IMG/VR virus record: IMGVR_UViG_3300049893_003322 | DNA length: 60,145 nucleotides | DNA from: a virus | Reading direction: 5' to 3' (one strand) | Shown here: positions 1 to 60,145 of the stretch, one piece after another | Numbering within the stretch: the stretch's first letter is position 1 | How the letters are laid out: every line of letters begins with the position of its first letter | Position numbers and translations under genes: made by a program | Notes under the pieces: model-generated | Told to the model about the DNA's origin: nothing | The model's input: the letters and a program-made list of their open reading frames with translations, nothing else | The model's database searches: none

Positions 1-9078: not shown

Positions 9079-9384
9079 CTATTTCCCACGAGACCGGGCA
9101 CGGGCACTCTTCTTGTCAAAAGACCTGGTCGCGGAATTGAAGCGACGAGTGGTGCGACCTAGTAGGTGCGGTACTGCACCTGGTATGTGACTCCAGGTGC
9201 GACCCGTTGCGGCGAGAAATATTGTGACTCTGCTGACGCGGTAGCGTGAGACAAGGATGCGCGTTGCGCAGCCTTTGCGGGCGAGCCGACGCAGTTCGCG
9301 AACCTTCGCTTCGGTGAGTTTAGCAGCGCCGTGGTATTCACCAAAGGGTGTGCCAATACCGGGGTGTTTCGGGTGGTGGCTCAT
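9079..9384 (-). CDS. small helix-turn-helix protein
   Basis: 101 aa. KLTEAKVRELRRLARKGCATRILVSRYRVSRVTI has HTH geometry. ATG at 9382-9384. Confidence 0.45.
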   Translation of the reverse strand: MSHHPKHPGIGTPFGEYHGAAKLTEAKVRELRRLARKGCATRILVSRYRVSRVTIFLAATGRTWSHIPGAVPHLLGRTTRRFNSATRSFDKKSARARSRGK

Positions 9385-9421
9385 TAGCGGGGTGTGGTGT
9401 GGTGGTGAAAGCTCCGGCTGC

Positions 9422-10735
9422 TCAATCTTTGTATGGGTCGACCTCGTCTGCTCCGGCCATTACTACAACGAGCGGTCGTAGTCTGTGGAGTACACGTATC
9501 GTATCGCCCTGCGCGGCAAGTACGTCAGGCAATCGTCGGTAGACTTGCGGCGCCTCGTCCAGACCGCCGCCGCGCACCACGACGCCTCGATTTTTCAGCC
9601 AGGCATCGCGTTCCGTCTCCGACACACGACCCGGAGTGATTTGTTCCGTAACTTGTCGTTGATAGGTGGCTTTGCCGCACTTCGGGCAGGAGGGAAACGG
9701 TGCACCACCAGCCGGGATCGTCCCGCCGCAGTCTCGGTCCCGGCACACCCAACTCTTGCGCTGTCTCGTTTTCCCTCGAGCTGCCGTACGACTCATGATA
9801 CGCCCGGCGCCGTGCACCGTTGAGTAAAGCGCTGTTGTTGCCGTTGGCGTGTCCACGCCCTCGAGGATCACGGCATCGTCCCCCATACTCCCGCCAACAA
9901 ACCCCCGCTGGCCCGGAAAAGCCGGGGTTGCACCTTTGCGCACCACGATCAAACCTCCGTTCCGCTCCTCGCGCCACGCGTAGTTGTGATGATTGTGCAC
10001 CGTGTCGACAACGCGGGCTCCGAGCAACTGGACAACCTTGTGACTCACCCATTCGCGCCCGACGTAGGCGTAACGTCCGGCAAGTTCCATGAGTGCCCAA
10101 TAATCCTGACCCAACGCAGAGTCCAGCGACAGTAGTGTCTCGGTCTCGGGGATGCGGTCACCCCACACACGTCCCTGTCCGGCCGCGAGAAATCCTGAGG
10201 CAATACCGTGCCCAAAGCCGCGCGAGCCGAAGTGCACACCGATCCAGATCTGCTCATCGACGTCGTCGAACACGTCGACATAGTGATTGCCCGAGCCCAC
10301 TGTGCCAAGCTGCTTTCGAGCCTTTTCCTTGAGCCCCTGGGCGAATCCCTGCCCAGCTTGTTCGCGAAGGCGATTCCAGTCGAGGCTGTCAAAGAGTGCG
10401 TGGTCCGCAGGCGCGTCGTCCGCTTTGTTCGATCGATTTACGCCAAAGCTGATCGTTGCGGCGATGTCGTCGGCCAGCCGTTCGAGTGTGCGCTGGCGTT
10501 GCGCCGGCGTGCGGCCCAGATCGCTGACGGTTGCGTCAGTTCGCAGTGCGCAATTTCCGCACGCAATGTCAAATCCGACTCCCATCACCGAAACCTGGTT
10601 GTCGTATGCCGCCACGCCACCGATGGGCATGATATAGCCCAGGTGGCCGTCCGCCATTAATGCGGCGCGCTCGGCGCGGTCAGCAACCCTGCGGAACTGG
10701 AGTAGAGTCGACTCATCGTGTTCGCCGAAGATCAT
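9422..10735 (-). CDS. rtcB: RtcB-family RNA 3'-phosphate ligase
   Basis: 437 aa. Conserved RtcB motifs are present: ADGHLGY-like, GVGFDIACG, and STVHGAGR followed by a Cys4 zinc insertion. Sits beside the tRNA/tmRNA array. Confidence 0.85.
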   Translation of the reverse strand: MIFGEHDESTLLQFRRVADRAERAALMADGHLGYIMPIGGVAAYDNQVSVMGVGFDIACGNCALRTDATVSDLGRTPAQRQRTLERLADDIAATISFGVNRSNKADDAPADHALFDSLDWNRLREQAGQGFAQGLKEKARKQLGTVGSGNHYVDVFDDVDEQIWIGVHFGSRGFGHGIASGFLAAGQGRVWGDRIPETETLLSLDSALGQDYWALMELAGRYAYVGREWVSHKVVQLLGARVVDTVHNHHNYAWREERNGGLIVVRKGATPAFPGQRGFVGGSMGDDAVILEGVDTPTATTALYSTVHGAGRIMSRTAARGKTRQRKSWVCRDRDCGGTIPAGGAPFPSCPKCGKATYQRQVTEQITPGRVSETERDAWLKNRGVVVRGGGLDEAPQVYRRLPDVLAAQGDTIRVLHRLRPLVVVMAGADEVDPYKD

Positions 10736-10876
10736 AGTCGGAAAATAAACACCCCCAGTACGCGCCGCGAACCGCGGCGCGTACTGGGGTCTGGGCAGAG
10801 GGGACGAGCATTTGTGCGGAGGGTTAGCTCAGTATAGCCGTGTGCTGAAGGTTGCGCAAGAGTGGTTGGTCCTTCT

Positions 10877-12118
10877 TCATGGTCGCTTGGTACTAAGATC
10901 AAGTGACAAGTCTTTTGCGGCTTTCGCCGTGAGCATTTCGATTAGGGCGCTGCCGCCGTTCCCCTGGCCGGCGGCAGCGCCCATCTGCACACTTGGCACC
11001 CAAGCGCCTTTGTAGTTGGCAATTGCGTTGGCGTACATCTCGCTCACTTTCACATACGCCTCCAGCTTCTTGTCGAGGGCGCCGTCCGCCGCCATGACAA
11101 GCTTTCGACGTTCGGCTTCGCCTTCGCCCATCAGAATCTGCTCCTGTTTCCGGAGCTTTGCCGTTTCTGCATCCAAGGCGGCCACCGCACGTCGCTGCTC
11201 CGCTGTAGTGACCTCCTTCGCCTTGATAACCTCCTGTTCCCACTTGGCTTTCATGGCGTCAGCTTCTCCGTTCTTGGCTGCTGTAATCGCCGCCTGTTCG
11301 GCTTTCTTCGATTCGGCGATGGCCGTCTGTACCTGCATGATCGCGGACTGCTGCGCGTTGATCTGATCCGTCGTCGCCTTGTCGTACGTAATATCGCCCA
11401 GGGAGAGATTGAACGCCCGGAGTTGAAACTCATCCAGGGCGGAGGGTTCCTGTCGGGCAAATCCGTGATCCGCCGCCGCCTGACTCGGCACCACGTCCAC
11501 AATCTTCACGGTCTTTTCCTGACCGGTCATTTCATCCCGAACTTTCGCTTCCCGGACGTTCGTGCGGTACACGCCGTGACTGACCTGGTCGAGAATTAGG
11601 AAGAGCATATCATTCCGACGTGTGGCGAAGGATTCTGTGGAGGACATCAACGGCCCCGTCATTGTGATGACCTTTTCCATCACCGGTCGGATGATCTGGC
11701 GTTCGATGGCTTCGTCCGAACCGTACTTGGAGTGCAAATCGTTCAGCGCGGTCGTGGCGGTCGGCATTTCCCAGGAGATTGCGCCGGAAATTTGCCCCGC
11801 GCCGTTGTCGTTGAACCGTGTCGGCAACGGAATCCCCGAGGCGTCGTCACTCTCTTTTTTGCCGCGAAAGTCGAACTGATGCCGTTTCCGATACTGCGTG
11901 ATTTTGCCAAATCCCTGCCACTTCCATCCTTGGGTGGTGTACCAGCGCAACTCGCCGGTGACGGGAGACTGGACGACCATGATATGGCTGGCGTCCAGGT
12001 TTTCCGCGAGGTTTCCGACGATCAGCGGTGTCAGAATCAGGAGGATGACGGTGCCAATGACGCGGCGACTTCGCGAGAGAATGTTTCGAATCTGATTGAC
12101 CTCAGCGGGGTTACTCAT
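10877..12118 (-). CDS. SPFH/band-7 (stomatin/flotillin-like) membrane protein
   Basis: N-terminal transmembrane helix VIGTVILLILTPLIVGNL. An SPFH-like core is followed by an Ala/Glu/Lys-rich coiled coil (AEQAAITAAKNGEADAMKAKWEQE...). Confidence 0.55.
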   Translation of the reverse strand: MSNPAEVNQIRNILSRSRRVIGTVILLILTPLIVGNLAENLDASHIMVVQSPVTGELRWYTTQGWKWQGFGKITQYRKRHQFDFRGKKESDDASGIPLPTRFNDNGAGQISGAISWEMPTATTALNDLHSKYGSDEAIERQIIRPVMEKVITMTGPLMSSTESFATRRNDMLFLILDQVSHGVYRTNVREAKVRDEMTGQEKTVKIVDVVPSQAAADHGFARQEPSALDEFQLRAFNLSLGDITYDKATTDQINAQQSAIMQVQTAIAESKKAEQAAITAAKNGEADAMKAKWEQEVIKAKEVTTAEQRRAVAALDAETAKLRKQEQILMGEGEAERRKLVMAADGALDKKLEAYVKVSEMYANAIANYKGAWVPSVQMGAAAGQGNGGSALIEMLTAKAAKDLSLDLSTKRP

Positions 12119-12335
12119 GGCTATTCTCGTAGGTGATTTGTTTCTCGACGGCGCGAGTGGTTCGATCGAGACGTGCGGCCTCCAGGCGGGCGGCGGCGTC
12201 CAGGTTGCGGGCCTCGGCTTCCTTCAGTTTGCGATGTTGTCGTGCCCGGGAACCATCCACAATGATGGGCAGTGCAACGCTGACTACGGCGGTGATGACC
12301 AGGCCGATGAACACCAATTCCAAGATGGCGAGCAT
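12111..12335 (-). CDS. small membrane protein (NfeD-like partner of SPFH?)
   Basis: Internal Met MLAILELVFIGLVITAVVSVALPIIV gives a single transmembrane helix plus a charged tail. Stop overlaps the SPFH start by 8 nt. The ORF-track start at 12398 would run into the tmRNA 3' end. Confidence 0.45.
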   Translation of the reverse strand: MLAILELVFIGLVITAVVSVALPIIVDGSRARQHRKLKEAEARNLDAAARLEAARLDRTTRAVEKQITYENSHE

Positions 12336-12353
12336 AGAGTGAGGAGAGAAAAA

Positions 12354-12702
12354 TGGAGGCGGGGGGATTCGAACCCCCGTCCGGAGCAATGTCACCAACC
12401 CGTGATACGAGCGTGCCTAGTTTCTGGTCCCAGGCGGACTGCGGCTCAGGAGAACCACCCAACAGACGAACGATCCTGCAACCTGCAACAACCCTCGGTC
12501 TTGGGTTCACTAGGTCGCCGAGGAACCTAGGCGTTGTTCACGCGGCCGCGAGGGCCGGAGCGAAGGCCGGGGCTTTCCAACCCTGACCTGGAGGCAACGC
12601 AATACCAGCACGAGGCGTGGCATTTGTGGTGTGTTACTGTAAGGCCCGTAACGCTCCGCTCGCACGAACAGGGTCTATCCTCCGTCGAAACCAATCGCCC
12701 CC
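12354..12702 (-). ncRNA. ssrA: tmRNA (SsrA)
   Basis: The 5' end GGGGGCGAUUGGUUUCGACGG pairs with the 3' end ...GGGGGUUCGAAUCCCCCCGCCUCCA, forming a G3:U70 acceptor stem plus T-arm. A reading frame inside ends ...FAPALAAA followed by UGA, the typical proteolysis-tag ending. Length is about 349 nt. CCA is not encoded. Confidence 0.85.
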
Positions 12703-12749
12703 GGTACTATTACTGGTGAGAATATTAGCTTTGTACCCTCCAAACACAA

Positions 12750-12769
12750 GAGCCGCCTGCGGGCGGCTC
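12750..12769 (-). terminator. hairpin terminator overlapping the stop of the phosphoesterase gene
   Basis: AGCCGCC-tgcg-GGCGGCT inverted repeat. On the minus strand it reads TGAGCCGCCCGCAGGCGGCUCUUGUGUUUGG. Confidence 0.6.
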
Positions 12770-13415
12770 AGAGAATGCGTAGTTCCCCGATATCCAACAC
12801 GATCTGGTCCTCATACTGGATGGTCCGGTGCATGTGCCCGCTCACTGTCCGGGGATTTCCTAACCACGTGCGGGCGTAGTCGAGCATGACGGCTACTGGC
12901 GACGTCCAGGCGGCGGGCAGGCCCCAGATGGCGAGATTCCGACGGGAAAAGTGCTTGTCGATGAGGTGTTGTCCCGGGGAGTGGGACACCAGCGTGTCAC
13001 ACGGGACGGGGTGACTGAGCAGGCGAGCCCAGTGCTCCGGCGTGGGCACTTCCTCGGCTTGCCAGCGGTGGTTGACGGCTTTGTCGACGCTGTCGCCACC
13101 CCCCATGAAGAAGATCAGTCGCCCGGCGATGTCCACCGCACCGCCGTTCGGCACGAACGTGAGCAGGTTGTCACGGCGGATCGCGGTCGGCTGCGTGTAG
13201 CGCCTTAGATTGCTCCAATCTTCGTGATTTCCGCCGCACCAGAACACCGGAAGCGTCAGGGGGACTGTGCAAAAGTCCCGCTCGAATTGTGGGTACCAGC
13301 CCAGATCTCCGACCTGGACGACGGCGGCGCATCCGGCGTCGGCAGCTCGCTGGGTTTGCGCCCGGAGCGTGTCCGCGCTGCCGTGGAGGTCCCCGAGAAA
13401 TCCGAGTGTGGTCAT
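12768..13415 (-). CDS. calcineurin-like metallophosphoesterase
   Basis: GDLHG, VVQVGDLGW and GGNHED motifs match the MPP superfamily. 215 aa. Confidence 0.7.
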   Translation of the reverse strand: MTTLGFLGDLHGSADTLRAQTQRAADAGCAAVVQVGDLGWYPQFERDFCTVPLTLPVFWCGGNHEDWSNLRRYTQPTAIRRDNLLTFVPNGGAVDIAGRLIFFMGGGDSVDKAVNHRWQAEEVPTPEHWARLLSHPVPCDTLVSHSPGQHLIDKHFSRRNLAIWGLPAAWTSPVAVMLDYARTWLGNPRTVSGHMHRTIQYEDQIVLDIGELRIL

Positions 13416-13416
13416 A

Positions 13417-13489
13417 TAGCCCCGCTAGGGATCGAACCTAGAGCCTTCTGGGTCAAAGCCAGCTGCACCGCCGATTGTGCTACAGGGCC
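13417..13489 (-). tRNA. tRNA-Gln (anticodon UUG)
   Basis: Cloverleaf read by eye: acceptor GGCCCUG/CGGGGCU, T-loop UUCGAUC, anticodon loop CUUUGAC. No CCA encoded. Overlaps the stop of the downstream ORF. Confidence 0.75.
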
Positions 13490-13827
13490 AGATCTTCTGT
13501 GGGCTTGCCCAGGCGGGCCGCCTGGTCTCGGGTAAAGCCACTCCCGTATGTCGTGCTGGTGGGCTCGTGGATACGCACGAGCTTATCGCAAAATCGGGCG
13601 ATGTCGTTGTTACGCGCCTTGAACTGCGGCCAGGCCTGTGCCAAGGGCAAGCATTCAACCACCCAGAGCCCAGCGGCCTGGGCTTCGTTCGCTGCGAGCT
13701 GGTCGATGCCTGCGCACCCACCACTCACGACTACGCTGGGAGAGAGCCGGCGAAGGACGTCGCGGATGATGTCTCGGGCCCTGGCCTCATCGGTGACGTT
13801 CTTGGAGCCCACAATGGCTAGTCGCAT
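13480..13827 (-). CDS. DUF2493 / SLOG-family protein
   Basis: MRLAIVGSKNVTDE...VVVSGGCAGIDQLAANEAQAAG matches the GGAxGxD Rossmann-like SLOG fold seen in phage DUF2493 proteins. Confidence 0.55.
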   Translation of the reverse strand: MRLAIVGSKNVTDEARARDIIRDVLRRLSPSVVVSGGCAGIDQLAANEAQAAGLWVVECLPLAQAWPQFKARNNDIARFCDKLVRIHEPTSTTYGSGFTRDQAARLGKPTEDLAL

Positions 13828-13983
13828 TCACAGTCGCCGGTCGTTGGTGAGTCGAGTAGTTCCTGCAATTGGGCCTCGGCATCGACATCCCGACGCGCAT
13901 CACTGATCTTCCGGTGCTGCGACGCTCGTTTGTTGACGCGCTCGTCCTTCCAGCCTTTGCACCCGCAATACATGCGTTGATGT

Positions 13984-14496
13984 TTAGGGCGTTTGCGCTT
14001 GTGATGCATTGTGTGTGCGAATGCGAAGGCAGGGCGCGCCCTCGTGCCAAAGGTTGAGGGTAAACGCGTGCGAGAATAGCTCAAGATCGCCCAGTGTAAG
14101 ACTAACGACGGTCACCGACCCCGACTGAGGCAGACGCTGATCGGGGGAGGCAGAGTGAGCGTACAGGACAATTGGCAGCGTGGGAATCGACTTGAGCTCG
14201 TGGATGGCAAGCAACTCCACCCCCCAGCGCAGGCGTGATGAACCGAGGCGTTCCCGGAGGCCGATCCAGTGTTCATCACCCTTAAAGGTGAGGGAGACGA
14301 GGTCCGCGTACGCCTGAGCGATTTCGGGCTCGGAAGCGTCCGCCGCGTTTGCGACCCTCATTATCCGCTCGACCAAGGACTCGGGACTGCTCTGCCTCGC
14401 GAGATCAAGCACGGTCGTGTCCTCACGAAGCTTCCGGTACAGGTACGCAGGGGTATTAGCGAAAAGAAAGCTTTGCAGAACTGAATCCGCGACCAT
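13984..14496 (-). CDS. hypothetical protein
   Basis: ORF-track 13984..14634 trimmed to the internal Met MVADSV so it does not run through tRNA-Gln(CUG). Confidence 0.35.
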   Translation of the reverse strand: MVADSVLQSFLFANTPAYLYRKLREDTTVLDLARQSSPESLVERIMRVANAADASEPEIAQAYADLVSLTFKGDEHWIGLRERLGSSRLRWGVELLAIHELKSIPTLPIVLYAHSASPDQRLPQSGSVTVVSLTLGDLELFSHAFTLNLWHEGAPCLRIRTHNASQAQTP

Positions 14497-14576
14497 TGGA
14501 ATCACTTGAAGCGAAGTCGAAAGTATTTTGCGTGGCCGAAATTGTACGGACACCGCTTGGCCAAGTTCGGTAGGAA

Positions 14577-14649
14577 TAGCCTCGCTAGGGATCGAACCTA
14601 GAACCTTCCGGGTCAGAGCCGGGTGCACCGCCAATTGTGCTACAAGGCC
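14577..14649 (-). tRNA. tRNA-Gln (anticodon CUG)
   Basis: Near-identical paralog of the 13417 tRNA, with anticodon loop CUCUGAC. Acceptor GGCCUUG/CGAGGCU. Confidence 0.75.
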
Positions 14650-14719
14650 AGATTGAGGTAGGACGACCGGAAGCGCGAGCTCTCCCTGGAGCGCGGACGT
14701 ACGGAAGCGCTACCTCAAG

Positions 14720-14791
14720 TCCCTTCGGTCGGATTCGAACCGACGACCACCAGCTTATGAGGCCGGGGCTCTGCCGCTGAGCTACGAAGGA
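14720..14791 (-). tRNA. tRNA-Met elongator-type (anticodon CAU)
   Basis: Acceptor UCCUUCG/CGAAGGG with a paired 1:72. Anticodon loop CUCAUAA. T-loop UUCGAAU. Confidence 0.75.
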
Positions 14792-14799
14792 AGAGACAG

Positions 14800-14871
14800 A
14801 CCGCCTGGAGAGACTCGAACTCTCACGGAGCTGCTTGGAAGGCAGCCGCCTTACCTTTCGGCCACAGACGG
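14800..14871 (-). tRNA. tRNA-Gly (anticodon UCC)
   Basis: Acceptor CCGUCUG/CAGGCGG. Anticodon loop CUUCCAA. T-loop UUCGAGU. Confidence 0.7.
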
Positions 14872-15291
14872 ATGTACTACAACGAATCGATTGTCGAATA
14901 TTTGCGACAACGTCGGGCGGACATCCGCCCACTCCAATCTGCCAAGTCCGCAACCCGGACGAGGTAACACCACCGACACTCCTTTCAAGAGGTCCAGCAT
15001 AGCCACGAGTTCGCAGGCGGATTGCTGAATCAGAGCCAGGTTCGCTCGTTCCCGGTAGTGGTGCTTTGTTGGGAAGCTGGCCAGGCGAAATTGACACACA
15101 GCGTAGACGTGATTTCCATACCGACGTACCTTATCGCCGAGCATCAATGGTAGCGGCGGATACCGCTGCGCGGCCTCGCGGGCGACTCCTGCACCCATCA
15201 CCAATTCGCCGTTCTGCTTGACAATCCCGTTGGTAGTGACCACACGCCACTCCGCCGGATACGTCCAGACATCGCCAATCGCCTCGAGCAT
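14851..15291 (-). CDS. macro-domain (ADP-ribose binding/processing) protein
   Basis: VVTTNGIVKQNGELVMGAGVAREAAQRYP resembles the macrodomain N-terminal glycine-rich motif. 146 aa. Stop overlaps tRNA-Gly by about 20 nt. Confidence 0.5.
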   Translation of the reverse strand: MLEAIGDVWTYPAEWRVVTTNGIVKQNGELVMGAGVAREAAQRYPPLPLMLGDKVRRYGNHVYAVCQFRLASFPTKHHYRERANLALIQQSACELVAMLDLLKGVSVVLPRPGCGLGRLEWADVRPTLSQIFDNRFVVVHPSVAER

Positions 15292-15296
15292 GCGTG

Positions 15297-15533
15297 CTAT
15301 TGCTCTCTGGCCGAGTCTTTCGGCGCATTATCACTGGCTGGCCCGACCAGTGTGTTCAGAATCCGAGTCGCGTCGACTTCGTTCAGAAATCGCGGGTTGG
15401 CACTCCGCCACCGCGCACCATCCAGAGTATGCCCCACGTATGTCCGCTTCGTCCCAGTTGCGGAAGCTGTCGACACGACACGCTCTACGATGCCGATGCG
15501 TCCTTTGTTGCACACTGCCAGTTGTGCTGTCAT
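15297..15533 (-). CDS. hypothetical protein
   Basis: Internal Met MTAQLAV. Lies in operon with the macro-domain gene. Confidence 0.35.
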   Translation of the reverse strand: MTAQLAVCNKGRIGIVERVVSTASATGTKRTYVGHTLDGARWRSANPRFLNEVDATRILNTLVGPASDNAPKDSAREQ

Positions 15534-16159
15534 GCTTCCTCCGGCTGCCGGTAATAAGTCAAGTCGAAGAACACGGGCACTGCGTGCCGCCACCCCACAT
15601 TCGACACCTGGTGCACATCGCCTACGCCCAATTGACGACCGAGTGCGCGAATCGTTTCATACTGGATTCGGTATTGCGTCTCGTCCGGGGCGCAGTATTC
15701 TTGGACCATGGTACCAGGGGTAATGTACACCGTCCACGGAACGTGCTGTCGGTAACCCCGTCGACAGAGATCTCCCACGGCCTTTGCGTCCCCTGCAACG
15801 TCTCCTCGAAGACGGCGCTTCAAGCACCAGAACTCTTCCCGGTGGTCGATGACAAAAGCGATCTTGTATTCGCCGATGTGTGAGATAGCCCGCAGTTCGC
15901 GAAGCTGGAGCCATAGGGAAAAGGCGGAGGCCAGGCGCCAAAATTCGCTCCGGCGTTGATACGTGTGGTCGAGATCGACCGCCGCGATTGGCCAGGCGGC
16001 TAGGGCGTGCGCCGCCCGAAGCACACGCGGCGGAACCCACACTGACTCAGTCGAGGAGAGCCTTCCTGATTTCGCGCTTCTCCGCTCGGCGCTGGCGCTT
16101 CCAGAACTGCCGCTTGCCATACTTACGCAGATGTTTCGCCCATTCTGCAGCTTGCGCAA
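15530..16159 (-). CDS. hypothetical protein
   Basis: 209-aa ORF. Contains a 24-nt DNA segment that recurs exactly at 57008. Confidence 0.4.
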   Translation of the reverse strand: MRKLQNGRNICVSMASGSSGSASAERRSAKSGRLSSTESVWVPPRVLRAAHALAAWPIAAVDLDHTYQRRSEFWRLASAFSLWLQLRELRAISHIGEYKIAFVIDHREEFWCLKRRLRGDVAGDAKAVGDLCRRGYRQHVPWTVYITPGTMVQEYCAPDETQYRIQYETIRALGRQLGVGDVHQVSNVGWRHAVPVFFDLTYYRQPEEA

Positions 16160-16262
16160 GTATGCCCTTTTTGATCGTGCTCATGCTCTCCCTCGTACTG
16201 TGCGTTGCACGCATTGCATTCATAACGATCGGTGCCCCATCGCGTGAACACGGGGGCCCCAG

Positions 16263-16337
16263 TCTCCGAGGCTGGATTCGAACCAGCGGCTTCCGCCATC
16301 CGAAGGCGGCTGTCTGACCGGGCTGACGTACTCGGAG
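16263..16337 (-). tRNA. tRNA-Pro (anticodon CGG)
   Basis: Acceptor CUCCGAG/CUCGGAG. Anticodon loop UUCGGAU. T-loop UUCGAAU. Confidence 0.75.
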
Positions 16338-16548
16338 CGTAGTACACAACAATCCTTGGCAACACGAGTCCGCAGGCGCGACACACGAATCCCGTTGAAT
16401 TTTCGTATACAGACGCGTGCCGACATCCATCGACTACGTTAGCAACAAGCCCGGCAGGGCATCCGCAGCTAGCCACATGCGGCGCGTGAATACTGTGACA
16501 ACGCGGGCATTCCCAGCCGAGAGGAGTGAGACTCATACTGCCCTCCAG

Positions 16549-16782
16549 TTAATCCGAGTCTGCACCGGCGCAATACGAACACACCAAGGGAGTGCCGTCG
16601 CAGGCCGTGCAGCGCCAGCTGCCGTCGCCGTTGCAGCTGCCGCAGCGCACGTAGTGACTGTGGCCGCACGAGCAGCAGCACTCGATCTCGCCGTCACCGT
16701 TGCAGTTCGGGCACTCTACGATGCCGCTAGTGCATTCGTAACACTGGCCCGTACCGTCACCGTCGCACTCTGGACAGGACAT
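16549..16782 (-). CDS. DnaJ-type zinc-finger miniprotein (CxxCxGxG repeats)
   Basis: 77 aa from Met MSCPECDGDG. Carries CPECDGDG, CPNCNGDG and CGSCNGDG repeats. The ORF-track N-terminal extension would run through tRNA-Pro(UGG). Confidence 0.5.
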   Translation of the reverse strand: MSCPECDGDGTGQCYECTSGIVECPNCNGDGEIECCCSCGHSHYVRCGSCNGDGSWRCTACDGTPLVCSYCAGADSD

Positions 16783-16824
16783 TATGGAGCCTCCCAGGTT
16801 AGGACTTGGAGTAAAGCGTATAAG

Positions 16825-16898
16825 TCGGGACAGCAGGACTCGAACCTGCAACCTCCTGCTTCCAAAGCAGGTAGTCTGACCAATTGACGTATGTCCCG
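16825..16898 (-). tRNA. tRNA-Pro (anticodon UGG)
   Basis: Acceptor CGGGACA/UGUCCCG. Anticodon loop UUUGGAA. T-loop UUCGAGU. Confidence 0.75.
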
Positions 16899-17068
16899 CC
16901 GGCTTCCGCACCTTTTCGAAGGGTGCGCAGGTGCCGATTCGCGCCGTCCGTCGACTTTGCGAACAACCTGCTGACGCACAGTTTCCCTAGACGGCCAACG
17001 TCAGCTTCCCGTCCTCGGGCGCAGGTTAACTTGTCGACAGGTCGCCTGCGCGCGTAGACTGTCGCGAG

Positions 17069-17142
17069 AGCCCTCCGCCAGATTCGAACTGGCGACTTCC
17101 TGTTTACGAAACAGGCGCTCTGGCCGGCTGAGCTAGAAGGGC
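17069..17142 (-). tRNA. tRNA-Thr (anticodon CGU)
   Basis: Acceptor GCCCUUC/GGAGGGC. Anticodon loop UUCGUAA. T-loop UUCGAAU. Confidence 0.75.
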
Positions 17143-17423
17143 ATATTAGCCACAGTGACGAGTACGTCGCCATGACAAGCTTGCGGCGCGCACCAACATC
17201 CCAAAATCTTACCCCGAAGCTCCCGCTGCGCCTTTTGTACTAGTTCGGGCTGAGCCAGAAGCCACTCACGATAGAGGTCGATCACGCGACGCCGCTCCTC
17301 GACCGTATGACTTTGCATTACGAACGGATTCCCCCACTCTCCCGGGGCGCCCGTCTTGGGACACTGGCCTCGACCGATATATACGTCGTAGTTTGCGTAC
17401 TTGCAGTGCACAACGAGCTTCAT
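17133..17423 (-). CDS. DUF4326-family protein
   Basis: YIGRG...GNPF...GCWCAPQACHGDVL matches the phage DUF4326 signature. Start trimmed to the internal Met to clear tRNA-Cys. Confidence 0.5.
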   Translation of the reverse strand: MKLVVHCKYANYDVYIGRGQCPKTGAPGEWGNPFVMQSHTVEERRRVIDLYREWLLAQPELVQKAQRELRGKILGCWCAPQACHGDVLVTVANMPF

Positions 17424-17429
17424 AAGAAG

Positions 17430-17502
17430 AGTCTCGAGTTGGAATCGAACCAACGTTTTTGAGGTTGCAGCTCAACGCCAAGATCCACTAGGCTTTCGAG
17501 AC
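17430..17502 (-). tRNA. tRNA-Cys (anticodon GCA)
   Basis: Acceptor GUCUCGA/UCGAGAC. Anticodon loop CUGCAAC. T-loop UUCGAUU. Confidence 0.7.
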
Positions 17503-18180
17503 CACGTGTCGCAGGTCTTCGATACGGTTCGACAGACGTGGCAGTAGTGTCACCACCACGGCGTGCACGGCCGGAACGCGTTCCCGAACATCACTCCACT
17601 CCGCCAACAAGGCTTTCGTCACTTTGTGTGCGGGGTTCTTCTGCAGAATTCGGTCCAGGGCGCTCCACATAGCCGGATCCCCGCCGCAACGACCAAACTC
17701 CCGGCAGAAGAACGGATGCTCGGTCTGGTACATACGAAAATAATCTTGTCGGGTGTCGGACAGACTGGCCCGTACGTTGGCCAGGCGGTCTGCCAACTTG
17801 ACGTTGAGTAGATACGGATAGGGTCGCAACGCTTCCCGCAGCTTCACATACGTCAGACGCTGGCGCTCGTGGCGGTTCGCTCCCGGCTCATCGGTCAGCG
17901 CCCACACGGCGTCGGCAATAGCCAATCCGAACTCCATCTCGACATCCTCGCGGGTTGTCGGGGTGTCCTCGAGCACGTCGTGCAAATGCGCGATAGTCAG
18001 CGGAATGGGCTGTGTATGTCGAAACTCGACCAGGACGTCCGACACTGCCTTCAGATGGACACTGAAATCGGCGCCCCCGTAGCTATGTCCCGCTCTCCGA
18101 TGTCGCTCGGCCGCCCACGTCAGCGATCGTTCCACCTCCGATCCATTCCACATACAGTCTCCCGGCAAACTGCGTCGCAC
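17488..18180 (-). CDS. HD-domain hydrolase, SpoT/RelA-type (putative (p)ppGpp hydrolase)
   Basis: The HLHDVLEDT motif corresponds to the SpoT/Mesh1 HD hydrolase motif (HDVVEDT). An upstream His is present. 230 aa. Confidence 0.6.
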   Translation of the reverse strand: MRRSLPGDCMWNGSEVERSLTWAAERHRRAGHSYGGADFSVHLKAVSDVLVEFRHTQPIPLTIAHLHDVLEDTPTTREDVEMEFGLAIADAVWALTDEPGANRHERQRLTYVKLREALRPYPYLLNVKLADRLANVRASLSDTRQDYFRMYQTEHPFFCREFGRCGGDPAMWSALDRILQKNPAHKVTKALLAEWSDVRERVPAVHAVVVTLLPRLSNRIEDLRHVVSKA

Positions 18181-18181
18181 A

Positions 18182-18255
18182 TACCCTCGGTAGGATTCGA
18201 ACCTACAAGAATTAGTTTAGGAAACTAACGTCGACTCCGCTTCGACCTCGAGGGC
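18182..18255 (-). tRNA. tRNA-Arg (anticodon CCU)
   Basis: Acceptor GCCCUCG/CGAGGGU. Anticodon loop UUCCUAA. T-loop UUCGAAU. Confidence 0.75.
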
Positions 18256-18325
18256 GGTTCTCTTCAGTCGTCGGCCTGCGCGGTATCCAAGGCTGAGCGA
18301 GGCTTTATCCTGCTCCGGTCTCGCA

Positions 18326-18700
18326 TCAGCATCGGCACCACCGACCCGTGTTGGGCATTACAGAAACCGCGCGATCGTCCCACAGTTCTTCCATCTCGTA
18401 GTCTTTCGTCGCCGTCACTGGTAAGACTTGGCCCAAATGGGCCTGGCACCAAACCTGAATCACAGGGACCTGGTCCGGATCCGAAGCGCGGGCTGTGAAA
18501 ATACGGACGTCGCGCCCCGCTGCCAACCAGCTCTTTACAAGTTCGAGAATCGGGCGAACGGGCGCGCCGATAGTATAGAGCGAATCTCCATGATTGCGCA
18601 CGGCAAGAGTTCCGTCAAGATCTACGCCTATCCAGCCCACGATGCCCTCCAAAGGAGTCGAACCTTCATTCTCGGGGTAGAAGCCCGATGTCTTGTCCAT
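18326..18700 (-). CDS. HAD-superfamily phosphatase-like protein
   Basis: Internal Met MDKTSG. The IGVDLDGTLAV motif is the DxDGT HAD motif I. Start trimmed to avoid tRNA-Val(UAC). Confidence 0.45.
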   Translation of the reverse strand: MDKTSGFYPENEGSTPLEGIVGWIGVDLDGTLAVRNHGDSLYTIGAPVRPILELVKSWLAAGRDVRIFTARASDPDQVPVIQVWCQAHLGQVLPVTATKDYEMEELWDDRAVSVMPNTGRWCRC

Positions 18701-18719
18701 TAGACGAAGAAGGCGCAAA

Positions 18720-18794
18720 TAGGCAACCAGGGAATCGAACCCTGCAATGACGCGGTGTGTAGGACCGCCGTTCGCACCAGCGAACCGGTCGCCT
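18720..18794 (-). tRNA. tRNA-Val (anticodon UAC)
   Basis: Acceptor AGGCGAC/GUUGCCU. Anticodon loop CCUACAC with C at position 33 instead of the usual U. T-loop UUCGAUU. Confidence 0.65.
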
Positions 18795-18880
18795 AGAGGA
18801 ACACGGGGCTCCTTCCATCGAAAGGACGCCACTCCCGATGACGGTCGGTTTCCAGAATCCGTCAACCTGCCGTGCTCCAA

Positions 18881-18952
18881 TGAAGTGACAAGGATTTGAA
18901 CCTTGGACCTGCTGCGTGTCGAGCAGCTGCTCTGCCGCTGAGCTATCACTTC
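18881..18952 (-). tRNA. tRNA-Val (anticodon GAC)
   Basis: Acceptor GAAGUGA/UCACUUC. Anticodon loop UCGACAC. T-loop UUCAAAU. Confidence 0.7.
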
Positions 18953-18967
18953 GTATTCCTGCATGAG

Positions 18968-19040
18968 AGCCGCCCGTCGGAATCGAACCGACAACGGCCG
19001 GTTTACAAAACCGGGGCTCTGCCTGTTGAGCTAGAGCGGC
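18968..19040 (-). tRNA. tRNA-Thr (anticodon UGU)
   Basis: Acceptor GCCGCUC/GGGCGGC. Anticodon loop UUUGUAA. T-loop UUCGAUU. Confidence 0.75.
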
Positions 19041-19424
19041 CTAGTCCGAAAGCACCACCCGACGTCGGGACAAGGACTGGGGCTCTTTCGCAACGCAACC
19101 AGCCACGCGAACGAGTGCTGCGTCCGCCGAGTCGAGGAGTGCGAAGACCGGCTTCGTTACTAAATCATCCACAGGGCACGCGTCATGATATACGGCAACA
19201 ACTTGCCCGAGTCGAAGTCTCTCCGGTCTGCCAGGGGGCTGTAGCGGACACAAAGCCCAGTCGTCGACGCAAATCTGGAGCGAGGGGGGCGCGTGGTACA
19301 ACAGCACCTTGGGCACGTCTACAATACGTACCTCACACCAAGTGGGCCTCGCCTCCTCTTCCTCCTCTTTCTCCCACTCCCACTCGTCGAGCCAGTCGAA
19401 GTTGTCCGTGTAAAGCACAGTCAT
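19041..19424 (-). CDS. hypothetical acidic protein
   Basis: 127-aa ORF with a Trp/Glu-rich N-terminus (DEWEWEKEEEEE). Confidence 0.4.
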   Translation of the reverse strand: MTVLYTDNFDWLDEWEWEKEEEEEARPTWCEVRIVDVPKVLLYHAPPSLQICVDDWALCPLQPPGRPERLRLGQVVAVYHDACPVDDLVTKPVFALLDSADAALVRVAGCVAKEPQSLSRRRVVLSD

Positions 19425-19429
19425 TGTTC

Positions 19430-19512
19430 ATGCCCCTGAAGCGAATCGAACGCTTACGCTTTGTCAGCGGCGGTTTTTGAGACCGCTGGGTCTACCGGTT
19501 CCCCCACAAGGG
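19430..19512 (-). tRNA. tRNA-Leu (anticodon CAA), class II
   Basis: 83 nt. Acceptor GCCCUUG/CAGGGGC with A73. Anticodon loop CUCAAAA. Long variable arm CGCUGACAAAGCG. T-loop UUCGAUU. Confidence 0.75.
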
Positions 19513-19567
19513 CGCAACTTATCTACGATGTTGCGGTTTGTCCACATCGGACGAGTGGTTGCCATTT

Positions 19568-19639
19568 ATTGCAGGGGACGGAGTCGAACCGTCAACCTCC
19601 TGGGCATGAACCAGGCACGCTACCGTTGCGCCACCCTGC
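19568..19639 (-). tRNA. initiator tRNA-fMet (anticodon CAU)
   Basis: C1:A72 mismatch (CGCAGGG/CCCUGCA), the bacterial initiator hallmark. Anticodon stem has three G-C pairs and loop UUCAUGC. Confidence 0.7.
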
Positions 19640-19818
19640 GATAGTGCCGGTCTATTCCCGACTGTCAATACCCTGCGCCCGCTCCAGTGGAAAGCGTTCA
19701 CTGATCGGGCTTTCCGTGTCGAATCGGTACGACATGCTCGAAAAGTCTACCTCGCAAGGCCAAGGAGAGTGTGAGGTAGCCAATCCTAGTTGGGCTTCTG
19801 CGGCACACCTGGCACATC

Positions 19819-19878
19819 TCTGCATATTCGGAATACCCTCGAAGAGACTCTGCATATTCGTAATACCCCCGGAGAGAT
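19819..19878. repeat. 30-bp imperfect tandem duplication spanning the tRNA-Arg(UCG) 3' end
   Basis: TCTGCATATTCGGAATACCCTCGAAGAGAC is followed directly by TCTGCATATTCGTAATACCCCCGGAGAGAT. The second copy contains the acceptor-T-arm junction of the tRNA. Confidence 0.6.
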
Positions 19879-19937
19879 TCGAACTCCCGACGCCCAGGTT
19901 CGAAGCCTGGCGCTCTGTCCACTGAGCTACGGAGGCA
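19864..19937 (-). tRNA. tRNA-Arg (anticodon UCG)
   Basis: Acceptor GCCUCCG/CGGGGGU. Anticodon loop CUUCGAA. T-loop UUCGAAU. Confidence 0.7.
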
Positions 19938-20387
19938 CTATCTGATACCGCAATCGAAAAATACTGGCGCGCGTCCTCTTCGAAATCCTACGTTCTGCCA
20001 GTGGATATCGATCAGATCGAGTCCGAGACACCGCGCCAATGTCTCGATAGCTCTACGGTTCTTTCTGTATCGACACCAGTTCGGAGGACATCGCTCTTGC
20101 ACACAGACCTTGGCAGTTATCCTGCGAATCTTCGGAAAATAGCGTCGATGTCGCGTTCGGCGTTTTTCTGCAATAAACCTCGCGTCGTTATGGTGGTACG
20201 GAGTGGAGTGGCGGCAAATCTTGATACAATATCGCCGGCCGACAAGCACGCTCTTGTAGGCGCCGCCGGTTAGCGACAGAACTGGAAACCCAGCAGCGCG
20301 AGCTGTGGTTACAAGAACGTCGTCCTCTCCGTTCGCAATCTTGGCAATAGCTCGAGCCGCACGCAGTACGTGATTTGGAATTCGCAT
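19938..20387 (-). CDS. hypothetical protein with protein-kinase-like catalytic motifs
   Basis: LIDIHWQNVGF resembles the kinase catalytic loop (DxHxxN). VFFDCG resembles a DFG-like motif. 149 aa, tentative. Confidence 0.35.
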   Translation of the reverse strand: MRIPNHVLRAARAIAKIANGEDDVLVTTARAAGFPVLSLTGGAYKSVLVGRRYCIKICRHSTPYHHNDARFIAEKRRTRHRRYFPKIRRITAKVCVQERCPPNWCRYRKNRRAIETLARCLGLDLIDIHWQNVGFRRGRAPVFFDCGIR

Positions 20388-20425
20388 GTCGAAAAGACGA
20401 TTCGACAGCGAAAAACGTCACACAA

Positions 20426-20499
20426 TACCCTTCGTAGGATTCGAACCTACAACCTCTTGATTCGTAGTCAAGCGCTCTGTCCAGTTGAGCTAGAAAGGT
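20426..20499 (-). tRNA. tRNA-Arg (anticodon ACG)
   Basis: Acceptor ACCUUUC/GAAGGGU. Anticodon loop CUACGAA. T-loop UUCGAAU. Confidence 0.75.
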
Positions 20500-20746
20500 G
20501 GTTCACGATGTGGAACAATTCTCGTGGCGTCAGCGGAGGCGGCTCGTTGTATTTGCGATACACCGCGATATGTGCTAGCCACGCTTGAGCGCAAGCTTCT
20601 TCGTCATAGTCCACTCGGCGTTGCCTGCACTCGTACGCACTCAGGCGGTTATACGCCTTCCACGAGGCACCCTGCTCTCGAATGAAAGCTTTCGACAACT
20701 CTGCCTGTTCCGCTTTGGTGAGCCGCGTTGCTTTTTTCTTTGACAT
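20468..20746 (-). CDS. small hypothetical protein
   Basis: Lys-rich N-terminus MSKKKATRLTKAEQ. The C-terminus overlaps tRNA-Arg(ACG), so it may be truncated or not real. Confidence 0.3.
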   Translation of the reverse strand: MSKKKATRLTKAEQAELSKAFIREQGASWKAYNRLSAYECRQRRVDYDEEACAQAWLAHIAVYRKYNEPPPLTPRELFHIVNHLSSSTGQSA

Positions 20747-20754
20747 TGCACAAG

Positions 20755-20839
20755 TCCGCAGGGAAGGATTCGAACCTTCGAAGCCCGAGGGCGTCCGCTT
20801 TACAGGCGGCAGCGTTTAACCACTTCGCGTTACCTACGG
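20755..20839 (-). tRNA. tRNA-Tyr (anticodon GUA), class II
   Basis: 85 nt. Acceptor CCGUAGG/CCUGCGG. Anticodon loop CUGUAAA. Long variable arm. T-loop UUCGAAU. Confidence 0.65.
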
Positions 20840-21042
20840 AAAATATCTCTGGATGCCCGCCGCAACTCTCGGTTCCTGCACTCGCGGAAGGCCTGTCTAC
20901 GACCTTTTGCGTACGCGTCACACATCCAGGTTATTACAAACTCCTTCTCAAACAGCTCCCAGCCCGGGCAGGCGACTGTCAGAAGCTCGGCGAAGCGTTC
21001 CCGTACTTCTTTCTCCGACGTCCGCTTGCTGCGCTTTAGCAT
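20830..21042 (-). CDS. small hypothetical protein
   Basis: 70-aa ORF with basic residues. Lies between tRNA-Tyr and tRNA-Ala. Confidence 0.3.
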   Translation of the reverse strand: MLKRSKRTSEKEVRERFAELLTVACPGWELFEKEFVITWMCDAYAKGRRQAFRECRNRELRRASRDIFRR

Positions 21043-21062
21043 GCTGCTCCTTGTTGTCTAAG

Positions 21063-21135
21063 TGGAGTCGGCGGGGCTCGAACCCGCGACCTGCGCGCTG
21101 CCGGCGCGCTGCTCTCCCAACTGAGCTACAACCCC
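21063..21135 (-). tRNA. tRNA-Ala (anticodon GGC)
   Basis: Acceptor GGGGUUG/CGACUCC with G3:U70. Anticodon loop CCGGCAG. T-loop UUCGAGC. Confidence 0.75.
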
Positions 21136-21138
21136 GAA

Positions 21139-21212
21139 TGGAGACGGCGGGATTCGAACCCACACCCTGCTGAGTGCAAATCAGCTGCGCTACCCAATTG
21201 CGCTACATCCCC
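21139..21212 (-). tRNA. tRNA-Ala (anticodon UGC)
   Basis: Acceptor GGGGAUG/CGUCUCC with G3:U70. Anticodon loop UUUGCAC. T-loop UUCGAAU. Confidence 0.75.
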
Positions 21213-21214
21213 AG

Positions 21215-21286
21215 TGGACCGAGCGGGAGTCGAACCCGCAACCTTCCCGTCGCGAACGGGGTGCTCTCCCATTGAGCTACCAGCCC
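21215..21286 (-). tRNA. tRNA-Ala (anticodon CGC)
   Basis: Acceptor GGGCUGG/UCGGUCC with G3:U70 plus two further wobble pairs. Anticodon loop UUCGCGA. T-loop UUCGACU. Confidence 0.65.
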
Positions 21287-21291
21287 CACAA

Positions 21292-21364
21292 AGCGTCTGC
21301 GGAGAATCGAACTCCGGGCCTCCGCGTTGGCGACGCGGCGTTCAGCCTACCGAACTCCAGACGC
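21292..21364 (-). tRNA. tRNA-Gly (anticodon GCC)
   Basis: Acceptor GCGUCUG/CAGACGC. Anticodon loop UCGCCAA. T-loop UUCGAUU. Confidence 0.7.
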
Positions 21365-21676
21365 ACAACTGGCGTGGCGGGTAACAACGCTATTAGGGTC
21401 AAGCCCTGCCCGGCGTTGTCCACCGCGCCACCCCAGGTTCCGAGAAGGCGTCCCAGGTTCTCTATACCCTTCCCTGTTGAGCGCGCCACGACGATCTTTC
21501 GACCGCTGGTACGCAGGCCACTCGGCTTCGCTCGCGAATCCTGTTCGTCTCCGAACTACCGAAACTCGCGATTCGCTTCTCGGGAGTTTCACCCGTCTCA
21601 GCCGGAAGCGCGGCTGCGATGTTCATTTGTTGCCCGTCTGCGAGACCTGGGTCTAGACGGCGCGCCAACAACGAGG

Positions 21677-21820
<144 letters not shown>

Positions 21821-21840
21821 TCGCGAACTTCCACTTACCA

Positions 21841-21925
21841 AGGCGAGAGTGAGATTCGAACTCACGGATGCCTGCGCACCGACGGTTTTCGAGACCGCTG
21901 CCTTAATCCACTCAGCCATCTCGCC
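21841..21925 (-). tRNA. tRNA-Ser (anticodon CGA), class II
   Basis: Acceptor GGCGAGA/UCUCGCC. Anticodon loop CUCGAAA. Long variable arm. T-loop UUCGAAU. Confidence 0.7.
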
Positions 21926-21928
21926 CTA

Positions 21929-22014
21929 CGGCAAGGGAGCGATTCGAACGCTCGGGTGTCCCAGACACCGACTGCTTTCCAAGCAGCTGCCTTAAGCCTC
22001 TCAGCCACCTTGCC
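21929..22014 (-). tRNA. tRNA-Ser (anticodon GGA), class II
   Basis: Acceptor GGCAAGG/CCUUGCC. Anticodon loop UUGGAAA. Long variable arm. T-loop UUCGAAU. Confidence 0.7.
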
Positions 22015-22035
22015 AATTTGTGCAACGTAACCCCA

Positions 22036-22116
22036 TGCGCTGCGCAGGAGTCGAACCTGCACCCTTTTCAGGACCATCATCTCAGAATGGTGTGTCTGCC
22101 GTTTCACCAGCAGCGC
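22036..22116 (-). tRNA. tRNA-Ser (anticodon UGA), class II
   Basis: Acceptor GCGCUGC/GCAGCGC. Anticodon loop UCUGAGA. Variable arm. T-loop UUCGACU. Confidence 0.65.
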
Positions 22117-22510
22117 GATTAACGCCCCACGTATCCGTTTGTTGATGACAGTTCGGGCACAGCAATTCCAGGTTGCTCCGCCGATTGTCCCGACGATCGC
22201 CGTTTCTATGGTGCAGATGTAGCTTGAGAGGTTTTCCGTTCCAGCTGTGCAGCGAGCACGTGTGGCACCTGTAGGAGAATCCCTCAGCGAGCAGCAGGGC
22301 GAGAAGGTTCCAGGATTTAACCCGCGAACCCTTTCGGAAGGGATCTGCACCCCGCCGTATCGTGTCAAACGCAATGCGGTAGTACACGAGCTGGGCTCGC
22401 AATTCGTGAACGAACCGCCCGTGGTGCGCTCGTCCAAAATGCTCCGCGATCTCTCGCAGCGACCGACACCGCGTGGTGGCCTCCACCAACTCGTCGCGCG
22501 TATATCTCAT
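22082..22510 (-). CDS. HNH homing-type endonuclease
   Basis: HLHHRNGDRRDNRRSNLELLCPNCH is a canonical HNH motif. ATG at 22508-22510 sits just 3' of tRNA-Thr(GGU). The ORF-track TTG start at 22564 would lie inside that tRNA. The 3' end overlaps tRNA-Ser(UGA). Confidence 0.65.
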   Translation of the reverse strand: MRYTRDELVEATTRCRSLREIAEHFGRAHHGRFVHELRAQLVYYRIAFDTIRRGADPFRKGSRVKSWNLLALLLAEGFSYRCHTCSLHSWNGKPLKLHLHHRNGDRRDNRRSNLELLCPNCHQQTDTWGVNRAAGETADTPF

Positions 22511-22522
22511 ATATATCACGAG

Positions 22523-22595
22523 AGCCCTCCGCGCGATTCGAACGCGCCACCCCCACCTTACCAAGGTGGTACTCTGCCTGCTGAGCTAGAAGGGC
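22523..22595 (-). tRNA. tRNA-Thr (anticodon GGU)
   Basis: Acceptor GCCCUUC/GGAGGGC. Anticodon loop UUGGUAA. T-loop UUCGAAU. Confidence 0.75.
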
Positions 22596-22681
22596 GTGAC
22601 TCGAGACCGGGCCGGACAATACGCCGGTCTCCGGCTCGACAGCGCCCGTAGATACAGGACGCTTCAGATGCCGCAACGTCA

Positions 22682-22755
22682 CGAGTCGGGTAGGATTCGA
22701 ACCTACAACAGACCAGTTTTGGAGACTGGTGTCCTACCAGATGGACGTCCGACTC
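22682..22755 (-). tRNA. tRNA-Trp (anticodon CCA)
   Basis: Acceptor GAGUCGG/CCGACUC with G73. Anticodon loop CUCCAAA. T-loop UUCGAAU. Confidence 0.75.
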
Positions 22756-22758
22756 AAA

Positions 22759-22831
22759 TACGCCCTCAGAGATTTGAACTCCGAACCTTCCGTGTATCAG
22801 ACGGATGCTCTTCCAGTTGAGCTAAAGGCGC
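22759..22831 (-). tRNA. tRNA-Ile (anticodon GAU)
   Basis: Acceptor GCGCCUU/AGGGCGU. Anticodon loop CUGAUAC. T-loop UUCAAAU. Confidence 0.7.
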
Positions 22832-22832
22832 A

Positions 22833-22905
22833 TACGCCACCAGAGACTTGAACTCTGAACCGGTCGTGTATAAGACGACTGCTCTGACCATTGAGCTAGC
22901 GGCGC
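22833..22905 (-). tRNA. tRNA-Ile (anticodon UAU)
   Basis: Acceptor GCGCCGC/GUGGCGU. Anticodon loop CUUAUAC. T-loop UUCAAGU. Separated from the previous tRNA by 1 nt. Confidence 0.65.
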
Positions 22906-22946
22906 ATTTCCAATTTCTCCCAGTACTTCAATTCTCAAACAACGCA

Positions 22947-23019
22947 TCAGGTGGTGGAGACTCGAACTCCATTCCCCGGAGCCACAATCCAGTGCTCTAT
23001 CCCGTTGAGCTACCACCTA
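22947..23019 (-). tRNA. tRNA-His (anticodon GUG)
   Basis: Acceptor UAGGUGG/CCACCUG. Anticodon loop UUGUGGC. T-loop UUCGAGU. The usual 5' G-1 is not evident. Confidence 0.65.
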
Positions 23020-23020
23020 G

Positions 23021-23094
23021 TACTCCGGGCGAGAGTCGAACTCGCAGACACCTGATCCTAAGTCAGACGGCTTTGCCAGTTTGCCTACCGGAGT
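23021..23094 (-). tRNA. class-I-shaped tRNA with Leu anticodon UAG (isotype uncertain)
   Basis: Acceptor ACUCCGG/CCGGAGU with A73. Leu-like 3-bp D-stem with an 11-nt D-loop (AAACUGGCAAA). Anticodon loop CUUAGGA. Only a 5-nt variable loop. T-loop UUCGACU. Confidence 0.55.
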
Positions 23095-23097
23095 GCA

Positions 23098-23172
23098 TGT
23101 CCGGAGTGGGAGTCGAACCCACAAGCAGTTGAGTCTGAGTCAACTAGGTTTGCCAGTTTCCTTCACCCGGAC
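23098..23172 (-). tRNA. class-I-shaped tRNA with Leu anticodon CAG (isotype uncertain)
   Basis: Acceptor GUCCGGG/UCCGGAC with A73. D-loop AAACUGGCAAA. Anticodon loop CUCAGAC. Short variable loop. T-loop UUCGACU. Confidence 0.55.
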
Positions 23173-23175
23173 GGA

Positions 23176-23250
23176 TGCCGAAGGTCGGCCTCGAACCGAC
23201 AAACCCCAGATTTTAAGTCTGGGAGGTCTTCCAGTTCCCTTCACTTCGGC
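23176..23250 (-). tRNA. class-I-shaped tRNA with Leu anticodon UAA (isotype uncertain)
   Basis: Acceptor GCCGAAG/CUUCGGC with A73. D-loop GAACUGGAAGA. Anticodon loop CUUAAAA. Short variable loop. T-loop UUCGAGG. Confidence 0.55.
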
Positions 23251-23253
23251 AAA

Positions 23254-23328
23254 CGGGACTAACCGGACTCGAACCGGTAACCTTCCGCGTGACAGGCGGG
23301 CGCTCTGGGCCAGTTGAGCTATAATCCC
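23254..23328 (-). tRNA. tRNA-Asp (anticodon GUC)
   Basis: Acceptor GGGAUUA/UAGUCCC with G73. Anticodon loop CUGUCAC. T-loop UUCGAGU. Confidence 0.75.
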
Positions 23329-23431
23329 AACGCAATCCGAGGCCGCAGCCGCAGAGCGGGATGCTCTGCACCGTCGTACTTCGGTTTCCACACTTCATAC
23401 ACACCAGCAACATAAGCCACTCCCGTCGAAG

Positions 23432-23505
23432 CGCCTTCCCAAGGAATCGAACCTTGCTACGGCGAGTTAACAGCTCGCTGCACTAGCCCAGAGTGCGAGG
23501 AAGGC
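23432..23505 (-). tRNA. tRNA-Asn (anticodon GUU)
   Basis: Acceptor GCCUUCC/GGAAGGC with G73. Anticodon loop CUGUUAA. T-loop UUCGAUU. Confidence 0.75.
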
Positions 23506-23508
23506 AAT

Positions 23509-23578
23509 AGGGGTACAGGGAGTCGAACCCTGGTTCTCCGGGTGAAAACCGGTGCTCCTGACCGCTGGAGGATACCCC
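23509..23578 (-). tRNA. tRNA-Glu (anticodon UUC)
   Basis: Acceptor GGGGUAU/GUACCCC. Anticodon loop UUUUCAC. T-loop UUCGACU. Short D-arm, about 70 nt overall. Confidence 0.6.
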
Positions 23579-23582
23579 CAAA

Positions 23583-23655
23583 TAGCGCCAGCGGGAATCG
23601 AACCCAGCGTTGCCCGAGTGAGAGTCGGACTGCCTGACCACTAGCAGATGGCGCC
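23583..23655 (-). tRNA. tRNA-Glu (anticodon CUC)
   Basis: Acceptor GGCGCCA/UGGCGCU. Anticodon loop CUCUCAC. T-loop UUCGAUU. Confidence 0.65.
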
Positions 23656-23662
23656 ATGGTGA

Positions 23663-23736
23663 TGCCTAGGGCTGGAATCGAACCAGCTACGTCGCAGTTC
23701 TTCAGACTGCCGCTCTACCAGTGAGCTACACAAGGC
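23663..23736 (-). tRNA. tRNA-Phe (anticodon GAA)
   Basis: Anticodon stem-loop GCAGU-CUGAAGA-ACUGC. T-loop UUCGAUU. Acceptor GCCUUGU/CCUAGGC has two mismatches, so the boundaries are uncertain. Confidence 0.55.
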
Positions 23737-23747
23737 GTGTCCAACAG

Positions 23748-23820
23748 TACCCCCGGCAGGAATCGAACCTGCAACTTTCCGCTTAAAAGGCGGTTACTCT
23801 GCCTGTTGAGTTACGGAGGT
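23748..23820 (-). tRNA. tRNA-Lys (anticodon UUU)
   Basis: Acceptor ACCUCCG/CGGGGGU. Anticodon loop CUUUUAA. T-loop UUCGAUU. Confidence 0.75.
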
Positions 23821-24184
23821 ATTTCCTGGGCGCTGGCCGGGCGGGGATCTTCCCCCCTACAGTGTCTCGCACACCCGGCCCCAGGTCCCGCTGACGACTC
23901 CAGGCTTGCGCCCTTGTAGGCGTGGATAGACGCCTCGTTCGTCTCGTCAGTAACGTCAATCAACCAGCACAACACGCGGGCTTGCTGCATACTTCGCTTC
24001 GTACGTGTCCCGCAGCTGTCGGTAGTGATCCCCGCGCAATCGCCAACGCCTCCCAGGACGTGAGTTCTAGTCTTCGCGTACCCGAGAACTCCCGTTTTCT
24101 TGGTTGGGACGCCTTGCTAAAGGGCTCCCCCACCGCAACGCCCACGACCCGACTGGACCGGGTGCTAGGGCTGCTAATGTTGCA

Positions 24185-24257
24185 TGCCGACTGCAGGAAT
24201 CGAACCTGCCATCTTCCGGGTAAGAACCGGATCCTTCGCCGTTGGTGGGAAGTCGGC
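24185..24257 (-). tRNA. tRNA-Lys (anticodon CUU)
   Basis: Acceptor GCCGACU/AGUCGGC. Anticodon stem-loop UCCGG-UUCUUAC-CCGGA. T-loop UUCGAUU. The D-arm is atypical. Confidence 0.55.
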
Positions 24258-24986
24258 GCAAAAAGAACCGCTCAGCTCTCGAAGGGGCCGAGGGCTGAGC
24301 GGTGAAACCTGGACAAAAGAGTCCGCACCTCTCTTTACCAGGCACCTCCAGCCACCATACGCTCAAACCCCCAAATCGTATTCGTCGGATGCTGCCCGAC
24401 AGATACGAGAGAACTTTGTATACCTTGCAAGGTATACAGAGTTGTCAACGGGGCGATTGCTAGTGATTTCATGGTACGCTGAACGGTCGGGTTCCTACTC
24501 AAGTAAGTTGCACGAAGCCTTTCGAAATCGCAACCAGAAACCTGGACGTGACGGCGGGGCTCAACCCCACGGCAGTTGGACAAGTCGCATTATTCGGACC
24601 ACGTCGCTCAAGGATTAGCTAGATCCTCTCAACACGACGGCGGGATTTTACCCGCACCCAAGACGTCTTCTACAATAATGAGCTACCGTCCTGGTCGCGC
24701 TTCGCAGGTGCGGTCTAGGCTGCAACCACACGCGCGTCCCTCGTTCCTTATGCTCCCTGGCCACTCTGTACCACTACAGCCTTTGTCGTGTACCTTGCGC
24801 CGAAGAACGCGCTGTCTCGGTCACGCCACTCCAAGTTGCTCTAACATAGGGCCAACACTGCTTCTCGTCAAGAGGACGCGGATCCCTCCGGAAAAGTCAC
24901 AAACCCAGGCGGCGCGCCGGCGCCCAAAAGTGATTGTTCCGCCCCGGAGCGCGTTCTAAGTGCCCAGTTTACAACAACTTGCGCGG

Positions 24987-25643
24987 TCACGAAAACCATT
25001 CATGGGGACCGAACAGTTGTTGCCGGGCCAGGGCTTGCAACCACTCAGGACCGTCCGATTCAATTACCTGCTGGAACCAAGTTTCGGACGCGACCTCGCA
25101 AGCTCTGCGTTGCGCTGTCGGAAGAAAGCTGCTTGCCACGATGCGCCGATTCAGTTCACCACACAGGTACCAGATCTTGACCGTCGATTCTGTGGAGTCA
25201 GAATCAAGCGCTGCGCGCGAGAAGTACCGAATGGCGAAGCGTTGGTAATATCGTTCCGACTCTCGATCGTTCGCTAGTACGGCAGCCCAGCTGGCGCGCA
25301 GCCATAGATCAGCGCGAACAATGTCGGACTGATGAGAGAGTTCGGCTATTTGGGCAGCGCGCTCGAAGCTGTCTTCGAGCGTGTGCGCGGACCGCTGTGG
25401 TCCAAAGAACCCCAGCACACAGTCTCGTTCGCTTTCTGTTAGTCGCAGCGGCCACCACTCGCGGCGACCGACGAATCCACATGCTTGGCACGAAATCAGT
25501 TCGTTCTGAAGTGGAGAAATACCCTGGTAATGTTCGTAGAAGTCCGTGCGAGTTTTGCAGAGTCGTCCGGTGCCCATTTCGCGAACCGAAATTTCACGAT
25601 CGCAGCATAAGCACAGATATGTGCGACTTCTCATCGCGCCCAC
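24987..25643 (-). CDS. hypothetical protein with N-terminal zinc-ribbon
   Basis: 218 aa. The N-terminus carries CLCC...C and C..C pairs. Confidence 0.45.
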   Translation of the reverse strand: MGAMRSRTYLCLCCDREISVREMGTGRLCKTRTDFYEHYQGISPLQNELISCQACGFVGRREWWPLRLTESERDCVLGFFGPQRSAHTLEDSFERAAQIAELSHQSDIVRADLWLRASWAAVLANDRESERYYQRFAIRYFSRAALDSDSTESTVKIWYLCGELNRRIVASSFLPTAQRRACEVASETWFQQVIESDGPEWLQALARQQLFGPHEWFS

Positions 25644-26244
25644 ACCCCGACTAGGCGGCGCTGATGTCGTCGTGCTTGTCGATCAAGGGCTGCTAGTCCG
25701 CGCTCGTGGTACAGCGCAGACACCGGCAAGACCCCATCCGGAGCTTGGGCAAAGTAACTTTCGCTATACATCAAGCTAATGCCGTCAAACTTTCTAATGT
25801 ACGGCACGAACCAGAGAAGCGTTGCGCACGAACTCGAAAGGTCAATGACCAGACCCGCTTCGTAATCAAAGCGGCCATTAATTCGCGCGGTGAGACCTGG
25901 AATGAAATTAGCCACGCCGCTCACCTCTCCCAAACCGCTGCGACACACATCCCGTGATGTACGACGAAGTGCACCGTTGACGTGTTGTAGAGCACTACGA
26001 GCGACTCAAAAGCATGCGCAGCCGTAAGTACTATGCCGTGAAGTTTCGCCAAATCCCACACTCCTGCGACACTCGCACCACCACGCCACGAGCCGACCGG
26101 CACCACCGCACGCCACTGCGGAGGGATGGTTACATGCGGGTCGACCAAAATTGGTAGCGTTGTGGGAGTGAACAGCGCCGACTGGTTCTGTGGCGAGTAC
26201 ATAAGAACCGGCTCAGCCAGTCGTGCGTACAGGAGGGTCGTCAT
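25631..26244 (-). pseudogene. two overlapping ORFs in different frames (possible frameshifted or split gene)
   Basis: ORFs 25921..26244 and 25631..25948 abut with a 28-nt overlap and no upstream ribosome-binding site before the second. Together they would give about 210 aa. Confidence 0.3.
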
Positions 26245-26280
26245 ACGGCCTTCTCGAGAGGAGTCTTGAGAAGACGATCG

Positions 26281-28179
26281 TTACTGCACTCGCGCAACAT
26301 CCACATGCAACTCGCAAGCTTCGTATCCGCACACACTACATTTGACGCAGCCAGGCTCGTCAGCAAGCGGACTTCCACAAGCCGGGCACTCGAAGCTCGG
26401 TGTGTGTATCTTCGACGGAACAGACAGTACCTGCTCGTTTCGAGAACCGTCCCGGTAGACAGTGACGCCTTTGCAACGCAGCGCGTACGCCAATTCGTAT
26501 GCAATGTGTACATCGGTTGTCGTAGCGTTGTGCGCAAAATTGATCGTCTTTGAAATCGCCGAGTCGGTGTGCTGTTGAAAGGCCGCCTGCATCCGAATAT
26601 GCCACTCTGGCGCAATTTCGTTAGCTGTGACAAACACGCGGCGCCATCGCAACGGTACGGCGGAATGATCTGCTCGTCCTGTTGCCACAACGTGTCGCAT
26701 CAGACCTTCGGAATACCAACCCTCGCGTCTGGCAATCTCGACGAAATACTTGTTAACCTCAGGCATGTGTGCTCCGGCCTGGTTGCGCATGAACGCCACC
26801 GCGAAGAGCGGCTCGATACCGCTGGAACAATCGGCGAAAATCGAAATCGTTCCAGTAGGCGCAATCGTAGTCACGTTGCAGTTTCGCAAAAGTTGCAGCG
26901 GCCGAATACGCTGTCCCGCCGAATCACGTGCACAGGTCTCGTCCGGACCGAAAATGGAGCGAGACCACTCAGGAAAGGCGCCGCGCTCCTCCGCCAATTG
27001 TTGCGATTCTTGCTTTGCGGTTGTGTCGAGACATTCCATTAAAGCTCGTCCAAAGCCCAGGGCGCTCTCCGAATCGTAGGGAATTCCAAGAATGAGCAAG
27101 AGATCCGCAAATCCCATGATGCCCACGCCGATTCGCCGAATACGTTTGGACAAGTGTTCTATTTCAGGCAGGACATAAGTGTTCGCATCAATCACATTGT
27201 CCAAGAATCGCACGGCGAGCCGCACATCAGTGCGAAAAGCGTCAAAGTCAAATCCCGTAGCGCCAACGTACTGGCTCACATTCAGGGAACCCAAATTACA
27301 GACATCGTACGCAAGCAGGGGAACTTCGCCGCACGGATTGGTCGCCTCGTAGGCCCCGAGGTGCGGAACCGGGTTGTATCGGTTGGCCTCGTCGATGAAG
27401 AAGACCCCGGGCTCTCCGGTGCGCCACGCATTCTCAATGATTTTGTTCCACACTGTGCGTGCATCCAACTCGCCGCACGGCGCCCCGGTCGACGGATCGA
27501 CGAGTGGATAGGCCGTCTTATATTTCACGGCCTCCATGAACTTGGCGGTAACCGCCACCGAGATGTTGAAGTTGGTCACTTGCGTGAGGTCTTCCTTGCA
27601 GGCGACGAACTCCAGAATGTCGGGGTGGTCGACGCGCAGGATCCCCATGTTCGCCCCGCGACGTGTCCCGCCCTGCTTGACCGCGTCGGTCGACGCGTCG
27701 TAGAGCTTCATGAACGAGACCGGCCCCGACGCGACCCCGGTGGTGGACCGCACCATCGATCCATTCCCGCGAAGTTGCGAGAACGAGAACCCGGTGCCAC
27801 CGCCACTCTGATGAATAAGCGCCATCGCGCGGAGTGTGTCGTAGATGCCGTCGAAACCATTCGACAAGCAATCGCTGATCGGAAGTACAAAACACGCAGA
27901 GAGCTGTCCGAGAGGACGCCCGGCGTTCATTAACGTGGGGCTGTTGGGCATAAACCGACGCGACGTCATCAGCTCACAAAACTGTGCGGCCCGTGATTCG
28001 CATTCGGCACTGGTGGATCCGTAGCGACGATCCACGGCTGCTATCGTGCGAGCCACGCGCCAAAACAACGTGAGCGGAGTTTCGATCGGCGTACCGCGAG
28101 CATCTTTAATCAAATAGCGCTTGCCCAGGACGGCGAGGGCGTTCTCGGTCAGATTGGGTTCAGACACGGCAGACGACAT
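26281..28179 (-). CDS. nrdJ: class II (adenosylcobalamin-dependent) ribonucleotide reductase
   Basis: 632 aa. Colinear with NrdJ: an N-terminal LAVLGKRYL region, the active-site segments, and a C-terminal Cys-rich zinc-ribbon tail (CPACGSPLADEPGCVKCSVCGYEAC). Confidence 0.85.
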   Translation of the reverse strand: MSSAVSEPNLTENALAVLGKRYLIKDARGTPIETPLTLFWRVARTIAAVDRRYGSTSAECESRAAQFCELMTSRRFMPNSPTLMNAGRPLGQLSACFVLPISDCLSNGFDGIYDTLRAMALIHQSGGGTGFSFSQLRGNGSMVRSTTGVASGPVSFMKLYDASTDAVKQGGTRRGANMGILRVDHPDILEFVACKEDLTQVTNFNISVAVTAKFMEAVKYKTAYPLVDPSTGAPCGELDARTVWNKIIENAWRTGEPGVFFIDEANRYNPVPHLGAYEATNPCGEVPLLAYDVCNLGSLNVSQYVGATGFDFDAFRTDVRLAVRFLDNVIDANTYVLPEIEHLSKRIRRIGVGIMGFADLLLILGIPYDSESALGFGRALMECLDTTAKQESQQLAEERGAFPEWSRSIFGPDETCARDSAGQRIRPLQLLRNCNVTTIAPTGTISIFADCSSGIEPLFAVAFMRNQAGAHMPEVNKYFVEIARREGWYSEGLMRHVVATGRADHSAVPLRWRRVFVTANEIAPEWHIRMQAAFQQHTDSAISKTINFAHNATTTDVHIAYELAYALRCKGVTVYRDGSRNEQVLSVPSKIHTPSFECPACGSPLADEPGCVKCSVCGYEACELHVDVARVQ

Positions 28180-28270
28180 GGAGTTGATACGTTGGTTAGG
28201 GACGTATCAGGTAGGTCGTAGAAGCGAGCGACAAAACGAAATACCACGCAAGTGCTGTTGCGATACGTAG

Positions 28271-28621
28271 TTAGGCGTGCAGCAAAACCGAAAGCAAATC
28301 TTCTGGATCCACTTCCAAGCGCTTCGCAAACGTCGCCAGAGCCTCGAGCGCATGCGCGCGGCGATCGCCAGCCGCTTCGGCGGCTGCGATATCGTACTCG
28401 CCTCCCAACGCAGTCACGGACCGAATCTCCTCAAGTATCAAAACGAACCGTTCCAAATCGCGGCGCGCATCTGGGTCGTCCATCAACTGTTCCCAGGACT
28501 GGTATGTCGGGAATTGTGTAACGAGAGCCGTACTCACAAGTGCTGCAGCGCGCAGCCACGTGAGATGCAGAAGGACCGTTGTCGCGGGAATGGACAACGG
28601 TCCCTCAAACAAATCACTCAT
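28271..28621 (-). CDS. hypothetical protein
   Basis: Internal Met MSDLFEG overlaps the upstream gene's stop (ATGA). The ORF-track N-terminal 115 aa are Arg-rich and overlap the upstream gene. Confidence 0.4.
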   Translation of the reverse strand: MSDLFEGPLSIPATTVLLHLTWLRAAALVSTALVTQFPTYQSWEQLMDDPDARRDLERFVLILEEIRSVTALGGEYDIAAAEAAGDRRAHALEALATFAKRLEVDPEDLLSVLLHA

Positions 28622-29109
28622 CAGAACGGAAGATCGTCTGGCATGCTTACTGGGGAGCCCCGATCGCCTCCATCCACGCGCTGCGGTGCGTCTGCCGGGA
28701 TCACTCGCGCACCCACGCCGGCCCCCTCTTGCTGGAGTTGAGCCAGGGCGGCGATGGCCTGATCGTTGATCAGGTTCTTGAATTTGAAACTCGCCTCCGT
28801 GAGACGACCTTCCTCGCTGCCCTTGATGAAGAAGAGCATTGGCAAGTATCGTTCTCTGTCTTGCTCGTCTCGCGCGATAGTGATCACGCCGTCCTGCCGC
28901 TTGATCATCGGACGCGTCGGTCCTGCGGCATACAGACCGCCGGCCTTGGATTCGAGTAACGCGCAATCGTACACACCGACCAAAGACGTGTACTTCCCTT
29001 CCGCATCAGTAACCCCAAGCTCGAGATCGAAACTACCCTTCTTGAAGCTTGGCGCACCTTCTGGCGGAAGTTTGAAATTCAAAACGCGGGGAGTCAAAAC
29101 GCCGTACAT
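28621..29109 (-). CDS. hypothetical protein
   Basis: 162 aa of beta-rich, balanced composition (MYGVLTPRVLNFKLPPEG...). Confidence 0.5.
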   Translation of the reverse strand: MYGVLTPRVLNFKLPPEGAPSFKKGSFDLELGVTDAEGKYTSLVGVYDCALLESKAGGLYAAGPTRPMIKRQDGVITIARDEQDRERYLPMLFFIKGSEEGRLTEASFKFKNLINDQAIAALAQLQQEGAGVGARVIPADAPQRVDGGDRGSPVSMPDDLPF

Positions 29110-29130
29110 AAATCGCCTCGAAGGGTTGTG

Positions 29131-30054
29131 TTACCCCGAAGACGACTGAGCCCTCGCAAGCGTCACAAGTCGTTCCGTCGTCGGAAAACAGACCCCCTCT
29201 GCATGCAGCTCCCCATTAAAAGGACAGGGGTTGTTCTTCGCTGCGCACATCCATTTCCGATCCTCGTCAACCACTGGAGGTTGTTCGCCAAGCACCAGCC
29301 ACCGATACCAGCGTAACGCCCGTTCTCGGACAAAGGCTTCGATCTGCCAGTGAGGTAGAATCGGCACGTCCTCCAGGGTGCCTTCTTTTCGGTCCTTGCC
29401 CATCGTTACGTAGGGCGTGCCGGTGAGCGGTAGCTCCATCATGGAAAGCACCTGCATGCGAATTCTACGCGGCGACGGAAAATACGGGCTTCGCAATCGT
29501 CGACAGCCTGCTTGTTCCAGCGCGCGTTGTATCAGTTCAGGAACCGGCGACTTGCTCAGCAACCACGCGTAGATGTTCGTTTGCCACACCCACTCGTCCT
29601 TGATATGCGGATGCAGAACGCCCCCTTGTTGTCCCGTAAACAATCCGGGAATTCGAAGATCCGAGAGCGTTTTGAAATCGTGCAACTCGCGGCGATACGG
29701 ATTGTAGGTATCGACAGTGCCGCCCAACGTAATTTCGAGAGGCTCGTCGGAAAATCCTCCCGTCCACTGACCATCGTCGCCGAAAACCGGCGCTTTGTGC
29801 TCCGGATAGACCAGGGGCACTGTCAGTCGAAGTTCTTGGATCCATCCGAACGGCAGCACCACATCATTGATGTTTTCGATCATGTGATGCACAATAGTTC
29901 CCCGAAACGGCCAGTACCGACGCCGGGGGATTTCGTACAGCTCAATGTTCGGCTGCCGTTCGAACCAGGTTTGGCGCTCGCAGCTGTTGCCCGCGAGCAT
30001 GGACGCGGACATGTACGTGCCCTGGTGATAATTCTTTCGCTCCACATCCCACAT
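29131..30054 (-). CDS. hypothetical protein (possible nuclease-like)
   Basis: Trimmed to Met MWDVERK to avoid a 200-nt overlap with the next gene. Carries Cys/His pairs. Fold was not recognised. Confidence 0.4.
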   Translation of the reverse strand: MWDVERKNYHQGTYMSASMLAGNSCERQTWFERQPNIELYEIPRRRYWPFRGTIVHHMIENINDVVLPFGWIQELRLTVPLVYPEHKAPVFGDDGQWTGGFSDEPLEITLGGTVDTYNPYRRELHDFKTLSDLRIPGLFTGQQGGVLHPHIKDEWVWQTNIYAWLLSKSPVPELIQRALEQAGCRRLRSPYFPSPRRIRMQVLSMMELPLTGTPYVTMGKDRKEGTLEDVPILPHWQIEAFVRERALRWYRWLVLGEQPPVVDEDRKWMCAAKNNPCPFNGELHAEGVCFPTTERLVTLARAQSSSG

Positions 30055-30115
30055 CTTGGCCAGGAGCGGAGGGCTCACACACGGCTGCGGGCAGCGGCCG
30101 AGACAATGCTCAATT

Positions 30116-30400
30116 CTATTCCGTTGCCCGGGACGTTGATACTGATTCGTCGGCGTGCCCGCTGGGCACACGTATCCTACGAGAGGCATGCTCGTACCAA
30201 GCAAGCACCGCCTCGGTAGGAGTAGACCGAACGGGGCCGCGCGCTGTGAGAAAACTGCTCGATGCGCGGTCGAAAACGTCGTGAACGACGACAAACGCTG
30301 ACTCCGATGGGTGCAGTCGAGCCACACTTCGTGACATCAGCTCCAGAGCGCGATCGAGTTCTTTCCTCAAAGACGCCGCAGCGTCGCAAACGTCACTCAT
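30116..30400 (-). CDS. hypothetical protein
   Basis: Internal Met MSDVCD. Stop of the upstream gene overlaps (ATGA). Confidence 0.35.
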   Translation of the reverse strand: MSDVCDAAASLRKELDRALELMSRSVARLHPSESAFVVVHDVFDRASSSFLTARGPVRSTPTEAVLAWYEHASRRIRVPSGHADESVSTSRATE

Positions 30401-30831
30401 TGCTTGATCTGCGCACTCACCCAGGCCCGCATGCGCGCCCAGCGGTTTTCGGGAGATTTGTCCCAACAGTCGTTTTCCGCCTCTATTTCACGTACCAAGG
30501 CGGGCGCCACGCCAAAAACTTCAGCAACAGCTTCGTAGTCATCCGGATCGATATCAAACACCGGAAGCTCTCTGACGCGGGCCAGCGCTCCCAGTGCACA
30601 GACTTCGCCGCTCGACGTCACCAATTCGTTTCGTATAAGCCGTTTCTCTGGCAGACTATCGAGTGCCGCAAGCAAATCTCGCAGCAGAGTTTGTCCGCGC
30701 ACTCCTCGTGTCGCTGCCACCACCGCACCCCGCCAGCGAACGAGATCCCAGTGATCAAGGTTGTCGGTGTAGTCGCTTCGACTCATGTCGGTTCTCCAAC
30801 GAAGGTCAATATTGTAGCTGCGGTGCGCCAC
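30397..30831 (-). CDS. hypothetical protein
   Basis: 144-aa ORF. Last gene of the minus-strand run before the divergent plus-strand gene. Confidence 0.45.
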   Translation of the reverse strand: MAHRSYNIDLRWRTDMSRSDYTDNLDHWDLVRWRGAVVAATRGVRGQTLLRDLLAALDSLPEKRLIRNELVTSSGEVCALGALARVRELPVFDIDPDDYEAVAEVFGVAPALVREIEAENDCWDKSPENRWARMRAWVSAQIKQ

Positions 30832-30958
30832 AAGCCCTTGCTCATTGTGTGATTTGGCACGGACTCGTTAGGAACCCTTTTGCCTTTAGACTTGACGAGG
30901 GTGTTATATTACATGTGCGGTGATTGGGCACCGCTTTCACTCTTTTGGGAGACTGAGC

Positions 30959-31489
30959 ATGCGAGAACGAGACACGCAGCGGAAGCGCGCTTATCGAGCC
31001 GAACTATCCGTGCGGCACAACGCGATCCTGATGACGTGGGACGAAACCCAGACCTATGTGGACCGGGTGATGCGGTCGAAGTGGATGCGTACACATCATA
31101 CAATCGCCGCGCAGCGCTGGCGCCTGGACAGGATCGCCCTGTCGGACGGACGCCGTCACGCACACGGCTCTCGACAACGGATCGTGCTGCCCCGATGGGC
31201 GAGACAGCCACTCGTCGTCTTGCACGAGATTGCTCACGCAGTGCAGGACAGTGCGGACACGGGTGGCCGGTGCGCGTGGCACGGCTGGGCGTGGGCCGCG
31301 CTGTACCTCCGGCTGGTGCGGCGGTTTCTCGGAACCGAGTGGTATCGACGGCTTCGACTGGCGTTCCGGTCTCACAGGGTCCGCTATACCAAGCCCCGTC
31401 AACTGTCGAAGGAGGCGCGGGCAGCAGCGTCGGCTCGGCTGGCGGCCTGGCGGGCGACCCAAGCAACAACTACGTTGAGCGTAGCCTGA
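30959..31489 (+). CDS. HExxH zinc-metallopeptidase-like protein (SprT/ImmA-like)
   Basis: ATG with GGGAGA upstream. VVLHEIAHAV is an HExxH motif, and downstream His/Trp residues follow. It is the only plus-strand gene in a 50-kb minus-strand region. Confidence 0.5.
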   Translation: MRERDTQRKRAYRAELSVRHNAILMTWDETQTYVDRVMRSKWMRTHHTIAAQRWRLDRIALSDGRRHAHGSRQRIVLPRWARQPLVVLHEIAHAVQDSADTGGRCAWHGWAWAALYLRLVRRFLGTEWYRRLRLAFRSHRVRYTKPRQLSKEARAAASARLAAWRATQATTTLSVA

Positions 31490-31578
31490 CGCAGCGCCCA
31501 ACCGTGGCGGCAGGTTAGGGGGGTGCGTCCGCGACGGCGGCGCACCCCTCGTCTTGTAGCTGGGCCGGTCCAGGCGGG

Positions 31579-32076
31579 TCATGAAGTCACCTGCGAAAGA
31601 GGGATCAGGTCGTTGTCGAACAGGGCCAGGAATAGCTCTGCCCGCGCTCGCCATCGCTTCGGCACCTCGACGATCTGGCTCGCCCCGAAGGCCGCATGCA
31701 ACGGGCAGTTGCTCCAGTTGTGGCACGCCCAATGTTCCGGGGTCGCTACGTCGGCCAGCGGGCGTCCGCCCGCCGCGAGCAGCGCAGGCACCGCAGCGAG
31801 GAACTGCTCGTACGTGCGTCCGTTCGGCAGAAGGGCCTTTTGTAGCTTGGCACCCTGCATCACGGCGTACTGCAGATCGGCGCCCCGCAAATCGGCGCCC
31901 CGCAAATCGGCGTCCCGCAGATCAGCATACTGCAGATTGACGTTCCGAAGTTTGGCATTCCGCAGATCGACGCCTCGCAGATCGGCGCGCCGGCCGTCGA
32001 GCCTGCAATTCAACCACAGGTTGTGTAAGCGCACTACCTCGGCCACGGGGACCGGGTTTGTGTTGCGTGGGGTCAT
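31579..32076 (-). CDS. pentapeptide-repeat protein (PRP) 1
   Basis: A(D/N)L(R/Q)xA(D/N/K)L repeats after the N-terminus [18 protein letters not shown]. The C-terminus, with conserved Cys/His/Trp, is shared with PRP3. Confidence 0.8.
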
Positions 32077-32783
32077 GGCGTCACCTGCGAGAGGGGGAGC
32101 AGGCCCGCGTCGAACCGTTGGATAAACACATCCACCGCGTTGCGATGGGCGGCCGGAACCTCAGCGATATTTGTGGCGCCAAAAGCCGCGTGCATCGGGC
32201 AGTTGGTCCAGTCATGACACGCCCAGTGCTCGGCCGTCGCCACTTCGGCCAGGGGCCGCCCGCCCGCCACCAGGAGCGCGGGCACAACCTCAGTGACATA
32301 CTGCTCCCACGTAACCCCCTCGGGTAGCGTCGCGCCCTGCAGCTTGGCGCCCCGCAGCTTGGCGCCCCACAGATCGGCGCCCCCAAGATTGGCGTCCTCA
32401 AGATTAGCGTCCTGCAAATCGGCGAACTGCAAATTGGCATTCGGGAGATTAGCGCCCCGCAGATCGGCGTCCCGCAGATCGGCGCCCCAAAGCTTGGCGT
32501 TCCGCAGCTCGGCGCCCCCAAGATTAGCGCCCCGCAGATTGGCATTCTGGAGATTAGCGCCCCGCAGATCGGCGCGCTGTAGCTGGGCGTCCTGCAGCTT
32601 GGCGTCCCGAAGCTTGGCGTTCCGCAGATTGGCGCCCTCAAGATTAGCGTTCTGCAGATCAGCGCCCCGCAGATCGGCGCCCCGCAGATCGGCGCGCCGG
32701 CCGTCGAGCCTGACATTCAACCACAGTTCGTGTAAGCGCACTACCTCGGCCAGGGCGGGCGGGCTTATGTAACGCGGGGTCAT
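32073..32783 (-). CDS. pentapeptide-repeat protein (PRP) 2
   Basis: Starts [18 protein letters not shown], overlapping PRP3's stop. Roughly 30 consecutive A(D/N)LxG/A pentapeptides. Confidence 0.8.
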
Positions 32784-33472
32784 GGCGTCACCTGCGAAAG
32801 GGGGATCAGGTCGTTGTCGAACAGGGCCAGGAATAGCTCTGCCCGCGCTCGCCATCGCTTCGGCACCTCGACGATCTGGCTCGCCCCGAAGGCCGCACGC
32901 AGCGGGCAGTTGCTCCAGTTGTGGCACGCCCAATGTTCCGGGGTCGCTACGTCGGCCAGCGGGCGTCCGCCCGCCGTGAGCAGCGCAGGCACCGCAGCGA
33001 GGAACTGCTCGTACGTGCGGCCGTTCGGCAGGAGGGCCTTTTGTAGCTTGGCGCCCTCCAGCTGGGCGTACTGCAAATCAGTGCGCCGCAAATCGGCGCC
33101 CCGCAGATCAGCGTCCTGCAGCTCGGCGCACTGCAGCTTGGCGCCCCGAAGTTTGGCGTTCCGCAGATTGGCGTCCCCAAGATTAGCGCCCCGCAGATCA
33201 GCGTCCTGCAGATCGACGTTCCGCAGATCAGCGCCCTGCAGATCGGCGAGCTGCAGATTGACGCCCTGCAGCTTGGCGCCCCCAAGCTTGGCGTTCCGCA
33301 GATTGACGTTCCGCAGATTAGCGTTCCGCAGATTAGCGTTCCGCAGATCGACTTTCCGCAGATTGGCGTCCCCCAGATCGGCGCGCCGGCCGTCGAGCCT
33401 GCCATTCAACCACAGTTCGTGTAAGCGCACTACCTCGGCCACGGGGACCGGGTTTGTGTTGCGTGGGGTCAT
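32780..33472 (-). CDS. pentapeptide-repeat protein (PRP) 3
   Basis: 230 aa. The N-terminal 120 nt and the C-terminal region are nearly identical at the DNA level to PRP1. Confidence 0.8.
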   Translation of the reverse strand: MTPRNTNPVPVAEVVRLHELWLNGRLDGRRADLGDANLRKVDLRNANLRNANLRNVNLRNAKLGGAKLQGVNLQLADLQGADLRNVDLQDADLRGANLGDANLRNAKLRGAKLQCAELQDADLRGADLRRTDLQYAQLEGAKLQKALLPNGRTYEQFLAAVPALLTAGGRPLADVATPEHWACHNWSNCPLRAAFGASQIVEVPKRWRARAELFLALFDNDLIPLSQVTP

Positions 33473-33681
33473 GGCGTCACCTGGGACAAAGGGAGCAACC
33501 TCGGCCCAGGGCGGCCGGGATCAGATCGTCGATCATGGCGTCACTTGCGGGAGAGGGATCCACTCGTTGTCTAACAACCACGTAAACGACCTGCGACCAA
33601 GACGGGTGCTTGCTCCGACCGTCGCTGGAGTCGGGCATCCCATTTGGTGAAATTCACCATCAAGGATGGTTCTCTCGCAGG

Positions 33682-34950
33682 TCATTGATATACGGCGACC
33701 GCTCGCTCGGTTAAGGTTTGGCCCTTGCTCGTTGTCATGAGAAATCCTCGCGCCATCAAACGCGGGCGAATGTCAAGCCGGTACGCCTCGCGATCCACTC
33801 TGGCCATGGCCACTGTGGCGTCCTCGCTGGCCGCGTACAGGATCGTCGGCGCGTCGTTCTTGGTGCGACCGCGCTGCTCTCGTCGCTGCGTAAGCAGTGC
33901 CCGAATCACTGCGCGGTCGTGGGGCCGAAGACCGTAGGAGTCGAGATCCCAAATTCTGAATACCGCCTCGACATCCTGGACCTCAATTTCCGCTGCGCCA
34001 CGATCGCGTGTAAGCACTTCCGCCTCCGTGAGTAACGCGATCGCCTCCCACGGTGTGCCACCGTGATGCGTTCGCTCGGCAGCCGCCACTGCCGCTGCTG
34101 ACGTGACCGCAAAGCGATTGCGTAACACCCCTTCGATCTCACGCGCCGTAAGCGGCTGAAGCTGGCGCTCTGCAAAACGACGGCGTAGCGCACCCGGCAA
34201 AGCTCCGTAATCCGTAGTAGCGCCAACGATAGTGAAATCTGCCAATTGTTCTGCGTCACGATCGTTCAAAAACTGCCAACGATGTTCGTCCAGCAGGAGG
34301 AGCCATTTATCCATGTTCTCGCTGCTCACCAACGTGTGAATTTCGTCGATGAACAATACACTGCCTGGACGTTGCGCCGCACGCCGAATGAGGCGGTCGA
34401 GGGCTTGTCGATCTTTGATATCGGATCCGAGTGCGAGCACAAAATCGCCGGCGGGTTTTCCGCGACGCTCAAGTTCAAGTTCGATCTCGTGTGCGAGCAC
34501 CTTGGCTAAGAGGGTTTTCCCCAAACCGGGAGGCCCTAGCAAAAGCTGCGGCCGACTCAGACGACTTCTAGACATACTGCGAACTTCCGCTTGCAGAAAG
34601 GGCACGAAATGCGGCTGACTTGCATACTCGGCGAGGGAGCGAGGCTCGCCGTGTCGAAATTGTACCCTTCGCGGCTCCGGCGAGGTCTCGTTGGCTGTTG
34701 TTAAGACCACTACCGCGTCTCTCGGAGCGCTTCCCAGATGCCGTTCGAGCTGGAGAACTGCCTCTTCTCCATAGCGAGCCGCGTGAGCCAGATACGGTAG
34801 CATGGGCTGCGCGGCCCAGTACCCGCGTCTCGGAAATTGAAACTCCGGCGCCTGTCGCTCTCGTCGACGGCGGAGCAGCAATCCAGTCGCAGCTAGCGTT
34901 CCAAGCACTTGGACAAGTAATTCGGCGGTCATATACGCCTCTCGCTGCAT
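33682..34950 (-). CDS. ruvB: RuvB-like Holliday-junction AAA+ helicase with N-terminal transmembrane extension
   Basis: Walker A LLLGPPGLGKTLLA. Sensor and Walker B motif VLFIDEIHTL. The TIVGATTDYGALPGALRRRF segment and a winged-helix tail (GTPWEA...) are colinear with RuvB. About 150 extra N-terminal aa include a hydrophobic helix. Confidence 0.75.
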   Translation of the reverse strand: MQREAYMTAELLVQVLGTLAATGLLLRRRRERQAPEFQFPRRGYWAAQPMLPYLAHAARYGEEAVLQLERHLGSAPRDAVVVLTTANETSPEPRRVQFRHGEPRSLAEYASQPHFVPFLQAEVRSMSRSRLSRPQLLLGPPGLGKTLLAKVLAHEIELELERRGKPAGDFVLALGSDIKDRQALDRLIRRAAQRPGSVLFIDEIHTLVSSENMDKWLLLLDEHRWQFLNDRDAEQLADFTIVGATTDYGALPGALRRRFAERQLQPLTAREIEGVLRNRFAVTSAAAVAAAERTHHGGTPWEAIALLTEAEVLTRDRGAAEIEVQDVEAVFRIWDLDSYGLRPHDRAVIRALLTQRREQRGRTKNDAPTILYAASEDATVAMARVDREAYRLDIRPRLMARGFLMTTSKGQTLTERAVAVYQ

Positions 34951-34963
34951 GGCCAGGGTGCGG

Positions 34964-35935
34964 TCATAGCCCCTCCGGCGTAAGGAGCCTGTCGACTGCA
35001 GCTACTTGTGTCGCGCTCGTTACATGCGTGTAGATTTGCGTGGTGCGGATATCCGCGTGTCCCATGAGGGTCTGCACCGTACGCAAATCCACCTCGGCAT
35101 TTAGCAAATCGGTCGCAAACGTGTGCCGAAGTGTATGCGGTCCAAAAGGCGCCCCGTGCAACGTAGGTGCCAAGCCGGCCGCGTCGCGAATTGTCGCGAA
35201 TATCCGATCACCCTCTCGACGACTTAGCCGTCGTCCTCTGTGCATGAACACCGGTTGACTAGGATACGCGGTAAGCGGCCCCAGGATGTGGTGCAGGACA
35301 TCCCAAGACGTGTCTTTATCGACGAGCCGACCGACTTCTCGCAACAACAAGGAGCGCAACAGTCGACGACCGGCGCGAGCCGACAATGGCAAGTCTCGAG
35401 GACGACCGCCTTTTCCCTGAATACGGAGCGCCACGCTCTCGCCAAGTAGCTGAACATCCCGGTAGGAAAGCTGGCAGCTTTCCTGAAGGCGTACACCGTG
35501 TCGCCATACGTCGAGAAGTGCAGTCCAGTGAGGTCCCTCCGGCCCGGCAAGCGCAGGCGAGGAGTAAAGGGCTTCTAACATACTGTAATCCTTGATCGGC
35601 CTGGGCAATCCCGGCACACGACGCGCCCCACGCAAGGCTCGCGCAGGATTTTCTGGAAACACTTTCGGCAGAGCGTCAAAGAACGCGATCAGGGCATACC
35701 GATCTCCGCGAATCTTGGCGCTGCCGGCACCTCCTTCCAGGCGACGCCGCCATGCTCGTAGATTCTCGGCCAAATCGGGCAGCGCCAGCAATTCATTCGA
35801 CGCTACGACGAGGGGCACCTCTCGCGCCAGTCGTACCAGATTTGTGCGGTACACCTCTCGACTCCGAGGCGCCAGGGCCGGACTACGAGTTTCCCACACT
35901 CGGTCAGCCTGCGCGAGAACATCGTCGAAGATCAT
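34964..35935 (-). CDS. int: tyrosine recombinase / phage integrase
   Basis: C-terminal [39 protein letters not shown] is the tyrosine-recombinase catalytic signature (R...HxxR...Y). The ATG overlaps the nadV stop. Confidence 0.85.
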
Positions 35936-37320
35936 CGGCCTCCTCCTCCGAGCGCTCGCGCTCGAATTTCTGCGAGAGTAGTGAGCTGACGGACGAACGT
36001 ACCGGTGTCCCACACCACGTCAAGAATGTCGTGCAAACCAGGAGTGTCGTAGGGCACCGTAGAGAATGTCTCACCGTCTTTCACCAGCTTTATCTTCCCA
36101 GACTTGCTCCATTTGCCCGGATCCGTGCTCGGCTGTTTGCTCACATTGATGTACTGTGTGCCCCGCTTGATGTAACTGGGCTTCATGGCAAACCGTTGCG
36201 TGTCTCGATCCAGCTTTTGCAGCAACGCTCCGCCCATGCCAAACGCGAGCGGGTCCGTCGACCAGCCGCGTAATTTGAGTGCCTCCAGAATACGGCCCGT
36301 CTCCTCGAGGTCCACCCCGTCACCTTGGATCACCCGCACCGTGTTCAAGACCTTGTAGCCCTTGTTATTTACCGTGTAGCCGAATCGGTTGCCCAAGAGT
36401 TCGAAAATCTTGCGCACAACCTGGTTGGGTTCGCCGGAATCCGGACGAATAACAAGTTGAGCCGGCAGGCGCTGTACCCGCTCTTTGAGCATTTGGCCCC
36501 AGAGTACATCAACGGCTTCGTACACATCGTGCGTGTCAGACACGGCCGCCACCATCGAACTCATCCCATACGTGTCGAGAATGTGCGCGAATGCTTCCAA
36601 CTCTGTCGGCCAACTCATCACAATCGAGTGCTCGGAGGCTGGAATTGAATAGCCGCCCAGGGAAGCGCCGTAATGCTTGCGCACGTACTCCAGAGCGGCA
36701 ACGTTGTCCGTTCCCTGGAAGTTGATCAGATGCGCAAAACCGCCAATGCCGGCTGATTCTTCGGACGATACGCCGCGATACCCAAAGTCGTGAAGAGCGA
36801 AATTAACGTTTTCCGGTCTTCCTGTCTCTTCCAGATACCGCAGAATGAGCTTCCGCATGTGATACGAAACTGTCGCAACTGTGGTGGGATACCACAACGC
36901 CCGCTGAATCGCGGTCTCATAGAAACCGGGTACCCAAGCCCAAGAAGAATCTTCGAGACTCGACTCGACAGTGAGTAGCACATTGCGTGTTGGAACTACG
37001 AGGCCCTCCGGAACGCTACGCACCCGGAGTGGCGGGTAGCCGCCAAATTCATCCACAATGCGTCGAAAGGCGCCGCGATTGAAGACGCCGTGACCCATAT
37101 GCTCCGTGATCAAGGCGTCCGCATAGTTTACGTCGTCGTGTGTAATGGGTCGCGGAAAGAGTGTGCGAAGCCCGCCCTGAATGCCGCACACGAGAGTTTC
37201 CGGATACACACCGCCGCGCGACTCCGCGTACCAGTACATGTACGAAAGGTCCGGTGGATACAGGCGCCAGTGAGAATACTTGTACGAGTCGGCGCGCAAA
37301 GCAGGATGTAATGCAGTCAT
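35932..37320 (-). CDS. nadV: nicotinamide phosphoribosyltransferase (NAMPT)
   Basis: 462 aa, colinear with NAMPT. Conserved [18 protein letters not shown] and VIQGDGVD-like blocks. Confidence 0.85.
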
Positions 37321-38285
37321 TGTAGTTTCCCTTTCCGGTACGCAGCAAGCTCCAGAGTTGCCGTAAGGGTTGCCGCGAACGGTTGATGTTCTGGCACCAA
37401 CTGGTCTCGCCAGGACTCAGCGAGAGGCGCCCACACTACGTCATCCAGATCGTCTCCCGCCGCAGACTGTCCCGAGATGTAGCTAGCGAGGAAGAATGCG
37501 CTCATGATTTGGTCTATTTCTCCCCGGTATCGCCAGTCCGAAATACGCCGACTTTCTAGGTACGCCAGAATGCAGCACTCCACCCCTGTTTCCTCCCGAA
37601 CCTCACGACAAGCGTCTTCCTCTAACGACGCACTCTCCGGCGTCGTGAATCCACCGGGAAATCGATACAGCGCTCCGTCGGTCAGCTTCCGCCCCAGCAA
37701 AATCGTACGAGCGTCAAAATCGACTACTGCTGTGTCGACTGCCATGTAGTTAGTGGGAAACTGGTTGAAGCTTGCCGCAATCAGCCCAGCCCGAAAGTCT
37801 ACCGAGTGTGCGTATTGATTCGCGATGCGCCGACGAATACTACTGGCGCTTACCTGTCGATCGGACTGCAGGGCGCAGGTAGGGAACCTCCCGTGGTAAT
37901 AAGGAACAAACGAGTCGCGTCCGCCCAGGAGTACGACCGTCTGGTGTGGCAAGAGGAGTGTTTGCAACAACTTGTCAAGAGTCGCGCTCCAGACGATGTC
38001 TGTGCGGCAATCGTAGAGCGGGTAGCACTCTGCGGAAGGAAAATGGTCCTTGATGAGACTTTCCCGCACCGGAAAGGTCAGGGGATTTCGCAAACTGCCT
38101 TTTACCTGACTGACGCCCAGAAGTACGATCATGCGATCGTATCGCTGGCGCACGGCCTCCAGGAGCTCGAGATGCGCTTCGTGCAACTCGTGAATCTGAA
38201 ACCGACCAACGACGACGCCGACATCCGCGTTCGGCAAGGAGAGCATCATAGGAGTTTTTCCACATCGCGAGAAGGCCTCGTCCAC
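37317..38285 (-). CDS. natV: bifunctional NMN adenylyltransferase / Nudix hydrolase (NatV-like)
   Basis: N-terminal cytidylyltransferase-like (H/T)xGH region GRFQIHELHEAH. C-terminal Nudix box (REVREETGVE). Stop overlaps the nadV start by 4 nt. Confidence 0.75.
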   Translation of the reverse strand: MDEAFSRCGKTPMMLSLPNADVGVVVGRFQIHELHEAHLELLEAVRQRYDRMIVLLGVSQVKGSLRNPLTFPVRESLIKDHFPSAECYPLYDCRTDIVWSATLDKLLQTLLLPHQTVVLLGGRDSFVPYYHGRFPTCALQSDRQVSASSIRRRIANQYAHSVDFRAGLIAASFNQFPTNYMAVDTAVVDFDARTILLGRKLTDGALYRFPGGFTTPESASLEEDACREVREETGVECCILAYLESRRISDWRYRGEIDQIMSAFFLASYISGQSAAGDDLDDVVWAPLAESWRDQLVPEHQPFAATLTATLELAAYRKGKLQ

Positions 38286-38318
38286 TTTCGAAGATACCGG
38301 GCGTGATTCATAGTGCGG

Positions 38319-38612
38319 CTAGGTGAGTTGGCTGCGCAGCTCGTCGGGCTGCTCGTCATAGGGAATGTCGAACGCGTCCACCAATTCCGATCGTACAATG
38401 AGCCCCGTAGAGCCGGATACCTCGGGCATACTGCGCACCTTCGCGATGAGCGCGGTCCACCGCTGCTCTTCCGCATCGTTCTGTGCACGCAGTTCTTCCG
38501 TCTCCAGCCACGGCTGTCGAAATTGGCGAAACAAGCTACGCTCTCGCTCGAACTCGCGCAGCAGGCTCTCGCGCGACCGACTCATGCTCATCCAGCGATT
38601 CGGGTTGTTCAT
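38319..38612 (-). CDS. hypothetical protein
   Basis: 97-aa charged ORF. Confidence 0.4.
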   Translation of the reverse strand: MNNPNRWMSMSRSRESLLREFERERSLFRQFRQPWLETEELRAQNDAEEQRWTALIAKVRSMPEVSGSTGLIVRSELVDAFDIPYDEQPDELRSQLT

Positions 38613-38667
38613 CTGTCCTCCTGGAGTGGGTGATTACTCGCACGTTGATCGTCGACAGGGACAATAG

Positions 38668-39045
38668 TCATGGGCTAGACCTCGTCGAAAGTCGAGCAGC
38701 TCGAGCCTTGGCCAGATTGTCAAGCTGCTTCTGTGTTGGCGCACGTTTCGGCCTGGCGATCGTTGTAATCCCCAGGTCTCGCATTGCGTTGATGTAATTC
38801 GCCGCTGCGCCAGCGCCAGCCTGCTCTTGAATGGTCTTCATCAGCACCTGGTGTAAGGCCGGAGTCTTTCGCACCGCGCGATACACAGCCATACCCAAGG
38901 CCGAGAGTTCTGGTGACATGAACTCACCCAACGCGTGTGATGCGAAAGCCGGTCGGCCGCGCACGAACAGAAAACTGTCGGTCGTATCGTTTTCCGGCGC
39001 GGGATGCTTGTACGCGAATGCTGGTGCCGACGCGCTGCGACACAA
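38668..39045 (-). CDS. hypothetical protein
   Basis: 125-aa ORF. The start may be the internal Met MSPELS. Confidence 0.35.
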   Translation of the reverse strand: MCRSASAPAFAYKHPAPENDTTDSFLFVRGRPAFASHALGEFMSPELSALGMAVYRAVRKTPALHQVLMKTIQEQAGAGAAANYINAMRDLGITTIARPKRAPTQKQLDNLAKARAARLSTRSSP

Positions 39046-39109
39046 AGAACGAATCGCGAAGACGAAGGGTTCTCCACGGATATTTCGCTTTCATAAGACC
39101 TCCAAAAGG

Positions 39110-39880
39110 TTATGTCCCACAAGGGATTGCGGAGAATACGTTGTTAGCCCGCGTATTGTCAATTACCGGTAAGGCTCGGACAGCTACCGGCAAGGCTCGG
39201 ACAGCCCGGTTCAACCCCGGCGCTTTCCGCCCGTGGGCGACATAGGACACCGCTCCGACTTTGGACCAGCAGCGCCGACACCCGTGATCGTCGCAGTGTT
39301 TGAAGGCCGTAGCGGTGGCCGGGCAGCTGATTGCTGTCTCTTCGACGTGCACGGTAGTTCCGGCTGAAAGTCCCGGAATACTCGGAGCGGGATCTTCGCT
39401 ACCAAGAGCCGACGGTCGCACTGTCACATTGGGCAGGGCAGCGAGTTCCTGCAGTACGGGCAGCATCAGCGGTCGGACCCACTCCCGGGTCGGAATCCAA
39501 AACTTGATCCAAGGTAGTGCCGTGCAGATTGCTACCCAAGCCTTGGCGTAAGGAATCGAGAACAAGTCGCCGCTATCGTGAACACGAAAGTGAGGGTCTG
39601 TTGGATCCACGCAACGCGCCAACTCTGCGATCATATCGCGTACGAAATGACCATTGGCAAGACCTGCGCGCACCCACGCCAACCGGCGCATTTGGGCGTT
39701 GCGCACAGTCGGCCAGGTATAGTTTCCGCTCATCGCGTAGCACGCACCACAAATCGACAGCGGCCCTTTGAGTCGATTGGCGATTTTGGACGCTGGGCAC
39801 GTTACTCCAGCAGGGAGGGAAAAGGAAAAGCCGGGCATTTTGCCCGGCCGAGTGAGAATCTTCGACGTCTTTCTTGTCAT
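39110..39880 (-). CDS. hypothetical protein (Cys-rich)
   Basis: 256 aa. Multiple Cys and a 21-bp tandem repeat encoding RAVRALPVAVRALPV near the C-terminus. Confidence 0.45.
   Translation of the reverse strand: MTRKTSKILTRPGKMPGFSFSLPAGVTCPASKIANRLKGPLSICGACYAMSGNYTWPTVRNAQMRRLAWVRAGLANGHFVRDMIAELARCVDPTDPHFRVHDSGDLFSIPYAKAWVAICTALPWIKFWIPTREWVRPLMLPVLQELAALPNVTVRPSALGSEDPAPSIPGLSAGTTVHVEETAISCPATATAFKHCDDHGCRRCWSKVGAVSYVAHGRKAPGLNRAVRALPVAVRALPVIDNTRANNVFSAIPCGT
39165..39206. repeat. 21-bp tandem direct repeat x2 inside a CDS
   Basis: TACCGGTAAGGCTCGGACAGC followed by TACCGGCAAGGCTCGGACAGC. Confidence 0.8.
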
Positions 39881-39881
39881 G

Positions 39882-40244
39882 TTATGCCTCGTTAGGGGTT
39901 GTGGATTCCGAGCTCTTTTCGATTTGAAAGAGCGGAACGATCCTTACGTGAAAGCGTCGCCCCGCCGTGTCGGTTACGACATTCTTATTCAGTTCCTCCA
40001 AACACCGCGCTAACGCTCGTTCTACTTCCTCAGCATCTGCCAGTATCAGTTCGTCCATCGTGACCGGAAACTGCAAGCCCTCGGCACTATTGTCATACAC
40101 GCCGCCCAACTGAATCTTGCTGTTGCGAGCTTCACGCACGGCAAGTTGCAGCTGGGCGAGCGTAGCCTCGAGCTGCCGATCGAGCTGCGTCGCGTACGAG
40201 ATGAATTCCGTAAGGTAGTGCCGAGCTCGCGTCGAGGTTTTCAT
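39882..40244 (-). CDS. hypothetical protein
   Basis: Internal Met MKTSTRARHY overlaps the previous stop. Confidence 0.4.
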   Translation of the reverse strand: MKTSTRARHYLTEFISYATQLDRQLEATLAQLQLAVREARNSKIQLGGVYDNSAEGLQFPVTMDELILADAEEVERALARCLEELNKNVVTDTAGRRFHVRIVPLFQIEKSSESTTPNEA

Positions 40245-40564
40245 GTTATGCTCCAGGGAATTAGTCGATGCCACCAAGGGCGCGTGGATATCGAGCGGTT
40301 ATGGTTAAGATCCGGGCGTTCGCCTTCGACATTCAGGCCGGCGAGACGATCGTAGTATTCGCACGAGGCCGAGTGTGCTTCTGACGACTTGTTTGCGGCA
40401 ATTGCTCGAGCCGTGGCCTCCAAATACGCTGCTTCTTCCGCTGCTTCTCTCGCTTTGCGCTCAGCCAGGACACGCCGAGCGTGGTCATGGTCGACCCAGC
40501 CGCCGAGTACTCGTTCAGGCGGCGGACGAAAGTTGGGTATGATCCAGTAGTCGTCGTCACTCAT
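40241..40564 (-). CDS. hypothetical protein
   Basis: Internal Met MSDDDYW overlaps the thyX stop region (ATGA). Confidence 0.35.
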   Translation of the reverse strand: MSDDDYWIIPNFRPPPERVLGGWVDHDHARRVLAERKAREAAEEAAYLEATARAIAANKSSEAHSASCEYYDRLAGLNVEGERPDLNHNRSISTRPWWHRLIPWSIT

Positions 40565-41322
40565 ACCTTCGGATAGCGGCATTCCACAAATCCGCCCTCC
40601 ACCGAAAAATCGTGGAAAAACTCCGGCAACCATATCCGAAAGTCTGACGTTAGTGCACAAGCCAAGCGGCGGATTTCACGCTCTGTTCCAGGCGCACCTC
40701 GTAGTGCGCAGAAATGACGCCAAGCTCGCACGTTCGCCGTAACAACCAGTTTGGTTTCGGCGGCGTTTGGCAACACCGATCGCGCAGCTTCGCGCACAAC
40801 CTTGCGGCGTTCCGTTGCGTCTAGGATGTGCTGGTACTCTACAAACAGACGTTCGCACAGCACTCCGTACATCTCAAGAGCTTCCGCCATCGACGCTTCC
40901 CACACCGCCTCTGCATCTGTGTGAACAATTGCTGGCGGCACCACAAACGCAATAGCGGACGACTCCACGTAACGCTGGCTCAACTGCGAATACGCCCAGC
41001 CGGCCCGGTGACGCACCCACTCGTGCGTAAGCGATCGAGAAACGCCTTCCACGAGCACCGAGAAGTTGGCGTGCTCGAGCACACTCCCATGTCCTTGCTG
41101 CAACAAGTTGGCAATGTAGTCCTTTGTCGATCGATTACTCGGGTTGTGCCACGACTGGTAGCAATTGCGTCCGGCGAATTCCACCAGTTGCGCGCCCTGT
41201 CCACTTACTGTATCGTAGGCAGCTTCCGGCTCTGCCCAACGAATCGGAATGTGGCCGGGCGAAACAAATGCGGGCATCCCGATCAGCGTAATCGCAGGGT
41301 CGTAAATCTTCTTGATGGCCAT
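40561..41322 (-). CDS. thyX: flavin-dependent thymidylate synthase
   Basis: The ThyX signature RHRAGWAYSQLSQRY (RHRx7S) is present. 253 aa. Confidence 0.85.
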   Translation of the reverse strand: MAIKKIYDPAITLIGMPAFVSPGHIPIRWAEPEAAYDTVSGQGAQLVEFAGRNCYQSWHNPSNRSTKDYIANLLQQGHGSVLEHANFSVLVEGVSRSLTHEWVRHRAGWAYSQLSQRYVESSAIAFVVPPAIVHTDAEAVWEASMAEALEMYGVLCERLFVEYQHILDATERRKVVREAARSVLPNAAETKLVVTANVRAWRHFCALRGAPGTEREIRRLACALTSDFRIWLPEFFHDFSVEGGFVECRYPKV

Positions 41323-41337
41323 GTAACGTTCCTTGGG

Positions 41338-41571
41338 TCAAAGGACTGTGAACTGCGAGAGTAGGACGCGCCGCGAGCCCGGATGGTCAGTCGCGTGCGA
41401 GACGAGAGACTGCAACGCTTGACCCGCTTCTGCGCGAGTCACCGCACGACGGTCGCGACCTACCGTCAGCCGTGCGTCTCGGTCCTTGGGATGCCAGAAT
41501 GCCTGCACGGTATCGTGTCCTACGGCGTAGTACCTGCGGCGTCGAGTCGTCCTCTGGGTGCGGGTCGTCAT
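41338..41571 (-). CDS. small basic hypothetical protein
   Basis: 77-aa ORF with an Arg-rich N-terminus. Confidence 0.3.
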   Translation of the reverse strand: MTTRTQRTTRRRRYYAVGHDTVQAFWHPKDRDARLTVGRDRRAVTRAEAGQALQSLVSHATDHPGSRRVLLSQFTVL

Positions 41572-41614
41572 TTAAGGTGAACCTCCTCAGGGCGAAGGTT
41601 GTCAGCATCAGCGC

Positions 41615-41824
41615 TCAAGCTCTCGACGCAGAAACCACGACAGCGTACGCACCCGTGCGATATTTCCGCCCGTTCACAGTGTACCACCCCCGCCCAAGCG
41701 ACCTGCAGATCGCCGTAGCTCCGCGAAAGTAGAATAGCCCGCCAACCGGAATATCCTTATAGAGGGCGTTGCCCAGCTTGAGATGTTGCGCCCAGAGGCG
41801 CACAGCCAACTCGCGTCGTCGCAT
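41615..41824 (-). CDS. small hypothetical protein
   Basis: 69-aa ORF. Confidence 0.3.
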   Translation of the reverse strand: MRRRELAVRLWAQHLKLGNALYKDIPVGGLFYFRGATAICRSLGRGWYTVNGRKYRTGAYAVVVSASRA

Positions 41825-41828
41825 CAGA

Positions 41829-42140
41829 CTAATCCTCCAAGATGACTCGTCGTTTAACCGCCTGGTCGCGCTCCTTTGCTACCGACTTCAACTCCTCGGG
41901 CATGGGTTCCAGCACGATAGTGCGTCCCCGAAGGCGCACATATTCGTAATCTCCCACAATCTCCGTAGGCAATCCCTGCACCATTTCCTGCGTGTGTCGA
42001 CACGAGCGATGCTGGTTAGGCCGCTTGTTCGTCCAGCGGGGACAATCGCAGGTCAACCGTCCATCCTCTTGCACCATAGCTACGTAAATGGTTCCGGGTC
42101 TCGACTTAGACGGAAAAGCTTTCGCAGTACGCACGATCAA
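41829..42140 (-). CDS. SWIM-type zinc-finger protein (paralog of the DNA ligase N-terminus)
   Basis: DGRLTCDCPRWTNKRPNQHRSCRHT matches the CxCx(n)CxH pattern. It is homologous to DGKLTCDCPGWTVRRGDQPRQCKHT in the ligase at 45220..46338. Confidence 0.55.
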   Translation of the reverse strand: MIVRTAKAFPSKSRPGTIYVAMVQEDGRLTCDCPRWTNKRPNQHRSCRHTQEMVQGLPTEIVGDYEYVRLRGRTIVLEPMPEELKSVAKERDQAVKRRVILED

Positions 42141-43066
42141 TCCTCGAGAACAACTCGCCGCCGTGGCAGCTCCACTCCAAGCTCGTCGAGGGCAATCTTC
42201 ATCTCCTCCAACCCAAGCTTCACCGAGCTTCGCAGAGTGCGACTTCGCAAATCGTAGGACGACACCCCGTTCAGAAGGTCACGCGCCTGATCCACCACGG
42301 CTGCCAACTCACGATCGTTGGTGATATTTCGGCGAGAGAACGTGTCCAGGAACGTATTGAACTTGTCCAGGAACGCTTGGCGCGGCACTTTCACCTTTCC
42401 TCGCGGCTCAACCAGGCGCGTTTCCAGCCCCAGGACGAACTCCGCCAGACCCCCTCGCAACGCGTCCCGCATTTCCTGGGCAGCCTCTTCCCACCGCTGG
42501 GCCATCTTTTCCCGTTCGCGGGCGTACAAAAACGCGTCCAGGGCCGAGAGCTGTCCGGGAGTGGCGAACTGCACGTACTCCCACTCCAGGCGATACGCCT
42601 TGGCCAACACGTCCGCCTGCGGGTAGTCGGCCTCTCGGTACAGTCCGGGGAGGCGCACCCGAACACTCTCCTTGATGCGCGGGTACGCGTCGATCAGGGC
42701 TGCTACCAGCTGACTGCGCACAGCTTGGAACGCCTGCATGCGCGTGTCCACCTCAAGCAGCATGCCGATCGGCAACGTGTAGGTGCCGGCCTTGAACGGC
42801 GATTGGAGGCACACGCTGTCGATGTAGCGCCGAATCTCGCCGTTTTGTGACTCGAGCGCTTTGAACTCGGGCGCGTCCATCAGACGCTTGGTCATGCCGA
42901 GCAAGGAGCGATCCACCTGCTCGCCTTCGCTCACCTTGATGTCCACATTCGTACCGACTTTGATCTTCCGGTAGTTGCCCAGGGAGTGAATGGTGAGGAT
43001 GAAGATGCAGGCTCGCGTCTCGAGTTCCTGCGTCAGCGCGTCGTTGTTGGTCATGATGATCTCCAA
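42137..43066 (-). CDS. hypothetical protein
   Basis: 309-aa alpha-helical ORF in operon. Confidence 0.5.
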   Translation of the reverse strand: MEIIMTNNDALTQELETRACIFILTIHSLGNYRKIKVGTNVDIKVSEGEQVDRSLLGMTKRLMDAPEFKALESQNGEIRRYIDSVCLQSPFKAGTYTLPIGMLLEVDTRMQAFQAVRSQLVAALIDAYPRIKESVRVRLPGLYREADYPQADVLAKAYRLEWEYVQFATPGQLSALDAFLYAREREKMAQRWEEAAQEMRDALRGGLAEFVLGLETRLVEPRGKVKVPRQAFLDKFNTFLDTFSRRNITNDRELAAVVDQARDLLNGVSSYDLRSRTLRSSVKLGLEEMKIALDELGVELPRRRVVLED

Positions 43067-43083
43067 AGGGATGAGAGGAGTGC

Positions 43084-43299
43084 TTACTCGTGCGCGTGTT
43101 GGTCCTGCGTGTGCTGCGCGTGCGTGTGCCCCTGGACGTCCGCGCGCTTCACCCGCTCGACCGTACCGCCAGCCAGGGCGGCCATGTGCCGAAGGAACTG
43201 TTCCGCGTTGCTGTGATTCGCACCCGACACCTTGTTGGTGATGGTTTTGATAGTGCCGTCATCGAGGATCTCGATCTCGAGCGTGTCGAAAGCGTGCAT
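43084..43299 (-). CDS. small His-rich protein
   Basis: Internal Met with GGAGG upstream. C-terminal HTHAQHTQDQHAHE. Confidence 0.4.
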   Translation of the reverse strand: MHAFDTLEIEILDDGTIKTITNKVSGANHSNAEQFLRHMAALAGGTVERVKRADVQGHTHAQHTQDQHAHE

Positions 43300-43301
43300 G
43301 G

Positions 43302-43622
43302 CTAGTACCTCCGCTGCAGAGTGAGTTTTGTGTCTTCTGTTTTCTTGACTTGCCACCCGAAACGTCGGGCGCTCGCAGCAACCACTTGACGGGAGTACGC
43401 GCGCTTGAGTGCGTTCTGGTCCGCGATGTCGAATGTCCGGTTGCCGGTAACGGTCAGCTTGCCGTTCGCAAAGGTGCCTTCGAACGTAGCTCCGACGAAC
43501 CTCAGCTGGGTTGCCAACTCCGATACCTCGTACCCCTCTTCTCGTAGCGCGCTTGCGAACAACGTGCGATCGGTCACGTCATTGAACTCCACTCTGGATG
43601 TTTCTTGCGTGTAACAAGGCAT
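43302..43622 (-). CDS. hypothetical protein
   Basis: 106-aa ORF. Confidence 0.4.
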   Translation of the reverse strand: MPCYTQETSRVEFNDVTDRTLFASALREEGYEVSELATQLRFVGATFEGTFANGKLTVTGNRTFDIADQNALKRAYSRQVVAASARRFGWQVKKTEDTKLTLQRRY

Positions 43623-43625
43623 GTG

Positions 43626-45140
43626 TCAGACCTCCTCTGCAGTGAGCGTAACACGGCGACTGACCGGTGACATCGGTGTCGCCGCTGGATTGTACTGGTA
43701 CACCCCCGGATAGGAGGCAGAGATGTAGGAATTGCTAGCTTCTTCTCGCAACTTCTGGATCGTCGCGCGGGCGCTCACGGACACTGGCACAATGTAGGCC
43801 GCCGCCTCAATCAAGGTGATGTTGAGCCGCCACGCCAGATCGCAACACATGCGAATCTCGGCGCCCGTCCAGCCATCGTCGGCCGGACGTGCGAATTTCT
43901 TCTTCGCCGTCGCAAAGTACTTCTTGAGGTAGAGTCTCCAGATGACTTCGCGCTCTTCCGTCGTCGGCAGATCGAAGTAGAACGTGCCGAACGAAAACCG
44001 CCGCCGCAGCTCCGGCGGCAGGTTACTCATGGAATTGCAGGTTGCGATGTAGAGGGCACGCCCCTGTGCCACCGCATCTACGATCTTGAGCGCCTGCCGC
44101 AGATTGGCTCCAGACTGTCCCACCAGGCTCCCCTTCATGCCGGACAAGTCAAAGGCGATGGTAGGAATGCCGCCGGTGTTGCCCAAGGCCTTGGCGAACA
44201 TCGACTTGGACGCTCCTGGCGGACCCACACACAGCATACCGGTTGACCGCTTGTCCTGCATGTCGGTGAGGAGAGTGCCCAACATTTCCTGCGACGTGCC
44301 GCTCGTATCTCCCGCGCTCCCGATGTGCTTCTCGATTTCGTCGATAAACACCACGGCGCGCGGGGGCAGCTGGCCGGAAAGGATACTGCGTCCAAACTGC
44401 TTCACGTTTTCTATACCGCCAATCGCATCGAAAGTCTCATCACCGCGCCACACACTCAGGCCGGGTTGCGCCTCAATCACTTGCCGTTTGCGTTCCCACA
44501 AGAGGCCGAGGTCAATCCCCGCTTTCCGCAGGGACATGACAACGACCTGCTCGGCCGGAAATCTCGCCAGGCCGGCTGTTGCGCTGACCGCCTTGGCCAT
44601 CGTCTCCGAATCGGGCGGTGCCAGGCCAACGCCCTCGCACTGCTCTCTGATCACTGCTTCCAGCTGCACTTCGGTTGGCAGCGGGTCTTCGATTACGAGC
44701 ACGTCCGACTGCAACTCTGTCGGCAACGGAATGCTGGGACCGAGCAATACGAGCGTCCGCGTGTTTTTCTTGAAAGCCTCGCGCACGTTGTACACCGCCT
44801 GGGCGACGAAATCGTTCGTGATAAACCGATGCATGTTATGCATGAATATCGCCGCGTACTCTGGCAGCCGCAGTGCAAGGAGCAGAAATTCCGGAGCATT
44901 CGTGGTGGTAGTCTGGTCGGTGTTGTTGGCTCTCAGGAACTGTGCCCAGAGCGTTTCGCTTGCTGGAGTTATGCCGCGTCCGCCGCGTACGCAATCCCAC
45001 ACCAGCAGCATCGGGGTAGGCTGGCCTTGTTCCAGCACACTACTGAGCGTCTCGACAGCAGCAATTTGATCCGGCGTGTGAATGGCCACGACGGGTGCGG
45101 ACACACGACGCGCCTGTTGAAACTGTTGAAGCATAGTCAT
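43626..45140 (-). CDS. AAA+ ATPase
   Basis: Walker A LCVGPPGASKSMFAKALG in the C-terminal half. A large N-terminal domain gives 504 aa in total. Confidence 0.65.
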   Translation of the reverse strand: MTMLQQFQQARRVSAPVVAIHTPDQIAAVETLSSVLEQGQPTPMLLVWDCVRGGRGITPASETLWAQFLRANNTDQTTTTNAPEFLLLALRLPEYAAIFMHNMHRFITNDFVAQAVYNVREAFKKNTRTLVLLGPSIPLPTELQSDVLVIEDPLPTEVQLEAVIREQCEGVGLAPPDSETMAKAVSATAGLARFPAEQVVVMSLRKAGIDLGLLWERKRQVIEAQPGLSVWRGDETFDAIGGIENVKQFGRSILSGQLPPRAVVFIDEIEKHIGSAGDTSGTSQEMLGTLLTDMQDKRSTGMLCVGPPGASKSMFAKALGNTGGIPTIAFDLSGMKGSLVGQSGANLRQALKIVDAVAQGRALYIATCNSMSNLPPELRRRFSFGTFYFDLPTTEEREVIWRLYLKKYFATAKKKFARPADDGWTGAEIRMCCDLAWRLNITLIEAAAYIVPVSVSARATIQKLREEASNSYISASYPGVYQYNPAATPMSPVSRRVTLTAEEV

Positions 45141-45219
45141 CTGTTGTACTCCGTTAGGAAAGGAGAGAACCAGGGTACGCCTTTAGCATTCCCAACTGCG
45201 GACGCGATTTCCGCGCGCC

Positions 45220-46338
45220 CTACTTGAGGTGATCGAAGCGAATGTGGCGGTACTTGCCGTCCTTCGTGCGTTCGTTGTACTTGACCACCAGGGTCCGCCC
45301 GACAAAGCTCGGTGGGTTGGCGTCAATCATCCGCAAGGTGGCATTATCCAGGACCTTGACACTGGTCTTGACTCCATCGGCATCCCGCAAGAGGATAACA
45401 CTGTTGGGGCCGAGCTTGCCAGCTTCGAACCCGATGATCGTCAAGATCGCCGCCGCTTCCTTCTTGACCTTGAGCCAACTCGGACTCCGCATCCCCGGCT
45501 GGTAAGTCGAATCGGGACGCTTGAGGATCACACCCTCCCCTCCCGCATCCCAAATCCGCTGCACGTTCGCCCACGTACACGCCACCACTTCAGCCACCTG
45601 GATCGGGGTGCCCTCCACCATGGTCCCCAGGAGGTTCAAGGCCTGGCGGCGGTTCAGGTAGAGTTGCTCCCGCCAGGAGCGACCTTCGACCTCTAGCAGG
45701 TCGAACAGCACGAACACGAGTTGCTCTTGCAGCTCCTTGCGGGCGACGTCCGACGACTTGCCCCCAGGCAGCCACAACTCGCCGTCGTAAATGCCATCCG
45801 GGAGCCGCAGGAACGCTTGGCTCACGGGCGACGGCAAGCTGCGTTCCAGGGCGACCTCTCCCGCTCGAGGCCGCGACCAGGCCCGCACGGTTCGCTCCTT
45901 GACGACGACCTGTACCCGGTGGCCATCGTATTTCTCTTCCATGAGCCATCCGGAGTATTGCGCGTCGAACGCCGTTCCGGTCACCAGGTCCGTGATCGCC
46001 GACGCCAACATGGGTGCCGGAGGCCGATCACTAGTTGGCAAGGCGGGGATGCTCACGGGGGCCGCAGGTGCGGCCCCCAGGTAGACATACTCACCCTTGA
46101 CGGCGATCGGCTTGTCCTTGGCCAACGACTTGGTGTGTTTGCACTGGCGCGGTTGGTCACCCCGGCGTACCGTCCAGCCGGGACAATCGCACGTCAGCTT
46201 ACCGTCGTCGTTCACCACGGTCGTGTACTGTTTGTTCGGGTTACTGCTGCTGGGAAATTGGAATGATTGCATTTGGGGTTCCTCCGCGTGAGCAGTGATT
46301 ACCACTTCAACTTCACTTCGTCGCCACAACTCGGGCAA
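45220..46338 (-). CDS. lig: ATP-dependent DNA ligase with N-terminal SWIM zinc finger
   Basis: Motif I EEKYDGHR (KxDGxR). Motif III DGIYDGELW. Motif IV EGVILKRPDS. Motif V WLKVK. The N-terminal CDCPGW...CKH is a zinc finger. Confidence 0.8.
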   Translation of the reverse strand: MPELWRRSEVEVVITAHAEEPQMQSFQFPSSSNPNKQYTTVVNDDGKLTCDCPGWTVRRGDQPRQCKHTKSLAKDKPIAVKGEYVYLGAAPAAPVSIPALPTSDRPPAPMLASAITDLVTGTAFDAQYSGWLMEEKYDGHRVQVVVKERTVRAWSRPRAGEVALERSLPSPVSQAFLRLPDGIYDGELWLPGGKSSDVARKELQEQLVFVLFDLLEVEGRSWREQLYLNRRQALNLLGTMVEGTPIQVAEVVACTWANVQRIWDAGGEGVILKRPDSTYQPGMRSPSWLKVKKEAAAILTIIGFEAGKLGPNSVILLRDADGVKTSVKVLDNATLRMIDANPPSFVGRTLVVKYNERTKDGKYRHIRFDHLK

Positions 46339-47210
46339 TACCGGAAATCACCAACATCCGTGCGCCCGCAACCCGAGCACGTGCCCGCATACTCCTCATC
46401 CTCTTCCTCGTCCAGGTCCAGAACATCCGCGTTGCGGCAACGGCACTCAACCTGCCCGCAGGCTCCACACGGCGAGGTGACCGGAGTCCAGACGCGCTGA
46501 GTCGGCTGGGCCGTACGGGGGACTTCTGACAGCACCTCGTACGTGCACACACGACCCTTGCCCGCGCTGTTGTCGTACGGTATCGCCATGAAATCGCGGG
46601 GATCGATCTTCACAACCACCGTTCGCTGCCCATACCCCATCGCGAACGAGAACGACCCGACGTGGTAGCCGACCGAGCAGGGAATGTCCCGGCGCTGGTC
46701 GACCTCCCACGGTGCGAAGCGCGGCGGCTTGGCACCAACCGCGTTATTGACGGTACCCGAGCGTGCGTCGGTCCAATCGTCCCGGATGCCCTTGAACGCA
46801 ATGAGGTCGCCGTCCTCCGCCAGCAGGATGCCATTGGCTTGACAAAAGCTCAACAAACACTCCTGAGCTCCGGCTACAGGATTCTGGCGCAGCTTGCGGA
46901 GGAACTTCGCCATCGGGGCCGCCAACACCCCCGCCTCCAACATCTTCAAGGCTTCCTCGGAGCACTGGACGGGGAAAGGCACCCCCTGGTACACGATCAG
47001 CGAGCCTTCCACGGAGAAGTCCGGCTCGTCGCGGAACCAGTCGCGCACAGCCCGCACGAGATCTAGCAACAGCGGCAACCGCTCGTACTGGTACGTCTTG
47101 ACTGCCTCGAGGATCTCTGCGTATTTGTAATGCGTGGCGGCAATGGTGTAGGGCTGGCCCTCGTAGAAGAGGCTCAGGCCTTCGGGAAGAATCGTGAAGG
47201 GTACGTACAT
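46299..47210 (-). CDS. hypothetical protein with C-terminal double zinc-ribbon
   Basis: 303 aa. C-terminal CGACGQVECRC...CSGCGR...CPSCGD. Confidence 0.5.
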   Translation of the reverse strand: MYVPFTILPEGLSLFYEGQPYTIAATHYKYAEILEAVKTYQYERLPLLLDLVRAVRDWFRDEPDFSVEGSLIVYQGVPFPVQCSEEALKMLEAGVLAAPMAKFLRKLRQNPVAGAQECLLSFCQANGILLAEDGDLIAFKGIRDDWTDARSGTVNNAVGAKPPRFAPWEVDQRRDIPCSVGYHVGSFSFAMGYGQRTVVVKIDPRDFMAIPYDNSAGKGRVCTYEVLSEVPRTAQPTQRVWTPVTSPCGACGQVECRCRNADVLDLDEEEDEEYAGTCSGCGRTDVGDFRYCPSCGDEVKLKW

Positions 47211-47222
47211 GGGATCTGCTCC

Positions 47223-49220
47223 TTAGGAGTTGAGGTACTTGAGCACGTGAGCGACAGGAACCGTATCATCTACCGCTTCAACGAGGGGAAACTTCTTGCG
47301 CACTGTCGTGACCAGGTTCTTCAGAGTAGTTACTGTGGGGGGCGGAGGGACGGGACGCTGCAACGCTATGGCTAGCCAGAACTTCTCGCGGTTGGTCGGA
47401 TCGGCGAATTGACGGCTGAGGATACATAGCGCACGAACCGCCGGGTGGGTCACGCGCTTCGGGTCCAGGCGTGCCAGGGTTCGGCAAAAAGGATCCGTTT
47501 TCAGCTGGCTTCTCCAGAAAGCCTCTACCCCCCACACCGCTATGGCATCCCCCGCCGTAGCCAAATCCTGGTCCAGCTGGACCTCCAACCACGAAAAGTC
47601 GAGCGGAACAAAGGTTGTCGGAATTTCGACTTCCTGACGGAGCGCTTTTGGTAGACCGAGGATCGAACCCGCGTGCTTGTAATATGTCCGAAGGGCGTGC
47701 CTCAATACACTGTTGGTCCATCGGACGTCCTCCGGCGTCGCATTGTTCATCGCAAGCCAGTAGTGCTTGTCGGTGCCGAACGGCTTAGCAACGACTTGCT
47801 GCCACCTGTACTCGTAGAATTTGTAGATGCGCCGTCCCGTAATCGTCGGGCGTTGTGCTCTCTCTTTGTGCGCTGTTAGTGTCGACGTCAAGTGCGCTTC
47901 GTCTGCCTGCAGCAGATCTTTCAGAATCTGCAGGTGCACGTTCGTAACAACGACGCCCTTTCGTGGGGAGGGTTCTATGAGATATACATGCTGCTCACCC
48001 TCGTGCATGTGTTGCTCGAGGTAGGCTCGACTCGCGCGCACCGGATCCCGTGTATTCGCCAACAACACGATCCCCTTCTGTCGTGGGTGACGATGAATTT
48101 CGGGAGTCCGCCGCATATTTGGTGCGGGCTTCGGACGTTGCGACCAGCGTTTCGGCAGTGTAGGCCCGACACGAAGTATGGGCAGCTCTGGAAGTGCCAA
48201 GGCGTCCTGAACGGCCTCCGCTTTGACCGTGAGGCTCCACTCGGGGGACAACCCGATCATGCGGCGCAAGGTACCCTCGACGGGCCAGCAGTTCCGCAAC
48301 AGCTCCCATCGCGTGCTCCGCGCCTCCCGCTCTCGGAACCACCCACGAAGTTCCTCCAGCGCCTGCTCCCAACCACACCTGATCGCCGCCTCGTTCTCTG
48401 GCGTGACCTGTACGCTATCCCGGTTGGGTGTCACACTCACGGTACCTACTGGCAGAATCAGATCGGCCCGCGAGGCACGCGCGTACCGGCCGCTTGGGTA
48501 TGGAACCCCGCCCATGATGATGTACGGCTGCTCTCGGACTTCCGTGTCCGCCCATACGTACAAGTGTGCTTCCTTGATGTAGGGCGTCGGCACCTCGACG
48601 ACCTCCCCCGTCACTTTCACCGGATAGGGGGCGTAGGTGCAAATGCGCGCGATGTCTTGCGCTACGTATCGAAAATCTTGCGGCGCGATGGGCACGCGGA
48701 CCGTGGTACCGTTGGACTCTCCGGGAGCTGCAGGTCCGTGGTAAAGTTCTGCGTATTCGGGGTCTCCAGTCGACCCTCGATATGCCGCAAGAACGGCACG
48801 AATCCCGTCACGTACCGTGGTAACCACCCAAGGACACCCATCGCGGTAGGCAAACGCCGTTTTACAGCCATAGCCGAAACCCCCGGTGTGCAGGTTGTCC
48901 GCCTGCTTGTCGGACTCCCCGAACACCGTGTACCGATCCCACAGTTGCTCGTAGGTCATGCCGACGCCAAAATCTTGCACCTCGAACCACGGTTCGAAGG
49001 CATTCGGGGCGTGCACCTGAATCGGATGGGTCTGGGCCCGTTCCGGACAGGTGACGTATGCGTCGTACGCATTCGTGATATACTCCCGCACGAGCGCCCA
49101 TCTGGGATTGGTGTACTGATCTGTCAAGGTCTTTAACACGTGACTTCCCATCTTGATCGACGCGGTGCGCGTGCGCACCACATCCTGAACAATCGTGCGT
49201 TCTTCGGTACTCAGTTTCAT
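47223..49220 (-). CDS. GHKL-superfamily ATPase (HATPase_c-like) protein
   Basis: N-box EYITNAYDA, G1 box VQDFGVGMT and G2 box GGFGYGCK lie in the N-terminal 130 aa. 665 aa in total. Confidence 0.6.
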   Translation of the reverse strand: MKLSTEERTIVQDVVRTRTASIKMGSHVLKTLTDQYTNPRWALVREYITNAYDAYVTCPERAQTHPIQVHAPNAFEPWFEVQDFGVGMTYEQLWDRYTVFGESDKQADNLHTGGFGYGCKTAFAYRDGCPWVVTTVRDGIRAVLAAYRGSTGDPEYAELYHGPAAPGESNGTTVRVPIAPQDFRYVAQDIARICTYAPYPVKVTGEVVEVPTPYIKEAHLYVWADTEVREQPYIIMGGVPYPSGRYARASRADLILPVGTVSVTPNRDSVQVTPENEAAIRCGWEQALEELRGWFREREARSTRWELLRNCWPVEGTLRRMIGLSPEWSLTVKAEAVQDALALPELPILRVGPTLPKRWSQRPKPAPNMRRTPEIHRHPRQKGIVLLANTRDPVRASRAYLEQHMHEGEQHVYLIEPSPRKGVVVTNVHLQILKDLLQADEAHLTSTLTAHKERAQRPTITGRRIYKFYEYRWQQVVAKPFGTDKHYWLAMNNATPEDVRWTNSVLRHALRTYYKHAGSILGLPKALRQEVEIPTTFVPLDFSWLEVQLDQDLATAGDAIAVWGVEAFWRSQLKTDPFCRTLARLDPKRVTHPAVRALCILSRQFADPTNREKFWLAIALQRPVPPPPTVTTLKNLVTTVRKKFPLVEAVDDTVPVAHVLKYLNS

Positions 49221-49382
49221 GGTGTGCTCAGAAGGGTTTGGGTAAACATTCAGCGGCTGGGTTGAATAACCAGCTTGTCGGTTACGACAATCTCACGCGC
49301 CGTCCCACGAACGCGGTCAACAACCCGTCTTCTCCGACATCGGCACGCGGCATCCCGTTCGAGAGGCGAACCGATGTGGTAG

Positions 49383-49568
49383 TCATGCGACCTTCTCCTT
49401 CGTGGATATGAGTGCCACCGTGATCAACACGTCATAGCGCACGCCGGCGGGCGAGATGACATCGAGATCGCGATTGGCAAATTCGTCGCGGATGTACTCG
49501 ACGATGCCCGCCTCGACCGCCTGCTTGGTCGAAAACTCATCCACCCCAAATGTCCAGATCTTTGCCAT
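49383..49568 (-). CDS. small hypothetical protein
   Basis: 61-aa ORF. Confidence 0.35.
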   Translation of the reverse strand: MAKIWTFGVDEFSTKQAVEAGIVEYIRDEFANRDLDVISPAGVRYDVLITVALISTKEKVA

Positions 49569-49732
49569 GATAGGTTCCTCCGGTTAGGTTTCGGTTTTCC
49601 GCCACACGACGACGCCGGGTTGCGCACGAACAAAGTGCGCGGGACGACCCTTGGCCCGGGATCGAGGTTCCGCGCCGCATGGACGAGATGATCGTAGGCC
49701 AGACCCGTATACAGGCGGGAGCATGCCGAGCG

Positions 49733-50659
49733 TCACAACCATTTGGTTCCGTAGAGGTAAGGCACTCCGTCCAACAGGACCGTTTTGAGTGCGTGACGCT
49801 CCAGCCAACTCAATGCCCATGCGTAAGAATCGAAGTAGCTCTGTGCGGCCGTGGTGCGAATGCCGTGTTCTTTGCTGTACTCCGGCCAGTAGTTCTGCGC
49901 CACATGACGATCGTTCATTGCTGCAGCTGTGTGCAAACAACGCCACTGCTCGAACGTACCGGCTTTCAGCGACGTGTTGGCGTACAGTCGCCGAAGCTCG
50001 TCCTCAGACGGCTCGAAGCTGCTGAACGAAAGCAGGCGGCGCTTGGCGTCTTCGTAGAGCACTTGCCTCTTAGCTTCGCGCACCTGCATCTCCTCAAACC
50101 ACCACTCAATAGCGGTCACCGCATTGTCAGGATGCAGGAGGTCGAGGATGATTTCGTGCTGCAGGTCGTTCACCTTCCTTCCTCGGCGTTGCCGGAGCGT
50201 AGGATGATTTTCCGGCAGCCACGCAGCCTCGTTGTCAACGCGTACCATCCGTCCGTCTTGTGCCTGGTAGATGTTCGCTGTGTAGCGCGGAGTCACTCCC
50301 TGTACGGGGATAACCGTGGCACAAAGTCGAACCGGATACTGCAAATGCAGCTGGGTGTTCCATTCCACGGACAGCTCGTGCGGATCACAGCAGATTTGCA
50401 GACCGGTCGGCGAAAAGAGCCTAACCATACGCACCAGCTGCGCGACTGTGAGTTGTCGATAGGAAAGCCTCGGCACCTCCTCATGTACATGCAGCAGCCA
50501 GATGGACGGTAGCTCCAGCGCCTCGTCATGTTCAGTTATCCAGGCGTCCACCTTCTCGGCTACTGCCATTCGTTTCTGGAACTCACTCTCCGTCGCGACT
50601 CGTGCGGCGATTGCTTCCCTCTCTATCTGTAGCGTCAGAGTCGAACCTTGCGTTGTCAT
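49733..50659 (-). CDS. hypothetical protein
   Basis: Internal Met MTTQGS with GGAG upstream. The ORF-track extension to 50869 is Cys/Arg-rich. Overlaps the 3' end of the next gene by 77 nt. Confidence 0.45.
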   Translation of the reverse strand: MTTQGSTLTLQIEREAIAARVATESEFQKRMAVAEKVDAWITEHDEALELPSIWLLHVHEEVPRLSYRQLTVAQLVRMVRLFSPTGLQICCDPHELSVEWNTQLHLQYPVRLCATVIPVQGVTPRYTANIYQAQDGRMVRVDNEAAWLPENHPTLRQRRGRKVNDLQHEIILDLLHPDNAVTAIEWWFEEMQVREAKRQVLYEDAKRRLLSFSSFEPSEDELRRLYANTSLKAGTFEQWRCLHTAAAMNDRHVAQNYWPEYSKEHGIRTTAAQSYFDSYAWALSWLERHALKTVLLDGVPYLYGTKWL

Positions 50660-51116
50660 GGTGTGCTCCGTTGGTGGTGGTGGTGAGTACTTCAAACACA
50701 TCCGTTTTGCTCGCCAGGAATCGATCTCCCGGCACCGCAATCGTCCATTGATGAACTGGGTATTCGGCGGCCTCGACACGCAGCACCGGCTGCCAGGAGT
50801 TATGTTCGCTAGACCGCAGCAAGTCGCCCGGATTGATTTCATAGGCATACCGTAATTTGCTGCCGCCACTGTCCAAGAAGCGTTCCCACGCGTCGACGTC
50901 CGTCAGCACATACATATTGGGCACTCCGTCGATAGTCAGGAACGCCTGAGGACAGACAGCGAAAAACTGACGCCGCATTTCGCTCAGCCACATGCCATAC
51001 CCCGTCATGCTGCGGCCCAGGTACTGGTGTCGATCGTGAAGCATTTGTTCGGCAGGGGTACGCCCGTGTGCCTTGGCGTACGCTGTGTATCGGTTCATCG
51101 CAACCAGTCTCCTCAA
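50583..51116 (-). CDS. hypothetical protein
   Basis: 177-aa ORF. Confidence 0.4.
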   Translation of the reverse strand: MRRLVAMNRYTAYAKAHGRTPAEQMLHDRHQYLGRSMTGYGMWLSEMRRQFFAVCPQAFLTIDGVPNMYVLTDVDAWERFLDSGGSKLRYAYEINPGDLLRSSEHNSWQPVLRVEAAEYPVHQWTIAVPGDRFLASKTDVFEVLTTTTNGAHHDNARFDSDATDREGSNRRTSRDGE

Positions 51117-51123
51117 AAGCGAG

Positions 51124-51729
51124 TCATCCTACGCCGTAGGCTCGACACACGATCTGTAACGCCCATTCTAACGTCGGGGGTACGCCCTGTTGGCGCAGTA
51201 CAGGGAGCAGTTGGCGCACACACTGTATCACCCCTTCGTCGGACGGTACATTTACTGGTTCTCGCGACTCCGGCACACCCGGCCAAGGCGCGCCGTCGTC
51301 GTCGTTCTGCCGGAATACCAACTCCGACTCGCGCCAACGCCTGTCGTCACAGTCCATCCAGATACGATCATCGCCTTCGTATTCCGTGCGTTGCGCGTTG
51401 TAGTTAACGGCGGTCTCGCCGCTCCAAAGAGGTTCAATATCACCATGCGCAGAGACAGCCACGGTTGCTGCATAGGCTGTACAATAGTGGATGCTTTCCA
51501 GCGTACCCTGGATGGCAGTACCGTCGGGTGCGCGAACTGTGTAGAGTCCCCTGGCCAGATTTACACTCATGATCGGTCCCTTCGAAAGAGGTATTTGCAC
51601 TTCTGCCACAGTGCGTCCGCACCTGCCAACACACCACCCAGAATCAAGATCGCTGCCGGCCAGTGTGTAGCCGTAGCTTCGATTACTTCGTGATGCAACA
51701 GTAGAAAGCTCATGTGAGAGACGGCGCAA
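51124..51729 (-). CDS. hypothetical protein
   Basis: 201-aa ORF. Start uncertain, with an internal Met at 51570. Confidence 0.35.
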   Translation of the reverse strand: MRRLSHELSTVASRSNRSYGYTLAGSDLDSGWCVGRCGRTVAEVQIPLSKGPIMSVNLARGLYTVRAPDGTAIQGTLESIHYCTAYAATVAVSAHGDIEPLWSGETAVNYNAQRTEYEGDDRIWMDCDDRRWRESELVFRQNDDDGAPWPGVPESREPVNVPSDEGVIQCVRQLLPVLRQQGVPPTLEWALQIVCRAYGVG

Positions 51730-51904
51730 TGGGGCCGAGGGATCGCACAGGTTGTCCGCAATCTTGACACCGACCCTGCACGTTATCCGGCAAGATCGCA
51801 GTACGCAGCACGTAATGTTTGCCGCAATTTCCGCACACGAGGCGTTGCGAAACTGGATGCGTATATCGGGTGCCGCTGATCTGTACGCTGTTCATGGGAA
51901 TCAC
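51710..51904 (-). CDS. small zinc-ribbon protein
   Basis: CGNCGK...CQDCGQ. Start overlaps the previous stop. Confidence 0.45.
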   Translation of the reverse strand: MIPMNSVQISGTRYTHPVSQRLVCGNCGKHYVLRTAILPDNVQGRCQDCGQPVRSLGPIAPSLT

Positions 51905-52089
51905 TCCGGTGTGCGGGTCCAGAATCGAAACTCGTCGTCATCTCCTTCAAGGAAATAACTTGACACGGAAGTCCACTTTCGGCCCTTGGCAAGCGCTCGC
52001 CAGACTGCACGCGCACGCCTGTGGTCCGTAAACACCCGGGGCTCCTCGGGCACGCCGCCGTGGCAATACTGAATCACGTAGATACTCAT
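51901..52089 (-). CDS. small hypothetical protein
   Basis: Internal Met MSIYVIQY with GGAGG upstream. Confidence 0.4.
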   Translation of the reverse strand: MSIYVIQYCHGGVPEEPRVFTDHRRARAVWRALAKGRKWTSVSSYFLEGDDDEFRFWTRTPE

Positions 52090-52304
52090 TGGGGACCTCC
52101 GAGTGGTCGTACAAAGCCGGCAATCACCGCGCGCCCGAGTCGCTCCTCGTGACCGGGTTCCGGAAGAAACACGAGCTGCTCGGCTTCGCGATGTATCTGA
52201 ACGTCGCAATCCTCGTGCGCGATTGCGTTCAGCAAGGGCTCGAGTGCAGCGGGGACCGGTCGCAAACAAAGAACGAGACGTGTTACCGTCAGCGTAATGG
52301 CCAC
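52086..52304 (-). CDS. small hypothetical protein
   Basis: 72-aa ORF overlapping the next start. Confidence 0.35.
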   Translation of the reverse strand: MAITLTVTRLVLCLRPVPAALEPLLNAIAHEDCDVQIHREAEQLVFLPEPGHEERLGRAVIAGFVRPLGGPQ

Positions 52305-52361
52305 GAGATTCCTCCTAGAGTCGTCAGCTTGTGGTTGGTCAGGCTCGCTCCCGCCAAGAGG

Positions 52362-52802
52362 TTACCGGTAGAATGCGAGCCCTTCGCGAGGCAGCACCCG
52401 CTGCCACAGGGTGGGACGATTGGCGAGATAATAGCACCGAGTCTCGCCGGCGGCCCTGTGATTAGGTTCTCGCGTAGTTGGTAGAGGACGGCCTTCGTGA
52501 AGTACTGCATCCACTTCCGCCTCCGGATAGTGACGACATATGTCACGGTAAGTTCCTGCTTTGGTGTAGAGCACCAAGCAGCCACACGTACAGCCGTACA
52601 AGGCTTGTGGATACAACACATCAGCGGCCGCTGTGAGCACCTCCTGCCACACAGACCGCCTCAGCGGTATGAGTAGATCCAGGCGGCGAGTCGTCATGTT
52701 GCTGGCTTGTACGTGTACTCGTAACACCACCTCGGCGAAGTGTAAGAACATCCGAACACTCTGAATACGAAGCCAGAGCCCTATTGCGTAGAGGGTGATC
52801 AT
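52362..52802 (-). CDS. hypothetical protein
   Basis: 146-aa ORF. Confidence 0.35.
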   Translation of the reverse strand: MITLYAIGLWLRIQSVRMFLHFAEVVLRVHVQASNMTTRRLDLLIPLRRSVWQEVLTAAADVLYPQALYGCTCGCLVLYTKAGTYRDICRHYPEAEVDAVLHEGRPLPTTREPNHRAAGETRCYYLANRPTLWQRVLPREGLAFYR

Positions 52803-52899
52803 GTTTTGCTGGACCCCCGCTCGCGTGCAGTTCGGTTGTTTTTCATCGGTGAATCTCCCAAGGTTTGCGTATTGCGTGATATGCTCCTAGGCGTGCCAG

Positions 52900-53253
52900 T
52901 TAGTTGCGACCTGCCGACACGTCTGTCGGAGACCGGAGGCTGCACAGCCATAGTGGATCGTTTGTTACCTGTCCTTCCGGACACAGCAACTCGACGACAC
53001 CAGCTGCGACCAAGGCTTTGTACAAGCCTCGCCACTGTCCAGTATTCTCGATCAGGGCCGCATTTCGGATGCGCCGCCCGTTGAGAAACACCGCAGTACC
53101 GACGACTAACCCTGCGATCTCTTGGCCGGCGCGTATCGTGCCGTCTTGCTCGATCGCAATCTGGAGGGTTCGGCCGGCAAAAGTGACAGGTTGCGAATAC
53201 ATCATAAGCTCGCTACTCCTGTGGAGCACCCGAGGAGAGAAGTTCCCACGCAC
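52900..53253 (-). CDS. hypothetical protein
   Basis: 117-aa ORF. Confidence 0.35.
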   Translation of the reverse strand: MRGNFSPRVLHRSSELMMYSQPVTFAGRTLQIAIEQDGTIRAGQEIAGLVVGTAVFLNGRRIRNAALIENTGQWRGLYKALVAAGVVELLCPEGQVTNDPLWLCSLRSPTDVSAGRN

Positions 53254-53306
53254 GGGTGCGAGGCGCGGGAAGCGGAACTTGAACCAGCTGGCAGATCTGT
53301 CGTTGA

Positions 53307-53684
53307 TTACTTAGTTCGGCGGATGTAGCAACGGTCGTTGACCTGCATGGCCTCATAAAGAGCGCTGCCTATCAACTTCAGAATGGTAGGCAGATCCTCC
53401 TGAAATCTTCCGTAGGACAGTCGGTGGGGGTACGGCACCCAACCATGTCGCCGCAGGGCGGCATCTTGACTCAGATCGTCGCAGTTGTAGTTGGCGAGCG
53501 CCGCATCAGCGTCCGCGACCGCTTCTCGCACGAATCCTTCGATGTGGTATACACTCTCCTCCGGAGCTTCAGCTTCGTTGTCCGACACCACACATTCTCT
53601 CAGTGCCGCAAGGGCCTCGTATAACTCACGGTTGGCGCGGCGCAGCCTCTCGACCGAGCATACATCCTGTGCGAGCTTCTTCAC
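53307..53684 (-). CDS. hypothetical protein
   Basis: 125 aa. Stop overlaps the PRP4 start. Confidence 0.4.
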   Translation of the reverse strand: MKKLAQDVCSVERLRRANRELYEALAALRECVVSDNEAEAPEESVYHIEGFVREAVADADAALANYNCDDLSQDAALRRHGWVPYPHRLSYGRFQEDLPTILKLIGSALYEAMQVNDRCYIRRTK

Positions 53685-54589
53685 TTGACTATCCTCTCAT
53701 GATAGGAGTCGTGGCAGATCTTGCCGCAAAACACGCCTTGGTGTTCCTGTGCCCAACCTCCGTCCGTGTGAGTAACGTGCCGGACGCTATTCGTCCTGTG
53801 GCAAGGGAGCAGGCCCGCATCGAACCGTTGGATAAACAACGCCGCAGCTTCGCGATGGGCGTCCGGAACCTCACCGAGACTTGCGGCGCCAAAGGCGGCG
53901 TGCATCGGGCAGTTGGTCCAGGTATGACACGCCCAGTGCTCGGCCGTCGCCACCTCGGTCAAGGGCCGCCCGCCTGCCACCAGGAGCGCGGGCACAACCT
54001 CGGTGACATACTGCTCCCACGTAACCCCCTCGGGTAGCGTCGCGCCCTGCAGCTTGACGCCACACAGATTGGCGCCCTGCAGCTTGGCGCCCTGCAGCTC
54101 GGCGCCCCGCAGCTTGGCGCGCCGTAGATCCGCGCCCTGTAGATCCGCGTCCCGCAGATTGGCGCCCCACAGATCAGCGTCCTGCAGAATGGCGTTCCGC
54201 AGATCGGCGTTCCGCAGAGTGGCGCCCCGCAGCTTGGCGCCCCGCAGCTTGGCGCCCCGTAGATCCGCGCCCTGTAGATCCGCGTCCCGCAGATTGGCGC
54301 CCCACAGATCAGCGTCCCGCAGATCCGCGCCCCCCAGCGCGGCGTTCCGCAGAATGGCGCCCTGCAGCTCGGCGTCCCGCAGATTGGCGCCCTGCAGCTC
54401 GGCGCCCCGCAGATCCGCGCCCCCCAGCTCGGCCCTCCGTAGATCCGCGCTCCGCAGATTGGCGCCCCACAGATCAGCGTCCTGCAGCTGGGCGCGCCGG
54501 CCGCCGGGCGCGTCGGTCAACCACAGTTTGTGTAAGCGTACTACCTCGGCCAGGGTGGCCGGGCTTGTGTTGCGCGCGGTCTTTCGCAT
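53681..54589 (-). CDS. pentapeptide-repeat protein (PRP) 4
   Basis: Starts [24 protein letters not shown]. About 25 ADLRGAxL pentapeptides. Conserved C-terminal module plus an extra Cys/His tail. Confidence 0.75.
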   Translation of the reverse strand: MRKTARNTSPATLAEVVRLHKLWLTDAPGGRRAQLQDADLWGANLRSADLRRAELGGADLRGAELQGANLRDAELQGAILRNAALGGADLRDADLWGANLRDADLQGADLRGAKLRGAKLRGATLRNADLRNAILQDADLWGANLRDADLQGADLRRAKLRGAELQGAKLQGANLCGVKLQGATLPEGVTWEQYVTEVVPALLVAGGRPLTEVATAEHWACHTWTNCPMHAAFGAASLGEVPDAHREAAALFIQRFDAGLLPCHRTNSVRHVTHTDGGWAQEHQGVFCGKICHDSYHERIVK

Positions 54590-54673
54590 AGACTCCTCCT
54601 TGGCGTGAACTTGTATTAGCTTATCTTCCAAGGGAAGCCCCGCCCCTCGGCGGGGCCGCCCATTCGGGAAAGG

Positions 54674-55108
54674 TCAATCCAGGAGTTCCAGATCGTCGCC
54701 GGAGTCCTCGTCAATAGGGGTTCCCGCATCCACACATTGCCGCATCGTCCAGAACACAGGATCTTCTTCTGAACCAAACCTCACTGGTAAGTCGGCCGGA
54801 GCACCTCGCCAGACTTCCTGTCCGCGCTCGTCCAGCAGGATAGCGGTTCGCGCGGGGATTCCCGCCGTGGATCGAATCAAGTCGCCAAGGCGGACGTGCT
54901 TCCACGGCTTCGGCTTCGCAAAACCGCTAGGCACCGGTTCCATGCATTCCAAGACTGCCTGGGGTTGCATCGGGTTGCGCCACGAGCAACCGGGACACCG
55001 GGGGTAGATGTCGCCCCAGTGATTCGTCGAGTGCTGCGACATATGCCCGCAGCGAGTGCAGCGATAGGACTTTGCGGTGAGCGGTCCTGTTGTCGGAAGT
55101 TCGGACAT
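54674..55108 (-). CDS. zinc-ribbon protein
   Basis: Internal Met MSELPTT with GGAG upstream. Carries CTRCGH...CPGCSW. Confidence 0.45.
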   Translation of the reverse strand: MSELPTTGPLTAKSYRCTRCGHMSQHSTNHWGDIYPRCPGCSWRNPMQPQAVLECMEPVPSGFAKPKPWKHVRLGDLIRSTAGIPARTAILLDERGQEVWRGAPADLPVRFGSEEDPVFWTMRQCVDAGTPIDEDSGDDLELLD

Positions 55109-55117
55109 GTTTGGTGC

Positions 55118-55205
55118 TCCGTGAGGTTCGCATCGGGAAGGGAGCCCGCGCACGGATGCGGACGTGCGCGGGCCACGAAGAACGTCAAGCGGATCGGAAC
55201 GGCGA
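55118..55205. repeat. intergenic repeat copy 1 with 10-bp stem-loop
   Basis: About 85 nt, roughly 90% identical to 55561..55650. Contains the GCCCGCGCAC-ggatgcggac-GTGCGCGGGC hairpin at 55144-55173. Confidence 0.7.
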
Positions 55206-55206
55206 G

Positions 55207-55527
55207 TTATATGAAGGTTTGTTCGGCTGCCGTGACCACGGCCCCCGCGTCAAAACCCTCCCCCAGTCGCGCGAGCCAGGCTTCGGCCAGATCATACGCC
55301 CACACGCCAACCCCGGGATGCGTGTCCACCCACTGCTGGACCGACCCACTGCGGCGCTCGATTTCGGTGACCAGGGCGCTGGCGTGGTCGGCGACAACGC
55401 TCAACACCTCAATGAAACCGACGCTGCGTCCGTACTGTGGAATCACGTGCGCCCGGGCTTCGGGACTGAGGTCCGTCGCCAGGGCAGCTGCCAGGAGGGC
55501 CCGATCGTGCATCTGTTGTTGCGTCAT
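55207..55527 (-). CDS. hypothetical protein
   Basis: Internal Met MTQQQM with GGAG upstream. Confidence 0.4.
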   Translation of the reverse strand: MTQQQMHDRALLAAALATDLSPEARAHVIPQYGRSVGFIEVLSVVADHASALVTEIERRSGSVQQWVDTHPGVGVWAYDLAEAWLARLGEGFDAGAVVTAAEQTFI

Positions 55528-55560
55528 GGTTGTGCTCCGTGTGTCAGCTGTCATTGGTCT

Positions 55561-55650
55561 GTACTCCGCGAGGTTCGCATCGGGAAGGTAGCCCGCGCAC
55601 GGATGCGGACGTGCGTGGGCAGTGGAGCACGTCAGGCGGATCGGTGCAGG
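55561..55650. repeat. intergenic repeat copy 2 with stem-loop
   Basis: Paralogous to 55118..55205. Hairpin at 55591-55620. Confidence 0.7.
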
Positions 55651-55889
55651 GGGTCGGGCCGGTCAAAGTCCGGCCCGAGGGTTTGCACGATCAGAGTGTT
55701 CAGCTGGTCGTAGATCTTCCGGGCATCGCCCTTCCAACCATGGTGGCGCTTGAGTATCGTCGACATCTTCCGCCCTCGCGAAAGACTCATCCCGATTCGC
55801 AGTTCAATGCCCAGCGCCGAACGTTGGGCGAGCAGCTGCGCTGCACGGGTGTTGCGCTCTCCAGCGATCGCCAGAACGTCTTGTGACAT
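55632..55889 (-). CDS. small hypothetical protein
   Basis: 85-aa ORF. Confidence 0.35.
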   Translation of the reverse strand: MSQDVLAIAGERNTRAAQLLAQRSALGIELRIGMSLSRGRKMSTILKRHHGWKGDARKIYDQLNTLIVQTLGPDFDRPDPLHRSA

Positions 55890-55927
55890 TTAGCAGCTCC
55901 AGTTAAGGTTGCCGCACCAGAAGGAAA

Positions 55928-55962
55928 GCACCCACGCTCGGGTGCGTAACGAGCGTGGGTGC
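55928..55962. promoter_or_regulatory. intergenic stem-loop (terminator/attenuator-like)
   Basis: GCACCCACGCTCG-ggtgcgtaac-GAGCGTGGGTGC, a 13-bp stem. Confidence 0.55.
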
Positions 55963-55971
55963 CGGATGTCG

Positions 55972-56364
55972 TCAATCCAGCCGGTCCGTTGCGTATACAT
56001 CGAACCCGGCTTCCCGCCATACTGAGGCGAACGCGCGGGCAAACGCGCACTTGCGCGCGTGACTCTGGTTGTACTCGAACACCCAGTACATGCAGACTCC
56101 GCCTCCGTACTCTTTTCGGGCTTTTTTGTGCCTGACTAGCCAGCGGGCTAACGAACACCGACCATCCACCAGCACCACCCAGGCGAATCCACACAAACCA
56201 TCCACGACAGGGCGGTACCCCGGAATATGCATGGGCGTCGGAACCTCCGCTGCTCCCGCTGCCGTACCGGCCGCCACAGCAGCGTTCCACAGCCGCTCGA
56301 ACTCCACATACTGGGCCTCCCGCGCTTGCTTCTCGATCTTATCCTTCAAGCTCTCGTACTGCAT
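55972..56364 (-). CDS. hypothetical protein
   Basis: Internal Met MQYESLK with GGAG upstream. 131 aa. Confidence 0.45.
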   Translation of the reverse strand: MQYESLKDKIEKQAREAQYVEFERLWNAAVAAGTAAGAAEVPTPMHIPGYRPVVDGLCGFAWVVLVDGRCSLARWLVRHKKARKEYGGGVCMYWVFEYNQSHARKCAFARAFASVWREAGFDVYATDRLD

Positions 56365-56389
56365 GGTGTATTCGTGCTCCGTGTGAGGT

Positions 56390-56413
56390 CCGCCGAACGA
56401 AGGTGTTCGGCGG
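56390..56413. promoter_or_regulatory. leader stem-loop upstream of the 55972..56364 gene
   Basis: CCGCCGAAC-gaaggt-GTTCGGCGG. Confidence 0.5.
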
Positions 56414-56428
56414 GTACGAGTTAGCTCG

Positions 56429-56719
56429 CTAGCGTGCGAGGGCCGTGCGTGCGTTGGCATACGCCTCGAACTCGGCTCCGATTCGGGGACGGGAAGTCTG
56501 TTGCAACGCCTGCACCAACCGATTCCGAATCTGCGGATGGATGCGGAATCGGCTCAGGGCCTGCACCAACCCCTCGACCTGGGGCCTGGCGTAGGCCACG
56601 GCCATGTGGGGGTAAGTGGTGGCGACCGCAACGGCGCGGGCGAAGGCGGCGTCATCGAGCAAGGCGTTGTTGCAGTCGGTGACGAAGCTCTTGGGCTGGA
56701 ACGTGATGTGGGTACGCAT
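56429..56719 (-). CDS. hypothetical protein
   Basis: Internal Met MRTHITF with AGGAG upstream. Confidence 0.4.
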   Translation of the reverse strand: MRTHITFQPKSFVTDCNNALLDDAAFARAVAVATTYPHMAVAYARPQVEGLVQALSRFRIHPQIRNRLVQALQQTSRPRIGAEFEAYANARTALAR

Positions 56720-56754
56720 GATGTTGGACTCCTTGAGGTGAGCGCACAGGAAAA

Positions 56755-56785
56755 GCCCGCTCCGTGGTGCGCGCACGGAGCGGGC
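56755..56785. promoter_or_regulatory. intergenic stem-loop
   Basis: GCCCGCTCCGTG-gtgcgcg-CACGGAGCGGGC, a 12-bp stem. Confidence 0.55.
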
Positions 56786-56802
56786 GAAACTTCAGCTTCA
56801 GC

Positions 56803-57060
56803 TTACACGTCGCTCTGGTGCAGGACCCTTACGACACGTTCGACGGTTTTCACTTCCACTTCCACCAACTCGGCGATGTAGAAGCGTGTACTCAGATCCT
56901 CCATGGCTTGGTACGCTTCGACAATCGCCCCACTCAGGAACCACTCTCCCTGCCGAGGTGCGCGGAACGCGCCGGTGGCCCGGGCGCGGACCTTGGGATG
57001 TCTCCCTCCGGTGGTCGATGACAAAAGCGATGCGAGTGGGTACAGCTTGGCTTGGTCCAT
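56803..57060 (-). CDS. small hypothetical protein
   Basis: AGGAGG 7 nt upstream of the ATG. 85 aa. Confidence 0.45.
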   Translation of the reverse strand: MDQAKLYPLASLLSSTTGGRHPKVRARATGAFRAPRQGEWFLSGAIVEAYQAMEDLSTRFYIAELVEVEVKTVERVVRVLHQSDV

Positions 57061-57137
57061 TTTGTCCTCCTTTCAGGGTTATGCGCGGGAGAAGCAAGCC
57101 CCGAGCGTGTACGCGCTCGACGAGGCTTGCTAAGGAA

Positions 57138-57446
57138 CTACGCCAGCCGCCTCGCCGCGTTGAGCACATAGCGAATCGCCCGCTCGTTGCGGGCGTAGAG
57201 CACGAGCTTCTCGGCGTTGCCCTTGGCGGCGCGCTGCCATTCCGCCGTCTCTGCCAACATCTTCGTGCACACGCGCTCGATGGCGGCAAAGCTCCAGCCG
57301 GGAAGTTTGGCGACCTGGCGGGCGCGCAGTTCCCCTTCGGCGGCCGAGGTGGCGTGCAGGAAGAGCGTGCGCGTGCGCGTGGGCTCCGGGCGCAAGTCGG
57401 AGCGGGAGGACGTGATCGTGAGCTTGTTGGTGGTGATACGCATGGT
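57138..57446 (-). CDS. small protein, paralog family A (KLPGW motif)
   Basis: Internal Met MRITTN with GGAG upstream. VAKLPGWSFAAIERVCTKM is homologous to the protein at 58754..59050. Confidence 0.5.
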   Translation of the reverse strand, partial: TMRITTNKLTITSSRSDLRPEPTRTRTLFLHATSAAEGELRARQVAKLPGWSFAAIERVCTKMLAETAEWQRAAKGNAEKLVLYARNERAIRYVLNAARRLA

Positions 57447-57594
57447 CGTGTTCTCCAGAGGAATGAGTGGCACGAGCAGAGTTGCTCGTGCCGGGTGTTG
57501 CACCAGCTATTCGGTTACGCACGCGGAAACCCGAAACCACGGATTCCGGCCGCTTCGGCGGCGTCCTGCAAACGAAGTGGTCTCCTGAGTTGGG

Positions 57595-57990
57595 TTAGAT
57601 GTTGCGACTGACGGACTGTTCGACGAAAAACTCACGCGTTCGCCGCGCCGGACGTACGGCGACACTCGAATACACGTAGCACCCGCAGCAATCGTGCTCA
57701 TGTCCGCAATGCATTCCCGGGGGCGCCGTTACATCACGCTCCAGCAGGATAGCCACAATCGTGCGCGTCAGGTCGTCTGGGCGCGTCCGAACGCGCAGTG
57801 CCAAGTCTCGGGGTAACCGCACTCGACCCCGCCAGACCATACCATCCCCGGACGGCACCGTGTACGCAGACAGCAGTTTGGTGGACTCTCCCCACGACTG
57901 CTTTTCGGCATCGCGGGTGCGGGCATCTTGGGGACGTCCCGTCGCCCAGTGGAAGCTCGGCGAGTAGGCATAGAAGCGTTTGGAACGCAT
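57595..57990 (-). CDS. hypothetical metal-binding protein
   Basis: Internal Met MRSKRFY with AGGAG upstream. Carries HCGHEHDCCGC. Confidence 0.4.
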   Translation of the reverse strand: MRSKRFYAYSPSFHWATGRPQDARTRDAEKQSWGESTKLLSAYTVPSGDGMVWRGRVRLPRDLALRVRTRPDDLTRTIVAILLERDVTAPPGMHCGHEHDCCGCYVYSSVAVRPARRTREFFVEQSVSRNI

Positions 57991-58024
57991 GCGTGTTCTC
58001 CTTAGGTTGCCGCACACGAGAAAA

Positions 58025-58056
58025 CCCACGGACGCGGTGCGGGGCGCATCCGTGGG
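58025..58056. promoter_or_regulatory. leader stem-loop
   Basis: CCCACGGACGCG-gtgcgggg-CGCATCCGTGGG, with one mismatch. Confidence 0.5.
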
Positions 58057-58089
58057 AGGATGTTCAGCTGCGCTTGGTTTGCGGCTCGC

Positions 58090-58350
58090 TCACTCGTTTT
58101 CGCGGATGAACTTGTAAATCGCAGCGTTCGATTGCGGGTTGATGCCCAGAATCCGCGCGGCACGCTTCATGGTCTTGGAGACATTCACACTGCTGCCACG
58201 CTGTATTGTGGTGACCATTTTCTCGGCCACCCGATCCGCGTAGACGTCGGGCGTTTCGCCCGGCCGCAGCATGTATTCGGCTGGCGTTTTCCGCACAGCG
58301 ACTGCAAGCTCGGCTTTGTAGAGGGCCAGGAACGTTTCTGCGTTTGTCAT
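58090..58350 (-). CDS. hypothetical protein
   Basis: The ORF-track start at 58416 has no ribosome-binding site and the internal Met was chosen tentatively. Confidence 0.3.
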   Translation of the reverse strand: MTNAETFLALYKAELAVAVRKTPAEYMLRPGETPDVYADRVAEKMVTTIQRGSSVNVSKTMKRAARILGINPQSNAAIYKFIRENE

Positions 58351-58437
58351 GAGGCTTTGTATACGCGCGTTGGATGTGAAACTGCTGGGGGCTGGTGAAC
58401 ACGTGCTTGCAAGCAAGCTTCCGAATGCGAAGGCCTT

Positions 58438-58618
58438 CTACACCAGCACGCCGACCGCGCGGTAGCGCACGAGAACGTTCCCTTCCCAGATGGCAAACGT
58501 ACCGTTCAGGTAGGGCACAACCCGGTGTTGCTCCACGGCCTTGTCGTACAGCTGCTGCCACTCTTCGAGCGTACGCGTGGACGGACCGGTGGCCGAGGAC
58601 TTCGCGGGGATGAGTTTC
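58438..58618 (-). CDS. small hypothetical protein
   Basis: Internal Met MKLIPAK with GGAGAA upstream. 60 aa. Confidence 0.4.
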
Positions 58619-58753
58619 ATAGCTGAATGTTCTCCAAGCGCGCAGAGAAGGGAGCCTCGCACAAGTGCATGCGCGCTATGCACTTACGCGAGGTCGAGCG
58701 AGGCCCAGTGGGCAAGTGCCGTTAGGCACGCCGCTCAACTGGGCCGGTGGGAC

Positions 58754-59050
58754 TTACGCTTTCATGCCCCTTGCGACCCGCCACACCAGCGCATACGCCT
58801 TCCGCTTCTCCGGGGAGATGGACAGCTTGTCCTTGCGCTTGGCACAAGTGCGGATGATGGCGTCGAGCGACCAGCCGGGGAGCTTGCAGACCTGTCGGAT
58901 GGTATACTCGGCGTGCGGCTCGCTGACGCACGCCGCGAGCAGGTCCTTGACACCGTTGCCCGGGCGCGGGTTAGCTAGCGTGCGGTCGAGCTGCCGGCCG
59001 ATGCGCGAGACGGTGGTCAGGTAGGTGGGGGTAATGGTGGGACTACGCAT
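58754..59050 (-). CDS. small protein, paralog family A
   Basis: Internal Met MRSPTIT with AGGAG upstream. VCKLPGWSLDAIIRTCAKR...EKRKAYALVW match 57138..57446 and the partial ORF at 60004. Confidence 0.5.
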   Translation of the reverse strand: MRSPTITPTYLTTVSRIGRQLDRTLANPRPGNGVKDLLAACVSEPHAEYTIRQVCKLPGWSLDAIIRTCAKRKDKLSISPEKRKAYALVWRVARGMKA

Positions 59051-59069
59051 GGATGTACTCCTTTCGTGA

Positions 59070-59089
59070 GTTAGGCACAGCCGCCTAAC
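59070..59089. promoter_or_regulatory. conserved leader stem-loop GTTAGG...CCTAAC upstream of SD+ATG
   Basis: GTTAGGC-acagcc-GCCTAAC lies 20 nt upstream of the ATG with AGGAG between. The same architecture recurs at about 59660 and 59950. Confidence 0.5.
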
Positions 59090-59104
59090 GGGCAGCGGAC
59101 AGAA

Positions 59105-59165
59105 TGTCCGCACGCCAGCGCGGGGGATTCGAACCCCCAGATCCCGGCACCAAACGCTGGTTTGT
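59105..59165 (-). pseudogene. truncated tRNA-like element (acceptor + T-arm only)
   Basis: GGGGG-UUCGAAU-CCCCC T-arm with a flanking 7-bp acceptor-like helix (CCAGCGU/GCGCUGG). No D-arm or anticodon arm is discernible. Confidence 0.45.
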
Positions 59166-59346
59166 GGGCCGCGCGACTTCGGATATACCTCCGGCCACGT
59201 TTGCGAAGACGGGCCTAGATGTTTTACCCACATAGGCTCCTCTGGATTGGGCCTGTTACCAGGTATTAGTTGTGGCGGGTGGAGGGATGGGTTCAAGCAT
59301 TAGTTGCTCCTGGAAACTGTGAGTTGGAAGTGCCAGCAGCTACGGG

Positions 59347-59646
59347 TTAGTTACATGGCACAAGTAAGGGATGTAGCGGGATGTCTACATATCCCGATTT
59401 GACGTAGCCGTAGGCAAAGCCGATAATGCCGGCCACTTCAAGCACTAGGCCGATGCCGGCAAACTCGGAATAGTCGCGCAGCGCAACCTGTTGGGGATTC
59501 GTCGGCGGTTCCAGAAAATTGACGCTGACGCGGAGCATGTCCCCTGAGGGGTCTACAAGTAAAATGCAGGGCCACCGACCGCCGTTGGGGAAGCGCCTGA
59601 CTTCCACGTTGTAGGGATGGCCGTGGAATGTGATACGGGAGTCCAT
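59347..59646 (-). CDS. hypothetical protein
   Basis: 99-aa ORF with AGGAG upstream. Hydrophobic C-terminus. Confidence 0.5.
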   Translation of the reverse strand: MDSRITFHGHPYNVEVRRFPNGGRWPCILLVDPSGDMLRVSVNFLEPPTNPQQVALRDYSEFAGIGLVLEVAGIIGFAYGYVKSGYVDIPLHPLLVPCN

Positions 59647-59718
59647 ATGATGTGCTCCTTTCGATGATTGGGAGTTAGCGAGCAGTTGGTGCGCCCACCG
59701 CTAGACCCTAACTACCAA

Positions 59719-59925
59719 TTATCGCTTGCGGGCCACACGCTTCGCGGCGTCCAGCGTCCACGGGGGTTGCCGCAAGAGCTCCCGGATGCGACGTCGCGCG
59801 TCTCGACGTACCTGTTGCCGTCGATACTGATCGACGCACCAGTCCGTTAGGGCCAATGCGGCGAACATCGCGGCCGAGAGGGCGATGCTGCCGAGTATGA
59901 CGACGAGCAGGATATGGCTACGCAT
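59719..59925 (-). CDS. small membrane protein
   Basis: N-terminal transmembrane helix ILLVVILGSIALSAAMFAALAL. GGAGAA upstream of the ATG. Confidence 0.5.
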   Translation of the reverse strand: MRSHILLVVILGSIALSAAMFAALALTDWCVDQYRRQQVRRDARRRIRELLRQPPWTLDAAKRVARKR

Positions 59926-60003
59926 GGTGATGTTCTCCGTGATTGGGAGTTAGGTGGACACCCGGGCATTTGCCGCGTGCCCACCTAACTATGGGAACCG
60001 GTT

Positions 60004-60145
60004 GTCAGGCGGGTCCAGCCGACTGCGACTACTTGGCCAAGTCCTTGGCGACGGCAAGGCAGAGTTTGTAGGCCTTGCGCTTGTCGGCGCTCAGGTTGCT
60101 GTTGCCCGCTTGCGTGGCGCACTTCCTGATCACGGATTGCAGGGA
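60004..60145 (-). CDS. paralog family A protein, partial (C-terminus only, continues beyond window)
   Basis: The translation ends ...DKRKAYKLCLAVAKDLAK, homologous to the C-termini of 57138..57446 and 58754..59050. Confidence 0.45.

Follow-up and report, generated by a model that had tools for sequence, protein, structure and literature searches.

An accessory-gene-rich tRNA island in the genome of a large uncultured phage, with a plausible role in counter-defence

The DNA analysed here (the window, 60,145 nucleotides) is an entire 60-kb metagenome contig of a large phage that has no close relatives, and part of it is a tRNA island rich in accessory genes. On balance, we regard this region as probably the island of a large uncultured tailed phage whose enzymes reverse or blunt separate host attacks. 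The genes, their families, their intact catalytic residues and their tight physical packing are established (Table 1), and a role in counter-defence is plausible given this gene content. If the contig were instead a tRNA-array island of a bacterium or plasmid, with RNA-repair and stress genes that serve the cell itself, this would fit the lack of virion genes in the window, as well as an RtcB whose best viral match is 52% identical, versus 60-63% for bacterial proteins (Gemmatimonadota among them, and one encoded on a 3-Mb contig). We consider such an origin very improbable: the window encodes an rIIA/rIIB pair, a phage-type RNR, ThyX, a clamp loader and a DNA ligase, many of its ORFs match PHROG families, its genes are packed unidirectionally, and the closest gene contexts in which relatives of its RtcB, macro, SPFH and HAD proteins occur are phage contigs.

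Table 1. Features of the tRNA island and of one related gene pair outside it.
Feature	Coordinates	Strand	Evidence
RtcB RNA ligase, 437 aa	9422..10735	-	PF01139 213 bits; phrog_1075 1e-69
Terminator-like hairpin between SPFH gene and RtcB	10753..10789	-	17-bp stem, 14 G-C pairs, U-run
SPFH/Band-7 protein, 413 aa, N-terminal transmembrane helix	10877..12118	-	PF01145 31 bits; phrog_11908 1.4e-42
Small hydrophobic (TM) ORF, ~74 aa	12111..12335	-	ORF list, coding score
tmRNA	12351..12702	-	Rfam RF00023, 82 bits, full length; ARAGORN
Short G+C-rich hairpin, then T-rich tail	12750..12769	-	After metallophosphoesterase stop codon, before tmRNA
Calcineurin-like metallophosphoesterase, 215 aa	12768..13415	-	PF00149 46 bits; phrog_1649
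tRNA array, 41 genes	13416..24257	-	ARAGORN; junction sequences
SLOG (YAcAr/DUF2493) protein, 115 aa	13480..13827	-	PF10686 YAcAr 31.8 bits, cutoff 28.2
ORF, ~170 aa	13984..14496	-	Positive coding score
Stand-alone macrodomain, DarG/TARG1/AdfM type, 146 aa	14851..15291	-	PADLOC, NCBIfam, PDB matches
Family-less ORF, 98 aa	15297-15593	-
Family-less ORF, 164 aa	15530-16024	-
Cys-rich ORF	16123..16536	-	Strong Shine-Dalgarno site; CxxC pairs flank tRNA on both sides
Miniprotein, 77 aa	16549..16782	-	3 CxxCxGxG + 4 further CxxC
DUF4326 protein, 96 aa	17133..17423	-	PF14216 85 bits; phrog_464 7e-32
Stand-alone RelA/SpoT-hydrolase-type HD protein (Mesh1, small alarmone hydrolase), 230 aa or a little less	17488..18180	-
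Minimal capless HAD phosphatase, 104 aa (108 in JGI gene call)	18326..18640	-	Motif alignment, AF2 model
Further small ORFs in array	19041-19424, 19938-20387, 20468-20746	-
HNH endonuclease within array	22082-22510	-	HNH_3, 25.1 bits
NAMPT + NMNAT-Nudix protein (NAD+ salvage pair), outside island	35932..38285	-	phrog_448 1e-132; phrog_395 + phrog_1198

All island features lie on the minus strand. The 41 tRNA genes found by ARAGORN cover all 20 amino acids (Rfam at gathering score recovers 37 of them), and none encodes its CCA end. Nine ORFs terminate precisely at, or within, the following tRNA; the stop codons of the SLOG, macrodomain, DUF4326 and HD genes fall, respectively, within tRNA-Gln(ttg) (13416-13490), tRNA-Gly(tcc), tRNA-Thr(cgt) and tRNA-Cys. 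Several start codons lie immediately 3' of a tRNA, and the metallophosphoesterase ATG directly follows the final base of tRNA-Gln. Because start codons abut tRNAs in this way, the intervals lack room for promoters of their own, and the inter-tRNA ORFs are very likely co-transcribed with the tRNAs that they abut or overlap. We do not extend this conclusion to RtcB, which lies outside the array, downstream of the tmRNA and the SPFH gene and past two terminator-like hairpins. The U-run of the hairpin next to RtcB stops 6 nt ahead of the RtcB ATG, and the fold of its region (-54 kcal/mol, z = -3.9) was equalled by none of 200 shuffles; the hairpin preceding the tmRNA folds weakly when taken alone (z = -0.97). 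An earlier note on this DNA had all the named genes interleaved with the tRNAs and suggested co-regulation, a suggestion with good support for the ORFs physically touching tRNAs, and not for RtcB.

The earlier gene list omitted the SPFH protein, the small transmembrane ORF, the tmRNA, the HNH endonuclease and the family-less ORFs, of which the island has at least five. Relatives of the SPFH protein on viral contigs of 100-467 kb are located in tRNA/tmRNA regions, and the small hydrophobic ORF, whose 3' end and the SPFH start codon overlap by 8 nt, may encode its membrane partner. The ~170-aa ORF has no Pfam, PHROG, NCBIfam or PADLOC match, and AF2 run on the single sequence gave a model too poor for use (pLDDT 40). 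The 164-aa ORF is close to an orphan, with two relatives among 1.84 billion representative proteins. That the Cys-rich ORF is a single gene is doubtful, as it runs in frame through tRNA-Pro(cgg) (16262-16337), has a poor coding score and has no homologue in phage records.

Seven of the eight domains previously listed (RtcB, metallophosphoesterase, SLOG/YAcAr, macro, SpoT/Mesh1-type HD, HAD and DUF4326) were recovered where they had been placed, and RtcB, HD and macro all have profile or structure-based support. The exception is the supposed DnaJ zinc finger: the 77-aa miniprotein resembles the DnaJ cysteine-rich region in its motifs, and no DnaJ_CXXCXGXG or other significant profile match to it was found.

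The macrodomain has no direct Pfam match, but PF01661 is present in its relatives at 50-59% identity, and it matches DarG in PADLOC (3e-13), antitoxin_DarG in NCBIfam (1.4e-13) and the DarG macrodomain structure 5m3i (4e-8). It aligns end to end with gp104 (AdfM) of PhiKZ (E = 2e-11), a stand-alone DarG2-like macrodomain that takes DarT2 ADP-ribose off phage DNA (PMC13309987). The two are alike in size and macro fold, with the conserved Asn (N21) and the catalytic-position lysine of FPTK (K76, the position of DarG K80; PMC5179494) both kept, although they are just 26% identical and the window phage shows no signs of a phage nucleus. Unlike bacterial DarG, the protein has no C-terminal DarT-binding domain and no DarT next to it, and is therefore not part of a DarTG toxin-antitoxin module, a possibility that we rejected. 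Judging by these similarities, it is expected to strip ADP-ribose from DNA. The macro domain proposed earlier thus stands, as one of DarG/AdfM type, while its supposed alarmone or soluble-signal target gives way to ADP-ribosylated DNA as the best-supported substrate.

The HD protein falls 0.5 bit short of the Pfam HD_4 cutoff (26.7 against 27.2 bits), but matches MESH1 (1e-9), Rel hydrolase domains and small alarmone hydrolases (4e-8) and TIGR00691 (4.8e-13). Residues H42, H67-D68, E71-D72 and D131 align with MESH1, and by these sequence criteria the protein is classed as a small alarmone hydrolase. Its single RelA/SpoT-type HD domain with H...HD..ED...D residues is shared with human MESH1, ATfaRel of C. 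marina and PaSpo of Salmonella phage SSU5, the likeness to PaSpo being one of enzyme type, since the residues were aligned against MESH1. SAH enzymes take pyrophosphate off tRNA CCA ends (10.1101/2021.04.30.441581) and neutralise toxSAS toxins (10.1101/2021.04.30.441581; PMC9712102), and PaSpo acts against toxSAS (PMC9712102). The window protein differs from these SAH systems in its subthreshold HD_4 score, in about 60 additional C-terminal residues without a match, and in the absence of a toxSAS partner from the window.

All catalytic residues of RtcB align with those of P. horikoshii RtcB, in that D56/C59, N150/H151, the histidines of HFGSRGFGH and HNHHNY, and H308 correspond to its metal ligands and GMP-histidine; a ~57-aa insert with CxxC pairs lies close to the C-terminus. 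The family assignment predicts a ligase that joins 3'-P or 2',3'>P ends to 5'-OH. The HAD ORF has no Pfam match and belongs to a family of more than 4600 proteins that lack a Pfam domain. In a 41-sequence alignment its motifs I-IV (D7, D9, T11 / T49 / K79 / D88, D89) are kept, D7 in at least 90% and the remaining residues in all sequences. The PDB entries that best match the AF2 model (pLDDT 90.9) are HAD structures, with 2obb, the T4 Pnkp 3'-phosphatase (5uj0) and phage AfhF (9iqw) foremost in Foldseek, so that on its modelled structure the protein is a minimal capless phosphatase with a fold nearest that of T4 Pnkp. The metallophosphoesterase carries the motifs GDLHG, GDLG, GNHE and GHMH.

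T4 Pnkp and Rnl1, which repair tRNA-Lys cut by PrrC, are also a phage-encoded reply to anticodon nucleases, and the window HAD protein resembles the Pnkp 3'-phosphatase in fold. The chemistry differs, however: RtcB-type ligases seal 3'-P or >P straight to 5'-OH, without end healing, and scans of window proteins with PHROGs or Pfam (all but about 20 small ORFs) yielded no match to a polynucleotide kinase domain or an ATP-grasp RNA ligase. PIN-type VapC nucleases generate termini that RtcB should be unable to join, which makes the VapC part of the resistance test proposed earlier doubtful.

These similarities raise the question of whether every enzyme of the island acts on tRNA, each reversing a different lesion and all being made with the replacement tRNAs from one precursor. 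RtcB would seal anticodon-loop nicks, the HD protein would strip pyrophosphate from CCA ends, the macrodomain would remove ADP-ribose from RNA, and the HAD, metallophosphoesterase and DUF4326 proteins would trim 2'/3'-phosphates. The physical interleaving of genes with tRNAs, the restoration of pyrophosphorylated tRNA by SAH enzymes, the resemblance of the HAD fold to an RNA end-healing domain and the RtcB-tRNA linkage seen again in other phages all speak for such a repair operon. Yet the macrodomain is closest to the DNA-acting DarG and AdfM, relatives of macro, HAD and DUF4326 usually occur away from tRNAs, and RtcB sits behind terminator-like hairpins. Furthermore, RtcB joins RNA ends without prior healing, and its substrate would be lost to a 3'-phosphatase. 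We therefore judge an integrated operon of this kind distinctly unlikely.

A different set of comparisons concerns NAD+ and ADP-ribose. Macro, SLOG, NADAR, Nudix and DUF4326 were described by Iyer, Burroughs, Aravind and colleagues as a viral NAD+/ADP-ribose processing network (PMC9503650), in which Macro, SLOG, Nudix and DUF4326 statistically co-occur; Macro, SLOG, DUF4326 and Nudix have been reported both for their co-occurrence and for their siting with RNA-repair genes (PMC7824862, PMC9503650). In the window, too, a single genome encodes Macro, SLOG and DUF4326 proteins together with a Nudix fusion, in part as a cluster and near RNA-repair genes, but the proteins are small and separate, spaced by tRNA genes instead of fused, and no NADAR match was obtained among the proteins scanned. 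The NAMPT/NMNAT-Nudix pair, 17 kb away, shares the functional theme of the island. The SLOG protein has PADLOC matches to the SLOG regions of ShosA/PsyrA (~1e-5), and phage ORF83 is a DprA/LOG-like anti-Avs protein (10.1101/2025.06.06.658234). DUF4326 relatives are present in 1072 phage records, and in T4-like phages the protein is 'NrdA.1', a neighbour of nrdA.

Among the genes compared (RtcB, HAD and macro), only RtcB is recurrently tRNA-linked in other phages, with a tRNA within 2 kb at 16 of 56 loci versus 6 of 89 for HAD and macro together (p = 6e-4; HAD 6/77, macro 0/12). The nearest macro relatives adjoin RNR and dCMP deaminase genes, not tRNAs. RtcB lies inside tRNA islands in Tunturiibacter phage Tunturi_5 and contigs L019 and L038, and surveys of jumbo phages speak of tRNAs that are 'supplemented' with RtcB or Rnl ligases (PMC7824862). 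The Tunturi_5 RtcB (PP885688, 308 kb; 45% identical) lies within or beside an array in which at least 37 tRNA genes share one strand. Small ORFs, HNH endonucleases, and Nudix and cytidylyltransferase genes are scattered among these tRNA genes, much as accessory genes are in the window; the window RtcB, however, is outside its array. There is no DNA similarity, the interleaved genes of Tunturi_5 include a CCA-adding enzyme and RimK-like genes, and within 25 kb around its RtcB (tblastn, phmmer) RtcB is the sole relative of the window island; macro, HD, SLOG, HAD and DUF4326 were not found. In Caulobacter phage phiCbK, gp238-gp256 include band-7/SPFH (two genes upstream of RtcB), RtcB, an HD phosphohydrolase (35% identical), an NMNAT-type cytidylyltransferase and NAMPT within 10 kb. 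Gene order differs from that of the window, and the 18-kb stretch has no tRNA genes and no relatives of the window macro, SLOG, HAD or DUF4326 proteins (tblastn, phmmer). Rhizobium phage RHph_I1_18 has an HD gene together with a Nudix gene at the edge of its tRNA island.

As a complete set, these genes do not form a conserved module. At the 56 loci with related RtcB the other island genes almost never recur, and comparison with 172 related loci (tblastn, phmmer) yielded scattered pairs only: RtcB with HD at four loci, RtcB with DUF4326 at three, and macro with DUF4326 and macro with HAD at one each. This unconserved synteny could mean that the array is a recombination or homing hot spot that collects unrelated accessory and nucleotide-metabolism genes, their siting between tRNAs being uninformative on a shared role or on defence. 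The HNH endonuclease, a hint of mobile DNA with counterparts in the arrays of L038 and Tunturi_5, the orphan ORFs, and the occurrence of the same families in nucleotide-metabolism neighbourhoods elsewhere agree with such accretion. It is nevertheless rather unlikely in our view, as phosphoesterases or ADP-ribose/nucleotide-processing enzymes make up ~6 of 16 island ORFs against ~3 of 50 in the rest of the window (Fisher p ~0.005, the categories having been set post hoc), some combinations are seen again in phages that are not related (RtcB plus HD, macro plus DUF4326, and, beside tRNAs, HD plus Nudix), and the published co-occurrence of Macro, SLOG, Nudix and DUF4326 (PMC9503650) points the same way.

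The RtcB/tRNA-island type has already been described in large phages, and for each of its components a precedent in phages has been published (Tunturi_5, phiCbK, AdfM, PaSpo, ORF83, the Iyer/Aravind surveys). The counter-defence reading is thus, in kind, not new. The 'counter-defence toolkit' of the earlier note agrees with large-phage comparative genomics (PMC7824862, PMC9503650) and with the experimental single-component precedents AdfM, PaSpo and SAH; its macro substrate and its interleaved RtcB require correction, and the ensemble that it describes is not conserved as a module.

From this gene content we infer the expression of the island, the substrates of its enzymes and their role against host defences. 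The small ORFs between tRNAs would be transcribed with them as tRNA-mRNA precursors and would encode independent enzymes, one host attack each. The macrodomain would clear the ADP-ribose with which DarT-like toxins mark phage DNA; the HD protein would take the 3'-pyrophosphate off (p)ppGpp or (p)ppApp, or off tRNAs whose CCA ends have been modified by defences of toxSAS/CapRel type; SLOG and DUF4326, alongside the NAMPT/NMNAT-Nudix pair, may process NAD/ADP-ribose-derived nucleotides; and the metallophosphoesterase and HAD phosphatase may hydrolyse some phosphoesters. RtcB, which lies a short way beyond the array and whose expression probably depends on read-through of the strong hairpin, would reseal RNAs cut by metal-independent nucleases, and the tmRNA would release ribosomes stalled on cut mRNAs. 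With its 41 tRNAs, the phage could translate its genes with little reliance on the tRNAs of the host.

The 41 tRNA genes and one tmRNA that ARAGORN placed between 12,354 and 24,257, all on the minus strand, cover all 20 amino acids; Rfam confirmed the tmRNA at full length (82 bits) and recovered 37 tRNAs at the gathering score. With 41 tRNAs, a tmRNA and RtcB within 15 kb and on one strand, the region has the composition of a large-phage tRNA island. The 41 tRNA genes all lack an encoded CCA end, T being the next base after most of them, so the phage would have to rely on a CCA-adding enzyme, and no such enzyme was seen within the window. The two tRNA-Gln genes share 90% identity but have different anticodons, and a (GT)n microsatellite of about 17 units (about 21690-21733) lies directly downstream of tRNA-Ser(gct).

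The presence of an rIIA/rIIB pair, a class I RNR, ThyX, a clamp loader, an ATP-dependent DNA ligase and many PHROG matches argues for a phage origin of the contig, and we regard a non-phage source as very improbable. The window is itself an entire JGI metagenome contig of 60,145 bp. No virion genes were found within it, and a search of 50,697 phage records gave no near-identical DNA for the region. Nearly all genes to the right of about 6.5 kb lie on the minus strand, and G+C across the window is 0.57-0.64. Two pentapeptide-repeat ORFs (31579-32076 and 32780-33472, minus strand; Pfam Pentapeptide 1.7e-21 and 1.7e-40) and two ORFs that match phrog_7713 in 3-6 repeated stretches (32073-32933 and 53681-54631, minus strand) sit where G+C climbs to 0.62-0.65.

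Coordinates of the island genes and of other features discussed in the text
Feature	Coordinates	Strand	Details
Major vault protein homologue, 850 aa	6567-9119	-	rat MVP 4hl8, E = 2.4e-15 over residues 493-794; Pfam MVP_shoulder, 71 bits; Vault_3
RtcB	9422-10735	-	PF01139, 213 bits (cutoff 27)
SPFH/Band-7 protein, 413 aa	10877-12118	-	N-terminal membrane helix; between tmRNA and RtcB
Metallophosphoesterase	12768-13415	-	PF00149, 46 bits (cutoff 21.5)
SLOG/YAcAr protein (formerly DUF2493)	13480-13827	-	PF10686, 31.8 bits (cutoff 28.2)
Macrodomain, 146 aa	14851-15291	-	DarG/TARG1/AdfM type
Cys-rich candidate ORF	16123-16536	-	strong Shine-Dalgarno site; in frame through tRNA-Pro(cgg), 16262-16337
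Cys-rich miniprotein, 77 aa	16549-16782	-	three CxxCxGxG and four plain CxxC; good Shine-Dalgarno site
DUF4326 protein	17133-17423	-	PF14216, 85 bits (cutoff 25)
HD hydrolase, 230 aa, single domain	17488-18180	-	RelA/SpoT hydrolase type
Putative HAD phosphatase	18326-18640	-	motifs and predicted fold; family of >4600 proteins, about 105-115 aa
HNH endonuclease	22082-22510	-	HNH_3, 25.1 bits; inside tRNA array; stop 35 nt inside tRNA-Leu(gag)
NAMPT and NMNAT-Nudix fusion, NAD+ salvage pair	35932-38285	-

An earlier note had read the genes among the tRNAs as a counter-defence toolkit, and our check left seven of its eight domain assignments standing, including those of RtcB, the HD hydrolase and the macrodomain, whose loss the note had named as its refutation. 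The metallophosphoesterase carries the classic motifs (GDxHG, GDxxD/G, GNH[ED] and GH at residues 8, 35, 61 and 193) and, like the SLOG protein, scores above its Pfam cutoff; the SLOG protein also has secondary DprA-like matches and an SGGCAGID loop, while the DUF4326 protein lies far over the cutoff of its family. The metallophosphoesterase and the DUF4326 protein gave nothing significant against PDB sequences. The assignment that fell was that of a DnaJ zinc finger: the miniprotein resembles it in motif only, with three CxxCxGxG repeats against the four expected of the DnaJ domain, it has no J domain, and a search up to E = 5 gave no DnaJ_CXXCXGXG match (the top hit, at 0.015, was an ANCHR-like B-box). 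Just downstream of it lies a Cys-rich candidate ORF with CxxC pairs on both sides of the tRNA-Pro, a poor coding score and no homologue among phage records; it may represent one gene, two or none. At least five ORFs inside the array match no family; for a 164-aa ORF, 1.84 billion representative proteins yielded just two relatives, and for a 170-aa family-less ORF a single-sequence AlphaFold model was unusable (pLDDT 40).

The HD protein matches MESH1 (1e-9), Rel hydrolase domains, bacterial small alarmone hydrolases (4e-8) and, in part, TIGR00691 (4.8e-13), and falls 0.5 bit under the Pfam HD_4 cutoff (26.7 against 27.2 bits). Its residues H42, H67-D68, E71-D72 and D131 align with the H...HD..ED...D pattern of MESH1, and a synthetase domain is absent, two points in keeping with the SpoT-type hydrolase that had been proposed. 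The macro protein itself has no direct Pfam match, PF01661 being carried by its relatives at 50-59% identity, and it matches the DarG of PADLOC (3e-13), the DarG macrodomains 5m3i (4e-8) and 5m31 (8e-6) in the PDB, and TARG1 (2e-3). It also aligns end to end with AdfM, the stand-alone macrodomain gp104 of PhiKZ (E = 2e-11). K76 (FPTK) and N21 (TTNG) align with DarG and AdfM; the lysine stands at the position of the catalytic one (K80 in DarG, K84 in TARG1), and the asparagine at that of the residue that positions the substrate. The match to NCBIfam antitoxin_DarG (1.4e-13) reaches a score of 50.8 against a cutoff of 250 and spans positions 73-137 of 338, the macro part only. We rejected an in situ DarTG antitoxin, as there is no adjacent DarT toxin gene and the protein, macrodomain only, has no C-terminal DarT-binding domain; the neighbours of the gene are a tRNA-Gly and a 98-aa ORF without a family.

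The small protein at the upstream end of this group has a Rossmann-like HAD core fold, modelled with high confidence (AF2 pLDDT 90.9), and is a putative phosphatase. In a 41-sequence alignment D7 is kept in at least 90% of members, and D9, T11, T49, K79, D88 and D89 are invariant; together these residues make up motifs I (DxDxT), II (S/T), III (K) and IV (DD). Its top Foldseek matches in the PDB are all HAD proteins (2obb, 5uj0, 2ia5, 9iqw; E = 2e-3 to 4e-2, TM-score up to 0.67), and the 3'-phosphatase domain of T4 Pnkp and the phage phosphatase AfhF are among the top structural matches; no Pfam family reached its cutoff (HAD_PNKP, E = 0.2).

The RtcB assignment holds: its motifs GFDIACG, GSGNHY, HFGSRGFGH, HNHHNY and VHGAGR align with D95, C98, N202/H203, H234, H329 and H404 of the Pyrococcus horikoshii enzyme, its metal-binding Asp/Cys/His ligands and GMP-accepting histidine. 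The window protein is a predicted RNA ligase that would join 3'-phosphate or 2',3'-cyclic phosphate ends to 5'-OH ends in a GTP- and Mn-dependent reaction. Relative to the P. horikoshii protein it has an insert of about 57 aa (residues about 323-379) with a CxxC pair and further cysteines, which may be a zinc ribbon; its closest phage relatives are of similar length (435-449 aa), and Gemmatimonadota homologues measure about 406 aa. RtcB needs the 3'-phosphate and therefore no end healing, and on this ground we rejected a T4-like heal-and-seal pathway made of the HAD protein and RtcB. The same point, together with the DNA type of the macrodomain, speaks against the island enzymes forming one integrated tRNA-repair pathway, which we consider distinctly unlikely.

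RtcB was also said to be interleaved with the tRNAs, and in this respect the earlier note does not hold, the gene sitting past the tmRNA and the SPFH gene. Along the minus strand, the tRNA array with its embedded ORFs is followed by the metallophosphoesterase, a short hairpin (12750-12769), the tmRNA, a small hydrophobic ORF, the SPFH/Band-7 gene, a very strong terminator-like hairpin (10753-10789) and RtcB. This last hairpin has a 17-bp stem with 14 G-C pairs and a U-run (region fold z = -3.9), and the ATG of RtcB stands 6 nt past the U-run with no Shine-Dalgarno site in between, so that production of RtcB would depend on read-through or on some signal that was not recognised. Since two hairpins stand between the array and RtcB, the gene would belong to a separate or attenuated unit. 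The small hydrophobic ORF overlaps the start of the SPFH gene (10877-12335 for both, minus strand). A 101-aa ORF follows RtcB and is all that separates it from the homologue of the eukaryotic major vault protein; phage homologues of this protein have been reported once (bioRxiv 10.1101/2023.11.10.566534).

One striking feature of the array is how tightly the ORFs are packed against the tRNAs. Nine ORFs terminate exactly at the next tRNA gene or 10-35 nt inside it (ends at 13480, 14851, 17133, 17488, 19041, 19938, 20468 and 22082 among them), and three, of the -10/-11 class, take the tRNA's own U8-A9-G10 as their TAG stop. The ATG of the metallophosphoesterase is the base after tRNA-Gln, and some other ORFs likewise start directly after a tRNA. 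As the packing leaves no gap in which they could have promoters or terminators of their own, the simplest reading is that the embedded ORFs are co-transcribed with the tRNAs, so that the co-regulation proposed earlier would extend to them and not to RtcB behind its two hairpins. A sigma-70 promoter scan of the island gave chance-level results, and repeated promoter-like motifs reflected tRNA-to-tRNA similarity only. ORF stops inside tRNAs occur in other phage arrays too, three in comparison locus L019, four in L038 and one in Tunturiibacter phage Tunturi_5. With stops and starts at tRNA edges, cuts by RNase P and RNase Z would yield stop-less, leaderless mRNAs, and one could imagine a tRNA-punctuated operon of mitochondrial kind linked to the phage tmRNA, an idea that we hold to be quite improbable; our literature search found the term tRNA punctuation for mitochondria only. 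Were it true, expression of the counter-defence enzymes would compete with tRNA maturation, perturbed host nucleases or processing would lead to more enzyme, and ribosomes stuck on the truncated mRNAs would be freed by the tmRNA of the phage.

Comparison with other phage loci separates the linkage of single genes from that of the whole. No close relative turned up: the nearest RtcB (64% identity) comes from small phage contigs that have no such island, and for the macrodomain identity reaches 59% at most. In loci of at least 8 kb, a tRNA gene was found within 2 kb of RtcB (44-56% identical, IMG/VR) in 16 of 56 loci, 10 loci having at least three tRNAs within 10 kb; the corresponding counts were 6 and 6 of 77 for the family of the minimal HAD protein, and 0 and 1 of 12 for the macrodomain (tRNA within 2 kb, RtcB against pooled HAD and macro: Fisher's test, p = 6e-4). 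In L038, 29 tRNAs and a tmRNA stand directly upstream of RtcB, and in Tunturi_5, an isolated phage of 308 kb, RtcB lies within an array that numbers at least 37 tRNAs. The RtcB-tRNA linkage is conserved. The SPFH-tRNA linkage is perhaps so too, as 13 of 14 loci of SPFH relatives (L066-L079, viral contigs of 100-467 kb, many from one sample) have a tRNA or tmRNA within 5 kb. In phage phiCbK a band-7 gene stands two genes upstream of RtcB, with NAMPT, an NMNAT-type gene and an HD hydrolase in the same 10 kb and no tRNAs there, and in Rhizobium phage RHph_I1_18 an HD gene forms the end of a tRNA island with a Nudix gene in it. A scan of IMG/VR returned no loci for the HD protein and only nine for the macro protein, whose nearest relatives adjoin RNR and dCMP-deaminase genes; DUF4326 occurs in 1072 phage records and is named NrdA.1 in some T4-like phages.

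When all island proteins were compared with 172 fetched loci, nothing beyond scattered pairs came back (tblastn, phmmer; the iterative search was apparently single-pass, with match counts equal to those of tblastn), and the ensemble is therefore not a conserved module. This lack of synteny, along with the HNH gene in the array and the orphan ORFs, speaks for mere accretion at a recombination hot spot, an explanation that we nevertheless consider unlikely. Best supported, and in our judgement probably correct, is the reading of the region as an accessory island whose functions, in counter-defence and in the maintenance of translation, are independent of one another.

The substrates in this reading are all assigned by homology. 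The AdfM-like macrodomain would take ADP-ribose off DNA, as AdfM removes the ADP-ribose that DarT2 places on phage DNA (PMC13309987). The HD protein would hydrolyse alarmone or tRNA pyrophosphate; small alarmone hydrolases neutralise toxSAS toxins and restore pyrophosphorylated tRNA CCA ends, and a phage-encoded enzyme of this type, PaSpo of Salmonella phage SSU5, has been described (10.1101/2021.04.30.441581; PMC9712102). RtcB could reseal RNAs cut by metal-independent nucleases, while the tmRNA would rescue stalled ribosomes and the phage tRNAs would refill a depleted tRNA pool. SLOG and DUF4326 proteins are predicted to process NAD/ADP-ribose derivatives, and large viruses have them together with Macro and Nudix (PMC9503650, PMC7824862); ORF83, a DprA/LOG-like phage protein, has been listed among evaders of type III Avs (10.1101/2025.06.06.658234). 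Outside the array, a tyrosine-recombinase-like gene (34964-36013) overlaps the end of NAMPT, a member of the NAD+ salvage pair.

There is published phage precedent for every element of the island, and the overall logic has already been set out for jumbo phages: for tRNAs with RNA ligases, for an HD alarmone hydrolase, and for Macro, SLOG, DUF4326 and Nudix near RNA-repair genes. With that proposal in place, and with validation of individual components in other systems, current understanding is unchanged; the contig is a new, unrelated lineage with a particularly compact version of a known kind of island. If our reading is true, several published anti-defence activities would share one co-transcribed block with a tmRNA and an almost complete set of tRNAs, namely RNA resealing, DNA ADP-ribose removal, alarmone or tRNA-pyrophosphate hydrolysis and NAD/ADP-ribose processing. 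A phage lineage without a cultured relative would then supply, from one compact region, enzymes that are candidates for countering DarT, toxSAS/CapRel and HEPN-type anticodon nucleases.

Follow-up and report, generated by a model that had tools for sequence, protein, structure and literature searches.

Three adjacent genes in the tRNA array of a phage probably specify functional leucine tRNAs of type I, a rare kind whose variable loop is short, and these genes complete a non-redundant set of five leucine anticodons. We hold this reading with good confidence, on the basis of the sequences of the genes and of their relatives. The window, that is, the whole stretch of DNA analyzed, is 60,145 nt long (IMG/VR virus record IMGVR_UViG_3300049893_003322) and has a G+C content of approximately 59%.

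Identification and architecture of the three short leucine tRNAs

tRNA genes were called with ARAGORN and with the Rfam tRNA model RF00005 (gathering score, 29 bits). Both agreed with the preliminary description of the region, which had reported three consecutive tRNAs with leucine anticodons and without the long variable arm; the strand had to be corrected, as all three genes lie on the minus strand.

23021-23094, minus strand: tRNA-Leu(UAG), 74 nt, called by ARAGORN, Rfam score 60.1 bits, type I, "type A" architecture
23098-23172, minus strand: tRNA-Leu(CAG), 75 nt, called by ARAGORN, Rfam score 46.5 bits, type I, "type B" architecture
23176-23250, minus strand: tRNA-Leu(UAA), 75 nt, Rfam score 44.9 bits, type I, "type B" architecture

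The three genes were flanked by tRNA-Asp and tRNA-His genes, with spacers of 1-3 nt. Each match to RF00005 spanned model positions 1-71 of 71 and exceeded the gathering score, with E-values of 7e-13 to 1e-8, and the Infernal posterior probabilities were near-maximal overall and maximal across the anticodon arm. ARAGORN reported tRNA-Leu(UAA) as a 79-nt gene (23173-23251) with an eighth acceptor pair added; the Rfam register was adopted. An alternative fold with a different anticodon, which had been raised earlier as a possible refutation, was proposed by neither ARAGORN nor Rfam, and the leucine anticodons stand. Single-sequence MFE folding gave no cloverleaf for the three tRNAs (z-scores of -1.2, -3.5, and -2.9), as is common for tRNAs, and covariance models and family covariation were preferred to it. 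Rfam matches to YrlA and to a plastid UTR at these coordinates were weak, scored far below their gathering scores, and were rejected as reflecting tRNA-likeness only.

All three tRNAs had a canonical 7-nt anticodon loop (Y32 U33 NNN R37), a T loop of the UUCGA type, A73, and a D arm consisting of a 3-bp stem and an 11-nt loop with A14, A15, and G18G19. A73 and the dimensions of the D arm had been described before and were found in every one of the three; the D-loop sequence given with them was right for the UAG and CAG tRNAs (AAACUGGCAAA) and wrong for the UAA tRNA (GAACUGGAAGA). The core tertiary determinants U8:A14, A15:U48, G18G19, A20a, U54:A58, U55, and C56 were likewise present in 3/3. 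The long variable arm of class II tRNAs (>10 nt) was absent, with a variable region of 4-5 nt in its place (UGUCU in the UAG tRNA, UGCUU in the CAG tRNA, and GGUUU in the UAA tRNA) that ended in each case in U48. None of the three genes encoded CCA.

The tRNA-Leu(UAG) had the standard type A spacing, in which the D stem is preceded by two nucleotides and followed by one. Its 7-bp acceptor stem (A1-U72) was followed by U8 A9, a D stem GGC/GCC enclosing AAACUGGCAAA, and G26, and then by a 5-bp anticodon stem with the loop CUUAGGA, the variable region UGUCU, and the T arm GCGAG-UUCGACU-CUCGC. In type B, three nucleotides (U-G-A) preceded the D stem, that is, there was one extra nucleotide after U8. 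The tRNA-Leu(CAG) combined the acceptor stem GUCCGGG/UCCGGAC, this U-G-A connector, and the D stem AGG/CCU with a 6-bp anticodon stem AGUUGA/UCAACU, the loop CUCAGAC (A37), the variable loop GCUU, and the T arm GUGGG-UUCGACU-CCCAC. The tRNA-Leu(UAA) had the acceptor stem GCCGAAG/CUUCGGC, the same connector and D stem around GAACUGGAAGA, a 6-bp anticodon stem CCCAGA/UCUGGG, the loop CUUAAAA, the variable loop GUUU, and the T arm GUCGG-UUCGAGG-CCGAC. In an alignment of type B sequences (A2, see below), the 26:44 pair was Watson-Crick in 39/39 and was changed on both sides in 26/39. Because this pair covaries, type B is best written as 7 / 3 / 3-11-3 / 0 / 6-bp anticodon stem / 4-nt variable loop / T arm. 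An extra arm of 5 nt, as had been stated for all three tRNAs, is thus correct for the UAG tRNA (UGUCU); in the CAG and UAA tRNAs the loop is 4 nt, since position 26 pairs with position 44.

The tRNA array and the phage that carries it

The three genes belong to a large array, in which two further leucine tRNAs were found; recovery of the leucine tRNAs of the array with Rfam used permissive filters.

13416-24257, minus strand: tRNA array, 41 tRNA genes (ARAGORN) covering all 20 amino acids
12351-12702, minus strand: tmRNA adjoining the tRNA array, called by ARAGORN at 12354-12702 and confirmed by Rfam
19431-19513, minus strand: tRNA-Leu(CAA), class II, 83 nt, 14-nt variable arm, called by ARAGORN, Rfam score 49.1 bits
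22036-22116, minus strand: tRNA-Leu(GAG), class II, 81 nt, 13-nt variable arm, called by ARAGORN, Rfam score 46.4 bits
9422-10735: RtcB-type RNA ligase gene adjoining the tRNA array

The CAA isoacceptor was an ordinary class II tRNA, as the preliminary description had it; it was not the only one, the GAG isoacceptor having been overlooked. The array therefore carries five leucine anticodons, all different: UAG, CAG, and UAA on short tRNAs and CAA and GAG on long ones.

Open reading frames of phage families around the array encoded an RIIA-like protein, the large subunit of ribonucleotide reductase, nicotinamide phosphoribosyltransferase, ThyX, DNA ligase, and integrase. A gene for a DUF2225 protein also adjoined the array. 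Megablast of the region revealed no close phage relative, its sole match being one 69-nt tRNA; in tblastn, the RIIA-like protein was at most 24% identical to that of any phage in the collection; and a search of IMG/VR with the DUF2225 protein brought up no close relative of the phage. The window is accordingly assigned to a large phage that represents a new lineage and has a near-complete tRNA set. No gene for LeuRS was detected in the window.

A family of short leucine tRNAs in phages and prophage-like arrays

A blastn search with the 246-nt region as the query against approximately 50,000 phage records matched 218 records, which came from phages of Mycobacterium (169), Streptomyces (44), Gordonia (2), Acinetobacter (2), and Tunturiibacter (1); isolated actinophages accounted for more than 200 of them. 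Among the matches listed, the matched feature was annotated as tRNA-Leu wherever an RNA feature was annotated, and the retrieved homologues were 74-77 nt long with short variable loops. Blastn against 5,426 complete E. coli genomes gave no match, and no Escherichia phage was among the 218 matched records, both results being limited by sequence similarity.

Motifs of the D arm served as probes beyond this range, namely the 17-mer GGCAAACTGGCAAAGCC from the UAG tRNA and the type B pattern TGAAGGNAACTGGNANACCT. The 17-mer was present in 28 IMG/VR contigs and lay within a tRNA in 24 of them; all 24 of these tRNAs had a leucine anticodon and a short variable region. When one genome per bacterial species was searched, at least 25 tRNAs contained the 17-mer, all of them leucine tRNAs, and at least 96 matches lay outside tRNAs, a number close to chance level (about 70 in approximately 600 Gb by our own estimate). 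The type B pattern recovered 82 metagenomic tRNAs, of which 82/82 were leucine tRNAs and 82/82 were short. A leucine anticodon was thus found in 131/131 motif-found tRNAs (24 viral, 25 bacterial among the matches listed, and 82 metagenomic). All six leucine anticodons (UAG, CAG, UAA, CAA, GAG, and AAG) were represented, and the acceptor, anticodon, and T stems varied freely. A tRNA-Lys(CUU) that appeared among the metagenomic motif matches was rejected, as that tRNA did not contain the motif.

The family was found in phages, in prophage-like tRNA arrays, and on a few actinobacterial chromosomes. In Jiangellales, the short form was a syntenic chromosomal gene beside an ANTAR response regulator (85-91% identical, five loci). 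Six chromosomal tRNALeu(UAA) genes of Solirubrobacterales were long-armed and contained the identical D-arm 17-mer GGCAAACTGGCAAAGCC, which indicated that the motif works in conventional tRNALeu. A tRNA array of Rugosimonospora contained a body similar to the short leucine tRNAs (L147) with the anticodon UUC and G73.

Constraint and covariation

Two alignments were prepared, A1 with 52 family members and A2 with 39 type B sequences. In A1, 97.4% of the cells were paired and compensatory double changes occurred in 19/20 pairs; the covariation score was 0.919, against 0.21 in shuffled alignments (reached by 0/500) and at most 0.16 in slid registers. In A2, 99.4% of the cells were paired, and the covariation score was 0.940 against 0.20. 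The loci had been selected through D-arm motifs, by which the conservation of the D-arm columns is fixed by construction, and these columns therefore carry no weight. Outside the selecting motif, A35, G53, U54, U55, C56, A58, C61, and A73 were invariant in A1, with U8, U33, and U48 conserved at 90% or more. A73 was invariant in A2 as well, and among the short leucine tRNAs surveyed, A73 was present in 68/73 and U48 in 72/73.

These patterns bear on the possibility that the three genes are relics or tRNA-like elements without a role in translation, such as decoys for host factors, mimics of integration sites, or processing signals of the array. The scores of the CAG and UAA tRNAs lie at the low end of the Rfam scores of the array, and an E. 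coli-type LeuRS cannot charge a natural type I tRNALeu, so that the tRNAs might stay uncharged in a non-permissive host. However, every helix is intact, and compensatory substitutions occur throughout the family and include the anticodon stem. The invariant A35 and the conserved U33 and R37 point to decoding, and decoys would not be expected to divide the leucine anticodons with the long isoacceptors. We consider it very unlikely that the genes are relics or non-translational elements. The comparative evidence argues that the short leucine genes are under long-term selection as decoding tRNAs and are not relics.

Evidence for leucine identity

The identity set of E. coli LeuRS consists of A73, A14, A15:U48, G18G19, A20a, and the D/T-loop pairs; neither the anticodon nor the long arm belongs to it, and E. 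coli tRNALeu variants without the arm are still charged (Giege and Eriani 2023, PMC9976931). The nucleotides conserved in the short family matched these determinants. In Aquifex aeolicus, deletion of the arm mainly lowers affinity, and deletion of U48 abolishes charging (PMC2377443). A natural case is known from Streptomyces coelicolor, in which the single LeuRS leucylates an essential type I tRNALeu(CAA) (Fan et al., Nucleic Acids Res 2019, PMC6614811). Its charging requires nucleotide 48 and a variable loop no shorter than 5 nt, with U8:A14 also important, and the long arm is no identity determinant for the S. coelicolor enzyme (PMC6614811). The LeuRSs of E. coli and of one Streptomyces are unable to charge this type I tRNALeu, and the leucine-specific domain of LeuRS decides whether type I tRNAs are charged (PMC6614811). 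It follows from the failure of these two enzymes that charging depends on the host enzyme. The lack of Escherichia phages and E. coli genomes among the blastn matches, within the limits of sequence similarity, agrees with this dependence.

The distribution of anticodons pointed in the same direction. In 13 arrays that held both short and long leucine tRNAs, no anticodon occurred in both forms (permutation P = 2e-4), the pattern to be expected of a single isoacceptor set that both make up. At the same loci, the long arm was kept in 45/46 serine and 20/20 tyrosine tRNAs, and only the leucine tRNAs were bimodal. Bacterial TyrRS binds the long arm of tRNATyr. For tRNASer, keeping the arm agrees with the published identity rules, in which the size of the arm is the major determinant (PMC9976931). 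As LeuRS has no need of the arm, tRNALeu can lose it, which tRNASer and tRNATyr cannot.

The preliminary description had left room for recoded tRNAs, that is, adaptors with leucine anticodons charged with another amino acid, by which CUG, CUA, or UUA would be read differently during infection. Crude profile tests did not show the overall body of the short tRNAs to be clearly leucine-like. In home-made isotype profile HMMs, each built from 17-46 tRNAs of phages or arrays after masking of the anticodon and removal of the variable region, leucine was the top isotype for 16/62 short bodies with a median margin of 2.5 bits, and among the three tRNAs of the window only the CAG tRNA was clearly leucine. 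A nearest-neighbor test on the edit distance of the D arm gave mixed top isotypes, with a leave-one-out accuracy of only 50% overall. Taken by themselves, the two tests speak neither for nor against leucine identity. With such small margins, leucine identity rests on specific nucleotides and on anticodon statistics rather than on overall similarity, and the outcome of the HMMs suggested that the short family is a distinct sequence lineage and not merely long tRNALeu with the arm cut out. The UUC-anticodon body in Rugosimonospora, with its G73, also indicates that a switch of identity is possible in the family. Against recoding, CUG was the commonest leucine codon in the ORFs of the window (32%) and is decoded by the short CAG tRNA; CUG, CUA, and UUA together made up approximately 41% of the leucine codons, so misreading them would be very costly for the phage. 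The tRNA bodies carried A73 in 3/3 and had no determinants of other synthetases: G3:U70 (Ala), G73 with a long arm (Ser), and the bases at positions 35/36 that anticodon-reading synthetases require were all absent, and from the published identity sets leucine would be left by elimination (PMC9976931). Neither the 131/131 leucine anticodons, counted among the matches listed, nor the lack of any duplication between short and long anticodons within an array fits recoding, which we regard as extremely improbable.

Another interpretation offered at the outset, that these are streamlined leucine tRNAs, is well supported by the leucine-only anticodons, the conserved identity set, the complementarity with the long isoacceptors, and the precedent of a leucylated type I tRNA.

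Discussion

If the three genes function as proposed, the short tRNAs would most likely be cut from a polycistronic transcript of the array, and CCA, which the genes do not encode, would be added by a nucleotidyltransferase. A compatible host LeuRS, as is assumed here, would then charge them with leucine, and the ribosome would use them. This LeuRS would read A73 and the core that the D, T, and variable loops form (U8:A14, A15:U48, G18G19, A20a, and U54:A58), and would read neither the anticodon nor a long arm. The data support the view that the arm was lost where it is dispensable; whether anything selects for the loss is a separate matter.

If there is such selection, the short arm may have been selected as a counter-defence, by which functional leucine tRNAs of the phage escape nucleases or toxins that recognize or cut the class II extra arm while the tRNALeu of the host is destroyed. 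Enzymes that cut in the variable loop are known: VapC52 of Mycobacterium tuberculosis acts on tRNASer (PMC13273310), and Septu acts on tRNATyr (PMC13096335). Phage tRNAs are known to counteract defences that target tRNAs (PMC10264068), the RtcB-type RNA ligase gene next to the array (9422-10735) would fit a theme of tRNA damage, and the short leucine tRNAs occur mostly in phages and prophage-like arrays. However, the arm is present on the serine and tyrosine tRNAs and on two of the five leucine tRNAs of the same array, and the loss of the arm tracks the synthetases that are able to spare it and not the known nuclease targets. Our search of the literature found no bacterial nuclease that targets the arm of tRNALeu. 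Moreover, the logic of counter-defence does not apply to the chromosomal short gene of Jiangellales or to the essential gene of S. coelicolor. The arms kept in this array and the chromosomal short genes also weaken the third interpretation of the preliminary description, that of decoys resistant to arm-targeting nucleases. On balance, we think counter-defence a conceivable but unlikely cause.

A broader proposal is that a mobile family of arm-less tRNALeu spreads between phages, that the missing arm is adaptive, conferring immunity to effectors that recognize the long arm and a tie to host range through the leucine-specific domain of LeuRS, and that type B is an undescribed structural way to rebuild the core of the tRNA. 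We put it forward as speculative and rather doubtful as a whole. If the adaptive reading of the loss were true, a missing arm would be a counter-defence and a determinant of host range at once. Because the charging of type I tRNAs was LeuRS-dependent in the published experiments, the short genes might in any case carry information on host range.

The interpretation we prefer, that of functional type I leucine tRNAs, builds on what is already known: a type I tRNALeu has been described in a bacterium (PMC6614811), and homologous phage genes have been deposited as tRNA-Leu. In the open-access full-text literature, we found no paper that noted the missing arm in phage tRNALeu, the breadth of the family, or the type B layout. 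At the level of the family, the findings extend the known type I tRNALeu modestly. Apart from one studied bacterial case, that of S. coelicolor, type I tRNALeu had been regarded as almost exclusively mitochondrial. The present survey indicates that short leucine tRNAs occur commonly in the tRNA arrays of phages from several bacterial phyla, where they appear to be under strong purifying selection within otherwise normal isoacceptor sets. For annotation, such genes should not be treated as pseudogenes or as isotype mismatches. They also provide a natural test of the identity rules, since loss of the arm is confined to tRNAs whose synthetase can do without it, and they could be used in engineering as compact scaffolds of tRNALeu.

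Comparison with known type I and phage-borne tRNAs

Like the short tRNAs of the window, the type I tRNALeu(CAA) of S. coelicolor has a short variable loop (5 nt there) and coexists with long-armed leucine isoacceptors. The S. coelicolor gene is chromosomal and essential and encodes a single isoacceptor, whereas the window carries three phage-borne isoacceptors. Its variable loop is ACAGC, with C48, whereas the short phage family has U48, and two of the three tRNAs of the window have a shifted 3/0 connector and a 6-bp anticodon stem, unlike the S. coelicolor type I tRNA.

Animal mitochondrial tRNALeu, for example human mt-tRNALeu(UUR), is also a natural type I tRNA, whose identity is conferred by A73 and A14 and which has no arm (PMC9976931). 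It is organellar, has its own LeuRS and a floppy structure, and is not charged by the S. coelicolor LeuRS (PMC6614811). In contrast, the tRNAs of the window have a GC-rich bacterial cloverleaf with an intact G18G19 and a UUCGA T loop. Phage tRNAs that evade defences, such as those of T5 (van den Berg et al. 2023, PMC10264068), are likewise encoded in phage arrays and are structurally unlike host tRNAs; the documented escapes are changes of the anticodon loop that act against anticodon nucleases (PMC10264068), and no nuclease directed at the arm of tRNALeu is known.

Among phages, the tRNA-Leu(tag) of the cluster L mycobacteriophage Whirlwind was 93% identical over 69 nt to the UAG tRNA of the window and was followed directly by a tRNA-His, as in the window. 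The tRNA-Leu(tag) of Streptomyces phage PacManQ had the same type B layout, with an anticodon stem identical to that of the CAG tRNA of the window, and phages isolated on Streptomyces lividans carried close relatives of the type B tRNAs. Tunturiibacter phage Tunturi_5 has a short Leu(UAA) that was 84% identical over 61 nt to the UAA tRNA of the window, and the T arm was identical. Whirlwind gene 110 and Zetzy gene 8, from mycobacteriophages of clusters L and A, belong to the family, as do tRNA-Leu genes of Streptomyces phage Wofford and Acinetobacter phage Acibel004. The members from clusters L and A, the Streptomyces phages, Acibel004, and Tunturi_5 share with the tRNAs of the window the D arm, A73, and the short variable loop, although the phage of the window is otherwise unrelated to those phages with an annotated tRNA-Leu.

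Arm-less or minimal tRNALeu molecules of E. coli and A. aeolicus have also been engineered and are charged if they retain the D/T-loop tertiary pairs together with A73 and U48 (Larkin et al. 2002; Yao et al. 2008, PMC2377443). These are laboratory constructs with reduced affinity, whereas those of the window are natural genes; the elements that the engineered tRNALeu molecules need are the elements conserved in the short phage family.

Anticodon partition and sequence features of the Leu tRNAs

In the window, in Tunturiibacter phage Tunturi_5 (locus L004) and in the IMG/VR loci L033 and L034, the long-armed Leu tRNAs carried the anticodons CAA and GAG, and the short ones UAG, CAG and UAA. The phages of the window, Tunturi_5 and L033/L034 represent three otherwise unrelated lineages with an identical division of Leu anticodons between short and long forms. 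CAA and GAG tRNAs can be short in other arrays.

The usual nucleotide at position 37 of CUN-reading Leu isoacceptors is G37, the m1G37 site. The CUN-reading Leu(CAG) (23098-23172, - strand) and Leu(GAG) (22036-22116, - strand) of the window had A37 instead, a residue common to many members of the short-Leu family. In the family alignment of 52 sequences, a weak first acceptor pair (alignment pair 2/80) was frequent, with G1:U72 in 27 sequences and A1-U72 in 6. A1-U72 was also the first acceptor pair of the window's Leu(UAG) (23021-23094).

tRNAs with unusual combinations of arm and anticodon

Some tRNAs whose anticodon is that of Asn (GUU), His (GUG) or Pro (UGG) had class II-like variable arms of 13-17 nt; they came from tRNA arrays of phages and prophages, among them that of Acinetobacter phage Acibel004. 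These tRNAs are the mirror image of the arm-less Leu tRNAs. They and a tRNA with a short-Leu-like body were located in the surveyed loci as follows:
L002, 175-260; L034, 3795-3880 and 6404-6491; L088, 7704-7793; L008, 4376-4463: long-armed tRNAs with Asn, His or Pro anticodons
L147 (Rugosimonospora africana contig), 7067-7145: short-Leu-like body with the Glu anticodon UUC

The L147 tRNA(UUC), with the D arm GAC-GAAUUGGAAGA-GUC, a variable loop of 7 nt and G73, may represent an identity switch inside the short-Leu family.

One further tRNA of the window was atypical:
18719-18795, - strand: tRNA called Val(UAC) by ARAGORN

Its ARAGORN fold had an acceptor stem of 8 bp, position 8 was C rather than U, and the variable region was 7 nt. 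The top Rfam model was not the general tRNA model; it was tRNA-Sec, whose score of 40.5 bits did not reach the gathering threshold of 47.

Neighbors of the tRNA array

The following features were identified in the window:
6567-9119, - strand: vault-like ORF of 850 aa
9422-10735: RtcB-type ligase, beside the vault-like ORF
10877-12118: SPFH/Band-7 protein, beside the vault-like ORF
12354-12702, - strand: phage tmRNA (82.1 bits)

The ORF had matches to PF11978 (major vault protein shoulder domain, 1.2e-19) and to PF17795 (a vault repeat, 1e-9); such a protein is unusual for a phage. The tmRNA, with the predicted tag peptide ATPRAGIALPPGQGWKAPAFAPALAAA, also lay beside this ORF, together with the ligase and the SPFH/Band-7 protein.

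Chromosomal relatives

The D-arm 17-mer of the window's Leu(UAG), the probe for the short-Leu family, occurred exactly in long-armed chromosomal tRNALeu(UAA) of Solirubrobacterales/Conexibacteraceae MAGs (L051, L060, L069, L079, L115 and L135), where it links the short and long tRNALeu forms. A single short tRNALeu(CAA) with this 17-mer was present in Jiangellales and related Actinomycetota genomes (L076, L087, L097, L107, L127 and L142). Its chromosomal neighborhood was conserved across these loci, with an adjoining ANTAR response regulator (85-91% amino acid identity between loci) and adjoining branched-chain-type binding proteins. Given this conserved context, the lone short tRNALeu(CAA) of these genomes is a cellular gene maintained by vertical inheritance, comparable to the type I tRNALeu(CAA) of Streptomyces coelicolor (PMC6614811).
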